DNA of 64,000 nt from Vulcanimicrobiota bacterium. GTDB taxonomy: Bacteria > Vulcanimicrobiota > Vulcanimicrobiia > Vulcanimicrobiales > Vulcanimicrobiaceae. Numbering within the stretch: the first letter of the stretch is position 1; each line of letters begins with the position of its first letter. Below, piece by piece: positions 1 through 64,000 of this stretch. A program made the position numbers and the translations under genes. The stretch covers positions 2,592,001 to 2,656,000 of the forward strand of contig OY970223.1 in NCBI GenBank assembly GCA_963714015.1, written 5' to 3'. Below the pieces are notes generated by a model, which saw nothing but the letters and a program-made list of their open reading frames with translations, ran no database searches and was not told the origin of the DNA.

Positions 1-1
1 C

Positions 2-786
2 ACGGGATACCCCCTCACCGGTGTCGCATGGGATGCAACGCACGGGCAACTGGACGTCGTCACGAGCAGCGGACCGACCAGCGGATTCGGTCAGCTCTTC
101 GTGTACAGCCCGGCACTGGTTCAGACGGCGACCGGCGCGTTCAACGTGACCGTTTTGAAGGCTGCGAAGAAAACGTGCAACGCGCTCGCGCAGATTGCCG
201 TGCAGCCTCCCTCGGGCAACATTCTGGCGGCATGCACGTCGTCCAGCCCGGGAACCAATAGCGGGTTCGTTCGCGTCGTCAGCGTCAGCGTCAGCGCGGG
301 CGTCGCAACAACGACCGACATCACGCCGGCAGCGCCCAAGTGGACCGACGGTGGAACGGCACTGTACGATCCGGGCGACATCTTGGTCGAGCCGAACGGC
401 AATGTTTTGGTTGGGGACCTTCAGACAAGCGGCTACTATTTCGACCCCAACGGCAACTACTTGAATTCAACATATAGCGATTGGACAAGTGCTGTATGGG
501 ACTCCGAATCGAGCACCGTTTGGGCAGTAATTAACAATCGAATAGCGAGTACGTCTATCAGCTCACTGCAAACGGGGACACGATTGTCAACGACTGGTCT
601 GTAAGTGGATTGCAGGATCTGCTGGCGTTCGATCCGGCCAACCAGTATCTTTACTCCCTTGCGAGCAACGGCAGCGCTGCGGTTTATGCACCAAACCAAG
701 CCACATACGGCACGTTACCCGTAGTCACTGTACCGGGTTCGTTTACCGGCTTAGCGGCGCCCGTGGAAGAAACTTCGACGTTGTAG
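2..786 (+). CDS. C-terminal part of a secreted beta-propeller-like protein (5' truncated by window; apparent frameshift ~602)
   Basis: Frame 2 is open from the window start (TGYPLTGVAWDATHGQL...). After the TAA at 602-604 a shifted frame continues in the same style (GLQDLLAFDPANQYLYSL...) to TAG at 786. Repeated 'AWD/AFDP/VEPNG' blade-like motifs. Confidence 0.5.
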
Positions 787-906
787 ACTCCGCAACGGGA
801 GGCAGATTCGATTCTGCCTCCCGTTTCGTCCGGCGCTATTCGGGCGACGCGCCGATCGCCGCCGGAATGGTCGCAGTATGCGCATCCCGAACCACTCGGC
901 GCACCA

Positions 907-1347
907 ATGAACAAACGGAATCTCAAGCCGGCTGGACGAGAACCGGAGCCGAAAGTGCCGGCAGATCTCAGCAAAGCGCTCGCCGGCGATCCGGCCGCAA
1001 AGAACAAATGGCGCGATCTTACGCCTATTGCGCGTAGAGATTTCATTTCGTGGATAGATGCCGCTAAACAGCCGGAAACTCGCAAGCGCCGGATCCGAAT
1101 CGCATGCTCGAAACTTGAAGCGGGGCAACGGCGCCCGTGCTGCTACTCAATCGTCCCACTCGATCTTCACAAGGCGTTGGCGGCTGCACCGAAAGCGAAG
1201 GCAAAGTGGAGCGGGCTTACGCCGACCGAGCGCAGGGACTTGATCGGTTGGATAGAGTCAGCGAAAGAGCGTGCAGATCGCAGCGGCCGAATCGAGGAAG
1301 CCTGCGTGACGCTGGCGACCGGAAAAACCATCAAGCACCGCCCCTAA
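907..1347 (+). CDS. YdeI/OmpD-associated (OmdA) family protein with two tandem domains
   Basis: Two copies of VPxDLxKALA...AKxKWxxLTPxxRRDxIxWIxxAKxxxxRxxRI. Confidence 0.8.
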   Translation: MNKRNLKPAGREPEPKVPADLSKALAGDPAAKNKWRDLTPIARRDFISWIDAAKQPETRKRRIRIACSKLEAGQRRPCCYSIVPLDLHKALAAAPKAKAKWSGLTPTERRDLIGWIESAKERADRSGRIEEACVTLATGKTIKHRP

Positions 1348-1415
1348 TAATGCGCTTAGCGCATCAATGAAGTTACGCCGAACCCCGGCGCCGCCCGTGC
1401 GGCGCATGCGGATAA

Positions 1416-2975
1416 ATGCGAATTGAAGCAGGCCGAAGATCCTTTCGGGGCGCACTATCAAGCATGAGCCGGCTGCGTTGCTGTGCCGTCATGATTTGCT
1501 GCTTTTTGGCAGCGACGGCGACCGCGCGCGCCCAGTCGCAACTTGCAGCGGTCCGCGTTCAGCCGGGATCGGGCGGCAATACGTTGGTCACGCTCACTTT
1601 CGCCGGCCCCGTCCCGCCGGGTTGGCACATCAATGGAATGGGCACGCAAGACGTTACCGTAGTCTTGCCGTTGACGTCGGTCTCTCCGCAAGTATCGCGG
1701 CTGTCTTACGCAGGTTCGGGGTCCGTCAATTCCATTCGACTGAGCGCCGCGCCAAGCGAGGTTGACGTGCTCATCGATCTCAATTCGCCGGTCCCCGTCT
1801 TCGGTGCGACCGCGCCCAACTCGATCTCGGTGATCGTCGCGCCCGCTCAAAAAGCAGCGACCCCTACACCCCGCGCGCCCGCCGCGCCGAAGGCGCGCGC
1901 CTCGCAACCCGGAGCCGCCGCCTATGTCGTGGTTCCGCTCAAGTATGCGGACATCAGCGAGGTTGTCGGCATTTTGGTTCAAGGGCAGTCGATTACGCCG
2001 AACGATACGTTTCAGCCGTCGGGATCGATCTTCAGCCTTCCCACGTCAACCGGATCGAATGCCGGGCCCGTCTATCAAAACGCGCCCGTCACCGCCTCGC
2101 AGCCCGAGAGCTTCGGCGAACGAATCAACGACAACGTCGCGGTGGATCGCCGTTTGAACGCGATCATTTTGTCGGGGACACCGGAGCAAGTCGCGCAGAT
2201 GCAAGCGGAAATTGCGCAGATCGACGTACCGCTGCCGAGCGTCATGCTTTCCTGCGAGATCGTGGAACTCACCCAGACCGCGGCGCACGATCTGGGCTTG
2301 GATTTGACGAGCGGCGGCCCGGGCACGCCGATAGGCACCGCCGGCGGTACCTTGACGTCGGGAGCGCTTCCGGCATTCCGCGCCGACTTTCAGGCAAGCC
2401 TCTTCGCCACCATCGCTCATGGCGGAGGACAGATTTTGGCGACGCCTCGCATCGTCGCGCTGAACGGCACGCCGGCGCAGATCTTAACCGGAGACGCGCT
2501 GCCGATCGTCTCCACCACGATCTATCCGGGACCTCCGACGATCACGCAGCAGAACGTGAACTACATCGCCGTTGGAATCAACCTGCAAATCCAGCCCCGA
2601 ATATCCAGCGACCACTTCGTCACCTCGCACATCTTCGCCGAAGTCTCGAGCGTTACGGCGTATGTGCCGACCCAGCAAGGCAACGTTCCGCAAATCAGTC
2701 TGCGCCAGGCGACGACCATGGCAACCGTAACCGACGGCCAGCCTTTCGTCATAGGCGGTTTGTTACAGGAAGAAGAGATTCAAAATCTCGCAAAGATTCC
2801 CGGCATCGGCGATTTGCCGCTCATCGGCGGACTCTTCCGTGTGCGGCACGATACGGAAACTCACACCAATTTGTACATTCTCATAACGCCGCACATCATC
2901 GATCCGGCTGCAGGCCCCCCTCCGGTCCCCGCGTTGCCTCAGCCCCGAGTTCCGGGTCCGACCCCGATTCCGTAA
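1416..2975 (+). CDS. Secretin (GspD/PilQ-like outer-membrane pore) with N-terminal signal peptide
   Basis: N3 motif VPLKYAD...VDRRLNAIILSG, secretin core ILATPRIVALNGTPAQILTGD, and KIPGIGDLPLIGGLFR...LYILITPHII. The true start may be 1465 or 1491. Confidence 0.9.
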   Translation: MRIEAGRRSFRGALSSMSRLRCCAVMICCFLAATATARAQSQLAAVRVQPGSGGNTLVTLTFAGPVPPGWHINGMGTQDVTVVLPLTSVSPQVSRLSYAGSGSVNSIRLSAAPSEVDVLIDLNSPVPVFGATAPNSISVIVAPAQKAATPTPRAPAAPKARASQPGAAAYVVVPLKYADISEVVGILVQGQSITPNDTFQPSGSIFSLPTSTGSNAGPVYQNAPVTASQPESFGERINDNVAVDRRLNAIILSGTPEQVAQMQAEIAQIDVPLPSVMLSCEIVELTQTAAHDLGLDLTSGGPGTPIGTAGGTLTSGALPAFRADFQASLFATIAHGGGQILATPRIVALNGTPAQILTGDALPIVSTTIYPGPPTITQQNVNYIAVGINLQIQPRISSDHFVTSHIFAEVSSVTAYVPTQQGNVPQISLRQATTMATVTDGQPFVIGGLLQEEEIQNLAKIPGIGDLPLIGGLFRVRHDTETHTNLYILITPHIIDPAAGPPPVPALPQPRVPGPTPIP

Positions 2976-2979
2976 GCGC

Positions 2980-3010
2980 ACAAAAGGCGCCCCCTTAAGA
3001 GCGCCCTTTG
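2980..3010. terminator. Probable bidirectional intrinsic terminator
   Basis: Imperfect hairpin AAAAGGCGCCC-cttaa-GAGCGCCCTTT between convergent genes. Confidence 0.55.
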
Positions 3011-3027
3011 ACACTAAGCCGCTAGAC

Positions 3028-4308
3028 CTATTTGTGCAGCTTGAGTTTTATCGGACGGCGCGGGCTTGGCCGGACCGTCTTCACCGCCGAGCGAGGCTCG
3101 AACGCACGCTCGAACGCGGGCGTCATCTCAGTCATATGCTCGTTCGAATAGCCGAGCCGCGTCGCATAGACGTGATAGTCGAAAGCGATCGAACTGCGGC
3201 CGCCCTGCATTTCACGCACGGTGAACCATCCGGAACTCTTCTGAGCGACGTAGAGGCCGCGCGTATCGCCGTCCGGTGTCAGCATGACCTGATACGGACC
3301 CTCGATCGAGCGCGCAAAGGCCGGATTCAAAGCAACTTGCGCCGTGCCCATCGATAAGCGCGCGGTTCCGTTGTCTTCGATGCCCGGGCTGGTCGACTGC
3401 GTCCCGTAGCTTCTGGCGACGTTGCCGTCTCGGGTGCGCGAGAACTGGTTGAGCGAGCCATGGTAGAACACGTCGCCGTTTCCGTCTACGAAGAACAGAT
3501 CGTTATTGCTGGTATCGGTCAAAACCAGTGGATACGTTCCCGATCCGGAGGGCGCGCGCGAGATGAGCCCGATGTATTGCCCGTACATTTCGACGCCGTC
3601 GCCTTGCGGGCTCGACCCGTTGTTTTCGAATCGCCCGGCGAGCTGACCGCTCGTAAACGAGTCGACGCCTTCTCCGGCCTCGTTGGACACCGCTTCGATT
3701 GCCGGATAACCGTTCGAGCAACCGCCCCCGCAGCCGTTCTGCGCGTAGATGGCGCTAGCGGAGTCGGAGTAGATGTCCGCGCCGTCAGCGCTTGCTCCAA
3801 GCGAATAGATTCCCGCTACGCCGGCATTCGGCGTGGAGGCGTAGAGTCCAAAATTTGCGCCCTGGCCGTAGACTCCGGCGCTGCCGCTGCTATTGATGCC
3901 TTCGACGGCTATGTCGTTCGTGCTGTAGCCGTACACGCCGGCATTATTAACGGATAGACCCTGCACGCCGAAGGCGTTGTTCGTTGCGGTGCCGAGCACT
4001 GCCGTATGTGTAGAATTGGACGTCGCGGTCGCGGCATAAAGCGCGGCTGTACCGTTTGTGGTCCGTGCCTCGACGCCATAGCCTGAAGCGGAGGTGCCTG
4101 AGACGCCTTGTCCGCTGCTCGTGTTCTTGCCGCCGGTGCACGCCGTCGATGTCGTGCTGCAGGTGACGATAGAAAATGCCTGAGCGATCGCCTTGCTGTT
4201 GAAGACCGCAAAAATTGCAAGCAACAGCAGCGGTATCGCTAATCCGGCTGCAGCCATTCGGAGAACGGGCCGTACTGCTTCCTTGCGGCCCTGTGGACGT
4301 TTCATCAT
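3028..4308 (-). CDS. Secreted Gly/Ser-rich repeat protein (GVxG repeats) with a phage-fibre-like C-terminal domain
   Basis: Signal peptide ending ...SKAIA-Q, repeated GVSG/GVQG/GVYG motifs, and C-terminal IEDNGTARL...YQVMLTPDGDTRGLYV...FTVRE...FDYHVYA. Confidence 0.65.
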   Translation of the reverse strand: MMKRPQGRKEAVRPVLRMAAAGLAIPLLLLAIFAVFNSKAIAQAFSIVTCSTTSTACTGGKNTSSGQGVSGTSASGYGVEARTTNGTAALYAATATSNSTHTAVLGTATNNAFGVQGLSVNNAGVYGYSTNDIAVEGINSSGSAGVYGQGANFGLYASTPNAGVAGIYSLGASADGADIYSDSASAIYAQNGCGGGCSNGYPAIEAVSNEAGEGVDSFTSGQLAGRFENNGSSPQGDGVEMYGQYIGLISRAPSGSGTYPLVLTDTSNNDLFFVDGNGDVFYHGSLNQFSRTRDGNVARSYGTQSTSPGIEDNGTARLSMGTAQVALNPAFARSIEGPYQVMLTPDGDTRGLYVAQKSSGWFTVREMQGGRSSIAFDYHVYATRLGYSNEHMTEMTPAFERAFEPRSAVKTVRPSPRRPIKLKLHK

Positions 4309-4417
4309 TATGAGGTTCCTTTTCTGACTGTTGATGCCGGAATACTAGCACGTGCACGTCCCGCGAACGTCCGCCGGCGGAACTATCAGAAATGTGAGAA
4401 CCAAAGGGCCCATGCCG

Positions 4418-4981
4418 CTACAGATGCTGGAGCAGTCCGACGGCCTCCAATGCCCGGGGATCGGAAAAATCGACGGCCAGTTCGCCGATAATTGCCGGCA
4501 CAGACGTCACCGTCACTCCGGTCTGCACCATACGATGGACCGAAGCTTTCTCGCTGCGTTCGGATGCTCCGTTGGAAGCGTCGAGCACCAGTTGCGCTTC
4601 GTACCCGCGCTCCTTTGCGCCCAGTGCCGCCCGCTGAGCGGCGATTTCCGTAATGATCCCCGCGATCAGAATAGTACTGCGTCCGGTGGAGTCGATTGCA
4701 CTACGAATTGCAGCATCGTCGAATGAATTCGTCGTTTGCCGCACGTGAATCGTCGCATCGTCACCGGCCACGCCGCGAAGGGCATGGGTAAGTTTCGGTG
4801 GACCATTCATCGCGATTCCACTAAAGACGATCGGAATGCCGAATAGCTTCGAGACGCTCGCCAGTGCGGCAACCGCTTTGTCGACGGACTTCGCAGGTGC
4901 GGTCCGCCCCATTTCGGCGATGCCTTCCTGGTGATCGACCAGAAGCAGGACGGCGCGCGTGGAAAGATCGTTCAAACTCAT
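4418..4981 (-). CDS. Isochorismatase-like (YcaC-like) hydrolase
   Basis: LLLVDHQ, RQTTNSFDD, ILIAGIITE and LVLDAS motifs. The usual catalytic Cys position reads Ala (TEIAA). Confidence 0.8.
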   Translation of the reverse strand: MSLNDLSTRAVLLLVDHQEGIAEMGRTAPAKSVDKAVAALASVSKLFGIPIVFSGIAMNGPPKLTHALRGVAGDDATIHVRQTTNSFDDAAIRSAIDSTGRSTILIAGIITEIAAQRAALGAKERGYEAQLVLDASNGASERSEKASVHRMVQTGVTVTSVPAIIGELAVDFSDPRALEAVGLLQHL

Positions 4982-5259
4982 GCGAGCGTTGTACCGCTAC
5001 ACCGGGCGCCCTACTCGCGAGACCCGCTACCGAGCAGCGGTGCCGTTGCTCGTTGGGTGTGAGTCCGGCACACCAAGCAGCAAACGAAGCCCGCCACTAG
5101 GATCGTACAGTCAGCTTGAGGTGCGCTTTGTATAGGCCGAAGTTGGCGCTTCGCTTCTGCTCGCCTTCCCAATGATGTACGCCTCGCCGGCACGGACATT
5201 ACTATTCGTGCCTGCGGGATGCGGCATCGCGAGCGTGCCGGCCGAATCCGGCGCGAAAT

Positions 5260-5278
5260 CATGACACTGCCTGTCATG
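5260..5278. promoter_or_regulatory. Perfect palindrome CATGACA-N5-TGTCATG, putative transcription-factor operator
   Basis: Seen directly in intergenic DNA, 23 bp upstream of the ORF at 5302. Confidence 0.55.
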
Positions 5279-5301
5279 TTTCTTCTGCTAAAAAGTTAAG
5301 T

Positions 5302-5643
5302 ATGAGCGGAATGATGAACTTAACGCATATCGGAGGACGCGCGCTCGATAGCGATCAGCGCGCGGCCCTCGGCCGCTTTGTCGACGACCTTGCCGACGTG
5401 CTTCGGGGTTCGGGTGTGGGCTCCGAACGGTTCGACCGTACGCTGGGATCGCTCAGTGCCGCATACCATGCCGCACTCATGACCGGTAAATGGCACGTCG
5501 TCGTGGCAATTCTCACCGAAACGCTCGACGATCTCGTCGAGCACCAGCCGGTAATCAGGGTTTCGGCCGCATTCCGGCGCCTGCGCGCAATTGTCCGCGA
5601 AAACTTGGATCTGCTTCCGTCGGAGATGCTGCGGCTGGCCTAA
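5302..5643 (+). CDS. Hypothetical helical protein
   Basis: 113-aa ORF filling the gap upstream of the Fpg-family gene. No recognisable motif. Confidence 0.5.
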   Translation: MSGMMNLTHIGGRALDSDQRAALGRFVDDLADVLRGSGVGSERFDRTLGSLSAAYHAALMTGKWHVVVAILTETLDDLVEHQPVIRVSAAFRRLRAIVRENLDLLPSEMLRLA

Positions 5644-5723
5644 CGCCCGCGCTCGCGGACGAATAGTAGTCTCGTCATCAGCGGACACGAGGCGAGCACA
5701 ATCGCCGCAAGGAACGTTGCCGC

Positions 5724-6635
5724 GTGCCGGAATTTCCCGACATCACCGCGTACATCGCCGCTCTGCAAGAACGCGTCGCCGGACGAAAGCTCTTGAGCGT
5801 GCGGATTGCGAACACGTTCTTTTTGCGCACGGCGCGGCCACCGATTTCCGATGCAACGGGGCGAACCGTTTGCGAGATCCGCCGCATCGGCAAGCGCATC
5901 GCCATCGGCCTCGACGGCGAGCTCTGGCTCGTCCTGCACTTGATGATCGCCGGGCGCCTGCATTGGAAAGAAGCCGGCGCAAAATTGGCCGGACGCAACA
6001 GTTTGGCGGCGTTCGACTTTGAGAACGGAACGCTTACCGTCACCGAAGCCGGCACCAAGCACCGCGCGTCGCTGCACGTCCTGGACGGAGAGGCGGCACT
6101 GCGCGCGCTCGATCCCGGCGGGATCGAGGTGTTCGCCGTCGGTATCGACGCTTTCCGTAACGCGCTGTCGGCCGAAAATCGCACGCTGAAACGAGCCCTG
6201 ACCGATCCGCGCGTAATCAGCGGCGTGGGCAACGCCTATTCGGACGAGATTCTGCATGCGGCGCAGCTTTCGCCCGTCGCGCTGACCCGCAAGCTGAACG
6301 ATGACGAGTGGAGGCGCCTCTTTGACGCCGCGCGCGAAACTCTGGCGCTTTGGAGCGATCGCCTCCGCGACGAAGCCCAGGGGCAATTTCCGGAGCATGT
6401 TACTGCTTTTCACGACCGGATGGCCGTGCACGGCCGGTACGGAAAGCCGTGTCCGCGTTGCGGCGAACGCGTATTGCGCATTCGCTATGCGGACAACGAA
6501 ACCAACTATTGCGCCCGTTGCCAAACCGGCGGCAAAATACTGGCGGACCGATCGCTCTCGCGTCTGTTGGGCCACGATTGGCCTCGCACCCTTGAAGAAC
6601 TCGAGAATCTCAGGCCATCCCGGCATCGATCTTAG
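5724..6635 (+). CDS. Fpg/Nei family DNA glycosylase/AP lyase (MutM-like)
   Basis: N-terminal MPEFPD, HLMIAGRL, H2TH motif SGVGNAYSDEILH, and zinc finger CPRC...YCARCQ. Confidence 0.92.
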   Translation: MPEFPDITAYIAALQERVAGRKLLSVRIANTFFLRTARPPISDATGRTVCEIRRIGKRIAIGLDGELWLVLHLMIAGRLHWKEAGAKLAGRNSLAAFDFENGTLTVTEAGTKHRASLHVLDGEAALRALDPGGIEVFAVGIDAFRNALSAENRTLKRALTDPRVISGVGNAYSDEILHAAQLSPVALTRKLNDDEWRRLFDAARETLALWSDRLRDEAQGQFPEHVTAFHDRMAVHGRYGKPCPRCGERVLRIRYADNETNYCARCQTGGKILADRSLSRLLGHDWPRTLEELENLRPSRHRS

Positions 6636-6684
6636 GGCGCGCGGTTGCACGAATAACTCCCGCGCCTAAGCGCCGCAGGCCCGG

Positions 6685-7284
6685 TCATTCCACGGTGTAG
6701 ACCTGCCCCGTCTGCGCCCCCTCGACGCTTTTACTGTACGCAAGCGCGACGCGTTTGACCGGCACCGCGTCGAACCCGCGAAAGTACGCGCCGAATTCGC
6801 CCATCGATTCGGCCACGACTGTCGGACTGACGGCATTGATACGTTGACCCGCAGGCAGCTCCAGCGCTGCCGAGCGCACGAAGCTCTCGAGTGCGCCGTT
6901 CACCATCGACGCGCTGGAACCGTACCGGATGGGATCCCGGCTGAGCGTCCCTGCGGTTAAAGTAATCGATCCCCCCGGATTCAGAAGCTCCCGAGCCGCG
7001 ATCACCAGATGAACTTGTCCCATCAGCTTGTCGCCCAACCCGATCGCGAAGTGCTCGGGCGTCATCTCTGCGAGCGGTCCAAAATGCACGCTGCCCGCAG
7101 CGCAAACAACGGCGTCGACGCTTCCGGCCGCCTGAAGCAGTTCGCGGACGCTTTGTAAGTCGGCGATGTTGACGCGCCTGTCGCCATGCGTCCTGCCCGC
7201 CGTGACGATCTCATGCCGGGGCCGAAGCTCTTCAACGACCGCTTTACCTATGGTGCCGTTCGCACCGATGACGAGAATCTTCAT
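6685..7284 (-). CDS. Short-chain dehydrogenase/reductase
   Basis: MKILVIGANGTIG Rossmann motif, KLMGQV and RINAVSP. Start moved to ATG at 7284. Confidence 0.88.
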   Translation of the reverse strand: MKILVIGANGTIGKAVVEELRPRHEIVTAGRTHGDRRVNIADLQSVRELLQAAGSVDAVVCAAGSVHFGPLAEMTPEHFAIGLGDKLMGQVHLVIAARELLNPGGSITLTAGTLSRDPIRYGSSASMVNGALESFVRSAALELPAGQRINAVSPTVVAESMGEFGAYFRGFDAVPVKRVALAYSKSVEGAQTGQVYTVE

Positions 7285-7306
7285 GACCCTCGTCAACTCG
7301 ACGCGG

Positions 7307-8236
7307 TCAGCCGGGGTTGCGGACGGCGTGTTTGCGCAGCTGGCCGTAGATAAGCCACGCAAAGGCGGCCGCGAGTAACAGATAGGGAGCGAAGAGCAGC
7401 AGCCACAGGCCGAATGCCATGAGCGCAATCGTGAATTGCGAGACGGAGTGCACCGCTCTTGCCCAGGCATTAGCCAGCTGGGCGCGCCAGGTTGGTTCCA
7501 CCGCCGCAGGCGCAAGCTCGGTCTGCACGTCCAGTTCGATCGTGGCGTAGACCACCCGATTTTTCATCGAAGCCAACTCGGACTCAAGCGTTTCGATCTG
7601 CTCGCGAACTTCGGAGAGCTGGTTCTCCGCGTCCATCACTTGGCTGACGCTCCCCGACCGATCCATGATGGCGCGAATGTCGGACTCAGTTTGACGAAGA
7701 TTGCGCAGCCTTGCTCCCGAGTCGGTAATATCCGAGGTCAAATCTTCCGCGCTTACCGAACGTTCCCGCACTTTACCGATTGCCGCCACGGAATCCATCG
7801 CCTGGTCGAAGCGGCTCTCGGGAATGCGCAGACTCATCTGCGCGGACGCTCCCGAATCTCCGTCTTGATGAGAGAGATCCAGCGAGAACACGTCTCCCGC
7901 ATTTCGCTTCGCGAGTCGCGATAACGCTGAAACCGCTGAGTCGACGTTCCCCACGTACAGGCTCAGCTTGCCGACTCGCGCGATCTGCGGAACGTTCGGC
8001 GAGGCCGGCGCCGGCGCAGCGGATGCGGAGGGCGTCAGAGCATCGACCTTCAGCGCAGGCTGCTGAAGGCCGGAATACAGAGGCGATCCAACCATCGCGC
8101 GCTGCGCATTTTGAGGTTGGTTCTGTCCGCTTTCCACGCCGGGCAGCTTGGAGGCGGCGAGGCTTCCCAATACCAGCACGATCGCTGCCGCGCCCACCAC
8201 CGCTACGACCGGATTTTCCAAGACACGATAACGCAT
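7307..8236 (-). CDS. DUF4349 domain membrane protein
   Basis: N-terminal TM segment, SLRIP...EDLT...D..ARL.NL...E..L...R..IE...YATI, and a C-terminal TM segment. Start moved to 8236. Confidence 0.8.
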   Translation of the reverse strand: MRYRVLENPVVAVVGAAAIVLVLGSLAASKLPGVESGQNQPQNAQRAMVGSPLYSGLQQPALKVDALTPSASAAPAPASPNVPQIARVGKLSLYVGNVDSAVSALSRLAKRNAGDVFSLDLSHQDGDSGASAQMSLRIPESRFDQAMDSVAAIGKVRERSVSAEDLTSDITDSGARLRNLRQTESDIRAIMDRSGSVSQVMDAENQLSEVREQIETLESELASMKNRVVYATIELDVQTELAPAAVEPTWRAQLANAWARAVHSVSQFTIALMAFGLWLLLFAPYLLLAAAFAWLIYGQLRKHAVRNPG

Positions 8237-8316
8237 TTGCGATCGTAACGCTTGCCGGCGTTGCGGCTGTGACGAAAGGGAGAAATGGAATGAGGCAGAA
8301 CGTTTACAGTCCAGAT

Positions 8317-9190
8317 ATGAGAGCGAGCTTTCGTGCCGCAGTCTATCTGGCCGCAACGCTGACCGCGTTTGCTCTATCGTCGTCGAATGGGATCGCATCG
8401 CGCGATCCCATTTCTCTTTCGGCGCTGGCTCCGGCGGATGAGTATTTCGGACGGCAAAAGCTCAGCCCGCTGGGGATCCGTCACGAGATATACACGCTCA
8501 AAGACGACCTCCACCACGCGCGAGAGCAGCCCGATTCCATACAGAACAAGGCGAATTTGATCGAAGACGCAGTGGACGACTGGGCGGCGCGTTTCCCCCA
8601 AGATCCGTGGCTTCCGTCGGCTGCTTGGCAGCTTGCAACGCTGTTCGAAGAACTTCCAGGCGTCGAAGCGCACGAGCACGCGATCGTCGTTTTGCAGCTG
8701 GTCAAGGACAAGTTTCCCGAAACGTCCTTTGCGGCCGATGCACAGCGCGATCTGAGCCGCGGCGTCGGCATCCGGCCGTGGCCGCACTGGGCCATTGCGC
8801 AAGCTGAAATCTTCGGCATCGCCTGCGGCGCATGGATCGGCGTTACCTACGTCGACCTCCTCGCCTTCACCATCTCCCGAGATCGCCGTGAACGACTCGC
8901 AGTCGCTGGTTCGCGCCATTCTGGGCGCGAATGCGACCCCGGATCCGCAACGAGCGTCGTACGTAGATCAGTTGGCCGACAAATTTTGGAGTCTCTCCCA
9001 CGGCGGGACGGATGCAGCCTATGCGCGCGCCGCCTGGGAGCTCGCGACACAATACGAACGCCTCCCCGGCCAGGACTCCAGAACGCAGGCCATTCGTTTT
9101 CTGGCGTTACTCGTGGACCGATATCCTCAGCAGATCTTCGGGAAGTGGGCACTGCGCGACTTGGAGCGCGGCATCGGTGAACGTTCCTAA
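8317..9190 (+). CDS. Secreted helical-repeat protein with an internal duplication (apparent frameshift ~8795)
   Basis: Signal peptide and APADEYFG motif. Two copies of AAWxLATxxExLPG...A+xxLxL+xD+xP...AxRDLxRG+GxR lie in different frames. Confidence 0.65.
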
Positions 9191-9200
9191 GAAGGACGGA

Positions 9201-10907
9201 ATGAAGCGGCGGCAGTTTCTGGTCACCACGTTGACCGAAGCGTTGATGGCCGCCGTCCCTCTCGGCGCATTCGCCGCCGCTTCCGATAGACCCAGGCATC
9301 TTGGAACGCTGTCGCCGTTCTGGCGCAATAGCGCGGTGCTTGGTCCGTATCTGGAGATCGGCGGCGGCGGACTCATGCAAATTCCGCAGTACATGCTCGC
9401 CGGCGATTTTCCGTACCGCAAGCGGCCGTCCGCGCTCGAGGTTCCGTTCGCGGATCAACTCAGCGTCGTGCGTTTGCTCGGCGGTTATAGCGGCGATCCC
9501 TCCGGCTCGAAGGATCTTGCTTATCGCGATTCGAGCGGCACGGTACGTTATCGAATGGAGCTCCTGCAGCCGCGATTGCAACCGTATCTCGAAAACGGCT
9601 ATGACCGCCTGACGTTGGTGATGGACAACACGCCGTGGTGCTTTCCCGAACACCCGGTAGCGCCGCCCGGCGGAGAAGGGCAGGCGTCGCCGCCTCGAAA
9701 CGACGGCGAATGGTATAAGTTCATTCGAGCCGTTTGCGTCCAGCTCGTCCGCATCGCGGGCCCGCAAGTCGCCGCAAACATGCGCTTCCGTGTCGGAACG
9801 GAGGACGACTCCGCGGATCGCTTTACCGGAAGCCAGTCGCAATTCGTTTGGTTCTACGAAACCACCGCCGCCGCGGTGGCAGCGGTTTTGCCGCAAGCCG
9901 AAGTGGGTCCGTTCAACATCTCGGATCCGACCGTGCCGGGCGTGGAAAAATACGATCACGTCCGCGCTCTTCCGCTGGCCGAACAATGCGTGCTCTACCC
10001 GAACGTTTTCAGCAAGGGACCGCGCACGAGGTTCGACTGGATAGCCTTCTCCAAGTATTTCCGTCCGGGACAGCAGACCCAGGCTGAAGTCGATCCGTGC
10101 AGGGCCGTTTGGAATTTGTTCGGCCGGGAGCTGCCGCCGCTCACGAACGTTTCCAGAGAGATCCACGAGTTTGGCATCGCGCCTTTTCCGCCGCCGGGCG
10201 GTGGTGGATTCGTAAGCGCGGAGCCGGGTGCGTTGGGGGCCGCGCTCACGTGTCAAATCATGCTGGGCCTGCGTGAAGGCGGCATCGACCGGTTGTGGCA
10301 CTGGCCCGGCGACATGTTCGACCAGTTTCGCGACGCCGAACAACGGCTGCGTCTGCTTGCAACGGGAGAGTCATGGCTTCTCAGCGTTCTCGATCGGATG
10401 GCAGGCGGCGAATATTTTGTCTTTCCATCGCCGCAAAGCCGCAACTCGATGGAGTATGCCCTCGTTGCTAGCGCAAACGAGAACGAGTCAGTGTTACTCC
10501 TATCTGCGTATGATGCCAAGATAGGTCAGTCGAAAGCCGAACTCGTGCAGTTTGAAGTGCCGAGCGCGCTCATTCCAAAACCGCCTCTGACGGTGCAGGC
10601 GGTATACCTGTCCAAGCAAACGTCGGTACACGATCGGATCCGCCGGGATCTCCAGGCGGCCGGGCTTCTGACCGAGCAGTACATCTCGCACCCCGCTCGG
10701 CTGGGAACGGTTCTGCAAATGGGCGGACCGCCCGCGGCGGCGTTCGTGGGCGAGCGGTGGGATGCGTACGTCGCGCAGTGGACGCAATCACTCACACTCA
10801 AACCGCTTCCCTCGCTTTTGGGCAATATATCCCAAAGCGCCGGCGGCCTCACGGTCAGCCTTCACGTCGCGCCGCCGTTGCTAGTCGCGCTCGTCCTTCG
10901 TCATTAG
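9201..10907 (+). CDS. Tat-exported glycoside hydrolase, GH39-like (clan GH-A)
   Basis: MKRRQFL twin-arginine signal behind a GAAGGA RBS. FRVGTEDD (acid/base-like) and REIHEFG (nucleophile-like) motifs. Confidence 0.65.
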   Translation: MKRRQFLVTTLTEALMAAVPLGAFAAASDRPRHLGTLSPFWRNSAVLGPYLEIGGGGLMQIPQYMLAGDFPYRKRPSALEVPFADQLSVVRLLGGYSGDPSGSKDLAYRDSSGTVRYRMELLQPRLQPYLENGYDRLTLVMDNTPWCFPEHPVAPPGGEGQASPPRNDGEWYKFIRAVCVQLVRIAGPQVAANMRFRVGTEDDSADRFTGSQSQFVWFYETTAAAVAAVLPQAEVGPFNISDPTVPGVEKYDHVRALPLAEQCVLYPNVFSKGPRTRFDWIAFSKYFRPGQQTQAEVDPCRAVWNLFGRELPPLTNVSREIHEFGIAPFPPPGGGGFVSAEPGALGAALTCQIMLGLREGGIDRLWHWPGDMFDQFRDAEQRLRLLATGESWLLSVLDRMAGGEYFVFPSPQSRNSMEYALVASANENESVLLLSAYDAKIGQSKAELVQFEVPSALIPKPPLTVQAVYLSKQTSVHDRIRRDLQAAGLLTEQYISHPARLGTVLQMGGPPAAAFVGERWDAYVAQWTQSLTLKPLPSLLGNISQSAGGLTVSLHVAPPLLVALVLRH

Positions 10908-11052
10908 TATCTTGCGGCTCCCGTCGTCGCATCGCCGAACGGCCCAACCCGGGTTCGCTCGTCACGGGTGGGCCCGTCCCTATCGCCACGAGGGTGAGGA
11001 GTCGGCCGCTGCGGAATCTTCTTGTGCCAATTGCGCTCAGGAGGTCTGGCAT

Positions 11053-12327
11053 ATGACGACCCTCGATATTTCGGCCGCTCAAGCATCGCAGAACGTTTGG
11101 CAAATGGCGCAAGAACAACTGGACGACGTTGCGCGCGTCATTGGCCTGAACGAATCGATTCACGGATTCTTGCGCGAACCCAAGCGCATTCTGGAGGTTT
11201 CCGTTCCCGTTCGCATGGACAGCGGGGTCTTTCGCATGTTCAAAGGCTACCGAGTCCAGCACAACATCTCGCGCGGACCCTCGAAGGGCGGTATTCGCTT
11301 CCATCCGGACGTTACGCTGGACGAAGTGAAAGCGCTTGCGATGTGGATGACTTGGAAATGCGCGCTGGTCAACATTCCGTTCGGCGGTGGCAAAGGCGGC
11401 GTGATTTGCGATCCCAAGAACATGTCGATGCAAGAACTCGAGAATCTCACGCGGCGCTTTACCACGGAGATATCGATCATCATCGGCCCGGAAAAAGATA
11501 TCCCGGCACCGGACGTTTACACGACCCCACAGATCATGGCCTGGATCATGGACACGTTCTCGATGCAGCACGGGTATTCGATCCCAGGCGTCGTCACCGG
11601 TAAGCCCGTGGCGATCGGCGGCTCACTGGGTCGCGACAAAGCGACTGCGCGCGGTTGTCTGTATGCGGTCGATGAGGCATTGAAAACTCTTGGCCTCGAC
11701 GGTTCCGACGCCAGCGTTGCCATTCAGGGATTCGGCAACGCCGGTCTGCATTGCGCCGAGCTGATGTCCGCTCGCGGATACCGGATCATCGCAGCATCGG
11801 ACTCGCGCGGCGGCGTGGTAAACCCCAAGGGCCTCGACGTCAATGGACTCGTAGCGCATAAGACCGAGACCGGATCGGTCGTCGGTTTTACCGGCGGCGA
11901 ACGCATCAGCAACCGCGAGCTGCTGGAATTGGAGTGCACGGTGCTCGTTCCGGCCGCGCTCGAGAAGGTGATTACCGAAGAGAACGCCCCGCGCCTGAAA
12001 ACCAAGGTAATCGCCGAAGCGGCCAACGGCCCCACGACCCCGCAAGCCGATCGCATCCTCTTCGATCGAGGGATCATGGTGCTGCCGGACATTCTGGCCA
12101 ATGCCGGCGGCGTGACCGTATCGTACTTCGAGTGGGTCCAGGATCTGCAAGAAAACTTCTGGGAAGAGGACGAGATCAACGAACGGCTGCGGCGCAAGAT
12201 GGTACGCGCTTTCCGCGAGACGCACGAACAAGCAACTCGTTTCAACATAGACATGCGGCGCGGCGCATACGTGGTCGCCGTCAGCAGGGTCGCCGAAGCA
12301 ACGAAACTTCGCGGGCTCTATCCGTAG
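11053..12327 (+). CDS. gdhA: Glu/Leu/Phe/Val dehydrogenase (glutamate dehydrogenase)
   Basis: GPSKGGIRFHP, GGGKGG, DIPAPDV, QGFGNAG, AEAANGP and NAGGVTVSYFEWVQ. AGGAGG RBS before ATG 11053. Confidence 0.93.
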   Translation: MTTLDISAAQASQNVWQMAQEQLDDVARVIGLNESIHGFLREPKRILEVSVPVRMDSGVFRMFKGYRVQHNISRGPSKGGIRFHPDVTLDEVKALAMWMTWKCALVNIPFGGGKGGVICDPKNMSMQELENLTRRFTTEISIIIGPEKDIPAPDVYTTPQIMAWIMDTFSMQHGYSIPGVVTGKPVAIGGSLGRDKATARGCLYAVDEALKTLGLDGSDASVAIQGFGNAGLHCAELMSARGYRIIAASDSRGGVVNPKGLDVNGLVAHKTETGSVVGFTGGERISNRELLELECTVLVPAALEKVITEENAPRLKTKVIAEAANGPTTPQADRILFDRGIMVLPDILANAGGVTVSYFEWVQDLQENFWEEDEINERLRRKMVRAFRETHEQATRFNIDMRRGAYVVAVSRVAEATKLRGLYP

Positions 12328-12353
12328 CGGATCGAGCGGCAGCGGAAAAATTG

Positions 12354-12383
12354 AGACGGCCGTGCGGTATGCGCGGCCGTTTG
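12354..12383. terminator. Hairpin between convergent gdhA and infA
   Basis: GACGGCCGTGC-ggtat-GCGCGGCCGTTT. Confidence 0.55.
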
Positions 12384-12387
12384 ATTC

Positions 12388-12687
12388 TTAGGAGCGGCGC
12401 GGTTCGCCGGCGCGATACCGGTAGACGATGCGGCCTTTGGTCAGGTCGTACGGCGAGAGCTCGACATCAACGCGATCGCCCGGCAGAAGCCTGATGTGGT
12501 GCCGTCTGAGGCGTCCGGCGATGTGGGCCAAAATCGTATGGCCGTTGTCGAGTTCGACGGAAAACGTCGTGCTCGGGAAAACCTGTTTGATGCTCCCAAA
12601 TACTTCGAGCGCTTCTTCTTTTGGGTTGTCCGTGTGCGCCTTGGGTGTCCGGGGCCCCGTAGGTCTGTTTCGGGAGGGACGAGCGAT
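12388..12687 (-). CDS. infA: Translation initiation factor IF-1 with a putative ATC start (absent from the ORF track)
   Basis: Manual translation gives (I/M)[10 protein letters not shown]...[69 protein letters not shown]...*. GAGGT lies 7 nt before ATC, and an in-frame TGA lies 10 codons upstream. Confidence 0.92.
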
Positions 12688-12813
12688 AGCAGATACCTCG
12701 TTTCTTTGTATTTTTCAGGGAAATTCTTCCGCCGAAGTGTCTCATATTGAAACACTTAAGGCAACCGCTAGGGTTGCTTGCCCAAAGCGCATTGCCTGAC
12801 CGCCGCCACCATT

Positions 12814-12871
12814 AACTATTTTTTTAGTTGACAGCGGACTCCCGGCCGGTTATACTACTAATAAATTAGTT
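12814..12871 (+). promoter_or_regulatory. Sigma70-type promoter TTGACA-N17-TATACT flanked by two ACTA-N6-TAGT operators
   Basis: TTGACA at 12828-12833 and TATACT at 12851-12856. AACTA-tttttt-TAGTT at 12814-12829 and TACTA-ataaat-TAGTT at 12856-12871. Confidence 0.8.
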
Positions 12872-12911
12872 ACTCTGAAGCCCGAGGCCCGAAAGCCAAG
12901 GAGAGAAGCTC

Positions 12912-13028
12912 GTGAACACCTCCACAATCGCCGCCAACTCCATCCGTCCGGCCCGCCCCACGCTGCTGTCCCGCCCGAGCGGTAGCGCCACCGTCTTTGC
13001 CGGGTGGGGTCCGCGAATCGCTCTGTAA
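12912..13028 (+). CDS. Small 38-aa peptide MNTSTIAANSIRPARPTLLSRPSGSATVFAGWGPRIAL
   Basis: AAGGAG RBS 8 nt before GTG, directly downstream of the strong promoter. Confidence 0.55.
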   Translation: MNTSTIAANSIRPARPTLLSRPSGSATVFAGWGPRIAL

Positions 13029-13058
13029 CCTCATCCGCCGCGCCGGCCCGCGCGTTCT

Positions 13059-13625
13059 ATGGGTATGGTTGGCGCAATCTTTGCCCTACTGCTTGCCGCG
13101 CGCGTAGTGTTGGCCGGCGGATGTTTCTGGGGAATGCAGGCGGTCTTCGAACCGCTGCGCGGCGTCGAGAACGTCGTGGCCGGTTATTCCGGCGGCAGCG
13201 CCGCCAATGCTCACTACGATCTCGTGAGCACGGGAACGACCGGTCACGCCGAATCGGTCGAGATCACGTACGACCCCAAGCAAATCTCGTTCGATCGGCT
13301 ACTGCAAGTCTATTTCACCGTCGCGCACGATCCGACCGAATTGAACCGGCAAGGCCCGGACGAAGGAACGCAATACCGCTCGGAGATCTTTTACACGACG
13401 AACGAGCAGCGGGACAAAGCGCTCCAGTACATCGCACAGCTTACGGCCAAGCACGCTTTCGGCGCACCGATCGTCACCAAAGTATCGCCGCTGCAAGCAT
13501 TCTATCCCGCCGAAGCGTATCATCAGGATTTCGTCGCAAAGAATCCCTGGAACCCTTACGTGGTCATCAACGACAAGCCCAAGCTCGCGGCACTGCGGGC
13601 GGAGTTTTCGAATCTCCTGAAGTAA
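13059..13625 (+). CDS. msrA: Peptide methionine sulfoxide reductase MsrA with a hydrophobic N-terminus
   Basis: GGCFWG, GYSGG, TGHAE, RQGPDEGTQYRS and FYPAEAYHQ. Confidence 0.95.
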   Translation: MGMVGAIFALLLAARVVLAGGCFWGMQAVFEPLRGVENVVAGYSGGSAANAHYDLVSTGTTGHAESVEITYDPKQISFDRLLQVYFTVAHDPTELNRQGPDEGTQYRSEIFYTTNEQRDKALQYIAQLTAKHAFGAPIVTKVSPLQAFYPAEAYHQDFVAKNPWNPYVVINDKPKLAALRAEFSNLLK

Positions 13626-13634
13626 GTTGCGGCG

Positions 13635-14744
13635 ATGAAGGTCTTTGCCAGAGCCGCCATTCCAACGGCCGCCAAGACGCTCGAAGCATCATGGTATCTT
13701 TCGCCGGAAGTTTTCGCGCGCGAACGCGATCGAATCTTCAGCCGCAGCTGGATTTGCGCCGGACGAGCGGACGCGATCGGGGCGCCCGGTGACTATGCTA
13801 CGATCGACGTCGCCGGCGAGAGCCTGATCCTCACGCGAGATCTCCAAGGCGCGCTGCACGCCTTCTACAACGTTTGCCGCCACCGCGGTACGATGTTGTG
13901 CACGCGTGAGAGCGGAACGTTCAAAGGTTCGATTCAATGTCCGTATCACGCCTGGACGTACGGTCTCGACGGTGCGCTCTTAGTCGCTCGCAATATGGAA
14001 AACTCACCGGGGTTCGATCGCTTGGATTACCCGCTCCATGAAGCTCAGACGGCGGAGTTCGACGGCTTTCTTTTTGTCGCGCTGGAACCGTCGCGCAGCT
14101 TTGAAGAAACTTACGCGCCCTTATCCGGACGCTTTTTGGCATGGACCGGAAGCGCGCTGCGCTCCGGCGGACGGATCGACTACGATCTTGCTTGCAATTG
14201 GAAGCTGGTTTTTCAAAATTATTCCGAGTGCTACCATTGTCCGGTGATTCATCCGCAGCTCGAACGGCTATCTGCCTCCGACAGCGGACGCAACGACCTG
14301 ATCGAGGGCCCCTTCTTGGGCGGGTATTCCACGTTGCGCGAGGGCGGTCAAAGCCTGACCACGAGCGGCAGGACGTCTCGCGCTCCGTTTCCCTGCCTGC
14401 CGGAGAGCGAGATCTCACGCGTCTATTACTACACGATCTTTCCCTCACTGCTTCTCAGTCTGCATCCGGATTACGTGATGGCGCACTACGTGCATCCGCG
14501 CGGCCCCGACCGCACGCACGTGACGTGCGAGTGGCTCTTCGACGCGAAGGCGATGTCCGATCCGCAGTTTGACGGTTCCGACGCAATCGACTTTTGGGAT
14601 ATGACGAATCGGCAAGACTGGGCGATAAACGAGCTCACGCAGCGCGGCCTTCGGTCGCGCGCGTACACGCCGGGACCGTATTCGCAGGCCGAGGGCCTGC
14701 TGCATTCGTTCGACCGGTATTATCTGAACGTGATGAACGGTTAA
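13635..14744 (+). CDS. Rieske non-heme iron oxygenase alpha subunit (GbcA/choline monooxygenase-like)
   Basis: NVCRHRG...CPYHAW Rieske motif, NWK...NYSECYHC..IHP, and NRQDW. Confidence 0.9.
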   Translation: MKVFARAAIPTAAKTLEASWYLSPEVFARERDRIFSRSWICAGRADAIGAPGDYATIDVAGESLILTRDLQGALHAFYNVCRHRGTMLCTRESGTFKGSIQCPYHAWTYGLDGALLVARNMENSPGFDRLDYPLHEAQTAEFDGFLFVALEPSRSFEETYAPLSGRFLAWTGSALRSGGRIDYDLACNWKLVFQNYSECYHCPVIHPQLERLSASDSGRNDLIEGPFLGGYSTLREGGQSLTTSGRTSRAPFPCLPESEISRVYYYTIFPSLLLSLHPDYVMAHYVHPRGPDRTHVTCEWLFDAKAMSDPQFDGSDAIDFWDMTNRQDWAINELTQRGLRSRAYTPGPYSQAEGLLHSFDRYYLNVMNG

Positions 14745-14750
14745 CCGTGT

Positions 14751-15227
14751 TTAGAGAATCGTAACGGTGCGCGGAGAGGCGCGCCCCACGATTTCACCGC
14801 ATTCGGTCTTGATCACGACGTACGCAATATCGGGCCCAACCGGACACATCCGCGATGCCCAAGTGCCGCGAGCGGCCGCGAGAACTTCTTGCTTCTGCGC
14901 GTTCGGCATCGCGTTCCAGGCTACGTCGTCCATCGTCAGCAGCAGTTCTTTGTGTTCCGAATTCATCGCGCCGACGCGGACGGAACGAACGATTCCATTG
15001 CGCTGATATTGGATCTCGAGCCCCTCGACGCTGTTCGGATTCGGACGCACGACGTTCACCGTTCCACGTTCCGCACGTAAGCGTTCGAGGGGAGGGCCCG
15101 CTGAGTGTTCCGCCGGTTTGAGTTGCCGCGCCGGCTCCGCAGACTTGGAAGTTCGAAAGGCGTACAGCAGCAATCCCAAACCCAGAACTACCGAACCCAC
15201 GGCTAAGACCGTCACTGCAATCGTCAC
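14751..15227 (-). CDS. Hypothetical membrane-anchored protein
   Basis: GTG start followed by a TM helix (TIAVTVLAVGSVVLGLGLLLYAF) and a soluble domain. Confidence 0.55.
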   Translation of the reverse strand: MTIAVTVLAVGSVVLGLGLLLYAFRTSKSAEPARQLKPAEHSAGPPLERLRAERGTVNVVRPNPNSVEGLEIQYQRNGIVRSVRVGAMNSEHKELLLTMDDVAWNAMPNAQKQEVLAAARGTWASRMCPVGPDIAYVVIKTECGEIVGRASPRTVTIL

Positions 15228-15300
15228 AGCCCTAACGTACCCCAACGGGCGGCTGGGTCCTAAGTACTTGTGGCCTATTTCTGCCGGGTAATTCCGGCGA

Positions 15301-17666
15301 CTACGCGCTCGCTCCGCGCGCCGGAGCGGCCGAGCACTGCTGCGCCGCCTGACACGTCTCCGCGAGCATTGCGGCCTGGAACGCCACGATGTCCGCGACG
15401 TTCTCAAAGCGTGGATGCCGGCGGTTCTCGCTGAGCATGTAATGCTCGCTGGAAGCGAGCAGTATTCCAAGCCGCGTCATCTGCATCAGCGCCTGATCGA
15501 CGGTCCGGAGCGGATTCGTGCGCAGTTCCGGGTCGACGAAAGCTGCTCCGGCAACGCGCGAAGGCGCTCGATTACGGCCCTCATCGCTTCGTCTTTGGTA
15601 AAGGGACCGCTCCGCCTGACGAGCCAGTCCGCGAGGAGCGCACTGACGGTCACCGGGCGCGCCGCCGCCATTTCGGCGCGTACGTTGTCCCGCTGCCTCA
15701 ACTCGACGATCCGGTAAAGCTGCGAGAATCGCCGTCCCCGGAACGGATCGTAGCTGATCGCGGCAAGATAGATCTGCTGCGCTCTGCGGCTCCAGCCGCT
15801 CCCAGATTCCGCGGAACGGAAGCATGCGGCCGTCGAGTGTGTACTCACCTTCCGGAGTTACGTAGAAGGTCGCGCCGCGACGCACTGCGTTCTCGATTGC
15901 CGCCAAATCGCGGTCGACTCCGGCGCGCATTTCATCGAATGCCTCGCGCTTGTGCGGCATCTTTTGATCCGAAAGGCGCACGAAGGTTTCCTGCGCCATC
16001 TTGAAGTTCTCCGGACGGAAGAGATCGCGCGTCGTCAATCCTTCGAGCCGGTATTCACGCACGATCTCGTCTTTGAAAATCTGATCGAGCGGAAGAACGC
16101 CATGACGATTTTGGGCGCCGAAGGCCCAGCGAGCGATGCAGCGCGATTGCAGCTCGTTCTCGAGCGGAAGCAATCCCATGCCTTCCAGCAGCCATCCCAG
16201 GTTTACGTTGTACAGGAGGCGCCAAAGCCACGGAAGGCGCACCGCCATCCAGCCCGGCTCGTACATCATGCGCGCGCACGCCATGAGAACCGGCGTCTTG
16301 GAGCCGCCCGTCAAAATAAACCGTGCAGCCGGCCCCATGAGATCCAGCTCGACTTGGTGGTTCGAAACGATCAACGCCGGCCCGCGCCCCGCAGGCAGCG
16401 TTCCCCAACTTCGAATACGGTTTGCGGATGCGACGTACGCTCCGACGAAAATCCCCGACAAGATGCGCGCCGGCACGGCCCACCACGGAATGAACGGCTT
16501 TTTGCCCACTGCCAAAACGATGGCCGATCCGAACGCAAAGCACGCCGCTGCCGCAAAGAACAGCATGCGATAGCCCAGCAGCGAGTGGCCGTAAAGCGTC
16601 AGAAGCCAGCCTCCGGCAAGCGGCGCAACGACTTGAGGAAAGTTTTGCGCGATGCCCCAAATACCTAAATCGCGAGCGACGTCGCGCAACTTGGGCACGG
16701 CGTCTATCGCGAGCGCCCAACCGGTGGACATTATTCCGCCGAACCCGATGCCGAAAATGAACGCGAATCCCAGCATCCAGTGCTCTTCGGGAACCAGCGC
16801 AAATCCGGCCGCAGCAAGGGTCATGGGAATACCGCAGAGCGCGACGATGATATTTGCGCGGCACGCGATCGGAGACGATTCCCAGCACGATGCCCGAGAT
16901 GATCGCGCCTACGAGCGAGGCGAGCGCCACGAACCCCGTTCCGGCAGGCGCGTTGCGCACGTGAAGTATGTCGTTGAAGAAATACAGGACGAACGTCATG
17001 AGCAGCGCCAGGCCAAACGCCAAAAACGCGCGAGCTGACAAAAACGACGGTGAAGTCGTGCCAGTCGCTGATGTGCGCGCGGTCCTCGCGGCGATCGGCG
17101 GGACGTTCCGTTATGCCGAACACGGTGAAGGCGCCGAGCAGCATTGCGATCGCAATGCCGATGAGGGTGCTCTGCGGCGTCGTCCCCGCCGCAACGCCTA
17201 TGCCGACCACCGTGCCCAGTAAGAACGTGACGCTGCGAACGCCCGAAACCTTTCCCCATTCCGATTGGGGCACGATGTCCGGAATCAGCGCCTGATACGC
17301 GGAGAGCGTGATGTTCGCGCCCATCGTCGCGAGCAGCAAGAACGTGATAAACCCGCCCAGAGTGTGGGCTTGCGCGGCAACGATCAGGCAAGCCGCATCG
17401 ATGGCGACGCCGGCAAGGATCGGAATGCGGCGAGCAACGCCGCGCCGGCGCATCGAATCCGAGATTGCACCGGAGACCGGCGGAACGATCATCGAGACGA
17501 AGGCGACCATCGCCGCGATGGCGGCCAAAACGCGAACGTGATCGGCCGGCGCCAATCGCAGCAACGCTGCAGGAACGGCAATCGTGATGAGCGCCGTATC
17601 TTGGAACTGCAGCGGCACCCAAAGCGCGTTTAGGATGAATGATTTTTTGAAACTAAAAACGCGCAT
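15301..17666 (-). CDS. MFS transporter fused to a PlsC-like acyltransferase domain (4 apparent frameshifts)
   Basis: MFS motifs (GAISDSMRR, GIVSDRVPRK) followed by acyltransferase motifs NHQVELD and TPEG. Frames switch at ~17036, ~16851, ~15784 and ~15540. Confidence 0.75.
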
Positions 17667-20604
17667 GCCCGGACCGCAGTTTTTGAACCACGGTGGCGAT
17701 ATCGCGGTCGATGGCGTCCATTTCCTGCGCGTACTGGTCGATCAGCGTGCGCTGGGCTAAAGTCGGAGCGCCGTCATACTGGAGGATTACGTGGCGCAGG
17801 TACGCGATCTGCTCCGAAAGACGAGCCGGCGACCGGTATCCGCTGGGATCGGCGTTGCGCAGCCGGTCGAGCAGCGCCGCGGATTGCGCCTGCTGACCGA
17901 ATTTTCGCTGGAACGACTCGAGCTGCGCTATACCCGCCTCCGCGCGTTCCTGCACCCCGGCCAAACGCTCCAAAGCGTCATATTGCTGCTGCAGCTGCGT
18001 CGCCTCGACGTGCTCTTTCGGATCGAGGTTCACGGTGACCGGCACGTTCATCCGATCGGCCCCCGCTTGGACGGAAAGCGTGTACTTTCCGGGAAGTACC
18101 GGCGGCCCGGCAATCGCCATCGGATAAAACACGTAATACGGTCGCGAATCTTGCACGGGTCCGGGGGACTGCGTGTTGAGATCCCAAGTAAAGCGATTCA
18201 TCCCCACATGAACCACGACGTCGAAAGCGTCGATTTGCGAACTACCCTCGTACACGCGCACGTGAGCGTACGATCGGCCGTTTCGCAAGGGCGGCGCTTT
18301 AGCGAGGTAGAGCGTCACGAGCGCGCCGTACGGTTTGTTTTCCGCGACGAATGCACCGCGTCCATGCTCGTGGAACGGCCAGCCCGCGTAGCGAAAGGCC
18401 GGCATGGGCGCAAACAACACGGCCCCTCGCCCTGCCGTTGCGGACCATTGCTGCAGCGGCGTGAGGTCGTCCAAGATATAGAAACCACGCCCATGCGTGC
18501 CGACGATCAAATCGTTGTCTCGCGGTTGGACCTGAAGGTCGTACACGGGCAAGTGCGGCAGCCCTAACCGCAGGTCACTCCAGTGCGCGCCGGAGTCAAA
18601 CGATACGAAGATGCCGCGTTCCGTGCCGGCGTACAGCAGATCGGGATTGCGCGGATCTTCGCGCAGCACGTGAACGTAACCGTTCAATCCGGCGGAAATC
18701 GGCTGCCATGTCGAGCCGCCGTCGGTCGTGCGAAACGCGTACGGCCGCGCGTCGTTCCATTGGTGACGATCGAACGCGGCATAGGCCACCAGAGAGCGCG
18801 AAGGCGACGCCGAGACGCACGAAACGCGCGAGGGCTGCGGTACTCCGCGAATGTTCGCGCTTACGTCCGTCCAATTTCGTCCGGCCTCGCGCGTGAGCTC
18901 GAGGTGTCCGTTATCCGTCCCGTACCACAGCGTCTTAGGATCGAGGGCATCTTCGGCTATCGACGTGATCGTGCAGAACGTCTCCGCGTTCGTGTTGTCC
19001 AGCGCGATTGGGCCTCCGCTCGGCGCCAGCCATGCCGGATCGCAGCGCGTTAGATCCGGACTGAACTGCGCCCAGCTTTGCCCTTCGTCGGGCGATCGAA
19101 AGAGCAGATTTCCACCGAAATATACGACGGACGGATCGAAATGCGAGAGCAGCAGCGGCGCGCTCCAGTTGAAACGGTACGTGAGGTCAATCGCTCCGCC
19201 GCCGAAAGGAACGATTGGTCTCGGGGAGATGTACTGCCGCGTTCCGGCACGCAGGTCGAGGCGCGCCAGATCGCCGAAATGCGTGTCTTCGTAGACGATG
19301 GAAGGATCGCGCGGATCGGCCATCGCGTATTGGCCGTCGCCCCAGTCTGCAATGTTTAACCACTCGCCGTTGCCCGCGGCATCGCTCTGGCTGAAGAGCG
19401 CGCTCGGCCCCCACCAAACCTCATGGTCCTGCAGTCCGCCCATAATATGGTACGGCTGTGCATAATCGAACCCGACGCGGTAGACTTGGTCGAATGGGAC
19501 GACGTCGTCGTTATTCCACGTGCGCCCGCCGTTCAGAGAATATTTGAAACCCATATCGCTGGCATTGAGCAGGCGCTGTGAATCGCGCGGATCGATCCAG
19601 AGATCGTGGTTGTCACCGCCGGCATCGTCGAATGGTTTGAAAGAATGGCCTGCGTCGCGCGATACTTCGACGGCGCTTCCCAGCGAATAGACTAGGCTCG
19701 GATCGCGCGGGTCGCAGCGCACCTGCGAGAAGTAGAACGGACGGAAATCGATGGACTGGCTCTTGTTACGCATTTGCCAGCGATCGCCGCCGTCGGTCGA
19801 TCGGTAAAGTAAACCGGTCCGCGAAGGAACCAGCGCGTAAATAATCCGTGGATTGCTCGCGCAGACACTCACGCCGACGCGGTCGATAGGCGCTTCCGGC
19901 AAACCGTTCTGAAGATGCGGACCGGTCAGTCGCGCCCACGTTTTGCCGAAGTCGTGCGAGCGGTAGAGCCCGCTGCCGGGACCGCCGCTTCGAAAGGTCC
20001 AAGGCTTACGCAGGTAATCGTACACTCCGGCGTAGACGACGCTGGGATTGCCAACGTCTAGTGCCAGATCGCTTCCTCCGGTCGTCGGATTGACGAAGAG
20101 CGTTCGCGTCCAATGTGCGCCGCCGTCGGTCGAACGGTAGATGCCGCGCTCATCGCCGGGCCCAAATTCGTCGCCCATGACGGCGACCAGCATTCGGCGA
20201 GGATCGCGCGGATCGAAGAGTATCTTGGCGATGCTGCCGGACTTTTCGAGGCCAAGATGCCGCCAATGCGTTCCGCCGTCATTGCTGCTCCAAAGTCCAT
20301 CGCCCGCATCTGCCGTATTGCGAGGAAACGGCTCGCCCGTTCCGATAACCACATGCTGCGGATTACGCGGATCGATCGCGATTGCGCCTACGGCACTGCT
20401 TTGGCCCGCTTCAAATGCTGAAGAAAACGTCAGGCCGCCGTCGGAGATTTTCCAAAGACCGCCGGAGGAATGACCGAGATAAACGATCTTCGGATTACCG
20501 GGAACGCCGGCGACCGCATCCAACCGGCCGCCCATCACAGCCGGACCGATCCAGCGGTAATGCAGATCTCCGAAAAGCAGTAAGACGGCGAGCAAGCTCC
20601 TCAC
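17653..20604 (-). CDS. VPS10/sortilin-like BNR (Asp-box) repeat glycosyl hydrolase-like protein
   Basis: YRWIGPAVMGGR and many SxDGGxxW Asp-boxes. The GTG start overlaps the stop of the upstream regulator. Confidence 0.85.
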   Translation of the reverse strand: MRSLLAVLLLFGDLHYRWIGPAVMGGRLDAVAGVPGNPKIVYLGHSSGGLWKISDGGLTFSSAFEAGQSSAVGAIAIDPRNPQHVVIGTGEPFPRNTADAGDGLWSSNDGGTHWRHLGLEKSGSIAKILFDPRDPRRMLVAVMGDEFGPGDERGIYRSTDGGAHWTRTLFVNPTTGGSDLALDVGNPSVVYAGVYDYLRKPWTFRSGGPGSGLYRSHDFGKTWARLTGPHLQNGLPEAPIDRVGVSVCASNPRIIYALVPSRTGLLYRSTDGGDRWQMRNKSQSIDFRPFYFSQVRCDPRDPSLVYSLGSAVEVSRDAGHSFKPFDDAGGDNHDLWIDPRDSQRLLNASDMGFKYSLNGGRTWNNDDVVPFDQVYRVGFDYAQPYHIMGGLQDHEVWWGPSALFSQSDAAGNGEWLNIADWGDGQYAMADPRDPSIVYEDTHFGDLARLDLRAGTRQYISPRPIVPFGGGAIDLTYRFNWSAPLLLSHFDPSVVYFGGNLLFRSPDEGQSWAQFSPDLTRCDPAWLAPSGGPIALDNTNAETFCTITSIAEDALDPKTLWYGTDNGHLELTREAGRNWTDVSANIRGVPQPSRVSCVSASPSRSLVAYAAFDRHQWNDARPYAFRTTDGGSTWQPISAGLNGYVHVLREDPRNPDLLYAGTERGIFVSFDSGAHWSDLRLGLPHLPVYDLQVQPRDNDLIVGTHGRGFYILDDLTPLQQWSATAGRGAVLFAPMPAFRYAGWPFHEHGRGAFVAENKPYGALVTLYLAKAPPLRNGRSYAHVRVYEGSSQIDAFDVVVHVGMNRFTWDLNTQSPGPVQDSRPYYVFYPMAIAGPPVLPGKYTLSVQAGADRMNVPVTVNLDPKEHVEATQLQQQYDALERLAGVQERAEAGIAQLESFQRKFGQQAQSAALLDRLRNADPSGYRSPARLSEQIAYLRHVILQYDGAPTLAQRTLIDQYAQEMDAIDRDIATVVQKLRSGHARF

Positions 20605-20951
20605 GGAGCCTGCAGTTCGTCCTCCGTGAGCTCGATCCAGCGTTCGGCCCAGCGGCCGATTTCGTTGAGCGCGGGGCCGAGTTCCATGCCGCATTCCGTG
20701 AGCTCGTAGACAACGCGTACCGGAGACTCCGGATATACGTGGCGCCGGACGACTTTGGCGCGCTCCAGTTCGCGCAGCCGCTCAGTCAATAAGCGGTCGG
20801 AGATTCCGGGGATGGCGGCGAGCAATTCGTTGAAGCGCCGCGGACCGCCCATGAGGGTGCGAACCACCGCTCCGGTCCAGCGGCGGCCGATAAGTTCAAC
20901 GGCCCGGTGATACCGCGGACAGAGATCGCCGCTCGTTGCAGCCGTTTGCAT
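20601..20951 (-). CDS. HxlR family winged-helix regulator
   Basis: CP...ELIGRRW...RRFNEL...PGIS.R.L..RLRELE...P.RV.Y.LT..G. Confidence 0.9.
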   Translation of the reverse strand: MQTAATSGDLCPRYHRAVELIGRRWTGAVVRTLMGGPRRFNELLAAIPGISDRLLTERLRELERAKVVRRHVYPESPVRVVYELTECGMELGPALNEIGRWAERWIELTEDELQAP

Positions 20952-21021
20952 ATCTATAGGCTATCATAAGTAAGTTTCTACGGACAAGGGTCGCCCCGCC
21001 GGGGATGCGTAGGAAAGGCCG

Positions 21022-22728
21022 ATGCTAGCACCTTCCCGCACGCTGCCGGCCGGCCACTTCTCCGACATTACCGCCGAACCGCCCGACCTTTACGCGCTGC
21101 GCGAGCAGTACGACCGAATCGAACGCGACCTGGACGCCGCACCGGATCCTCAGAGTGCGCTCGCAATCTTTACGCGCTGGGACGGATTGCGCAGGTCTTT
21201 CGCTACGTGGTCCGCCCTGGCGGACCTGCAATTCCGGCGCGACACGACGAACGCCGACTTCAAACGCGCCGTCGAGACGTTGAACGAACTTCGCCCGAAA
21301 GTCACCGGCTTGGACGTGACGCTCAAGCGCAAATTCTTGGCCAGCCCCATGCGTGCCGAACTCGAGCGCGAGCTCGGAGCCTATCTGTTCGAGCGCTGGG
21401 AAATGGACGTAACGGCGTACGACCCCGCGATCGAACCGCTCGTCGTGCAAGAGTCAAAACTCGAAGACGAGTACACGGCACTCCTTGCGCGGGCGTCGAT
21501 CGAGTTGCACGGAACGAAGTATAACCTCTCCGAGATCGGCAGGTTCGCAGAGGATCCCAATCGTGAAGTCCGGCGCACCGCCGAATTCGCCAGATGGGGA
21601 TTCTTTACGCAGAACCGCGAGACTCTCGACCGCATTTACGGCGACCTCGTGAAAGTGCGCACCAGCATGGCGCGCGATCTCGAACTGAACAACTTTACGG
21701 AGCTGGCGTACCGCCGCCTCACGAGAACTGATTACGGACCCGCCCAAGTCGCTCGCTGGCGGGAAGAGATTCTGCGCGAAATCGTTCCGCTCGCGCGCCG
21801 GATCGTCGAGGCGCAGGCGCGAGATCTCGGAGTCGACCGGGTCATGCTTTGGGACGAACGAGTCTTCAGCGGACAAGGATCGCCTAAACCGCCTCAGCGG
21901 TACGATGCAATGCTGGATGCCGCGCGCAGCGCATTCGACGGCCTGGGAAGCGAGATCGGCGCCTTTGCCCGCATGATGATCGATCGTGAACTATTGGACT
22001 TGCATGCGCGTGACGGCAAAGCCGGCGGCGGATTCTGCACCTCATTTCCGACGTACGGGCTGCCTTACGTCTTCGCAAACTTCAACGGAACGACGGACGA
22101 CGTGAACGTGCTGGTGCACGAGCTGGGCCATGCGTTTCAAAATTATTCGAGCCGCAACATCGCCGTTTCGGACTACATTTGGCCGACGTATGAGGCGTGC
22201 GAGGTGCACTCGATGTCGCTGGAGTTCTTTGCCTGGCCGCAACTGGAATGCTTCTTCGGCGGCGGCGCGCAGCAATCGCGCATCGAGCACCTCAAGTCCC
22301 GGCTGCTGAGTTTGCCGTACGCCGCGGCCGTCGACCACTTTCAGCATTGGGTCTACGAGCATTCCGACGCATCGCCCGAAGACCGGCGAGGCTTCTGGAA
22401 ACAGCTCGAATCAACGTACTTGCCCTGGCGCCGCTACGACGGAATCGAACATCTGGAGGGAGGCGGCTACTGGCAGACCCAGCGCCATATCTACTTCGCG
22501 CCGTTCTACTACATCGACTACACGCTGGCACTCTGCTGCGCGCTTCAATTCTGGGTGCGATCCCTGGACGATTACGACGGCGCGCTCGCGGCCTACACGG
22601 CGCTTTGCAAGCGCGGCGGCCAACTGCCGTTTCAGGCGCTCGTGCGATCCGCAGGCCTGCGCTCGCCTTTCGAAAGCGGCGTCTTGCACGACGTCGCCCA
22701 GCGCGCCGCGCAGATGATCGGAATTTGA
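21022..22728 (+). CDS. M3 family oligoendopeptidase (PepF-like)
   Basis: GKAGGGFC, HELGH zinc motif, EVHSMSLE and PFYYIDY. Confidence 0.92.
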   Translation: MLAPSRTLPAGHFSDITAEPPDLYALREQYDRIERDLDAAPDPQSALAIFTRWDGLRRSFATWSALADLQFRRDTTNADFKRAVETLNELRPKVTGLDVTLKRKFLASPMRAELERELGAYLFERWEMDVTAYDPAIEPLVVQESKLEDEYTALLARASIELHGTKYNLSEIGRFAEDPNREVRRTAEFARWGFFTQNRETLDRIYGDLVKVRTSMARDLELNNFTELAYRRLTRTDYGPAQVARWREEILREIVPLARRIVEAQARDLGVDRVMLWDERVFSGQGSPKPPQRYDAMLDAARSAFDGLGSEIGAFARMMIDRELLDLHARDGKAGGGFCTSFPTYGLPYVFANFNGTTDDVNVLVHELGHAFQNYSSRNIAVSDYIWPTYEACEVHSMSLEFFAWPQLECFFGGGAQQSRIEHLKSRLLSLPYAAAVDHFQHWVYEHSDASPEDRRGFWKQLESTYLPWRRYDGIEHLEGGGYWQTQRHIYFAPFYYIDYTLALCCALQFWVRSLDDYDGALAAYTALCKRGGQLPFQALVRSAGLRSPFESGVLHDVAQRAAQMIGI

Positions 22729-22730
22729 AA

Positions 22731-23576
22731 ATGGAAACGATCGCGTTCTACGGAGCGGGAATGCTCGGCTCCGGTTTCGTTCAAGCGTTGCGCAAGCGCG
22801 CGGTACCGGTGCGCGTTTGGAACCGCACGTTCGAGAAGGCTGAAGCGCTCGAAGCGTTCGGCGCCGTCGCATTCAAATCTCCGGCGGAAGCCGCTCGCGG
22901 AGCGGCTCGCGTGCACATCTGCCTCCGTGACGATGCTTCCGTGGACGAGGTCTTGGCTGCGGCCGCTCCCGGCATCGCCAAAGGAACCGCGGTCGTCGAT
23001 CATACGACGGTTCTGCCGAGCGGCGTTGCGGCGCGCGAGCAGCGCTGCGCCGCGAACGGCTTGGAATTCCTGCACGCGCCGGTGTTTATGGGTCCCCCGA
23101 ACGCCGCAGCGGCAACCGGTTTGATGCTGGCCTCCGGAGCGCGGAAGCGATTCGAGCAGCTGCGTCACGCGTTGGAACCGATGACCGGCAAAGTCTGGTA
23201 TTTGGGCGAGCCGGTCGACAAAGCGGCGACGTTCAAACTGATGGGCAACGCCATGATCCTCGCCGTCGTCGGTGGACTGAACGACGTATTCACGATAGCG
23301 CAAGCCAACGGTCTGAGCCGTCTCGAAGCCTTCGAACTCTTCGGCAACTACGATCCGTGCGCGCAGATTCAAGGACGCGGAAAACGCATGGCCCGCGAGG
23401 ACTACGAACCGACCTGGACGCTCGACATGGCGCATAAAGACGCGGAATTGATGCTCGAGAGCTCGGGCGGAGCTTCGTTGCCGGTCATTGCCGCGGTTGA
23501 AGCGGCGATGCGTGGACTGATCGATCACCGGCGCGAGCTGGCGGCTAAGGACTTGGCTGCGTTGTCGGCGCGGTAA
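22731..23576 (+). CDS. NAD(P)-dependent beta-hydroxyacid dehydrogenase family protein
   Basis: FYGAGMLG, WNRT, HAPVFMG, FKLMGN and HKD. Confidence 0.88.
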   Translation: METIAFYGAGMLGSGFVQALRKRAVPVRVWNRTFEKAEALEAFGAVAFKSPAEAARGAARVHICLRDDASVDEVLAAAAPGIAKGTAVVDHTTVLPSGVAAREQRCAANGLEFLHAPVFMGPPNAAAATGLMLASGARKRFEQLRHALEPMTGKVWYLGEPVDKAATFKLMGNAMILAVVGGLNDVFTIAQANGLSRLEAFELFGNYDPCAQIQGRGKRMAREDYEPTWTLDMAHKDAELMLESSGGASLPVIAAVEAAMRGLIDHRRELAAKDLAALSAR

Positions 23577-24012
23577 ACGGAAGCGGAGTCCGGCGCGGCG
23601 CCGGCGATCCGCTGAAGATCGGGCGTGGAGTGGGCTGCGGAGCCGGCGTAAAGACCGGAGTGGGCGCCACTTCGGGAACGGCCGGATTGAACGGCGTCGG
23701 CATCGCAAGCATGACGTGCGGCGTGCGGATCGCTATGCGCCGCAGCCGCGCATCGTACACGACGCTTACCCCAATCGTGCGCAAGAGCGGAGCAATTGCC
23801 ACGTATTCTGCCGCGGGGGCTTGGGCGAAGAGATCGCCGCGCCGCACGATGACGGTCTTGCCATCGTACTCGACGCCGGCTGCCGCGTCGATCACGAACG
23901 GATCGACCGGTGCCATGACGCGGCCGCGGACGATACAGGCTCGCTGGTAGGAATGAATGGGAACGCCATCGAGCATGACGGCGACGGTCGCACAAGCAAG
24001 TGGGAAAATCAC
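23545..24012 (-). CDS. Copper amine oxidase N-terminal (stalk) domain-like protein with a Pro/Thr tail
   Basis: V.LDG....GRVMAP...YV.IAPLLR.IG.SV.YD pattern. Confidence 0.5.
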   Translation of the reverse strand: MIFPLACATVAVMLDGVPIHSYQRACIVRGRVMAPVDPFVIDAAAGVEYDGKTVIVRRGDLFAQAPAAEYVAIAPLLRTIGVSVVYDARLRRIAIRTPHVMLAMPTPFNPAVPEVAPTPVFTPAPQPTPRPIFSGSPAPRRTPLPFTAPTTQPSP

Positions 24013-24039
24013 CGGTCCGCCGCGATAGTACAGACAGCG

Positions 24040-24912
24040 ATGCGGCTCATTTTAGCGTTCCGGGAAGCGGGCATGCGGTTCTCCCGCGACGGATGCGCAT
24101 TCTTGTCACAGGCCATCGCATTCAACGCGCTATTTGCAATCTTCCCGCTGCTTGTCCTCATCGTAACGGTAGGCTCGCTGATCTTCCCCGATGCCGACCA
24201 GCAAATCCTCAAGTTCGTCGACACGTTCGCGCCCGCGCTGCATCAAACGGTTGCTGCGAATCTACAGACGTACAAATACGGACGCGGCGTCTCGAGCTTC
24301 ATCGCTTTCGTCGTGGTGGTTTGGGCGGCAAAGAACCTCTTCATGGGACTGGCTTACGCCCTCAATCGGGCGCTGGCCGTTCCGCGCAGCCGCCCGCTGC
24401 TGCACGACCTTCTCCTCTCGATCGTGACGCTGCCCATCATCGGCGTCGTCATGATCTTCGCGATCGGGTTGCCCGTCGTCGTCTCGGTGATTTTCACTTA
24501 TGCGCATCTGAACGATCCGCAGAATCTTTCGAAGATTCTGGCCTATGCTATCTCCATGACCATGGTGTTCATCGTCGTCGTTTTTCTCTATACGTTTCTG
24601 CCGAACCGTCCGGTCAAGTGGCAGTTCGCGGTCCCCGGCGCTACGTTCGTTGCGATCGCGTGGCCCGTGGTACAGTTCGCCTTTGCCTTCTATACCGTTC
24701 ACGTCGATTTCACGCGCGTTTACGGCGCGCTTTCCGCGCCGTTGGTTTTGCTGCTGTGGTTTTATTTGATCGGCGTCATCTTCTTCTTCGGAGCCGAGCT
24801 TAGTGCGGGCTGGGCGCACCACAAAGGCACGGAAAGCGTTTCGCCGCTCGTCGACGCGATCAATCCGGGAGAGAAAACCGAGGCGAAGGCCGAAAGCGCG
24901 GCTCAAACGTGA
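24040..24912 (+). CDS. YihY/BrkB family membrane protein
   Basis: AIAFNALFAIFP, ALNR, LYTFLPN and YGAL...LLLWFY...GAEL. Confidence 0.9.
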   Translation: MRLILAFREAGMRFSRDGCAFLSQAIAFNALFAIFPLLVLIVTVGSLIFPDADQQILKFVDTFAPALHQTVAANLQTYKYGRGVSSFIAFVVVVWAAKNLFMGLAYALNRALAVPRSRPLLHDLLLSIVTLPIIGVVMIFAIGLPVVVSVIFTYAHLNDPQNLSKILAYAISMTMVFIVVVFLYTFLPNRPVKWQFAVPGATFVAIAWPVVQFAFAFYTVHVDFTRVYGALSAPLVLLLWFYLIGVIFFFGAELSAGWAHHKGTESVSPLVDAINPGEKTEAKAESAAQT

Positions 24913-25592
24913 CCATCGTCTTCGTTCACGGTGCAGGATTCGACGGGAGTGTGTTCGAGCAGATCTCCGCTTCGTTTCCCGGATCGCTTGCGCCCGATCT
25001 TCCTGGGCACCTGAAACCCGGCTCGCCGTCGACTATCGCCGAGTTTGCAGAATTTCTCGAAACATACGTCCGCGACAACGTTACGGACGACGCCGTCCTC
25101 TGCGGGCATTCCATGGGCGGCGCCGTCGTCATCGAAACGCTGCTGCGCGGTACTACTGCAGCCCGTGCCGCGGTGCTGCTCGGTTCCGGCGCGCGGCTCC
25201 GCGTGGCGCCTGCGGTACTGGAGCAACTCGAGGCGAATTATCCGGCCGCCGTGCAATCGCTCGTGCGGCACTTCTTTGCCGAGCCGCTGCAAAGCCGCTT
25301 GGATTGGGCCGCCGGATGCATGGAACGAATCGGACAAGCGCAGACGCTGCGGGACTTCCGCGCTTGCGATACATTCGAGGCGCTCGACCGCCTTGCCGGA
25401 ATCACCGTTCCGCTGCTGGCGCTTACCGGGGAAGCGGACCAAATGACGCCCCCCAAATACGCGCAGGCCCTTGCGGGCCGGGTTCCGCAGGGAGAAGCCC
25501 GAATAGTCCCCGGCGCCGGCCACTTCGTGATGGTCGAGCGCCCTGGCGAAACAACGCAAGCCGTCCGCGCGTTTCTGTCGGGAATCCCATAG
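24909..25592 (+). CDS. Alpha/beta hydrolase
   Basis: FVHGAG, DLPGH, GHSMGG and GAGH. Confidence 0.9.
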   Translation: MTIVFVHGAGFDGSVFEQISASFPGSLAPDLPGHLKPGSPSTIAEFAEFLETYVRDNVTDDAVLCGHSMGGAVVIETLLRGTTAARAAVLLGSGARLRVAPAVLEQLEANYPAAVQSLVRHFFAEPLQSRLDWAAGCMERIGQAQTLRDFRACDTFEALDRLAGITVPLLALTGEADQMTPPKYAQALAGRVPQGEARIVPGAGHFVMVERPGETTQAVRAFLSGIP

Positions 25593-25615
25593 TCGCGAAC
25601 TCGAAAGGACAACCG

Positions 25616-26630
25616 TTGCGCCGTCTCCCTGCCCTCCTTCTCTTCTGCTCGGCCGTTGTGTTGATCGGCGTCGCGCCGCCCAAGCGCACTCCTACGCCCG
25701 CGCCGACGCCGTCGGCGCCCGCTGCTGCGGCCTCGCGTGCGCCGATTCCGATGGTAGTGGTCTTTCCGTTTCAAACCAGCAGCGATCTGAAGATCCGACA
25801 CAGGGGAGAAGGCAGCCGAACTCTTCGTCCAGCAGATGAATGCCGCCGGCGGCGTAGACGCAATTTTGGCGCCGGCCACGATCCAACGCACCGACTTCCT
25901 TTCGTACACCCGAAAGTTGCAGGCGGATTACTACCTGATGGGCTACATGACCCCGCTCGGCGGCGGCGTTTCTCTCGTCGAACAAATCGTTTCAACTGAA
26001 AGCGGAACGATCGCCTACGGATCGACGGCGCAGATCGATTCATTCGAAGACGCGAGCTCTCAAGCGCTGCAGATGCACAGCGCAGTTCTGGCCATGGAGG
26101 AGAGCGACGCCGAGCGTTACGCTCAAGCGCAGGGCGAGTCCACCTCGACTCCCGGCCCGACGTCACAGACGAACGTCAGCAAAGGCCTTTCGGATATCGC
26201 CGGTCTCTTCAAGCGTCGCACCGCCACGCCGAAACCGGCGCTGATCAAAAAACCGGACAAGGGCGTATTCGTCGTTCGCGCAACGGGCTCGATTCCGGCA
26301 AATAATTTGAACGAAGCGACGCGCGCGCTCTACAGCGGACTAAGCGCACACTTCAATACGCACATGACCAGCGTCGTCCCCCATAATTTGGCGCAGCAAG
26401 CCGACGGCATCTGCGGAGCCAGCCGCGACAACACTATCGCCACCGGCTCACTTGCCGCGACGACGTCCCACCATGGTTTGGGCGAGCGCACGCAGTGGTC
26501 GTTCACGCTGGACATCTACACGTGCTTCGGCGCCAAACTTGCCGAAAGCCCCGGCGAGGGTGATTCGCTCGACGCCGCCGTCAAACAGGCCGTCGATGCT
26601 TACGCAGCATCGCATCCTCAGAACAGCTAG
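25616..26630 (+). CDS. Secreted hypothetical protein (apparent frameshift ~25795)
   Basis: AAGGA RBS, TTG start, signal peptide and PTP linker. The reading continues in the frame of the ORF at 25836..26630. Confidence 0.6.
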
Positions 26631-26644
26631 AATGCCGGTCGTCA

Positions 26645-27163
26645 TTACAGACTTTCGGAGTCGTCCAAAAGTCCTAAAGGCAAGTCGGCGATGATCCGCT
26701 TGGACGCGACGTCGACGGATTTGATGAATTCGCCGATCAACGGGACGAGTTTGCCGTTTACGACCAGCATATCCGAACTGGGATAGTGCTCGACCGCAGT
26801 CACGGTTCCTAACAGCTTGGCGGCGTGGTCGTAGACCCTGCAACCGGTCAGATCGCGATCGAGATACTCGCCCGGTTCCAAGACGATGCGATCGCGGTTC
26901 GCATAAAACATCGCTCCGGCATAGCCTTCCGCCGCGTCCGCCGTGTCGACGCCGGGCAGCCGAATGAGCAGGCGGTTCTTGTGTTCCCGAACGGCAGAAA
27001 TTTCAACGTTCCGCGAGGTGCCGTCGGGCAATTGCATGCGCAGCGTTTCGCCGGCAGAAAAAAGAGTGCGACCCGCGCTCGTCGGGTCGCACTTGAGTTC
27101 ACCACGGACGCCGAAGATCCCGGCGATGCGTCCTACCGGCAGCTCATCACTCGAGCTCGCCAT
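26645..27163 (-). CDS. rimM: Ribosome maturation factor RimM
   Basis: VGRIAGIFGVRGELK, EY...DL.GC, and position after rpsP-khpA. Confidence 0.92.
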   Translation of the reverse strand: MASSSDELPVGRIAGIFGVRGELKCDPTSAGRTLFSAGETLRMQLPDGTSRNVEISAVREHKNRLLIRLPGVDTADAAEGYAGAMFYANRDRIVLEPGEYLDRDLTGCRVYDHAAKLLGTVTAVEHYPSSDMLVVNGKLVPLIGEFIKSVDVASKRIIADLPLGLLDDSESL

Positions 27164-27692
27164 CATCCTCGCCGGTCGACGCGTCGTCTTCTTCGAACGC
27201 CTCCTCGGAGTCGAGAATCTCCACCGAAACCTTGCCTTCGGCGGTCGCGCGAACGATCGTACGCAGCGCTTGCGCGACGCGTCCGTTGCGGCCGATGACC
27301 TTGCCGAGATCCTCGCCATCTACGATCAGCTCGATCTGCGCTTGATATCCGTCCTCGGGCGGAAAATCGTCGACCGCAACTGCATCGGGCTTAGCGACTA
27401 GTTTTTTTGCCAGAAATGCGAGCAGCTCGCCCGCGCGCTTACGCGCGGCCTCCGGATCTGCAGGCTCGCGATGTTTTTCGAAGCGCTTGCCTTTGGCAAA
27501 TCCGCCCCGCGACCGCGGCGTCTGCGGCCGATCGCCGCCCGTGGCCCGGCGCCGGGGCGCCTCGTCTTCAGGCTCGATGTCGTCGATGATCGTTTCGTTG
27601 GTCGCGATCTTGCGCGCACCCAACGTCGAGCGGCGCTCGGACTCTTCGCCTTCTTCGCCGAAGAGACCGAATTCGTCATCGAACGCGCTCAT
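27147..27692 (-). CDS. khpA: KH-domain RNA-binding protein KhpA with a long N-terminal extension
   Basis: [18 protein letters not shown], located between rpsP and rimM. Confidence 0.85.
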
Positions 27693-27985
27693 TGCCCGGC
27701 CGCTTCCGACTTCGGTTTGCGTTTCGTCTCGGGAATCGGCCCGCGCTCGACGAGGCCTTTCTCGGCAAACAACCGGCGGACGGTATCCGATGGCTGCGCG
27801 CCTTTGGCAAGCCACTCACGCGCCTTCTCTTCATTCACTACGACTTCGCGCGGTTCGGAACGCGGATTGTAGTGTCCGAGGATCTCGATGAACCGGCCGT
27901 CGCGCGGCGAGCGGGCGTCGGCGACCACAAAACGATACGTCGGTTGTTTCTTCGCGCCCATGCGCCTAAGTCTGATTTTAACCAT
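27689..27985 (-). CDS. rpsP: 30S ribosomal protein S16
   Basis: [34 protein letters not shown]. Confidence 0.99.
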
Positions 27986-28051
27986 TAGCCTTTATCCATT
28001 GAACGTTTTCGCGTAAAGCACGCGAGGGCTTGAGAGCAAACTTTAGGACGT

Positions 28052-29380
28052 TCATCGCCGGCCCATCATCGGGATGCGCGGACGCTTCTTACCGCCGAAG
28101 CCCATCTGCTTCATCATCTTGCGCGCCTCTTCGAAGCGCTTGACCAAGCGATTGACGTCGGAAACCTGCGTGCCGCTGCCGCGGGCAATGCGCTTGCGGC
28201 GCGATCCGTTCAGTACGTCCGGATTCTGCCGTTCGCGGCGTGTCATCGAGCAGATAATTGCCTCGATGCGCTTGAGATCCGCTTCCGGAATCTCGAAGTC
28301 TTTCGGAAGCGCGCGCGACACGCCCGGAATCATCTTCAAGATGTCGGTCATCGAACCCATCTTCCGAATCTGACGCATTTGGTCCAGAAAATCGTCGAGC
28401 GTGAAGCTCTGCTTGAGCAGTTTTTTCTCGAGCTCTTTTGCCTCGTCGGCGCTGTACAGATTCTGCGTGCGCTCGATGAGCGTGAGCACGTCGCCCATTC
28501 CCAGTATTCGCGATGCCAAGCGATCGGGATAGAAGGGCTCGAGCGCAGAGAGCTTCTCGCCGACGCCGATGAACTTGATCGGCGCGCCCGTGACTTTATG
28601 AATCGACAAGGCGGCACCGCCGCGAGTGTCGCCGTCGAGTTTGGTGAGAACGACTCCGGTGATACCCAGCCGGTCGTGGAAGCCCTTGGCGACGTTCGTC
28701 GCCTCTTGCCCCGTCATTGCGTCCGCAACGAGGAGAATTTCCTTGGGGTTGACGGCCTCTTTGATGCGCTCGAGTTCGCGCATGAGATCGTCGTCGATCT
28801 GGAGCCGTCCTGCCGTGTCGATGATTACGGTGGACAGTCCAAGCCGGCGTGCTTCGGCGACGCCTTCGCGCGCGATCTTCACCGCATCGGTCTGGCCAAG
28901 GGAGAACACCGGCGCTTCGATCTGCTCGCCTAGCGTCTTCAACTGATCGATCGCCGCCGGACGATAAACGTCGGCCGCCACCAACAGCGACCGCCGGCCC
29001 TGTTCCTTCAGCCGCAAGGCGAGCTTTCCGGCCTGCGTCGTTTTTCCGGATCCTTGCAGTCCGACGAGCATAATGACGGACGGCGGCGCATCCGAGAATT
29101 GCAGCCGCGCTTGCGCGCCGCCGAGCAGCGCCACCAATTCGTCGTGAACGATCTTGACGATCGTCTGCGCCGGCGAAAGCGAAGCCATCACGTCGGCGCC
29201 GATGGCTTGTTCCTTGACGCGATTGACGAACTCTTTGGCGGCGGAGAGCGAGACGTCCGCTTCCAGTAAAGCGACGCGCACCTCGCGCATCACTTCATTG
29301 ACGTCGTTCTCGCTGAGCCGGCCGCGCCCGGTCAAACGCGAGAAGATCGCGTTCAGCCGGTCGGATAATTGATCGAACAC
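28052..29380 (-). CDS. ffh: Signal recognition particle protein Ffh
   Basis: ALLEADV, GLQGSGKTT, DTAGR, TKLDGDTRGG and RILGMGD. Confidence 0.99.
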   Translation of the reverse strand: MFDQLSDRLNAIFSRLTGRGRLSENDVNEVMREVRVALLEADVSLSAAKEFVNRVKEQAIGADVMASLSPAQTIVKIVHDELVALLGGAQARLQFSDAPPSVIMLVGLQGSGKTTQAGKLALRLKEQGRRSLLVAADVYRPAAIDQLKTLGEQIEAPVFSLGQTDAVKIAREGVAEARRLGLSTVIIDTAGRLQIDDDLMRELERIKEAVNPKEILLVADAMTGQEATNVAKGFHDRLGITGVVLTKLDGDTRGGAALSIHKVTGAPIKFIGVGEKLSALEPFYPDRLASRILGMGDVLTLIERTQNLYSADEAKELEKKLLKQSFTLDDFLDQMRQIRKMGSMTDILKMIPGVSRALPKDFEIPEADLKRIEAIICSMTRRERQNPDVLNGSRRKRIARGSGTQVSDVNRLVKRFEEARKMMKQMGFGGKKRPRIPMMGRR

Positions 29381-29389
29381 GGGCAGAGA

Positions 29390-29632
29390 CTATTCTTTAA
29401 CAGTAGCTTCCTCGACGCGCTTGACGGCGTCGCCGACGGTCTTGATCTTTTCGGCTTCTTCGTCCGGAATGTCGATATTGAACTCGGTCTCGAAAGCCAT
29501 GACCAGCTCGACCTGATCGAGCGAGTCCGCGCCAAGATCGTCGGTGATCGACGCTTCGGGCGTGACCTCCGACTCGTCAACGCCGAGTTGCTCGACGATG
29601 ATCTTCTTGACCTTATCAAACGTTGTGGCCAT
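29390..29632 (-). CDS. acpP: Acyl carrier protein
   Basis: DLGADSLD phosphopantetheine site. Confidence 0.98.
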
Positions 29633-29640
29633 ACGTCTCC

Positions 29641-30387
29641 TTACATGACGACGCCGCCGTCGACTACGAGGGTTTGTCCCGTGATGTAGCCGGCAGCTTC
29701 AGAACAAAGAAAAGTGACTACTCCGCTAATGTCTTCCGGTTTTCCGGGGCGACCGAGGGCCGTCTGCTTCAATAAATAGTCGCGCATTTCGTCCGTCATC
29801 TTCTCGGTCATCGCCGTTTCGATGATGCCCGGCGCGACGGCGTTGACTCTTATGTTCCTCGAACCCAATTCCTTCGCTAGGGACTTGGCCAAGCCGAGCA
29901 GCCCTGCCTTGGACGCGGCATATGCCGCCTGACCGACGTTGCCCATCAGACCCGCGATGCTGGACATCAGCACGATGGACCCGCTGCGCTGTTTCATCAT
30001 CGGTCTTGCCGCTGCGCCGCAGAGATAGAATGCCGATTTCAAATTGACGGAAAGCATCTGCTCGAGCACCTCCGGTTTGAGGCGCAGCAGCAAGGCGTCG
30101 ACGGATTGACCGGCGTTCGCGATCGCGCTATCCAGACGCCCGAACTTCTCGACGGTCTTTGCCACGAATTCGTCTACCGCAGCGCGATCGGCCACGTCGC
30201 CCGTGAGCACCAGGGTCTTGGCTCCGGCGCGGGCGGAATTGCATGCCGCGACCGTTTCCTGCAATGCCGCATCATCGCGGCCTGCAAGCGCAACATCGGC
30301 GCCGTGTTTGGTCAAGTCGACGGCGATTGCGCGGCCGATACCGCGGCTGGCGCCGGTGACGAGCGCGACTTTGCCTTCCAGAATCAT
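29641..30387 (-). CDS. fabG: 3-oxoacyl-ACP reductase
   Basis: [19 protein letters not shown], and fab operon context. Confidence 0.95.
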
Positions 30388-31350
30388 GCGGAACCTCCGG
30401 AGATTCGCGCCTCGGGTTGCGCGAGCATCTCGCGAAGTTTTTGAACGCCGAGGTAGTCGCTGACGTTCAGCACGCTCGGCACGCCGGGCAGGCGTTTCAT
30501 CAACGGTGCGAGCACGGCCGATGCGCCGAACTCGACGATCGAATCCAAATCGTACGCGATGAGCGCTTGCGCCGTATCGTGCCAAAGCACTTCTTCAGTA
30601 ATGGATCGGACCAGATTGTGCTTGATCGTTTCAACGTCGCGGTACGGCTTAGCGTCGACGTTCGAAACGACGTCGAACTGCGGTACCGCAAACTGGGTCG
30701 CATTGACTTCTGCCGCAAAGCGATCGACGGCAGGCTGCATCAGACTCGCTGTGCCACGCGCCGGAAACGTTCAATGGAACGACGCGTTTTGCTCCGGACT
30801 CCAGCAGCGCGTCACCGGCGGCTTGCACGGCAGCAAGATCCCCGCTAATGACGATCTGCGAAGGCGAGTTGAAGTTTGCCAGTTGCACGCGTCCGCCCGT
30901 TCGCGCCTTGACGCCGTTCACGATCTCGCGAATTCGCTGCGCTTCCATACCGAGAACTGCGGACATTCCGCCGGGTGCCTGTTCGGCCGCGTACTGCATG
31001 GCCTTGCCGCGAGCGTCGACCAACTGCAACGCGCGGTCGAACGTCAGAGAATGCGCGATGGTCAAACTGCATAGTTCTCCAAACGAATGCCCTGCGCTGA
31101 CGACCGGCTGCAGCGCATCGCCGACGGCGTAGTAAAGCGCAAGATTTGCCGTGAAGATTGCCGGTTGACTAAACTGCGTCTCGCGCAGCTGCTCTTCCGG
31201 GCCCTGCTGCATGAGCGCCGGCAGATCGTAACCGAGAATCGCGCTCGCCCGTTCAAAGAGATCCCGGGCCTTTGGGGAGTTGCGGGCAAGGTCGGTGCCC
31301 ATGCCGACGACTTGCGAGCCTTGTCCGGGGAAGATGGCGCCGACCGGCAT
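30384..31350 (-). CDS. fabD: Malonyl-CoA:ACP transacylase (apparent frameshift ~30742)
   Basis: FPGQGSQ, GHSFGE and VSGAWHS, then a shifted frame continuing MQPAV...VVSNV. Confidence 0.93.
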
Positions 31351-32339
31351 TATACGGCCCACCGCCAAGTAACGGCGCCCCACGAAAGGCCGCCGCCGAA
31401 GCCTACGAACACGATGACGTCGCCGTCTTTAATTTTGCCCGATTCGACTGCTTCGGAAAGTGCAATCGGAATGGACGCCGCAGACGTGTTGCCGTACTCC
31501 TGAATGTTCACGACGACCTTGTCTTCGGGCATCTTCAAGTATTTCGCAGCCGAGTCGATGATGCGCTTATTGGCCTGATGCGGAATCAGCCAATCCAGAT
31601 CTTTCTTTTTGAGTTTCGCTTTCTTGAGCGCGCGATCGGTTGCGTCGATCATTTTTGTGACGGCGAATTTGAAGACTTCGCGCCCTTCCATGTACATGTA
31701 TTGTTCGCCCTCCTCGTACGCCGCCGGCGTAAGCGGATTGCGCGATCCCCCGGCGGGAACGCGCAGCAATTCCGGACGGCTTCCGTCGGAACCGAGATCG
31801 CTGGAGAGGAACGAATCTTTTTTCGACGCTTCGAGAATCACCGCGCCGGCGCCGTCGCCGAAGAGCACCGCAGTTGCGCGGTCGTTGCGATTGACGATCT
31901 TCGTGAGCGTCTCGGCTCCGAGCAGCATGATGCGTTTGTAGACGCCCGACCGGATCAAACTCGAGGCTACGGTCAGTCCATAAATGAAGCCGCTGCAGGC
32001 TATTTCGATGTCGAATGCCGCCTTGTCCGAAGCACCGAGCTTCGAAGCCAAGATGCAGGCGGTCGCGGGAAAGGGATAGTCCGGCGTAACTGTCGCGACG
32101 ATATAGCAGTCGATGTCGGCCGGCGTCAGATCGGTCTTGCCCAGCGCCTTGTGCGCAGCAGCGATTGCCAGATCGCTCGTCGCCTCACCCGGAGAGGCGA
32201 TGTGCCGGCGTTTCATGCCCGTCCGAGTAGTGATCCACTCGTCCGAGGTGTCCAGCACTTTCTCGAGGTCCTCGTTCGTCAGAATGCCGGCGGGCGCGTA
32301 GTGGCCGACGGCGACAATCTTGACGCCGGTTTGGTTCAA
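31350..32339 (-). CDS. fabH: Beta-ketoacyl-ACP synthase III
   Basis: IACSGF, LFGDGAGA, PHQAN and GNTSAAS. Confidence 0.97.
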   Translation of the reverse strand: MNQTGVKIVAVGHYAPAGILTNEDLEKVLDTSDEWITTRTGMKRRHIASPGEATSDLAIAAAHKALGKTDLTPADIDCYIVATVTPDYPFPATACILASKLGASDKAAFDIEIACSGFIYGLTVASSLIRSGVYKRIMLLGAETLTKIVNRNDRATAVLFGDGAGAVILEASKKDSFLSSDLGSDGSRPELLRVPAGGSRNPLTPAAYEEGEQYMYMEGREVFKFAVTKMIDATDRALKKAKLKKKDLDWLIPHQANKRIIDSAAKYLKMPEDKVVVNIQEYGNTSAASIPIALSEAVESGKIKDGDVIVFVGFGGGLSWGAVTWRWAV

Positions 32340-32342
32340 TTT

Positions 32343-32549
32343 TTAGCCGTGCGTATGACCGGCGTGATCATCCTTTATTTCGATGACCTGACGCCCCGCG
32401 TACGTCCCGCAATGCTCGCAGGCGAAATGCGGCCGTTTGGGCGCATGACACTGCGGACACTCAACTACCGTGACGGGGTTGAGCTTCCAGTTCGCCGCCC
32501 GGCGGCTGCGCGTTTTGCTGCGCGGAGTCTTCCATTTCAAGTTGGCCAT
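32343..32549 (-). CDS. rpmF: 50S ribosomal protein L32
   Basis: MANLKWKTPRSKTRSRR...CPQC...HFACEHCG. Confidence 0.95.
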   Translation of the reverse strand: MANLKWKTPRSKTRSRRAANWKLNPVTVVECPQCHAPKRPHFACEHCGTYAGRQVIEIKDDHAGHTHG

Positions 32550-32552
32550 TGT

Positions 32553-33026
32553 TCAATCGTCCCCAGATTCTGTCGTACACGTGCACGCGCCCGTGTTCTT
32601 GTTCTCTCCGCAGTTCGCGCAGATGCCCAAACAGTCGGCACTGCAGAGCACTCCCATCGGGAGCGAGCTTACCACGACCTGCGTCGCTAGATCTTTTACG
32701 TCCAGACGGTCACCCGTCAACACGTTGCTCGGCCCGAACGGATCGTTTTGCGCTTCCGCTGCGGCGTCCAGTTCTTCGTCGACGTCGAAGTGCAATTGCC
32801 GGTCGACGTCTACCAGGCACCTGTCGCACTCCCCCCGCATCCGCACGTCGACCGTGCCCCTCACTTCGAGCACGTCCCCCGACGCAGTCACGTTCAATCG
32901 AACGCGAGCCGGCTCAGTGAAGCGAACCGCCTCGAACGGTTCAAGGGCAACCTGCTCGTCGAGCAGCAACTGCCTTCGTCCGCCGGCAAGCAGGCTGCTG
33001 ATGTCAACCTTATACGAAGAAGCCAT
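32553..33026 (-). CDS. yceD: DUF177/YceD family protein
   Basis: CDRCL and LPM..LC..DC.GIC..CG, directly upstream of rpmF. Confidence 0.9.
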   Translation of the reverse strand: MASSYKVDISSLLAGGRRQLLLDEQVALEPFEAVRFTEPARVRLNVTASGDVLEVRGTVDVRMRGECDRCLVDVDRQLHFDVDEELDAAAEAQNDPFGPSNVLTGDRLDVKDLATQVVVSSLPMGVLCSADCLGICANCGENKNTGACTCTTESGDD

Positions 33027-33142
33027 AACATAGAGGAAGGCCCCCGAGCGGAGCCTCCTGGACTCGGGTCATTGTAGACGCCTCAGGAGCGCCTTGTCAA
33101 ACGCGCCCGTCGGCGGTAATGACCGGCCGAAAGGAGACTCGC

Positions 33143-33460
33143 ATGGGCTTCAGCCTCGGCAACATTCTCAAAGGTGCCGTATCCGGCGTCGAAACGCTGG
33201 TAGAGACGGGAAATCCGCTCGCGGCAGCCGGCGCCGCAGCGGTCACCGCCGTTTCGGGCGGATCTTCAGGGGGATCCGGCCCAACCTTCGACCCGCTGCT
33301 GGACGAAATGAGCGCCTCGCTCAACCCCGGCAGCCCGCCGCAGCTCTACTCGTACTCCCAAATCGCCGGTTTGGACGGGAACGGCAATTCGACCCGCGGG
33401 CAAGTGCCCAGCCTGGGCTCGATCGTCGATGGCGACGACGACGGCGACTCCTCGGACTGA
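33143..33460 (+). CDS. Gly/Ser-rich hypothetical protein
   Basis: AAAGGAG RBS, then MGFSLGNILKGAVSGVETLVETGNPLAAAG. Confidence 0.6.
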   Translation: MGFSLGNILKGAVSGVETLVETGNPLAAAGAAAVTAVSGGSSGGSGPTFDPLLDEMSASLNPGSPPQLYSYSQIAGLDGNGNSTRGQVPSLGSIVDGDDDGDSSD

Positions 33461-33558
33461 CTGCGACTAGCGATGCAATGGGCCCAAAGGCACTGTATTC
33501 ACTTTCGCTGCTGTTCTACGCTAAAAATCGCTTGCTTATTTTGCAGCTAAGGAGTCTT

Positions 33559-34581
33559 ATGTCGCTCTTACGTTTTACGGGCGCAGCAATCAGCGCGGCG
33601 GTCGCCGGCGCGGTGCTGGCGGCTTGCAGCAGCTCAGGCAGCCAAGTAACCCCCACTTCGCCGCTATCCGTGCGGCAAGGCCCCAGCATGGCCTCGCACA
33701 TGCTCCGCCACGTTTCGCCGACCGGTGCCCTCGAGTTGCCGCCGAACAGTCACCCGTTGCCGGTGTTTTCCTCGCAAAGCGAGGTCCCAGCCGGCACGGG
33801 CAAACTTTACGTTTCCGACTACAATGCCAACGATGTCCTGATCTATAACTCATACGGCCAGAACCAAAAGCCGACGGGGAAAATTACGAACGGCATTTCC
33901 GGCCCGCTGGGAACATTCGTCGGCCCAGCAGGGACACTCTACGTTACTAACCTCGGCAATAGCACGGTGACGGTGTATCCGGCCGGTCATCTGAAGCCCA
34001 GTGAGACGCTTACGGCCAGTGAGCCCATCAGTGTCGTCGTCGACTCCCAAGGCACGATGTACGTTTCCGAATATGCAAACAGCCAAGTCGTCGAGTTCGA
34101 CAAAGGCGCGACCTCGCCAACCCGCACAATCTCGATCAGCTCGCCGGAAGGCGTCTGGCTCGACAAATTTTTGAATCTGTACGTCTCGTACAACGACGCC
34201 AGCGACAACGGCCACGTCATGAAGTTCAAACACAAATCCACCTCCGGAACCGACCTCGGAATTAGCGAAGGTTTCGCAGGCGATGTAAAACTCGATCCCC
34301 AGGGCAACCTCCTGCTGGGAGACCAGACCAATCAGGTGATCAACATCTATGCGCGCGGAACAACCTCGCCGGCGCGCACCATCAGCACCTCGGGCTACGA
34401 TGCGTATAAGTTCTCGCTGAACAAGGCCGACACACGTGTCTACGACGCTCCGGGGGGCACAGCCACCGTACCGGTCTACAGTTACACTACCGGGGCGCTC
34501 GTGAACACAATCAGCAGCGGCCTCACGTCGGCTTACGGAGTGAGCAATTCTCCGCCGTCGGCGTTCGGCACGCCTTTCTAA
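33559..34581 (+). CDS. NHL/SMP-30-like beta-propeller lipoprotein
   Basis: AAGGAG RBS, lipobox LAAC, and repeated LYV..N..V.VY..G...P..TI blades. Confidence 0.8.
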   Translation: MSLLRFTGAAISAAVAGAVLAACSSSGSQVTPTSPLSVRQGPSMASHMLRHVSPTGALELPPNSHPLPVFSSQSEVPAGTGKLYVSDYNANDVLIYNSYGQNQKPTGKITNGISGPLGTFVGPAGTLYVTNLGNSTVTVYPAGHLKPSETLTASEPISVVVDSQGTMYVSEYANSQVVEFDKGATSPTRTISISSPEGVWLDKFLNLYVSYNDASDNGHVMKFKHKSTSGTDLGISEGFAGDVKLDPQGNLLLGDQTNQVINIYARGTTSPARTISTSGYDAYKFSLNKADTRVYDAPGGTATVPVYSYTTGALVNTISSGLTSAYGVSNSPPSAFGTPF

Positions 34582-34602
34582 GCAACAAGCACCGGAATTT
34601 AG

Positions 34603-34645
34603 GGCGGAAAAGGGGGCGCAGCGGCGTCCCCTTCTTTTTTCCGTC
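34603..34645 (+). terminator. Intrinsic terminator
   Basis: GAAAAGGGGGCGC-agcg-GCGTCCCCTTCTTTTTT. Confidence 0.75.
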
Positions 34646-34701
34646 CGCATCTTGACGAACCGGCCCGAATGCGTGATGGAACCGCGAATTAGGAGGACAA
34701 G

Positions 34702-34998
34702 ATGAACATCTTAAACGCGCTGGTAGGCGGCGCCGAAGGCTACCTGATGAGCGGCAATCCGGCGACCGGACTCGAAATGGGTGCCATGGGCGCGCTTGAC
34801 GGCGGCAGCTCGATCGACGGTTTGAGCGGCAGCCTTGGGAATCTGACCGGCTCGATCGGCAACGCCGGACTGGGAGCTCTCGACGCTCAGGATGAAGCGT
34901 TCCAACTCTCGATGTACGCCGAACAGATGCGCCATCAGGATCAAATGCAGCCTGCAGTCGCAAGCATTTGACGAGATGATGGACGAGAAGTCTGAGAA
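34702..34998 (+). CDS. Gly-rich, Met/Gln-helical hypothetical protein; frameshift ~34951; possibly truncated by prophage insertion
   Basis: GGAGG RBS. ...EQMRHQDQMQ continues in the next frame as LQSQAFDEMMDEKSEN, after which the sequence character changes abruptly. Confidence 0.55.
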
Positions 34999-35069
34999 CT
35001 TAAGCGCCTATCCTGGCATTACGCTCTGTCACCATTTGAGGGATAGCCGTAATGCCGAAATCCGCCTAA

Positions 35070-35258
35070 GTGCCTCGTCGCAAGCAGTACGCCACCGCGG
35101 CGGAGCGAATCCGGGCCAAGCGTAAGCGCCGCATTAAGCGCCTTCGGGAAGCCGGGCTCTGCATCGTCTGCGGTAACAATCCGGTTGGGCCGGATCGTAC
35201 GACCTGCGATACGTGTGTGGAAAAGGCGAATACCCGGCGGAAAAAACGGCGGAAATGA
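35070..35258 (+). CDS. Small basic Zn-finger protein
   Basis: Arg/Lys-rich helix with CIVCG...CDTC. Confidence 0.6.
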   Translation: MPRRKQYATAAERIRAKRKRRIKRLREAGLCIVCGNNPVGPDRTTCDTCVEKANTRRKKRRK

Positions 35259-35335
35259 CTCTGTCACCGTACCGCCGCTCGGCTGCGTCCACTACAATAG
35301 GAACCCCAGAGCGACCGCTTTAGAGAGGTGTCACA

Positions 35336-36304
35336 ATGCGTCGTATCGCCGTTCTTCTCGCAACCCTGGCCTTCGCAGCGTGCGGAGGCGGCGGCTCTTC
35401 ACCGATTCCTACCGTCACGCAACCGCCGACCACGCATAAGGTCAGCATCGGTGCGGGCTTTGCGAAGTCGAACATCAACCAGAGTCGCGGCCGCCGCACG
35501 GCGATGGACCGGGCACTCGATGTAAGCCTGCTCTCGCTGCCGCCGACGTATCAGATCGACGTTCCCGACCCGTACATCACCCAGCAGCCCGGCGAGACCG
35601 GTGCACCCTGGATATTCGTGTATCTGAACACCAGCGACGGGACCTTGGCTGGCCTCCCGAATCCGCTTCCGACTCCCGCATACGCGCAGACCGGACCCAG
35701 CATTCCGGTTTTGACGGTGAATCCGGCCCCGATGCCTACGCCCTCTACGGCTCCGGTGGAGCTCGGCTACGAGACGCTGGGACGGCCAACGCAGCCCGGC
35801 ATCATCGCAATCACTGCGTCGGCGCCGGTGAACGGCCAGACGCTGAGCGCGAACGTTACGATCGACGCGTACCCGGCCATGTGCATCATCGCGCCGAACA
35901 GCTATCAGAACGACGGTTGCGTTGCCGGCCTCTATTGGGACGCGGCCGGCGGCGAGCATACGACGACTGACACCACTCAAGCCGACGCGTACATGGTCCT
36001 CAACAGCGGCGGAACGACGTCGTTCGTTTTCAATAGCGGCGCGACGACGGTCGCCAGCTCAGACGGCCTCATTCCCATGACGAGCTGCCCGAGCGTCGCT
36101 GCAGGTCCCACGACGATTCCGAGCCTCGCGATCGATCAGACGGTCCCGGTTATCGCTTTCAAGACCGCAACCGGATTCTGCGTGAAATGGCAAGCCGACT
36201 CGTTCGATTCTGGCACCGGATCGGGCGGCGTGAACACCGGCAACATCGGCGAGGCGTACGGGATGTACCTCGTCTCGGATGCGAGCGGGAACTTCGCTTA
36301 CTAA
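35336..36304 (+). CDS. Lipoprotein (prophage moron on the opposite strand)
   Basis: GAGG RBS and MRRIAVLLATLAFAAC lipobox. Confidence 0.75.
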   Translation: MRRIAVLLATLAFAACGGGGSSPIPTVTQPPTTHKVSIGAGFAKSNINQSRGRRTAMDRALDVSLLSLPPTYQIDVPDPYITQQPGETGAPWIFVYLNTSDGTLAGLPNPLPTPAYAQTGPSIPVLTVNPAPMPTPSTAPVELGYETLGRPTQPGIIAITASAPVNGQTLSANVTIDAYPAMCIIAPNSYQNDGCVAGLYWDAAGGEHTTTDTTQADAYMVLNSGGTTSFVFNSGATTVASSDGLIPMTSCPSVAAGPTTIPSLAIDQTVPVIAFKTATGFCVKWQADSFDSGTGSGGVNTGNIGEAYGMYLVSDASGNFAY

Positions 36305-36366
36305 AACTTTCAAGACCGTGTGGTATAGTCGAAGAGCTCAATCGACCTTGGAATGTCAAGAGTCCC

Positions 36367-36395
36367 GAAGGGACCGGTTTCAGCCGGTCCCTTTT
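36367..36395. terminator. Bidirectional intrinsic terminator
   Basis: GAAGGGACCGG-tttcag-CCGGTCCCTTTT between convergent genes. Confidence 0.8.
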
Positions 36396-36399
36396 CAGT

Positions 36400-37953
36400 T
36401 TACGGCGTCAGAATCGCTGCCGCCCCAGGGGCAACGGTCGTGACCGCCGGTCCCTTTACGTCGATGCTGCCGCCGTCTAAGACGTCTGATCCGCTGATGA
36501 CGAGCGAATGATTCAACCCACTCGCGTACTGAATCGGCACCGATGACGCTCCGGGATTGACGGCGACCGCGCAGTGTCCGACGTACACTTGCCAGGCGTA
36601 GCAGGCGTTATAAAAGCGTTCGTACGCGCCACCACTGTAGTGATAGTTCGATACGTCGGAAGCGCGGTACGCGGGCTGCAGCGCCACGAAACCGGTTTCC
36701 GGGAAAACCTTTACCGTGCTCTTCGTTTGCAGCCATTCTTGAAAGATCGTGAAGTTCGGATCGTACGTCAGGAGAAACGATGCGTAAACGAACATCCGCT
36801 GCGCAATCGCTGCCGGCGAATCGGCTTGCTGCGTCGACCACGAGCCATCGGCGTACGCCCAGAACGTTCGGCCAGCCGCAATCGTGCTGATCTCCGTGTC
36901 TTCCGTTGCGATCCAATTCTGCGCGCCGTCGACGTAAGAGGCTTCGTACTCGCCCCCCGTTTCGGTGGACGCTGCGAGGCCAGCGATCTGATTCTGATAG
37001 GTCACGCCCGGCGGCGGATCTTCGTACGATTCCGGGGTGGAGAGCGTGTTCAAATAGAGTTGCGCGCCGTGCGTATTGATCCGCGAGAGCACCGATACGA
37101 CGAGCGCCGTCCACTGCGCGGGCGAAACGTACGAACACGGCTGCGCGTTGGCCTGATAGAGATTGTTCGCGTTATCGAAGAAGATCGCGTCCGGCTGCGT
37201 TCCCAGATACGCGTCGCGCGTGTCGACGATCCATTGCACGTACGCCACGGCATCGGGCTTTGAGAGGTCGGCAAAGTACCCGGTTCCGTGGTAGGTTTGC
37301 ACGGTTTGGCCGGTGCACGTTTTGGCTTCAATGTCGGGAAATTTCTTGAGCGCTGCGATCTCGATCCAATCTCCGCCGTTGGGCTCGAATGGGTCCTCGT
37401 ACGCAACGGTTTTGATGCCGGCGTTGTGCGTCGGAACATACTGCCCGCTGCACGCATAGTCGAAGGTGAGATACGGTGCGAGCTGCGCGGCCGTCTGCGG
37501 ATCGCAGTAATCCGCGGTCTGCACGTGCATGGGTACGTGCGTTGGGAGCGGCGAGGGGGAAATCGTGGGAAGCGGTGTCGGCGTTGGATTCGCCGTTGGG
37601 ATCGGCGTTGCGCTAGGAGTTGGACTCGCTGTCGGTGTTGCAGTCGGCACCGGGGAAGTAGAAGGCTCGGGCGTGGGCGACGGACCGATCGCTGAGGGAG
37701 TCGCGCTGGGCGTACTCGTCGACCGCGGCGATGACGTCGGCGTAGGTAACGGGCTTCGCGTTGGGATCGGCGTGAAGGAAGGTTGTACCGTCGGTGGTGG
37801 TGACGATGAGCGTCTGGGAGTGGGCCATGCCGTGGGTTTCGGCGAGGGAGACGATGTTACTTCCGCCGTTGGAATCGGCGAAGGCGTCGGATTCCCACCG
37901 TGACCGCATGACGAAAAAAGCGCCAGTATCACGGCGCCGATGAAAGCCTTCAT
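36400..37953 (-). CDS. Lipoprotein with a long Pro/Thr/Ser linker and a putative TIM-barrel glycoside hydrolase domain
   Basis: Lipobox-like LFSSC, a ~110-aa PT/PS linker, and motifs DAIFFDNA, GEYE and RMFVYASFLL. Confidence 0.65.
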   Translation of the reverse strand: MKAFIGAVILALFSSCGHGGNPTPSPIPTAEVTSSPSPKPTAWPTPRRSSSPPPTVQPSFTPIPTRSPLPTPTSSPRSTSTPSATPSAIGPSPTPEPSTSPVPTATPTASPTPSATPIPTANPTPTPLPTISPSPLPTHVPMHVQTADYCDPQTAAQLAPYLTFDYACSGQYVPTHNAGIKTVAYEDPFEPNGGDWIEIAALKKFPDIEAKTCTGQTVQTYHGTGYFADLSKPDAVAYVQWIVDTRDAYLGTQPDAIFFDNANNLYQANAQPCSYVSPAQWTALVVSVLSRINTHGAQLYLNTLSTPESYEDPPPGVTYQNQIAGLAASTETGGEYEASYVDGAQNWIATEDTEISTIAAGRTFWAYADGSWSTQQADSPAAIAQRMFVYASFLLTYDPNFTIFQEWLQTKSTVKVFPETGFVALQPAYRASDVSNYHYSGGAYERFYNACYAWQVYVGHCAVAVNPGASSVPIQYASGLNHSLVISGSDVLDGGSIDVKGPAVTTVAPGAAAILTP

Positions 37954-37963
37954 GGATGCTCCT

Positions 37964-39400
37964 CTAGGGCGTCGCCCAGGCGTGGAATGCGTCGTAGCGC
38001 GGATCGTTCACCCACGAACCGCTCGCGATGGAACCGAGTCCAATCGCGCTAAAGGGACCCCCGCCGTCGTCGCCGTCCCAAATCGACGCGTTCACGATGC
38101 ATGCGATCTGCGGGTCTTGCAGCGCAACGCCGTACGCAGCGGAGAGATCGTGAGCGGCGACTTGCGGATCGAGTCCGTACGCGCTCGTATCGCTTGCAAA
38201 TCCGGTTTCCGTCAGACAGATCGGCGGACGCTCACCGTTCTGCGCAGCGATCGCCTCAACGCCTTTGTAGTTCAGCCATTGATTCTCGTAGGTCAATCCC
38301 CAAGAGACGGACGGCGGCATCTGCCAGGCGAAATTGTGAACCGAAAGACCGTCCCAGCAGGCGCCGATCTTGCAGCCGGAAGCGTAGATATTCGTAAGAT
38401 CGGTGAACAAGTTCGTGTGATTGCCGCCGCCGTTTGCGAGGCCGGGGCCGTAGACGGTCAGACTCGGATCCGCTGCTTTCACGGCGGGGTAGCCCGCTTT
38501 GAGAAACGCTGCGATGCCGGCGCCGGTGTCTGAATCCATGAACCAATAACTTTGGTTTGGCTCGTTCATCAGCTCGACTTGCGCAATCTGCGGGAGACTT
38601 TGCTGGGCCATCTGCGCGTTGTGCGCGACGATCCAACGCGTCACGGTCGCCGCATACGTTCCGTAATCGGTAGCGTTCGCGAAAGCTTTGTTCATGCCGA
38701 TTGTCTGCTGAATCCGCGAACCGCCGTACTGCAAGATGATCGGGAACATCGCAATGCCGTGCTGCGCTAAATGCGTTGCGATGTAGTCGTACGCCGTCCA
38801 GTTGGCGTCTAGGCCGTTGAGATTGCCTTGCAAGCCGCCCCAGATGAATGAAGCCTGAATCTCCACCCGTGCGCACGTTGCACCGGCGTTCGCCGCGGCT
38901 TGTTCCGCTGAATCGATGAGCGTATTGGCCGGAACGTTCGGAAGGTTCTGGCACGGGTTGTGCGAGCAGTCGCGGATCGTCTGCTCCTCGAGCGTCCAGG
39001 TATGGCCCATGACGCAGTAGCGACCCTTCGGCGCCGGCGGATGCGAGACGGGCGGCATATAGACTTGCGCGGGCGTCGTGACGGTAAACGTTGCGCCGTT
39101 CGAAGAGACGACGTACGCGACGCCTGGCGTGCGGCGCCAGCGAATCGCGACGCTGTTTGCGCCCACTCCGCCGTAAGCGTAGACGGTTGCGGCAGGCGAA
39201 ACGCTCGCACTCGTTTGAACGGGTCCTGCTGCGAAGCGAAGCACGAGCGGCGTATCGTACGGCATGGTGCCGCCGTTCTGTATCGGATAGCAGAGGGTCG
39301 GCGTAATCGTGGTGCAGGCCGACTGAATCGCCGGTGAAGATTGCGCGGCCGGATGAGCAAGGTGCAGCGCGGTCAAGAGCGCGATGAAGAGATGCTTCAT
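37964..39400 (-). CDS. Secreted clan GH-A glycoside hydrolase (GH5/GH39-like)
   Basis: Signal peptide, VELMNEPN (acid/base), DGLSVH and ICLTETG (nucleophile). Confidence 0.8.
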   Translation of the reverse strand: MKHLFIALLTALHLAHPAAQSSPAIQSACTTITPTLCYPIQNGGTMPYDTPLVLRFAAGPVQTSASVSPAATVYAYGGVGANSVAIRWRRTPGVAYVVSSNGATFTVTTPAQVYMPPVSHPPAPKGRYCVMGHTWTLEEQTIRDCSHNPCQNLPNVPANTLIDSAEQAAANAGATCARVEIQASFIWGGLQGNLNGLDANWTAYDYIATHLAQHGIAMFPIILQYGGSRIQQTIGMNKAFANATDYGTYAATVTRWIVAHNAQMAQQSLPQIAQVELMNEPNQSYWFMDSDTGAGIAAFLKAGYPAVKAADPSLTVYGPGLANGGGNHTNLFTDLTNIYASGCKIGACWDGLSVHNFAWQMPPSVSWGLTYENQWLNYKGVEAIAAQNGERPPICLTETGFASDTSAYGLDPQVAAHDLSAAYGVALQDPQIACIVNASIWDGDDGGGPFSAIGLGSIASGSWVNDPRYDAFHAWATP

Positions 39401-40329
39401 TGACCGATTGCCGCTCCAATCGGACCCTGCAATCCGGTGCTTACGCTATAACGCGCTTGCGTTGAGAAGTTCTCCACAATGACATCACCCGCGCCGTTGT
39501 GGCCGTCGCCCATCTGCGGCAGCACCATTTCTCCGGCAGCATCGCGCGTTGCATACGCGACGTAAAAATCATGGTTATCCAAAACATGCAGCAACGTGTA
39601 GTTCGGCCCGCCATATTCGGCGACAGGAATCGGGCACGGACCCGCTGCGTACAGATTGCCCGCAGCGTCGACGCTGAGCGAGAAAACCTGAACGCTCGCA
39701 CGCGCGAAGATCGAGCGATGCGTTCCCAAGAACGCGCCTACGGGATACTCGTACACCTCTTCGACCGCTTCGCACATAACGTACGTCGGCCACGCATCGC
39801 CGATGCCGGAAATCGACACGAACACGTCACCGGCGCTATCGACCGCAATACCGCGCGGCGCGTATCCTGTCGGCGTGTTGACACTTTTCAGGTAGGTCCC
39901 GTTCGAAGAGTACTCGACGATCTGACCGCCGGACGTGCCGTGTTGCCAGGAATCCGCAACGTACACGGTGCCGTCGCTTCCGACCGCGACGTTCATCGAA
40001 TGATGCAAGTTCCACCAGAAGCGATGGATGACCCAACGCGCACCGGAGGCGTATTCCATGACGCCGTTCAGCGTTGCGACGTACACGTGTCCTGCGGTAT
40101 CCGTTGTGACCCCGCCGACATTCGGCAAGCCGCGCACCGCTCGAAGCGGCGCAGCGTCATTCTGCCCGGCCGGATAGACCAAAAGCGCGTTTTGCGGGCG
40201 GTCGGCGACGTAAAGGTAACGCGCAGCGGGAGCGTTATGGACCGATTGGACGGAAACGGGCGTCGGAATGGAGGCACTTGCGCATCCGGAAATGACAATG
40301 CACGCGAGCAATGCTAGGGCAGATCGCAT
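39397..40329 (-). CDS. NHL-repeat lipoprotein
   Basis: GAGGT RBS, MRSALALLACIVISGC lipobox, and PRGIAVDSAGDVFVS-type repeats. Confidence 0.8.
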   Translation of the reverse strand: MRSALALLACIVISGCASASIPTPVSVQSVHNAPAARYLYVADRPQNALLVYPAGQNDAAPLRAVRGLPNVGGVTTDTAGHVYVATLNGVMEYASGARWVIHRFWWNLHHSMNVAVGSDGTVYVADSWQHGTSGGQIVEYSSNGTYLKSVNTPTGYAPRGIAVDSAGDVFVSISGIGDAWPTYVMCEAVEEVYEYPVGAFLGTHRSIFARASVQVFSLSVDAAGNLYAAGPCPIPVAEYGGPNYTLLHVLDNHDFYVAYATRDAAGEMVLPQMGDGHNGAGDVIVENFSTQARYSVSTGLQGPIGAAIGQ

Positions 40330-40365
40330 AGGAAAAAACCTCGTAAAGCGAAGGTGTAAGAACAG

Positions 40366-40411
40366 AAAAAGCCCCGCCGCAGCCCAATCCTTTGGGCCGA
40401 AGCGGGGCTTT
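40366..40411 (-). terminator. Long-stem intrinsic terminator ending the lysis region
   Basis: Minus strand reads AAAGCCCCGC TTCGGCCCAA-agga-TTGGGCTGCG GCGGGGCTTTTT. Confidence 0.75.
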
Positions 40412-40445
40412 GGTACATCCATGTTATGCCAGAGGCATACGTGAT

Positions 40446-40755
40446 CTACGGCGGCGAGTTTTGCCTGAAGATTCTTCAGGAACGCGATGCCTGCGGCGAC
40501 GAAAGCCGGCGCGCCTTGGGAGAGCGCGGCAGCGAGATTCGCCTCTTCCGATTGCAGCGCGCTGCCGACGATCGGCGAGAGCCACGCCGGAACGATCTTC
40601 TCGAGCGCCGCGTTGACGTTCGCCTCGGAGGGCGATGACCCGACAGCAGGAGCAACCGCTTCAACTTCGGCGATGATCGTCGCCTCGTTGGCTTGCGCTT
40701 CATTGGCGACAAAGCCGACAACGGCGGCTTCCAGTTTTTGAATGAAAGAACTCAA
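40446..40755 (-). CDS. Small Ala-rich amphipathic protein (stop probably lost to an indel)
   Basis: AAAGGT RBS and TTG start (SSFIQKLEAAVVG...). An out-of-frame TAG at 40446-40448 lies just before the terminator. Confidence 0.45.
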
Positions 40756-40817
40756 GATATGACCTTTCTGCAGAAATGGCAGCGCTGACCGGGCTGCGCG
40801 CGGTTTGCGAAGCAAAA

Positions 40818-41474
40818 TTAAAAAGCCGCACTAGGCGGCGTCTTTCTGTTTGAGCGCGACGACGGTTCCGGGCGTCGGCGGTGGCGGGGTAGTTCGAACG
40901 GTGCGCGGCATACCAAAGTACGCGGCGAGCACGGCCAACACCACGGTCCCGAATATCCAGACGAGCGCACCGACGAGCTGCGCGATCGGCGTCGCATCAG
41001 CAGGCATGAATTGGTGATGCCTGAGGTGGGAGAACGACCAATACAGCGAGATGAGATATTCCGGCTGACTGAGGAGTTTGAAAAGCGCGGCGACGGCACT
41101 GCATACCGACACGGCACCCGCGGCAAGGCCGATAAATCCGCAGCGATAGGTATTGAGGTTTTGCAGCATATCGTCCCCACCATGCGGTAGATGCGCACGC
41201 GCGTTACGCCTGAAAAGCGCAGATCATCGCGCACGACCGGTGAAACGTCGACAAGGTGCCCCGTCCATAGCGCCGGACCGTAATCCTCAACGACGCACCA
41301 CGATTCTGCGCCGTTAGCATCGTTGACGATCTGAATCCGCGTCCCGAACGGCACCAAATGCCGGGTTGCGCAGATGCGAGCGGCCGGATTAAATGGACGA
41401 CCGTCCGCCATGGTGCCGGGCTGGTTGTACCAGCTGGCAATGCCCATGGCGACGAACGCCCAGACCGGCGTCAC
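40818..41474 (-). CDS. RlpA-like double-psi beta-barrel lytic transglycosylase (credible part ~41180-41474)
   Basis: GIASWY...TMADG..FNP....CA...PFGT...I.N...V.DYGP.....VDVS...V.I. The C-terminal run-on overlaps the holin-like gene and is probably spurious. Confidence 0.75.
   Translation of the reverse strand: MTPVWAFVAMGIASWYNQPGTMADGRPFNPAARICATRHLVPFGTRIQIVNDANGAESWCVVEDYGPALWTGHLVDVSPVVRDDLRFSGVTRVRIYRMVGTICCKTSIPIAADLSALPRVPCRYAVPSPRFSNSSVSRNISSRCIGRSPTSGITNSCLLMRRRSRSSSVRSSGYSGPWCWPCSPRTLVCRAPFELPRHRRRPEPSSRSNRKTPPSAAF
40831..41169 (-). CDS. Holin-like two-TM protein
   Basis: Two hydrophobic helices, located in the lysis cassette and followed by a GCCGC-ctagt-GCGGC-TTTTT hairpin. Confidence 0.55.
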   Translation of the reverse strand: MLQNLNTYRCGFIGLAAGAVSVCSAVAALFKLLSQPEYLISLYWSFSHLRHHQFMPADATPIAQLVGALVWIFGTVVLAVLAAYFGMPRTVRTTPPPPTPGTVVALKQKDAA

Positions 41475-42166
41475 GTCGTCGCGAGGCGACGCTCTATCTC
41501 TATTTTATAGGCGTGCTCGCGTTGGCGCAGGGCGTTTCCCATGATCGACGGATCGATGTTCGCGTTGCTCATTCCATCCGGCAGCGGTACTTCCGTCGCC
41601 CAGTCCCAACGCTCGCCGGTCACGTAATAGTTTGCGTACTGTGGCGGATTGCCCGGATGATTCGCCGCTTCACCATGCGAAAACGAAATATGCTCCCCGG
41701 CATACGGACCATCCGCGGCGGTGCCGCTTAGGTCAATGTCGTACGCGCACGCGACAGCAGCGACGCCGGAGCACATCCAATCGGTCGTCGCGAGGGTGAT
41801 CGGCTCTGGTCCAAAGTTGTGCTCGTCGGCGAACGCCATATCATCCGTCGCGAACCCGAATGCTCCCGTGTTTCGCATATACGTGTGCGAGTGCTCGTCG
41901 TTGTCGTTCACGCCGATGGCGTTGTCTTGTGGGTTGCCGCAAACGTCGAAATAGAAGTGGCCGTTCGCGAAACGCAGCGCACCATTGTAATCGTTGAAAT
42001 CTTGGCCGTAATGCCCAACCGTCCAATGCCGGTAAATGCGCTTCAACGTACCGGGCGGACACGGATACTTCGACTTGAGCAGTTTTGCGTACTCGACGGC
42101 AGCGACTATCGCCGCCTCGGTCAAAGGCGCGGCAGGGTCGAAAGTTCCGAGCGGATTGAAGTCCAT
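41471..42166 (-). CDS. Endolysin, N-acetylmuramoyl-L-alanine amidase (Amidase_2-like)
   Basis: IYRHWTVG.Y...DY, HSHT..RNTG, SHGEAA and ERWD. GGAG RBS before ATG 42166. Confidence 0.75.
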   Translation of the reverse strand: MDFNPLGTFDPAAPLTEAAIVAAVEYAKLLKSKYPCPPGTLKRIYRHWTVGHYGQDFNDYNGALRFANGHFYFDVCGNPQDNAIGVNDNDEHSHTYMRNTGAFGFATDDMAFADEHNFGPEPITLATTDWMCSGVAAVACAYDIDLSGTAADGPYAGEHISFSHGEAANHPGNPPQYANYYVTGERWDWATEVPLPDGMSNANIDPSIMGNALRQREHAYKIEIERRLATT

Positions 42167-42170
42167 GTGA

Positions 42171-42593
42171 TTACTCCCCAGGTCTATAAAAAGAGCCCCC
42201 TTGACGGAGGCTTTCTTGTAGTGCTTCTTCGAGTTCGGCCGGTATCGGTGGGAGTCCGGATTCACCGCCTCCGCTGCGCACGTGCCCAATGACTGATCCG
42301 ATGTAAACGATAGCCGAAGCGAATTGACGCTTCATACTCCGCATTTCGTCGCACATCTGCTCGACCGCCGCTTTCCAGCCCTCGGAACTCAATCGGTAGG
42401 CGTCAGCTGCTGCGCGTGCTTCTCGCTCGCGTTGCAGGGCGGAGTCGCGCTCGCTCAGTGCGATCGCTGCTTCGTGCGCAAGGTGAACCCTGTCGCGAAA
42501 TACGGGTATGCCGCGGATAACGCCATACATTGCCGTTAATGCGGCGACGAGTTCAGCAACGGCGGTAATGAGCGGCACGAGCTGAATGTGCAT
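42171..42593 (-). CDS. Single-TM coiled-coil protein (holin/antiholin-like lysis accessory)
   Basis: N-terminal TM helix then a charged coiled coil, directly upstream of the endolysin. Confidence 0.5.
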   Translation of the reverse strand: MHIQLVPLITAVAELVAALTAMYGVIRGIPVFRDRVHLAHEAAIALSERDSALQREREARAAADAYRLSSEGWKAAVEQMCDEMRSMKRQFASAIVYIGSVIGHVRSGGGESGLPPIPAELEEALQESLRQGGSFYRPGE

Positions 42594-42682
42594 GATTCCC
42601 CAGCGGTGGCGAGCAAGGTGCGTTTTGGAGGCGATCATCAAGAACTGATCCTCTTCTAGACGAGGAACACCCAGTAGCCTGT

Positions 42683-43507
42683 TTAGTTGGAAACCTCGAT
42701 GTGAGTGACGCGTCCGCCGGCCGAAACCGATCCGGTAGTCGGACCGAGGCAGCCATGGACGTTTTGGCTGTAGTACGAATAGTTGACGGTCTGGTATGCA
42801 ACCGCCGCGGCGACGTAGTAGACGCCCGACGAGGGAACGGTGCCCCCTTTGCTGGTCGGATTCCACTGATTCGTCGTCGTGTTCTGTTGTTCGATGACCT
42901 GACCGCCGCTCGCGTTGAGTAGTTCGATAGTCGTCGAACCGGTCGCCGTCGATGTCAGCCGCGTGGTACACGAACTCGTCGAGTAGTAGGTCGTCGAGGC
43001 CGTCTGCGGCTCGGAATCGAACGAGACCGTGACGTGTGTCCCGCCGATAATCGTGGCGCCGTCGTTTACCGCCTGCTCGATCGTAAAGCCGGATGTGGTT
43101 CCGTACGCGTCTTGCGCACCGCTCGGCGGCGAATTCGGGTCTTGCGTGGCGCTATAGGAAACCGAACCCGCCTGCACGGTCCAGTTGAGCGATCCCTGAA
43201 TCAGCCACGGATCGTCATCCGGTTGAATCGTCGTCGAGTTGACGGCGCAGGATTCAGCAGCGCTCAGGCCCATCATCGCATTCGACGGAGATCCCGAGCA
43301 CGCGCCGTTATTTTGAACGTACGTTTCGAAGTCGCTGACGGACACGGCTTGAAGCGAACCGTTCCACGATGACTGCGCACTGCTTTTCCACGTGAACAGC
43401 GAGCCGATGTGCGAGTAGACGTACCCGCGGCTAAAGCCCTGGTCTGACGCCAGCAGCGCGACCGCTGCGATCGCGCAAAGCAGCGCGCGCGCTAGCGGCG
43501 AACGCAT
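42683..43507 (-). CDS. Signal-peptide-bearing beta-rich protein downstream of the tail fibre
   Basis: MRSPLARALLCAIAAVALLA..., Ser/Thr-rich with paired Cys. Confidence 0.6.
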   Translation of the reverse strand: MRSPLARALLCAIAAVALLASDQGFSRGYVYSHIGSLFTWKSSAQSSWNGSLQAVSVSDFETYVQNNGACSGSPSNAMMGLSAAESCAVNSTTIQPDDDPWLIQGSLNWTVQAGSVSYSATQDPNSPPSGAQDAYGTTSGFTIEQAVNDGATIIGGTHVTVSFDSEPQTASTTYYSTSSCTTRLTSTATGSTTIELLNASGGQVIEQQNTTTNQWNPTSKGGTVPSSGVYYVAAAVAYQTVNYSYYSQNVHGCLGPTTGSVSAGGRVTHIEVSN

Positions 43508-45654
43508 GAGGGAACCTTGCGGTTCTGCGGCAAGGCGCACAGGCCGCGAACCATCTTTACGAGTCCGTCGATCTCGCGTTGCTCCTTCAGAATTGCGAGC
43601 GCGTCGACGGTCGAGAGCGCGGCAGCATCGAAGTGATCGTGATGCGCACCGGAGAGCACCGAGGGCGTATCGTTGGCAATGAATCCGTAGCGCTCGGTCT
43701 TGCCGCCGTCGCCGTAGCCTTTCCGATACCGGTATTGTTTGAAGTCCGTCTTCATCAGCACGTCGAGCGGGTCGAACGTGATCGGCATAATGTCGTGTTT
43801 CCACTCACGCCGCGACGGGAAGAGGAAGTTCGAGGCATAGACGCTGCCGCCGACTCCGACGTTGCTCGAGTTATCGACACAGACGCGCCAGGCGATCGCA
43901 GACTGGGCGATTCCCGCGGTGGTGCAGGGAATGCCCTGAAGCGTTACCGCCGAGCCCGGGGCGCCGAACTGCGCAAGGCCGTTGACGACAAGATTGTTGT
44001 TGCCCAGAATGTTCAGCGGACCGTTCACGTTCGAACCCGTCGGACCGTAGGACGACGATCCGGCGACGACCGCGCCGCTGCTATTGAGCGTCAGGCCGCC
44101 GTTGATCGTTGCACTCGCCGGGCCGTACGTCGACGACCCCGCCAAATACGATCCTTGGATCTTCACGCTGCCGCCGTGCTGCAGTTGCACTTCGTTGACG
44201 CCGCCGACCTGATAGTCCGCGATGTCGCCCGTCGGCGAGGACGCGTTGCTGGCATTCCACGTGAACGGTACGGCTGAACCGGTTGCATTTGAGGCAATGG
44301 TTGCGCCGCTAGTGCTCGAAAACGCGAAGGGAGACGCAGCAGAAAACGTCTGCAGTCCGGCGAAGGTCTGAGGGCCGCTCGTCTGGGCGCACGCCCCGGA
44401 AATCGTTCCGAGCGATGACGTGGACGTCGCCTGCACGCAGAAGCCGTTCGTAAAGCCGCTGAACAGGTTCGTCAGCCCAGAGCCATTGCCGACGAAGGAC
44501 GCGGCCGTCACCGTTCCCGCGGGCGAGACGCTGAATTGCGTCGCACCATTGTACTGGAACTTCGAGTTGCCGCTACTATCGACGGCAAAGTTCCAGGTAT
44601 TCGTCTGCGGCGCGCTGCCCGTCCAAGACGACGACTGCAGTTGGAACCCGCCGACTGACCCGTAATTCTGAGACGACGTCGCAACGCCGGCTGGCGTGAT
44701 TTGACTGTTTCCCGCCCAGGCCGCGCTGTTGGCTGAAATCGATGTGAACGACGGCGTATGCGAAACGTCGACGACGTAGTTCGATCCCGAAGGCGTGACA
44801 CTGACGTTCGCGTCGCCCGCCGAGACCGTCGTCGGCGAACCGCCGGACGTGTTGCATCCGCCGCTCACAAGTTGCGCATTCGCATCGAAGAAGGCACAGG
44901 TCGCCGGCGAGACGCCCGCGTTCCCGATCTGTGCCCAGCCGTGGTTCCACCCGGGCGCCATCGTAATGTTCGAGGACGTGATGCTGGTCTGGCCGTTGGC
45001 GACCGCTACCCACCCGAGCGCGACATAGCCGCTATCCGCCGTCGGCTGCGTCGGTGATGTGCCGGCGGTTCCGGCTTTGGCGACGATCGAGATGAGATCT
45101 GACCGTTGCTGCGCGACGTTGAAGGGCGACGGATTGCCCAGGTTATCGAGAAAGGTGCGGCTCGCGAGATTGTGATCGAGTGGCGGCTGCACCTGCGCTT
45201 CGATGAGGTAGTACATCGAATAACCGGAGGTGGTCGGCGCCGTGAGCGGCCCGATCGGCGCGGTCGCCGAGCTGATGAAGGCCGGAACGGCGATCTTGGT
45301 TGGATCGGCGGGCAACGCGTCCGGGTCTGCCGTCGGTGTCGCTTGCGGCATCGGATTCGGATCGTCCGCAACCTGTTGATAAACTGCGCCGTTCGTTGAA
45401 CCGGCGGTAGGCGCAACCGTCACGTTCAGGCCGCTGCCGGGGCTTATCGTAAGATCCGCGTACGTGCCGGTTAAGCCGGCATGCAGCATCATGGTGCCGA
45501 TCAGAATGCGGGTGTCGCGCTCTTGCTGATTATAGTCCTGGTCGTTCGGCTGCAGACCCCAATAGTAGATCTGGCGATCGCCCGCGCGCGCCGGCAGCAT
45601 AACGAGTTGAGACAATAAAAACGCTGCAAGCACAGCGCATAGCACTCGACGCAT
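43492..45654 (-). CDS. Tail fibre with an N-terminal signal peptide and a C-terminal Peptidase_S74-like chaperone
   Basis: GGGAG RBS, MRRVLCAVLAAFLLSQLVMLPARA|GDRQIYY..., anchor motifs AKAG.AG...P.AD.GYV.L..V.VA.GQT.I....I, and C-terminal SRREWKHDI...YRY...YGFIA plus a coiled coil. Confidence 0.8.
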   Translation of the reverse strand: MRRVLCAVLAAFLLSQLVMLPARAGDRQIYYWGLQPNDQDYNQQERDTRILIGTMMLHAGLTGTYADLTISPGSGLNVTVAPTAGSTNGAVYQQVADDPNPMPQATPTADPDALPADPTKIAVPAFISSATAPIGPLTAPTTSGYSMYYLIEAQVQPPLDHNLASRTFLDNLGNPSPFNVAQQRSDLISIVAKAGTAGTSPTQPTADSGYVALGWVAVANGQTSITSSNITMAPGWNHGWAQIGNAGVSPATCAFFDANAQLVSGGCNTSGGSPTTVSAGDANVSVTPSGSNYVVDVSHTPSFTSISANSAAWAGNSQITPAGVATSSQNYGSVGGFQLQSSSWTGSAPQTNTWNFAVDSSGNSKFQYNGATQFSVSPAGTVTAASFVGNGSGLTNLFSGFTNGFCVQATSTSSLGTISGACAQTSGPQTFAGLQTFSAASPFAFSSTSGATIASNATGSAVPFTWNASNASSPTGDIADYQVGGVNEVQLQHGGSVKIQGSYLAGSSTYGPASATINGGLTLNSSGAVVAGSSSYGPTGSNVNGPLNILGNNNLVVNGLAQFGAPGSAVTLQGIPCTTAGIAQSAIAWRVCVDNSSNVGVGGSVYASNFLFPSRREWKHDIMPITFDPLDVLMKTDFKQYRYRKGYGDGGKTERYGFIANDTPSVLSGAHHDHFDAAALSTVDALAILKEQREIDGLVKMVRGLCALPQNRKVPSCVRR

Positions 45655-45662
45655 GTTTCTCC

Positions 45663-47264
45663 CTAGCCCGGCTGCATCGCCGTGATGACGGCCTCGGAAA
45701 TGTTGTTGTTCGAATCGATCGGCGCCCAACCAAAGAGCGTAAGCGAACCGCCGTACGGGTTGGAACCACCCTCGCTTCCGAGATAGTAGGGCAGACCCAT
45801 CGAAGTCGGATTGTAGACCAGATCGACGGTCACTTCGCCCGCGGGCAGATTCGCGCCGACACTGTTCGAGTTTCCGCCTGCATTGCCGACGAAGGCGCCG
45901 TTGACGTACACGCCGACCGATGCAACGCCCAGAGCGTGGAACGTAATATTGGCTCCGGCAGCAAGCGTCAGAATCGTGCGATAGCCGATTGAGAAAGGCT
46001 CGCCGTAAACGGTGTCTGCGCCGATCTTGATGCTGCCGTCGAGCGAGAGGGACTTGCCCCAATTCGTACCATTCCCCGGACGCGCGTAGCCGCCGCCTGC
46101 AAGGAACGTCACCGTGAAGGGCATACTGCGCGGCGGCGGATTCTTCAGCGCTACGCTCGTCGTCGCGCCGTCGGTAACCTCGAAGTCCGTGGAGAAGTCG
46201 AGCTCGAGCGCGCCAGCATAGCCGTTGAGGGTGGTCACGCCCTCGTTATCAAACGCAAAAGTGCCCGACGAGACGCGACGCACGTGGACGCCATTGCCGT
46301 CCTCGAGCGTGAAGGCTTCCGGACCATCGCCGTTGATCGTCGCGGCCGCCGGAGGCGCCGGAACGTTAATCTTGATCGTTTGCGCGTCTTGCGATGTAAC
46401 CGCCGCAACACCGCCGCCCTCGATGACGACCGATCCGGATTTGCCGTTCACACTGGTTTGTGCTTGCGCCGGCGGGGCGTTGATCTGAATGGTGCCCGCT
46501 TCCGGCTCGGTTACGGTTACCTGGCCGTCACCCTGAAACGTGAAGATCGGGCCGTTCTGATTGTTGATGACCGTTTCCGGGACGGTAATGTCGATCTGCT
46601 CGGGATTCCCCGAATCGACCGCAACCGTGGCCGCGCCCTTGCCGGCGAGTAATACCGATCCGCCCACGCCGTTGAGCGACGTTACGGGCGAGCTATCCGT
46701 TCCGGTGATGCACTTGCGCACGTCGGGAAAGATCATCGTGATATCCGCTTGCGTGATACCGGTCGCATTCGCTGGAACGGTAATACGAGCGAGTTCCACG
46801 TAGCCGGCCGGCGGCGTTTCGCTGCCTTCGACGTACTGCAGTGTTATCGTGTTAGCGTCGAGCGGAATGACCTGATCGGTCTTCGACCCGTCGATAGCCT
46901 CGACTTCGCGTGTAATCGTATCGCCGTCCGGAACCTGCGGCGTCGCCTGGATCGCGATGGAATCAGTGCGTTGCGCCGGCCCCGAACCCGGGCACTGCAG
47001 TTGCGTTGCAGGACAGTTGTCGCACCAATTCCCCTCCACGAACACGCGTTGGTTCGCGCCGCCGACCGTGACCTGAAACGACCCGTTTGCCGTAATCTGC
47101 AGCGGATCCATGGCAGGCAGGGCATTCATAACGCCAAGGACCGCTGCGAGGATCTCTTGCGATCGGTTGCGCGCAGCCTGCGCTTCCGAGAGCATATCCG
47201 CAGACTGGACGAGCTCGCCGTCCTCGAATGCGACGTTCTCGGTGTTGGAAAAATCCGAACTCAT
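45663..47264 (-). CDS. Tail fibre-like protein with (V)TS(L/V)NG repeats and no signal peptide
   Basis: P.GYVELARITVPANATGIT..DI anchor motif, and repeats VTSLNGVGG, TSVNGKSG and VTTLNGYAG. Confidence 0.7.
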   Translation of the reverse strand: MSSDFSNTENVAFEDGELVQSADMLSEAQAARNRSQEILAAVLGVMNALPAMDPLQITANGSFQVTVGGANQRVFVEGNWCDNCPATQLQCPGSGPAQRTDSIAIQATPQVPDGDTITREVEAIDGSKTDQVIPLDANTITLQYVEGSETPPAGYVELARITVPANATGITQADITMIFPDVRKCITGTDSSPVTSLNGVGGSVLLAGKGAATVAVDSGNPEQIDITVPETVINNQNGPIFTFQGDGQVTVTEPEAGTIQINAPPAQAQTSVNGKSGSVVIEGGGVAAVTSQDAQTIKINVPAPPAAATINGDGPEAFTLEDGNGVHVRRVSSGTFAFDNEGVTTLNGYAGALELDFSTDFEVTDGATTSVALKNPPPRSMPFTVTFLAGGGYARPGNGTNWGKSLSLDGSIKIGADTVYGEPFSIGYRTILTLAAGANITFHALGVASVGVYVNGAFVGNAGGNSNSVGANLPAGEVTVDLVYNPTSMGLPYYLGSEGGSNPYGGSLTLFGWAPIDSNNNISEAVITAMQPG

Positions 47265-47273
47265 ACGTGTCCT

Positions 47274-48386
47274 TTAGGTGGAACGCAAGATGTAGACGGG
47301 GCGCACGCCGCCCGCTTTGATGCGACGCACAACGATGTCCAGGTTGGGGTCCGGCGCGGCTCCCGGCCCGAACTTGGTCGAGTCGAAGACCTGCGCCGCG
47401 TGGCCCAGGATCGTTTCCCGTCCAAGATGCGCAAAATCGGCATAGAACGCCGAGTCGTCAGTCGCCCACTCAATGACGATCGCGACCTGGCCGTAGGTAA
47501 TGTTGAACGCCGCGGCTGACGTCGGGTCGCTCTGCGTGTCGAACACGTAAATATTGGGGACAAGTAACTGCTCAGATGACGGTTGGAAGACGGCTAAACC
47601 GCCGCGCGTACCGATACCGCCCATCGTTCCGAGTGAAAGGTCTTGCAGCACCTTATTGGCCGTGACTGCCTCGGCCGCAAGATAGTAATTCACGGCGCCG
47701 GTGAGAATCGCTTGAAGCGTTTGCAGCTTCATCCCGAGCCGCTTGCGAATTCGCAGGGAATACGCAGCATCGTTCCCGGCTTCCGACGGCAACCGCTGCA
47801 TTTCCGTGCCGTAGATATCATTCGCGGTCAGGTCGAGGTTGTTATCGCTGCGAGTTGCCCAGCGCGTCTGGTTCTTCGTATACGGAATTTCGAGCGAGGC
47901 AATGTACCCAAAGCCGCTCGCAATACCGAACGCCATCGCGTACAGTAGCCCGGTCGTCGACGGATCGCCCGTATCGGTGCGCGCCGCATCGGTAAACCAC
48001 CGCTTTGGGATCAGCGCCATGATCCGCTGCGTAAATTCGGCTTGCGTGTACGGTAAAGGCGGCGGCGGCGGCGGCTCAACCGGCTGCTGCGTCTGCTCCT
48101 GAACGGGGACCAACACGCGAATCGTTTGATTCGTTCCCGTGCCGATGAAGGTGGTCGTTCCGGAGGGAGCGTTGGCGCCCGAAAACGTCACGTCGTACAG
48201 GACGTTTTGCCCGGCGTACATCTCGATCGTACCGCCGGCTGCGAGAATGGCGGTCTGAACGAACTCGTCGCCCTGCTGGATAATCGTCGCCGTCAGACCA
48301 GCCGCCAGCGGCGTACCGGTCTGATCGACGAAAGTCACTTCTACTTGCTGGGATACGCTTTCGCCAAGCAGCAAGAGAAGCGACAT
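47274..48386 (-). CDS. Baseplate wedge subunit (Mu gp48/P2 gpI-like) with an extra N-terminal domain
   Basis: RI.ALIP.RWF, QTR.AT..D..LDL.A.D.YG...R..SE...D..Y..RI, and its position just before the fibres. Confidence 0.65.
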   Translation of the reverse strand: MSLLLLLGESVSQQVEVTFVDQTGTPLAAGLTATIIQQGDEFVQTAILAAGGTIEMYAGQNVLYDVTFSGANAPSGTTTFIGTGTNQTIRVLVPVQEQTQQPVEPPPPPPLPYTQAEFTQRIMALIPKRWFTDAARTDTGDPSTTGLLYAMAFGIASGFGYIASLEIPYTKNQTRWATRSDNNLDLTANDIYGTEMQRLPSEAGNDAAYSLRIRKRLGMKLQTLQAILTGAVNYYLAAEAVTANKVLQDLSLGTMGGIGTRGGLAVFQPSSEQLLVPNIYVFDTQSDPTSAAAFNITYGQVAIVIEWATDDSAFYADFAHLGRETILGHAAQVFDSTKFGPGAAPDPNLDIVVRRIKAGGVRPVYILRST

Positions 48387-48400
48387 GTATGCTCCTTGGG

Positions 48401-51400
48401 CTAGTGAACGACGAGCAGGACTTGGCCGTCGTACAACACTTGCGAATTGCTGGTGATGTCCGAAAGCGACTTCGAGTAGTCGAACGTGCCGCCGTTCGGG
48501 ACGTCCTGACCGCTCGATCCGTTACAGACCGCAGCCGTTCCGTAGCCGAGTGATCCGCTCTGCGGCATCGCGTAGATCGGCGCACCGGACCCCGATCCCC
48601 AATAGGTCGAAAGCGGCGTGCACGGCACCAAGACGTGACCGAGACGCGAGTAGGTATGCGGCGCCCAGCCCGAAAGGTTCGAGGCACTGACGACTCGCGA
48701 TGCGCCAGATCCGTTGATGACAACGAGCAGCGGACCGCGGTCCTGAGCGCATGCGAACCACTGCCGCCGGTCGAATGCCGTGCAGCTGCCGCTTCCGGTC
48801 ACATCGAACACCCAGAGATGCTCGAACTCGAAGCAATACAGCCCGGTGATGCCGTTGCAGAGGATGTTCGAATCGTACGATCCGCCGACCGCGCACTTGA
48901 CGTTCGTACCGTTGTACGGAGACGAACCCTCGCCACACGGCTTCTGCCCAGAGGCGCCAGTCGGATCTGCCGGCATGGGCGTATCGCGTCCTGACGGCAT
49001 AACGAAATCGAATGGCCAGACGTCCATGCAGTTCGGGGAGAGTCCAGCGCTGCCGAAGCCGCACATATCCGAGAACTCGGATAACATAACGGGTGCGTCG
49101 TCCGAGAAAAGGCCAAGAATCGGGGCGTATTCCCACAGTTGATTCTGCTGGTGAATGCCGGTCCCGAGCGAACTCGTTGACGTCCCCTGAATCTCGTCCG
49201 ACTGATCGGCAAGGAACATCGCGGCGATCTGCGTGTTGATGCCGGTCTTGACCGTTTCTTGATAGAGCGCAGCGATATTGTTGATCGCGCTGTGCATCCC
49301 CTGATCGACGCCAATACCGCTCTTGAGTCTGCTGAGCGACCGGGCCGTTATAGGGCAGCGGTTGAGGCGTCGGGCACGTCACGCCGTCGCACCCAACGAG
49401 CGTTTCTTCGTCAACTCCGAAGCGCGTGTTCGCGTTTTGGTTGACCGCTTGCGAAGTGTTCTGCAACCCGTTATAGGTCACGTTCATCGCCGATCCGTTC
49501 TGATGCTGCAATCCACCAAGGAAAGCGGCCAGCGCGGTCTCGTACGACGTGTCAGACGGGAACGTCAGCGGTCTATCGTTGCTCGTCAGGAGCGTCGTGC
49601 GCGTGTGGTACGTGCCATTGAAAAACGCGCTCGGATTGAACGATGTGCCGCTCGCGCCAGAGGTTGGGTCTGCGTACGGAGATGACGAGCCGGTTCCGAA
49701 GTTTTTGCCGCCTTGGTACGACCCGTCCCATATATCCCAGCCCGCGGATTCCAGGCCGATGAAGGCGTTGTCTTTGAATACCGAGGCGATCGCGTCGAAC
49801 GGTTGGGTTGACGCATTGCTGTCGTGCTTGCAATTCGCAATCACGTCGTTCGTGAACGCGAGCAGGCTAGCCGATCCGAGGTTCAGGTAGAGGTAGTATC
49901 GAGACGATCCGTCGATTCCCCAGCCCATATAGTCGACGTTTCCGGTCGTGCCGCCGTTGACGTAGATAAACCAATTGTTCGCGCCGGTCGACGTGTAGTC
50001 GGGAATCGTGTACGGAGTTCCGGCCAGCGTGACGCTGGTTTGCTGATCCCAGAAGTTGCCGCTGCTGATCGTCGCCGCGGCGTCGCACGTGCGCGATCCG
50101 TTATTGAGATATGAGCCGTGGAACGGGAAGTCGACGTCGTGTCCGTTCGCGTCGGGTTGCCCCAAGCCGGACTCCATGTAGTATTCCCAGCCATTTGCAA
50201 AGTTCCAGCGGCCGGGGCCCGGGCACGTCGTGGGCCAGAGGTTGTTACTGTTCGCGGTCGATCCGATGCACAGATCGTCGTATTGCGCGATCTGCGCGGA
50301 CGTCGCGGTCATGTTCGAATTTACGCCCTCAGACGAGAGCTCGCCGAACCAGGCCATTTCATCGCGTAACGGCGGCGGTGTCGCCGCAGGTGGCGTCGGT
50401 GTGGGCGTCGGGGTGGGCGTCGGTGTCGGAGCCGGCGTCGGGGTTGCGTAAAACGAGCCCGAGAAGCGCGCGGTCTGCGACATGGTGATGAACTCGGATA
50501 AGCCGTTCGCATCGAAGATCCAGTCGCGATCGCATTTCGGGTAGTTCGACCAGGACTCGAATGTGCTGAAGACCTGCGTCTTCGGAAAGTCGAGCGGCAT
50601 GTACGTCATCGCATCGGAGTACCACTGCGCTTGCGTGTTCAGCCCGGCGACGTAGCCGGTGCAGTTCGGGTCCGCCGTGACGTTCGCGCTGTTTTCAGCA
50701 CTCTCGATCCAGCCCTCGGGGAGATCCGGGTACCGGCTGGTCATGTAATTGTAGTACACTCTGGTAGGTGTTCACGAGGCCGTTCGCGTTGCCGACGTCG
50801 TACTGATCGTCGCCGATCATGTCAACGTCGTACGACCCGTCGATAGGCGCTGCGCACTCGAGCACGTAGCAGGTTTTCGGAAAGAAATTCTCGGTAAGCG
50901 ACGGGTTGCCGCCGGTAGGATTCCACAGCCACATAATGTTCGTGGCCCCGTCGATGTAGACGGAACGATAGTAGACGTACTCGTACCAGGCTTGAAAGAG
51001 TTCGCCCTTTTGAGCGTCGGTCGGAGCCATGCCGGTCGCTGGCCAGATTGCGGGAAAGTCGTAGATGGAGTCGTTATTGCTGCACTTCGCTGAACTCAGG
51101 CACTGATCGAATTCGTGAAACGGTCGCGCGTAAATCGGACCCGGATAGGCTTTCATACGCTGCGCGAATGCGTCGATGTAGCTGTCCCACTTCTCGTAGC
51201 ACTGCGTAGACGAATTTGGATTCGTTGCGCACGATGGCGGCGGAGCGGGGAAGCCGAGCGACTCCGCAACCGCTGCCGGTAAATAGCTTGCGAGCGATTC
51301 TGCCGACGACGTCGGGAGCCCAGCACTCCAAGAGACAATCGGCGTACGCTTGAGGGCTATAGAAGCGATGATGCGCGGATCGATGGGAGCGCCGACCGGT

Positions 51401-51735
51401 CCCCAAACCTTTGAGCCCGAATTCACGAAGTAGGTGGGCGAGCCGTAAATGAGATCGATCGGCAGCGAATGCCCCACGAGCGTTTCGAGCGTCTCTTGGT
51501 TGTTCTCTTGGATCTGCGCACCGCTCAAGATCAGACCGGTGGGCTTCGGTGACGGGCTGGATGCCGCGCGGAAAAAGCCACCGACCAGAATTTGGCCCGA
51601 GGGGAGCGGCGTCGGGTGCGGGTACGGCGTCGGAGGGTGGCCGACGAATGGCCACGTGCCGTACGTTTGCTGCGCGCTAGCAATACCGCTCAAAGCGGCA
51701 AGCAAAAATACGGCCGCGAGGGCGCTTCGAAGCAT
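48401..51735 (-). CDS. ~1,100-aa secreted two-domain glycoside hydrolase (GH26-like, PT linker, second putative GH); frameshifts ~50762 and ~49320
   Basis: Signal MLRSALAAVFLLAALSGIASA|QQ, GH26-like PIYARPFHEFD, IMWLWNP and VDMIGDDQYD, a PTPAPTPTPTPTP linker, and a second domain with FKDNA and VTYNGL. Confidence 0.65.
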
Positions 51736-51743
51736 TCCTACAC

Positions 51744-53356
51744 CTAACGTGAGCTGAATTGCGTGCCGATGATGTTGATGTTTATCGTCGCCACGGAGGC
51801 AGACGATCCGAAACAGAGCCCGTCGCCGATTACGGTGCGGAAGATCTCGCTGTTTGCCATGTGCAGCACGACGTTGCCTCCCGCGGGAACCAGGATCGGC
51901 GCGCCGATCGCGACGGCAACGCCTGAGCCGCCGCAATTCGCGCCGGTCCCCTCATAGGCTTGAACGGAGACTGCCGTCGCGCTGGTGTTGGACAAAGTGA
52001 GCGCCGAAACGCGCACTGCGGCGCCGGTTTGCTCGGTAACGCCTTTGATGCAGCTCGTCGTACTATTCAGCACGACCGGGCACATCGAGCCCTGGGAAAC
52101 GGACGTTGTGCACATCGACAAGCCGTTGTAATCGTTGTCCGCGAAGAGCCCGGCAACGTCCGGAGCGCCCATGGTGCCCTTGGAGTCGGCGAGGCCGGTT
52201 ACCGTGGGCGTGTTCTTGATCGCGGTCCAAGCATAGCCGTTACCGTAGCCAGAAAGCGGCGAGATGGACCATGCAACCGTCGGCGTTCCGGAAAGCGCTC
52301 CCGCTGCGCGCACGCGAATCCAGCCGGCACCGGTTACGTTGAGTTGGTAGACGCCGTTGGCGCTGGCAAAGTAGTTCGGGGTGTTCGACACGGGACTCTG
52401 CAACCCGAGCTGAATCCCAAAACCTGAGACCCAGCCGCCATTCGAGCCGTTCGTCGAATCGACGCTGCGTTCGTAGTAAAGATTTCCGGACGTCAGGCCG
52501 CTAATGCGCAGATCGACTTGACCGCACGCACCAGGGCAGTAAAACGCGGCGTACGAGTCTGCAGTCGGCGCCGTCGTATTGACGTTTCCATTGCCGAACA
52601 TCGCCGGACCGGCGCTGTCGGTAACCAAGATTTGCGCGCTCGAGGGAGCGGGACTCGCTTGGGCTACGAACTGATTGCCGGACGTGTCGCAGCGCGTAGA
52701 GTACGCTGTTCCGCCGTTGGCCGTGACGGGCGACGTCACGGTGGGGCAGTAAGGCTGCGTGTTGACGCCGTTGCCGGGATTAGACGTCGCGGCAGGTACG
52801 GGCGGAGGCGGCGTTATGACGGCAACGGGACCGTTCGACCCGTTGATGTTCACATTGACGTCGCCGGCCGGGTCGAACGAGAACGGCAGTCCGCCGCTAT
52901 AGCGCGGTGAGCAAAGGATCGTAATCGATCCGGTACCCACGTTCGTCACGCTCAGATCGAAATAGCGCGCGCCGTTGAGTGCAAAGATGTACTGTCCGTT
53001 CGCGGTGAGCGAACTTCCCACGGTGGGCCCCTGGACATAGATGCCATTTGCCGCTTGCGGTTTCGCGTTCAGCGAATCGAATGCCAGATACGACGTAACT
53101 GCCGTCGTTCCGTCGAAACCCTCCAGATCGCAGCCGAGTGCGTGTACGCATGGATTCCGCCGTCGAACGTGTACGAGTACGTGTTCGGCGCGGGCGTCGC
53201 GGTGGCGGGAAACGTCGTCGGGGTGGGCGCCGGAATGACGTGCTGCACCTGCGAGTACGTGGTCTGTGCCTGCGTCGGAGCCAAGAAACAAAACAGCGCC
53301 ACGAGGGCGCCGAACGTTCCGATTCCATACTTGAGTAGAGAGCGTTTTAACGCCAT
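51744..53356 (-). CDS. Signal-peptide-bearing beta-rich phage appendage-like protein (frameshift ~53125)
   Basis: MALKRSLLKYGIGTFGALVALFCFLAPTQA|QT joined to the body in the frame of the ORF at 51744..53291. Paired Cys and jelly-roll-like modules. Confidence 0.55.
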
Positions 53357-53838
53357 GCGACGAGCACTCCTTTTGTCGGGGCTGGACCTGCCAGGTTGAT
53401 GCAAAGCCCGGCGGGGACGCTCAGGCCGTCGTATTCGGCTCGGTCGCCAAGATTCGTAAAATTGCCGATGCACTGACCGCCGGCCGAGGTGGCGCCGTTG
53501 TAGACGCCGATCGTGTAGGCCGCCGGAGCACCTTCGAGGTTGCGGAGGTAGCCGATCTCGACGGCGCCGGCGATATCGGTGTCACCGAGTGCGTCGACGA
53601 TCGTGAACTTGAAGGGCGTATCCGCCGTTGCAACGGGATATCCACCCTGCATACCTTGCGTCGCAACGGCGCCATTCACCGGGGCGACGCCCGGCGCGGT
53701 GACGTCCGCTTTGCTGATCGTGCCGCCTTCTTCGCACGCGATCTCCATCAACTGCGCGTGGCATTGCTGCCCAGCCCACGTTCCGACATCGGTCGCGACG
53801 TCTTGGCCGCCCGTGAGCTGGATGAAACTTTGTCCCAT
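53347..53838 (-). CDS. Phage hypothetical protein (tail-associated)
   Basis: GAGAGG RBS, and a DVATDVG...HAQL motif of a kind seen in phage tail-region proteins. Confidence 0.6.
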   Translation of the reverse strand: MGQSFIQLTGGQDVATDVGTWAGQQCHAQLMEIACEEGGTISKADVTAPGVAPVNGAVATQGMQGGYPVATADTPFKFTIVDALGDTDIAGAVEIGYLRNLEGAPAAYTIGVYNGATSAGGQCIGNFTNLGDRAEYDGLSVPAGLCINLAGPAPTKGVLVAWR

Positions 53839-53853
53839 GGTACCTCTCTCGGT

Positions 53854-55071
53854 TTAGGAGATGGTGACGTGCGTAAGATCGGTGCGCGCGAGTTGAAAAT
53901 TGGTCAGTGGAATATCCTGATACGCGTTGTTAATTTGCAAGTTCGCGTAGCCCAGCAGTCCCTGGCCGGGCTGCGTTCCAACGAAACTCTCCACGAGTTG
54001 GATCAGTCCGATGAATGGCAGCTTGCCGGTTGGGTTAAGGCCGCCAGAGCCATACGTGGAACCGCCTGGACCGTTTGCGTTGACCCACGCAATAATCGCT
54101 TGCTGCAGCGCGAGCTGCACTTGCCCAAGCTGAAAGCCGGGCTGCGCTACGGTTCCACTGACGGTGACGGCAACGATCTCGTTTTGCGGTGGCACCACGT
54201 CGAAACCAATGCCGCCCGTTCGAATGGCCGAGATACTGCTTTTAATAGCTGCTATCGTGACGTTAGGGATGCTTCCCGATCCATCGTCAACGCAGATCGT
54301 ATAGTACGCGTCCTTCTCGTTGCCGTTCTGGTCGGTTAGGTCGTTGTAAGTGAAGGCGAGGCCGACTTGCGTGCCCGAGACGGCCGCGCAGATCCCGCGT
54401 TCGGTTCCATCGCCGCCGAGCGCCGCCATCCAATCGGTGAAGCGCTGCCAAAGCGGCCCGTCTTCTTCCGTGGGATTGCCATTACTGATCGCGTTCTGGT
54501 TCGTAACATTGTCCGCCGGAACGTTGGGGCTCGAAATGACGGTGAGCGTTCCCGCCTCGAGGTTGCCGATTGTTCCGGCCGTAAGACACCGCGCCGTGAC
54601 CGCAACGGTGAGGCCGTTTGCCGGAAAAATATAACCGCCCAGCACGGTGCTCGATGCTGGATTGTCGGGATCGGCGATGGCTTGGAACTGCACCGGCATT
54701 GCCGGCGGCTGAACGACATTCTGAACGATCGTATCGAACGGGATGACGCCCTGATTCGGATTCGGTTGATTGTTCGCAAACGTGAGCGTCGTCGTAGCGA
54801 ACGACGCACTGAGGCGTGGCGTAAAGCCCGATTCGACGAAATCGCCGACGTAGGAGTCGAGATCGGCGCCGGCGCACAGCTTGCCGCGCGAGAGCTCGGC
54901 GACGTCGAGATTTTGCTGCTGGACGAAGTCAAACTGTGTGGCCAGCGAGTATGTGAGGGCAGCTTCCGGGGTGTTATCACTGAAGTCGTCGATCTGATCG
55001 GTCTTAACGATAATGCCGGACTCGATGTCCTCCTGGAACTGCTCCGGAGTCTTGGTTTGCGGCTGAGGCAA
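53854..55071 (-). CDS. Baseplate J-like protein (P2 gpJ/Mu gp47)
   Basis: GADLD..V.DF...R..A..A, C.TAG.IGN..AG, NG...EED..L..RF, VDDGSG and R..GI.F.V. Confidence 0.88.
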   Translation of the reverse strand: MPQPQTKTPEQFQEDIESGIIVKTDQIDDFSDNTPEAALTYSLATQFDFVQQQNLDVAELSRGKLCAGADLDSYVGDFVESGFTPRLSASFATTTLTFANNQPNPNQGVIPFDTIVQNVVQPPAMPVQFQAIADPDNPASSTVLGGYIFPANGLTVAVTARCLTAGTIGNLEAGTLTVISSPNVPADNVTNQNAISNGNPTEEDGPLWQRFTDWMAALGGDGTERGICAAVSGTQVGLAFTYNDLTDQNGNEKDAYYTICVDDGSGSIPNVTIAAIKSSISAIRTGGIGFDVVPPQNEIVAVTVSGTVAQPGFQLGQVQLALQQAIIAWVNANGPGGSTYGSGGLNPTGKLPFIGLIQLVESFVGTQPGQGLLGYANLQINNAYQDIPLTNFQLARTDLTHVTIS

Positions 55072-55082
55072 AGCGCAATCTC

Positions 55083-55514
55083 CTACGTTGACGGAACAGT
55101 GAACGAAATGGCCCGCGGGCGGTTGCTAACCGCATCGTTATAGTAAATCGTGATGACCAAGCCACCTTGAACGCCGTCGACGTTGATTCGCGGCGTTGGG
55201 ACTTTCGCGATCTCGTCGATCGTCTGGCATCCTTCTTGAATGAGCGCCTTAATGTCCGTGAGGTCTTTGCTCGAGTACGAGTCGCCGACTTTACGACAAA
55301 GCCCGATGCCGAACGACGCGTTAAAAATGTAGTCCGCCGGCAGCACGCTGCCGTCCGGATTAACGATGCGCTGATTCGTAAGCAGCCAACGAACGAGTTT
55401 TTGCGCGGCGAGCGTCGAGCCGGAGCAGCAGAGGAGCGAACCGGTTGGCCCGACTTGAAAGTCGCCCCCTTGTCCGTTGAAGAGGTTTGGCCAGTTCAAA
55501 GATAGGCTGCTCAT
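55083..55514 (-). CDS. Baseplate gp25/gpW/gp46-like sheath initiator
   Basis: GDF.VGPTG.L...QKL.R.LLTN...DYIF...FG.GL, located between spike and J. Confidence 0.7.
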   Translation of the reverse strand: MSSLSLNWPNLFNGQGGDFQVGPTGSLLCCSGSTLAAQKLVRWLLTNQRIVNPDGSVLPADYIFNASFGIGLCRKVGDSYSSKDLTDIKALIQEGCQTIDEIAKVPTPRINVDGVQGGLVITIYYNDAVSNRPRAISFTVPST

Positions 55515-56183
55515 TGCACGGCCTTCACTTTCGAGGATCCGGTGCTAGCGATTGCCGTGAGCGACGTCGGTCCAACGGCGTTGGAGCCGGCGCTCAGACT
55601 TTCAGTGGCCCATGTCGTCAGGTCGGTTTTGAGTCTGCGCCTGTTGCTGCGTGTACCACTGATCGAGATAACGTTTCGTGATGACGGCGTCTTCCGTGTC
55701 GTCGATGCCTTGCACATCGCCGAGCCACACTTTCGTCGTACCGTACAGGTAGGCAACGCCCGCCGCGAACAAACGGAGCGACTGATCGGCCATCCACTTG
55801 ACGAACGAACCGCTTTTGTGGACGATGTACCGTTCGCCGGGCTGCGCACCGAGCGACTTGTGGTCCTGGTCGAACGCCGCATCGAACGCGACGTAATCGT
55901 TTCCTTCGCGATCGACGCACAGGACGGCCACATGCATCCCCGGCTCGAGCCCAACTTCGTCGCCGTATTCGTCGCCGGCCCACGGCCGATAGTAAAGCAT
56001 CGGCCCAAGGTCTTGCGGCGTGTTTCCGCTGTAATCGGTCACCGTGATGAGGCCGGTATTGGGGTCGACGGTCTTGACCGCGCAGCTCTTGAACGGGAGC
56101 GGCGTGACGATGGCGCGTTTCGCGCGGGCCGTCAGCCGTTCGCCGAATTCGCGTATCTCCCGACGTCCATATGAATTCGACAT
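55511..56183 (-). CDS. Baseplate central spike (gpV/gp45-like); frameshift ~55640
   Basis: V..VDP..G.I.V OB-fold, PGE..I.HKSGS..K, and a C-terminus ending ...TGSSKVKA in the next frame. Confidence 0.7.
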
Positions 56184-56184
56184 A

Positions 56185-57306
56185 CTAATCGAGCTCCGCG
56201 CCTTCGTTCACTGGATTGAGGTTACCGACGACGAGATCCGCCAGCAGCGAGGGTTCCTTATTGCTCATATCGCACGTGAGCCGCGCGGAACGGACCGCAT
56301 ACGTCAGTTGATGCGACTGATCAACGTCGCCCCGGAGTGCAATCGAGAAGTTGGCGCCGTATTGCGAAATGAGTTGAAGCAGTTGCGTATCCGGTACGAT
56401 CTGCAAGCGGCCGGTGAATTCGCGGCGCGCGAGGTCGTAGTAGATTGCCTGGGCCTTCTGCTTGCACTGCGGACGGTTGAGACCCGGAATGAAGAACCGG
56501 AGCGTCTCGCCTTCCTGTGCGCTGGCATTCCCGTACGTCGCGATGATCTTGTAACTCGAGGACACGTGCCGCTGAATCGAGACAACCTGGATCTGCAGAT
56601 TGTGCGAACGGCGCGCGCCGTGGTCGATGTCGAGTGTCTTGCAGATACCGCCGCGCTGGGCCCACGTAATCGTTTTCGTCGGGGCGTTCGCGGCCGGCGG
56701 CCCGTAGTACCCAACGCCGTTGTGGACGGTCAGGATGAATCCGTCGTCGAGCGCCGCAGCGGACATCTCGTCCCACTCCGTACGATCGCGCGTCGAGGTG
56801 ATCTGCAGCGCGTCAGTGCTCGATTTACCGGAATTGACGGGCGAGGGGGCGCCGATGATGAGCGGGATGCCGTGCTGGGCGAAGTATTTTTGCGCGAGTT
56901 GAACGCCGGTGATGTTCCGGGGGAGCGCATCGCTGGTCCGGATGTCCTGAAAGATCGACGCTGAAGAACGCGCCGAAATTTCAATGCTTTGGTTCGTGTA
57001 GCTGTACTTGGCTTCGTCGACGTACCCTTGCTCGATGCCGATAATCGGCACGGGAGGGTCCGGAGTCGGCCCCGCCTCGTAGCCGGCCCGAACGGTGATC
57101 GGCAGCGGATTGACCTGCTGCATCATGGCGCTGATATCCGGCGCCTGGTAGACGACCGCGCGGCCCTTCTTCATCCGGCGCGGAAGGGTCACGTCGATCG
57201 TGGAATTCATGGAGAACGCGTTCACGTCGACCGTGAAGTCCAGGAACGGAAGGGATTGGGCGTTGATCAGAACGGCGCCGCTGCATCGAAACGAGCGTCC
57301 GGCCAT
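56185..57306 (-). CDS. Baseplate hub (P2 gpD/Mu gp44-like)
   Basis: Size, position, and G.VD....I.ISAR...F.D, T.WD....A..DGF, PGL....C..KA motifs. Confidence 0.7.
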   Translation of the reverse strand: MAGRSFRCSGAVLINAQSLPFLDFTVDVNAFSMNSTIDVTLPRRMKKGRAVVYQAPDISAMMQQVNPLPITVRAGYEAGPTPDPPVPIIGIEQGYVDEAKYSYTNQSIEISARSSASIFQDIRTSDALPRNITGVQLAQKYFAQHGIPLIIGAPSPVNSGKSSTDALQITSTRDRTEWDEMSAAALDDGFILTVHNGVGYYGPPAANAPTKTITWAQRGGICKTLDIDHGARRSHNLQIQVVSIQRHVSSSYKIIATYGNASAQEGETLRFFIPGLNRPQCKQKAQAIYYDLARREFTGRLQIVPDTQLLQLISQYGANFSIALRGDVDQSHQLTYAVRSARLTCDMSNKEPSLLADLVVGNLNPVNEGAELD

Positions 57307-57528
57307 GCCCTCTCCTTACGGAATGATTTTAACGAAGAAGCCTCGGCAACCGGCTTGGAAAAAGAGCAAACCGGCGTCGATATCGTTCCAATCAATGGAA
57401 AGCGGCTGCAAGTAGCGCCGGTACCAAACGCCAATGTAGATTTGTTTAAACGGCAAAGAGAGCTGGGCTTCGAACGGCCCCAGCTTTATGTGGACGTGGA
57501 TATTAAGCTTCACGGCCATGCCCTCTCC
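57300..57528. repeat. 16-bp direct repeat CGGCCATGCCCTCTCC at 57300-57315 and 57513-57528
   Basis: Exact match seen in the sequence. On the minus strand it is GGAGAGGGC ATG GCC G, i.e. an RBS plus start codon. Confidence 0.85.
57316..57519 (-). CDS. Small hydrophobic moron-like protein (67 aa)
   Basis: Own GGAG RBS, visibly more AT-rich than neighbouring genes, and bracketed by the direct repeat. Confidence 0.55.
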   Translation of the reverse strand: MAVKLNIHVHIKLGPFEAQLSLPFKQIYIGVWYRRYLQPLSIDWNDIDAGLLFFQAGCRGFFVKIIP

Positions 57529-57561
57529 CTGAAAAAGTCGCCTATATTATTGGTTAAGGGC

Positions 57562-58449
57562 CTACACGCGCGGGATCACGAGGTTCATCGATCCATTGAT
57601 GAACGGGTCTGTCAAGTCGTTCGCCGCCATGATCGCCGGGTAATTTGTCCAATCGCCCGTATAGTTTGCCGAAACCGCATAGACCGTCGTGTTCGAGACT
57701 CGTACCGTCGGCGTGTTGGCCGCCGCCCCGGTGTACGTCCCAAGCGTTCGATACGCGCTTCCTAGGGTGCCGTTCAGGCTTTCCAGCATCTGCACGATGT
57801 TCGATGTGCCCGACGTCTGCCGCAACGTGTTCAGTGAGTTCTGAACGGACGAGAGCGCGTTAAAAAGCGACTGCCCGAAGGATATCTGCTGCTGCACCGT
57901 AGCCAGCGAAATGGTCCCGATGCTCGAGCGCTGCGCCGAGACGATGTTGATGTTCGAGAGCACCGACGGGTCCAAGTTGGCCGGCGCCACAGCCGGAACT
58001 TGAGCGGCCAGCGCTTCAATTTGGTCGAGATTGCCTTCGAGCGCACCGCTGGCATCCTGCGCCGGCGAGGTCGCGCTTGCGCGGCGCTCGAGGAGCGGTT
58101 CCAGCGTGATGGTGAAGTTGATTTCACCGATCGAGACGTACTCGGGCTCAATGTGATCGATGATAACGTCGAACACCCGCGGTCCGCAGATGAACGGTAC
58201 GACCGCTTGCGCATCCTGCAGCGCTTCCAGGTTCCGGATGTCGTCGTCGGCGGTGGCGCCCAGGCACGTGCCTTCGAAGGTGATGGTGTCGGCGAACACG
58301 CCGAACGTCTGCGCTATCCGCTCGGCCGCGGAGTCGTCCGTTTGCGGAATGTCGTGATACGAGGCCAGGGTTCGGCGGGGGAATTTGACTTTTTCTCCGA
58401 CTTCCCAGCCGGTCAGGGTAACCGGACCGACCGAGAACGTCTGAGCCAT
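57562..58449 (-). CDS. Tail tube initiator (gpU-like) with a C-terminal LysM-like domain
   Basis: Directly after the TMP. N-terminal G.V.L.G.EV...ITF.G and C-terminal TVY.VSA.Y.GD.T.Y..I..AN.L.DP...LVIP. Confidence 0.7.
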   Translation of the reverse strand: MAQTFSVGPVTLTGWEVGEKVKFPRRTLASYHDIPQTDDSAAERIAQTFGVFADTITFEGTCLGATADDDIRNLEALQDAQAVVPFICGPRVFDVIIDHIEPEYVSIGEINFTITLEPLLERRASATSPAQDASGALEGNLDQIEALAAQVPAVAPANLDPSVLSNINIVSAQRSSIGTISLATVQQQISFGQSLFNALSSVQNSLNTLRQTSGTSNIVQMLESLNGTLGSAYRTLGTYTGAAANTPTVRVSNTTVYAVSANYTGDWTNYPAIMAANDLTDPFINGSMNLVIPRV

Positions 58450-58452
58450 GGC

Positions 58453-60721
58453 CTAACTCATTCCCCCTACCAATTCGTATGAGCTGAATCCGGCGCCCAT
58501 GATGTTCGAGCCCGAACCGTCAAGGCGAAGCACCTTTGCGAACTTGTCGGCGATCTCAGCGGCAATTCTCCTTGCCGAACGCGTCGACGTATCGCCACTG
58601 ATGACGATGTCGCCGAAACTGAAGACGACCGATTGACCGTCGTTGCCCCGGCCGCGGCCGCGGGTTAGGGCATCGAGCCGTTTGGTCAGCGGCGCGTTTA
58701 CGACGAGTTCGCGTTTGTGCAGATACGCGAGGCCGTCGCTGCGCGTGTAGCCCCCCGATGCGAGGTGCGCAACCTTATGCGCTGGTGGATGCGCCCCGAC
58801 GGCATTCCAGCCGGCCTGAACGCCCCGCACGCCGTTCATGATCGATCCGCCGATCGACGAAAAGAACGAGCTTGCTCCATGCATCCAGACGCCTGGACCA
58901 CCCAAAATGAACTTCACCAGACTTCCAAAAAAGTTGGTGATGCCATTCCATGCGTACACCAGCCCATTGACGAGCAGATGCGCGCCTTCGCCGACCAGCT
59001 TGCCGATGCTGAACGAATGCGATCCGAGGAATTGTAGAATCTGAACAACGCCCAGAATCTCGCCGACAACGGGAATTGCCCGAAGCCCGAGTTTTGCGAG
59101 CGTTTCGCCCATGAGCAACAGTCCCGTTTTTGACACGAGCGCCTTCGCGCCCAGTTGGTCGAAGACGTATCCCAAGTCGCCAAGTGCGCCGCGTAGCGCG
59201 CCGGATTTTCCAGCACCAAGGCCGACGCCGAGCATCCCGCGCGTTTCGTTCATGCCGACGACGCCGCGGAGCCCGTTGCCCATGCCGAACGCTTTGAGAA
59301 CGCTGGAATGCGCTGCGACACCCTCCGCGCCGATACCCAGAACGCCGGCTGCAAGACGCAGCGGGCCGCGACGCAGCATCCATGGCGCGGCGTGCGCAAT
59401 ATACTCACCGCCGAGCTTCAGCGCAGCCCACGTACCGAGTCCCATAGCACCGGCAAGTCCGTATCCGGTCATGCGCGCCGCTTCAGGATGGCTATGCATC
59501 CACAGCGCGAGTTTTCCGGTTGCACCTGCAAGCCCGTGAACGAATTTTGTCATTCCGGGAAGCAGACTGCATCCCTATTTCCGTCGCGAGCGAATGAAAG
59601 TTCGACGTAAGCAGTTTCGTCTGATTGTTGAGCGTGCCCATCAGCTGCGCTTGAGCGGGGCCAAGGCTCGGCATATTCTTCTGCTGCGCTCGCAGTCGAT
59701 TAAGCTGCTCGATGCCGCCGGGCGTCGCAAGTGTTTGCAGTACATTCGCGGCGTTCGTATCGAACCCACGCGCCAGGTGACGGTTGAACGCAGCGCCACG
59801 GCCTGCAGTTTTCCAGGCCGCACCTTGTTGCTGAACGTACGAAATTAGGCCCATCAGATCGACCGCGCCGGTGCGCGAATTGACGAACCGACTGCTGCCG
59901 CTCGAATCATAAATGCCGAGCGCTTCCAGATTGCTCATCTTCACGTTGCCGGTTGGCGCCTGCAAGTTCTTGATGAGCATGTTGACGCCGGAACCACCGC
60001 GGCCTTGACCCAGGCCCATGCGGTCCAGCCACGCGCCGAGATCGAGAATCGTATCACGCGAGAGACCAGCGCTCATGCCCTTCGAGGCAAAGTACCGAAC
60101 CTGCGTAAAGATGCGCGCTATGCTGTCGGGCGAGCTCGCTCCCATCTTGTAGAGATGGTTGAGCACCGAGGTCATGGTCGCGGGATCGAAGACCTGGAGA
60201 TCATGCGAGAGTTTTGCGGCGAGGCGAACACTATCTTCGAACGGGACGTGGTCCTTCCCCAGATACTGCACGTCCGCATACTTTGCGATCGGCATGGCAA
60301 GCTTCGGCAGATCTTGCGGTTTGATACCGGAAGCGGCCATGATCCCGAGCAAGCCCATCGACTGGTCGACGCTCTGCGCCGTGCTCATCGACATCTTGAG
60401 CGCAAGCGTGTGAAACGATGACATATTGCGCATCGTGTCGCCGAACGTCTTGCCGAGTCTGCCGGTGCTGATTGCGGTGTTCACCATCGCATCTTGCAGT
60501 GCCGCGGCGCCTTTGACGCCGGTCGTGAACGTCTCGCCGGCTGCCAGGCCAACGGCAACGAGCGCACCGAGGCCAACGGTACGCAGATCCGCGAGCGTCT
60601 GATTAAGCTTCGAGACTTTTTGCGTTGTCTGGCCGACTTGGTTCCCTAAACGCGAAAAGGCCAGGGAGTTCCCCGAATTGGTGACCAGCCGAATACTGAT
60701 CGTCCAAGCCGCAACGGCCAT
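58453..60721 (-). CDS. Tail tape measure protein (~755 aa; frameshift ~59560)
   Basis: Long Ala/Gly/Leu-rich helical protein with a GxxGGSG..NM core motif, hydrophobic segments and a C-terminal HLASGG...AYLH..ELVV. Confidence 0.85.
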
Positions 60722-60737
60722 TCGAGTCTCCCTGGCG

Positions 60738-61223
60738 CTAGAGGTTAAAGAGTATCGTTATGAACCGGTCGGCATAGAGCAAAAATGCCTCGTCGTTATG
60801 GTCGCGTGCGGTTGCTGCCATCGGCTCGCGCTTCGGCATACGCAGCGTTCCAAGTTCGAACCAGACCGCCTTTGGGTCGTCCGAACCGACACCCGATTCA
60901 CGCGTCGCGACGTTTCCATACGTAATCGATCGCTTGTATTTGCCGGTCCATTGCAGCGTCGAGTCTATCCCCGTGCCAGCCATCGGGATTTGAGCGTAGT
61001 AGCCTTTACGTTCGCTACGTGCTATCAGCGTTGCCGCGGCGAGCGTCGGCGGCAAAAGGGTAGGGTTACCGATCCGTTCCTGCAACTTCTTCGCGAAGAA
61101 ACCTGACGTCTCAAGACGAGCCTGCGTATCCGCCCGCAACTCGTTCAGCCGTACGTACCGCACAAATGCATGAAACGTCGCAAGATCGGGAAAGTAGCGG
61201 CTCTTGATTCCTGCCAGTCGCAT
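60738..61223 (-). CDS. HK97 gp10-like / virion morphogenesis protein
   Basis: TG....SI.....GVGS...KA.W.ELGT..MP.R. Confidence 0.6.
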   Translation of the reverse strand: MRLAGIKSRYFPDLATFHAFVRYVRLNELRADTQARLETSGFFAKKLQERIGNPTLLPPTLAAATLIARSERKGYYAQIPMAGTGIDSTLQWTGKYKRSITYGNVATRESGVGSDDPKAVWFELGTLRMPKREPMAATARDHNDEAFLLYADRFITILFNL

Positions 61224-61224
61224 G

Positions 61225-61932
61225 TCACTTCTTCTTTACCGGCTTTTCAACGAAATCGCGCTTCGCCCAATCGAACCGGTACGTCCCTTCGTACTCAACG
61301 CACTGGATCACTAAGCCCATGCGCGTCTCGTCCGGAAGACTCCAGGCGAAGTCCCACGGCACGCCGTGGGCGCTGAGCATTAGGACTTGGCGGACCTTTG
61401 ACGACTCCGCGATTTTTTTGTGTGTGACAACCCCGCGTTCTTGGCGATCCGGTCGAGATCGTCAGGACTCAGGCCGGCACCGTCAGCCTCCTCGAGCGCT
61501 TCGAAGAGGGCGGGGTTCATTGCGACTTCCCACGCCAGACAGTACGTCTCGAAGTTCTCGTCGTAGTACTCGTCCGCAGCGAACATCTTTTGCACGCCCT
61601 TGAACTGCGCATCGCTGCGCGGTTGTTTGAACGTCTCGCCGTTGAATTCAATGATAGACGCGATCGCGCGATAGTACTTCTGCAAGCGCGGGTTCTCGCA
61701 TTGATTAGGGCCGAGGATGCGCGCGATTCTTTCGGCAGTTCCTCCCGGAGCGCGCCGAAAGCGCAACGAACAGAATCCATCGGGTGAATTCCACGTGAAG
61801 GTTTCCAGGCCGAGCGCTTCAGCCGACGGATCCTCGTCGGGCTCGACTTGAGGGTTACCCGATCCGCCCTTACGTAGCGCGTCGAGATCATTAAGCGTTG
61901 CCCACCTGGGCGTTCTTACGAGTTTCGGACAT
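61225..61932 (-). CDS. Tail assembly chaperone gpG (stop 61380) and gpGT (-1 frameshift product, stop 61225)
   Basis: Located between tube and TMP. Slippery A AAA AAA at 61419-61413, and the -1 frame reads KIAESSKVRQVLMLSAHGVPWDFAWSL...RFDW. The ATG at 61932 needs a 1-nt repair near 61902. Confidence 0.75.
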
Positions 61933-61957
61933 AGTGAGGCGGCGGGTCCTTTCGAGA

Positions 61958-62443
61958 TTACAGAATGTTCGAGCTGTTCAGCGATGCCGGCGCGGTATTC
62001 GCGCCCATCTGCTTGGCTTTGTCGGAGAACTTCACTTTGAACGTGACGCCGTCGACGGCATCCGCGCCCTTGAAGGTGCCGAGGCTTTCCGGCACGATCG
62101 CGCCGCCCGAAAGGTTCCACATCGACACGCTGCCCTGATTGATGATCGTCTCGGTCGCGCTGATGACCGGTTCCGGGCCGTGCCCGTAATAGTTGTCGAC
62201 GAGGGCCGTGACGAGATCGTCGAAGTAGTCGTCCACGCGCGTGAGCGAGCAGTCGTACTCGTAGCCCGAGTACGTGGTGCGAAAGACGGGTTTCCCGTCG
62301 TTATTCGTCGGGATTTTTTCGAGCAGATGGGAATCGACTTTGCGCTCGGTGGACTCGAGCAGTCCGGGAATCTCCCACGTCTGTCCGTTGATGACGAACA
62401 GCATCGTCATCTCGGTGCCAATGTTGAAAACCTGCGACGACAC
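61958..62443 (-). CDS. Tail tube protein
   Basis: AAGGAG RBS, 161 aa, directly after the sheath, beta-rich. Confidence 0.75.
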   Translation of the reverse strand: MSSQVFNIGTEMTMLFVINGQTWEIPGLLESTERKVDSHLLEKIPTNNDGKPVFRTTYSGYEYDCSLTRVDDYFDDLVTALVDNYYGHGPEPVISATETIINQGSVSMWNLSGGAIVPESLGTFKGADAVDGVTFKVKFSDKAKQMGANTAPASLNSSNIL

Positions 62444-62474
62444 GCTGGCATCTCCTTATCGGGCGCAAAAGCAA

Positions 62475-62498
62475 GGAGCGCCCTGCGAAGAGCGCTCC
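62475..62498 (-). terminator. Hairpin between sheath and tube genes
   Basis: Minus strand GGAGCGCTCT-tcgc-AGGGCGCTCC followed by TTGCTTTT. Confidence 0.5.
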
Positions 62499-62516
62499 GA
62501 ATGGTCGAGTTACGGG

Positions 62517-64000
62517 TTACGAGGTAGCGGGCGAGACCTGTTGCGGTTGAATTGCGAGCACCGTTTGGCCACCGACCAGGCCGATGACGACCTTGTCGAT
62601 CACGCTCATGAACTCCACGATGCAATCGACGCGGAAGTAGCCGCGCGGAATCGAGTTGGTCGGGTCGTTATTGCGAAGATCGCATTGCACACTGTAGGTG
62701 TCGATGATCTCGTCTTTTTCAAGGCCGCCCAAGAAGCCGTTGAAGATCGCGCGCGCATTCGCGCGTTGCTTGTCACCCGGCTGCGTGCTCTGCGTCTGAC
62801 CGATGAGACCGGCGAGCAGGTTACTGTCGAACTCGACGGCCAGATACTGGATCATCGACGAGTAGGAGAGCAGACCGCGGTCCGGATCGTTGTTCATCGA
62901 GTTGACGTTGGTACGGATCATGGGGAAGTCTTCACCCGAGATCCCGCCCATCGTGATGAGGTTGATGCCGGCCGCTTCGAGATCGTCGATCTCGCTCGTC
63001 GGGTACGGTACGTTCTGCTGGGTTCCCGTGCGGTTGGTTCCCAGGACAACCGGGATGTTGAGGTTCATCGGCGAGCGCTGCGGCGGCGTAAGCGCCATCT
63101 GCGAGCTCGCGATGTCCGCCGGCGAGAGATACCGAATCAGGCCGCCGTTGGTCGTATCGTTGAACTCGCACCAATCGCCGGCCCAGACGCTCATCGTGTA
63201 GTCTTGCAATCCGTACGTCTGCTTGTCGTCGATCGCCGTGTCGCTATCGGTTCCGTTCGGGAACGCAATGGCCGTCTGCGCGTTTTGTGCTTTGCCGAAC
63301 GCAAGCAGAAGTGATCCGGCGGTTGCGACGTCGTCGCAGCCCACGAGCGTGAGTTTGTAGCCGCTGATCTGGCCGTCGAATGCGTACATTCCCGTGCCCG
63401 GATTCGAGGCGCCCGAGCCGAGCATATCGGCGGTCGTAATAGCCGTCGCGCCATCCGTTCCGAGCGATCCGTTCGCATCGATGGGCGTCGCGGTGTAGTA
63501 GTCGGCTTGACCGATCGGCGTGTTTTGAGTTGCGGGCACGGAGGCCAGCCACCAGCGCGAGGGGCGCGGCGCTTGGAATTGATTGTTCACACCGTACGGC
63601 TGACCGTTGACGGCTGCGATAGCTTGCGTTTGTTGCGTCAACCCGTCGAAGACCGGAGCGCCGGCCACGAGCTTCCATGCGGGGATGCGATCGTAGACTT
63701 CCGGAGTCGATATTCCGGGCACGACAAACACGAGTTTGACGGTGGGCTTCGCCGCTGTCGAGTCGCTGCCGGCCGCAACGAGGACTTGGGCGGATCTGCC
63801 GCTCGAGGGATTCAGGCGCGAGCCGGTCGAGGCGGCCGTGAGCAAGAGCCACGGCGCTGGCGGTTCCGTTACCGTGTGCGTCGGTTGGCCCGGTTGCGTG
63901 AGCACCGCGCCGTAGACGAGGTCGGAGCCCGGCGTGATGGTCTGTACGATGTTCTCGTTCGTACAGGTAACGACGGCCGACTTGATTTCGAGCTGCGCCG
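62517..64000 (-). CDS. Contractile tail sheath protein (5' end outside window)
   Basis: P..SP.N, EI..L..AGIN.I and Y.VQCD..NN....I..G....D..V. The frame is open to the window end. Confidence 0.88.
   Translation of the reverse strand, partial: AQLEIKSAVVTCTNENIVQTITPGSDLVYGAVLTQPGQPTHTVTEPPAPWLLLTAASTGSRLNPSSGRSAQVLVAAGSDSTAAKPTVKLVFVVPGISTPEVYDRIPAWKLVAGAPVFDGLTQQTQAIAAVNGQPYGVNNQFQAPRPSRWWLASVPATQNTPIGQADYYTATPIDANGSLGTDGATAITTADMLGSGASNPGTGMYAFDGQISGYKLTLVGCDDVATAGSLLLAFGKAQNAQTAIAFPNGTDSDTAIDDKQTYGLQDYTMSVWAGDWCEFNDTTNGGLIRYLSPADIASSQMALTPPQRSPMNLNIPVVLGTNRTGTQQNVPYPTSEIDDLEAAGINLITMGGISGEDFPMIRTNVNSMNNDPDRGLLSYSSMIQYLAVEFDSNLLAGLIGQTQSTQPGDKQRANARAIFNGFLGGLEKDEIIDTYSVQCDLRNNDPTNSIPRGYFRVDCIVEFMSVIDKVVIGLVGGQTVLAIQPQQVSPATS

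Follow-up and report, generated by a model that had tools for sequence, protein, structure and literature searches.

Tailed phages are, in the textbook account, assembled wholly within the cytoplasm. Why, then, should several late genes of a prophage tail module begin with what look like export leaders, and where would their products end up? We addressed this question in a window of 64,000 nucleotides (the whole stretch of DNA analysed), whose minus strand carries the module listed in Table 1. A literature search found no paper describing an exported tail fibre arrangement of this kind.

Table 1. Tail module and lysis block of the window, from baseplate J to the end of the operon
Feature	Position	Strand	Description
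Baseplate J protein	53854..55071	-	Leaderless; serves as reference for the module; Pfam Baseplate_J, E 1.8e-17; phrog_6 baseplate wedge, E 3e-26
163-aa protein	53347..53838	-	No leader; opens the three-gene block between J and F, absent from related phages
Protein D	51744..53356	-	Leader of 30 residues (53356-53267) followed by a Pro/Thr-rich linker and a beta-rich part of ~460 residues; reading frame broken near 53125
Protein C-E	48401..51735	-	~1,100 codons in three frames; 21-residue leader (51735-51673), predicted GH26 catalytic domain, Pro/Thr linker, two Cys-rich domains
Protein F	47274..48386	-	gpI-like baseplate protein extended by an N-terminal domain; lacks a leader and Cys; phrog_26379, E 2.5e-9
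Protein G	45663..47264	-	Leaderless tail fibre; N-terminal domain a predicted paralogue of that of A
Protein A	43492..45654	-	Leader of 24 residues (45654-45583), then an N-terminal region of the canonical fibre type; the shaft has four Cys pairs and is followed by a C-terminal Peptidase_S74 domain
Protein B	42683..43507	-	274 aa; leader-like N-terminus with weak cleavage site, beta-rich; last gene before the lysis block
Lysis block	40818..42641	-	Ends the operon
Membrane/coiled-coil protein (lysis block)	42171-42641	-	
Endolysin (lysis block)	41471-42166	-	phrog_5867 endolysin, E 6.4e-13; no leader
RlpA-like protein (lysis block)	40818-41474	-	
Two-helix membrane ORF (lysis block)	40831-41169	-	
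Terminator-like hairpin (lysis block)	40825-40839		

Leaders in the late operon

The sequence-only reading had described basic-hydrophobic leaders on four N-termini, three ending in a clear AxA site and one without such a site. All four were found on the minus strand, at the late-gene starts 53356 (D), 51735 (C), 45654 (A) and 43507 (B). Protein D begins MALKRSLLKYGIGTFGALVALFCFLAPTQA, to be cut before QTTY, with AAGGAG upstream; C begins MLRSALAAVFLLAALSGIASA, followed by QQTYG. The ATG of A opens MRRVLCAVLAAFLLSQLVMLPARA, followed by GDRQIYY, and has GGGAG 5 nt upstream and the stop of the preceding gene 8 nt away. Protein B begins MRSPLARALLCAIAAVALLA, followed by SDQG. Leaders were tested with a rule set of our own rather than SignalP, based on n-region charge, h-region hydropathy and the -3/-1 rule; a signal peptide was defined by a positive n-region, a hydrophobic h-region of 7-15 residues and small residues at -3 and -1. 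A, C and D passed cleanly, and B passed with its weaker site, which has Leu at -3.

As a genome background, of 3052 crude ORFs 438 passed when the first start was used and 685 when any start within the first 40 codons was allowed, so that this home-made rule passes 14-22% of crude ORFs. In the hand-ordered late operon, one gene of the 25 from the terminase region to baseplate J passed, and that one weakly; the other passes were A, B and one membrane protein of the lysis block, the automatic starts of D and C being wrong in this count and both genes hence unflagged. No leader was detected by the rule on the sheath, tube, tape measure, hub or baseplate genes of the window, and the earlier description of sheath, tube, hub, J and the second fibre as leader-free held under the same test.

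The genes of the module abut or overlap their neighbours, and no promoter-like site was found on the minus strand between 40500 and 55500, with a sigma-70 consensus assumed that may not fit this host; all of the genes are therefore placed in the late operon. On the same observations we rejected a reading of them as morons, that is, independently expressed cargo genes.

A tail fibre behind a conserved leader

Judged from its sequence and surroundings, A belongs with the canonical tail fibres of P2/Mu-type baseplates, encoded in the order J, gpI-like F, fibre, but has an added leader ahead of it. The fibres of the Komagataeibacter phage phiKX1 (LC644975, 623 aa) and the Ralstonia phage Hyacinthe (MT740743, 576 aa) hold the equivalent position, at the end of the series spike, gpW, J, F-like, fibre; Hyacinthe has homologues of spike, gpW, J and F, the gene after its J matching F by BLASTP (E 1e-13). 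BLASTP aligned residue 26 of A to residue 3 of the Hyacinthe fibre, with 34% identity over 225 residues. The sole fibre of phiKX1 begins MDRQIVYPAQIP and lies directly 3' of the J and F-like pair. Mature A (GDRQIYYW) thus compares with MDRQIVYP of phiKX1 and MTDRVTTWP of Hyacinthe from the second or third residue, and its cleavage would recreate the pattern x-D/N-R-x-x-x-Y/W-P that the leaderless fibres of cultured phages carry right after the initiator Met. Unlike members of the A family, with their leader and paired cysteines, these two fibres are leaderless and have few, scattered cysteines (3 and 6). A further feature that sets A apart from them is its C-terminal S74 chaperone (Pfam PF13884, residues 616-667, 28.9 bits against a cut-off of 22). 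The S74 catalytic motif is given as SDxxxK (PMC10769870); at this position A has SRREWK, as read from the sequence rather than from a residue-level alignment, with Ser and Lys correctly spaced and Arg in place of Asp.

Profile comparison by hhalign (A3 against A4) placed residues 46-235 of A on residues 29-184 of G (probability 94.6, E 6.7e-8), indicating that the N-terminal domain of G is paralogous to that of A. In the window the genes run J, (insert), F, G, A; three related loci (L001, L002, L010) have J, F, G, A, and the prophage G405 has J, F, A. In those three loci and in L044, F follows J directly, without the three-gene insert. Leaderless G adjoins A in five of the six loci whose upstream side is known (the window, L001, L002, L010 and L072). 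In G405, which looks complete, the leader-bearing fibre lies directly 3' of F, and no second fibre gene was seen to follow the baseplate genes. No G-like gene was seen on that contig, which ends 1.3 kb past the fibre, so that a further fibre gene may lie beyond its end. Members of the A family are encoded within the tail operons of prophages and phage contigs; the alternative of a domesticated host adhesin, raised in the sequence-only reading, is for this reason unsupported. A foreign cargo gene was likewise considered for A and rejected, its N-terminal domain and gene position being those of a canonical fibre.

Comparison with homologues, proposed in that reading as the check on leaders and cysteine pairs, bore out both in the A family: all ten members have a leader at the same place and an even number of mature cysteines. 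Every leader (21-26 residues) consists of basic residues, 12-18 hydrophobic residues and a small-x-small site. Among the eight aligned members the Ala at -1 is invariant, as are R27 and Y31 directly after the cleavage site, and the sequence of the hydrophobic core is variable. A Shine-Dalgarno-like motif lies ahead of the long start in seven of the eight members having DNA, and ahead of none of their internal starts. In three members (L001, L010, L072) the surroundings of the cleavage site contain no start codon at all, which precludes a leaderless isoform there.

The public gene call for A (P0001) starts at Met19, within the hydrophobic core, and in L044 a Met immediately follows the predicted cleavage site. 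In a low-confidence AlphaFold model, A is helical over residues 2-15.

The closely spaced cysteine pairs claimed earlier are real in A (253/267, 406/422, 577/592 and 706/717 of the mature protein), in C (169/179, 212/218 and 289/294) and in B (two pairs). Leader-bearing fibres of the A family have 4-18 paired cysteines, and 40 of their 43 sequential pairs lie no more than 22 residues apart; in leaderless fibres from the same loci and from cultured phages, the count is even in three of seven and pairs are equally close in five of 16. The cysteines of leaderless G are scattered. The host has an outer membrane (it is a diderm), and its genome encodes Omp85, LpxC, signal peptidase I and VKOR; a search of it for DsbA, DsbB and Thioredoxin_4 gave no match.

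The enzyme C-E and proteins D and B

What had been read as protein C (50695-51735) extends, across two frame breaks (near 50750 and 49300) that the earlier analysis missed, into 48522-50759 and on into 48401-49297. C appears split because the record contains frame errors: rpoB is likewise split (933 + 535 aa), as is rpoC (782 + 553 aa), and since rpoC is in a single frame in four of four related genomes and rpoB in three of three complete ones, the breaks are most likely sequence errors. Residues 1-324 of C match residues 1-263 of P0009, and residues 3-95 of E1 match its residues 271-355. By homology, C is the start of one secreted GH26 enzyme of roughly 1,100 residues. A profile of C and its relatives (A2) matched, among solved structures, the endoglucanase H of C. 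thermocellum (2v3g, E 7e-23) and several GH26 mannanases (down to 1e-5); Pfam Glyco_hydro_26 was found in four of ten family members, and C alone gave no Pfam match. Glu208 (FHEF) is invariant in all ten members. A candidate for the second GH26 Glu lies past the frame break, where, by eye, WIESAE of E1 stands opposite YVESGE of P0009.

Outside the A family, the comparison with homologues was borne out in part. By eye, seven of nine fetched relatives of C have a leader or lipobox at the start, and the other two start inside the domain. Protein D has no relative among 5.8 billion proteins or in phage records, and B had none in the protein search and nothing in the Atlas (0.76); their leaders thus rest on one sequence each. 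The public call for B (P0007) has the same start, leader included. Language-model look-alikes of D, a lead only, are viral hypothetical proteins (score 0.94). The 163-aa protein matched nothing in Pfam or PHROG.

From export to docking or release

The four late genes are genuine and are translated from leader-encoding starts. We infer with high confidence export of their products by the Sec translocon, cleavage by signal peptidase I and periplasmic folding with disulfides; whereas virus particles are built in the cytoplasm, these leader-bearing parts very probably acquire their fold elsewhere. Export with oxidative folding, as first proposed, is well supported for A, by a leader kept in ten of ten members alongside paired cysteines. 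For C-E, whose relatives are secreted GH26 enzymes, the proposal is reasonable; D and B have no relatives with which to compare them.

Two other readings of the N-termini were weighed. An artefact of start choice or of an error-prone record, the true proteins beginning downstream of the hydrophobic segment, is very improbable: although the call at Met19, the frame errors and the Met of L044 all favour it, a Shine-Dalgarno motif precedes the long start and no internal one, three members lack an internal start codon, the leader recurs in ten of ten members on independent contigs, and the public call of B takes it in. It is also improbable, if less so, that the hydrophobic N-terminus stays uncleaved as a membrane anchor or structural helix, with the fibre retained at the cytoplasmic face, or tethered to the inner membrane, up to the time of assembly. 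The weak cleavage site of B and the low-confidence helix at residues 2-15 of A are consistent with an anchor; the segment is, however, short (12-18 residues), ends in small-x-small at one column of the eight aligned members, has a Pro 4-6 residues before the site in most members (by eye) and is unconserved in sequence, like leaders and unlike most structural helices, and the paired cysteines track its presence.

Once exported, mature A would trimerise in the periplasm, aided by its S74 domain, and, once the holin has opened the inner membrane, would attach to otherwise complete particles already bearing leaderless G. This sequence of periplasmic trimerisation and docking at lysis is plausible, and we put it somewhat short of an even chance. 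Docking of A is not far-fetched, as its predicted mature N-terminus is that of the leaderless fibres of cultured phages and G405 shows a leader-bearing fibre only. Conversely, A may be a fibre paralogue exported as an accessory, periplasmic or released and never part of the virion, the particle using only leaderless G. In that case A, the GH26 enzyme, D and B would jointly bind the receptor polysaccharide of the dying cell and its remains, or break it down, or else open up the matrix, and progeny would thereby escape trapping. This too is a real possibility, clearly below an even chance. G, found beside A in the window, L001, L002, L010 and L072, could serve the virion alone, Hyacinthe likewise has one leader-bearing and one leaderless fibre, and C-E belongs among ordinary secreted bacterial GH26 enzymes; both PBSX XepA, exported yet not in particles (PMC6834076), and the leader-bearing S74 fibres of Bdellovibrio, acting at the cell surface (PMC10769870), are precedents. 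Against an accessory role, mature A has kept a conserved docking end, the same as on leaderless virion-type fibres, which a non-docking protein would not need; G405 shows no other fibre gene; and a Sec leader alone does not achieve crossing of the outer membrane. For C-E, D and B, free exported proteins are the simpler reading: their sequences show no sign of a virion-docking end, and they are more likely soluble periplasmic proteins freed by lysis, C-E acting as a free polysaccharide depolymerase.

Leader-bearing moron or exclusion genes among or beside the tail fibre genes of temperate phages, such as lom and bor of lambda, llp of T5, and cor, encode small outer-membrane proteins or lipoproteins, usually expressed in the lysogen from their own promoter. 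Here, in contrast, the genes adjoin their neighbours with no promoter-like site found, and one of them, A, encodes a complete fibre. Sec-exported and SAR endolysins of the fOg44 and P1 types, named in PMC6834076, are late tailed-phage proteins that use host Sec before lysis, as proposed here; those are lysis enzymes, whereas the exported set here would be a fibre, a glycoside hydrolase and two proteins of unknown function, the endolysin being leaderless. XepA of the Bacillus subtilis PBSX prophage, as that source describes it, is a late, pentameric, dumbbell-shaped protein encoded between tail fibre and holin genes, exported during phage development and absent from particles (PMC6834076). Protein B occupies its gene position; no likeness to XepA was found in the sequences of B, D or A, the sole trace being a minor Atlas set for D2 with the XepA family in 11% of members. 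The MAT fibres of Bdellovibrio bacteriovorus are described as trimeric, with a signal peptide, a conserved beta-rich N-terminal domain, variable tips and, in a subset, an S74 chaperone-protease; their genes are chromosomal in the predator, and the fibres lie on its cell surface (PMC10769870). A shares this architecture (leader, fibre, S74), a likeness known from architecture only, and differs in lying inside a phage tail operon with the N-terminal domain of a baseplate-docking fibre. XepA and MAT, as analogies, would thus point away from virion docking; the MAT fibres also show that fibres of such build can fold outside the cytoplasm (PMC10769870).

More broadly, and tentatively, since we rate it a little less likely than not, some tailed phages may complete fibre-poor particles outside the cytoplasm, the fibre passing through Sec, folding oxidatively and undergoing S74 processing in the periplasm, and docking when the holin opens; this would have arisen more than once, in the A-type fibres of this uncultured lineage and in another fibre type in cultured Ralstonia Rahariannevirus phages. 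If true, the passage of a receptor-binding fibre through the periplasm would be a new assembly step, would tie infectivity to the Sec, signal peptidase and disulfide machinery of the host, and would account for the disulfide-rich fibres of soil phages. In practice, cytoplasmic expression would then misfold these fibres and depolymerases, and gene callers may trim leaders, of which A is an instance. The leaderless relative in phiKX1 (host Komagataeibacter xylinus) provides a comparison system. Even if the fibre stays off the particle, a phage that exports its own fibre type with a polysaccharide hydrolase before lysis would represent an unstudied strategy of release or receptor masking.

The late operon of the prophage

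The minus strand of the window carries the late operon of a contractile-tail prophage, in a genome of 3.56 Mb on one contig where this stretch occupies G000:C1:2592001-2656000. Besides the sheath and the baseplate protein J, the operon encodes hub and spike proteins, the tube, a gpW-like protein and a tape measure that spans two frames; terminase, portal and capsid genes lie past the window's right edge, and methyltransferase, replication and recombinase genes farther still. After J the order is a 163-aa protein, D, C-E, F, G, A and B, and then the lysis block. In related phage contigs and prophages the tape measure comes first, followed in order by hub, spike, gpW, J, F, a G-like fibre, an A-like protein and the endolysin; since they run from J to F, the block comprising the 163-aa protein, D and C-E is an insertion peculiar to this prophage. 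When Pfam matches down to E 5 were admitted, B, D2, I, E1, E2, F and G gave no more than sub-threshold noise, and no tRNA genes were found within the window. Two host-type proteins with a leader or lipobox lie left of the prophage (36400-39400, minus strand). The lipoprotein just beyond the operon terminator has beta-propeller-like repeats, as does one adjoining an A-like gene in another genome (G300:C32; L012 1289-2353).

Features of the prophage region (window positions) and of the compared Ralstonia phage
Feature	Position	Strand	Remarks
Sheath	62517-64631	-	phrog_23
Tape measure, two overlapping frames	59492-60721 and 58453-59553	-	both halves match tape-measure PHROGs
J	53854-55071	-	Baseplate_J, Pfam E 1.8e-17
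D, leader-bearing, with D2 part	51744-53356	-	frame change near 53125
C-E, leader-bearing GH26 gene	48401-51735	-	frame changes near 50750 (C to E1) and ~49300 (into E2)
F, gpI-like baseplate protein	47274-48386	-	
G, leaderless fibre	45663-47264	-	
A, leader-bearing fibre	43492-45654	-	
B, leader-like, 274 aa	42683-43507	-	
Endolysin, lysis block			phrog_5867 match
RlpA-like protein	40818-41474	-	hydrophobic N-terminus; Arg/Ser-rich text after ~100 residues
112-aa ORF	40831-41169	-	two membrane helices (holin-like); other frame, over end of RlpA-like ORF; hairpin follows
Terminator-like hairpin	40825-40839		end of lysis block
Lipoprotein	39397-40365		NHL and SBBP repeats
Host-type protein	37964-39400	-	two paralogues elsewhere in genome, 74% and 56% identity
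Host-type protein	36400-37953	-	long Pro/Thr-rich region; C-terminal paralogues
Hyacinthe gp29 (CDS 8G_00029), 550 aa	L081 3978-5630 (MT740743)		annotated hypothetical protein; directly after gpI-like gene, before 576-aa fibre

Several genes are broken in the record. C does not stop at 50695: its residues 1-324 match residues 1-263 of a related protein, P0009, whose residues 271-355 are matched by the adjoining ORF, E1. The two tape-measure frames are probably parts of a single gene interrupted by a frame error at about 59520. Outside the window (G000:C1:2035484-2038733 and 2063474-2066972), rpoB is split into 933 and 535 codons and rpoC into 782 and 553, while secA is intact; rpoC is a single frame of 1266-1295 codons in four relatives, and rpoB is a single frame in three complete relatives. 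Because essential genes split here are whole in relatives, the breaks are most likely errors of the record, present throughout, rather than prophage decay, and such errors fit the genome's completeness of only 89.6% despite its single contig.

Leaders on the four late proteins

The sequence-only reading had described basic-hydrophobic N-termini and closely spaced cysteine pairs in A, B, C and D; the four N-termini match the minus strand, and the pairs are real. In each case the start is the first available ATG, which follows or overlaps the stop codon of the gene before it, and clear Shine-Dalgarno motifs precede A (GGGAG) and D (AAGGAG). All four pass our own rule-based leader test, which is permissive, since 438 of 3052 crude genome ORFs pass at the first start and 685 of 3052 when every start up to codon 40 is allowed. 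Of the 25 genes that run from the terminase region to J, one passes, weakly; between J and the lysis block, leaders are found on four of seven.

Searched in full with HMMER, a set of 1.84 billion representatives yielded 11 proteins similar to C (E up to 0.001, query included). A profile built from C together with nine relatives matched GH26 structures, namely Clostridium thermocellum endoglucanase H (E 7e-23) and, down to 1e-5, mannanases, Pfam Glyco_hydro_26 was found in 4 of these 10 sequences, and a leader or lipobox was recognized by eye at the start of seven of the nine fetched relatives. One of these relatives, P0011 (1109 aa), has the same build as C-E: leader, GH26, Pro/Thr linker and extra domains. 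Given these matches and the leaders of its relatives, C-E is predicted to be a secreted polysaccharide hydrolase of ordinary kind, odd only in being packed tightly inside a tail operon. D and B have no relative among 5.8 billion proteins, so that their leaders each rest on a single sequence, and neither D2 nor E2 matched any of 50,697 phage records. As leads only, a language-model Atlas placed D2 among viral hypothetical proteins (0.94), with XepA in 11% of the members of a minor set; it returned nothing for B.

A leader-bearing family of tail fibres

Protein A ends in a Peptidase_S74 chaperone and has a predicted mature N-terminal peptide, GDRQIYYWGLQPNDQDYNQQER. Its relatives comprise four in the protein collection (two of them on two IMG/VR phage contigs), one on a further metagenome contig, and copies in three other genomes (4/401 phylum-sample and 4/348 family genomes, the source genome being counted in both), giving a family of 10 with A included; a pattern search over the genome contigs gave 203 matches and no relatives. 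The signal peptide described in the sequence-only reading is kept across the family, all 10 members beginning with basic residues, 12-18 hydrophobic residues and a small-x-small motif. In an alignment of eight, the Ala at -1 is invariant, as are R27 and Y31 just past the site, and the hydrophobic core is unconserved in sequence. Neither A nor the A3 profile matched any solved structure significantly, and an AlphaFold2 model of residues 1-260 from eight sequences (mean pLDDT 40.7) was too poor for a fold search. In a phage of different type (with DNA polymerase, terminase and transglycosylase), the C-terminal part of a 514-aa leader-bearing protein (L013 12962-14506; G203:C144) matches the tip region of two family members, P0002 and P0003 (E 1e-9), pointing to an exchange of tips among leader-bearing proteins.

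The N-domains of A and the leaderless fibre G are homologous (profile comparison probability 94.6, E 6.7e-8). Among cultured phages, an F-like protein occurs only in Ralstonia Rahariannevirus phages and the Komagataeibacter phages phiKX1 and phiKX2 (6 records). The Ralstonia phage Hyacinthe has homologues of spike, gpW, J and F, and its 576-aa fibre shares 34% identity with A over 225 residues, placing residue 3 of the phage fibre opposite residue 26 of A; the single fibre following J and F in phiKX1 begins MDRQIVYPAQIP. Mature starts in the A family (GDRQIYYW, GNRATVYP, TDRWIYYP, SDRVIVYP) resemble those of leaderless fibres, so cleavage of the leader would regenerate a normal fibre N-terminus. 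A thus appears to be a canonical fibre with a leader added.

Hyacinthe also supplies what appears to be a second, independent case of a leader-bearing fibre-like protein. Its gp29 begins MKRLIFAFFFCISAHTNA|QFVSGQVLTASGLN, in which the leader precedes an N-terminus typical of the other fibre type, and is 99.8-100% identical to its counterparts in Albius and Raharianne. Another 45 Ralstonia phage records match its residues 64-550, never starting before query residue 64; in the one examined, GP4, the N-terminus lacks a leader. Comparison of gp29 with solved structures returned nothing.

Cysteine content follows the leader. Mature leader-bearing fibres have 8, 14, 14, 18, 16, 4 and 8 cysteines (the last ORF being cut), with 4 in gp29 (two pairs), 16 in P0004 and 4 in P0005: an even number in all 10. 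Among the eight for which DNA is available, 40 of 43 sequential pairs are no more than 22 residues apart; the cases are not all independent, L001 and L002 being near relatives. Leaderless fibres (the G types, Hyacinthe and phiKX1) have 6, 3, 4, 5, 7, 7 and 4 cysteines, even in three of seven, and 5 of 16 pairs are as close. The even, local cysteines of the leader-bearing fibres are the pattern expected of proteins that would fold in an oxidizing compartment. The host is a diderm (Omp85 and LpxC present) that encodes signal peptidase I and a homologue of VKOR; searches of its genome with DsbA, DsbB and Thioredoxin_4 models gave no match.

Baseplate_J was found in 35 of 301 family genomes, most matches being baseplate proteins of 650-1160 aa whose conserved clusters include neighbours of 1,600-1,970 aa (L045-L063); most such clusters look like injection systems rather than prophages. 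In a survey of 20 family loci, no leader-bearing fibre gene follows J in 19, which are injection-system-like clusters with large baseplates; only one, in G405, resembles the window prophage. That prophage looks complete (integrase, terminase, capsid, sheath, tube, tape measure, gpW, J and F) and has a leader-bearing A-type protein directly after F; a G-like gene was not seen, the contig stopping 1.3 kb beyond.

Translation of the leader and fate of protein A

The public gene call for A (P0001) begins at Met19, within the hydrophobic core, as it would if the leader were an artefact of start choice. We consider this highly improbable, however, because a Shine-Dalgarno-like motif precedes the long start in seven of the eight members with DNA and none precedes their internal starts. 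In three members the region around the cleavage site contains no start codon at all; the leader is thus predicted to be translated from the long start, with no leaderless isoform expected. The same evidence rules out a dual start, in which an internal codon would yield a leaderless cytoplasmic form of A. That the N-terminus of A instead persists as an uncleaved anchor is improbable.

The exported protein could have a role apart from the virion, which is possible if somewhat doubtful. Five loci encode a leaderless fibre as well, A is accompanied by the ordinary secreted hydrolase C-E, and there are documented precedents. XepA is described as exported and absent from particles, its gene adjoining a holin gene (PMC6834076). 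The MAT fibres of Bdellovibrio, which combine a leader and S74, as A does, with a conserved N-domain, are located on the cell surface (PMC10769870). The full-text literature searched, which covers few subscription journals, contained no description of Sec leaders on the tail fibres of a tailed phage. Conversely, the docking end of A is conserved and canonical, a leader-bearing fibre is the only visible fibre gene of the G405 prophage, and the starts give no reason to expect a leaderless isoform. T4 and Mu fibres can join finished particles in vitro. On these grounds we tentatively suggest that A, once exported, may dock on the phage particle.
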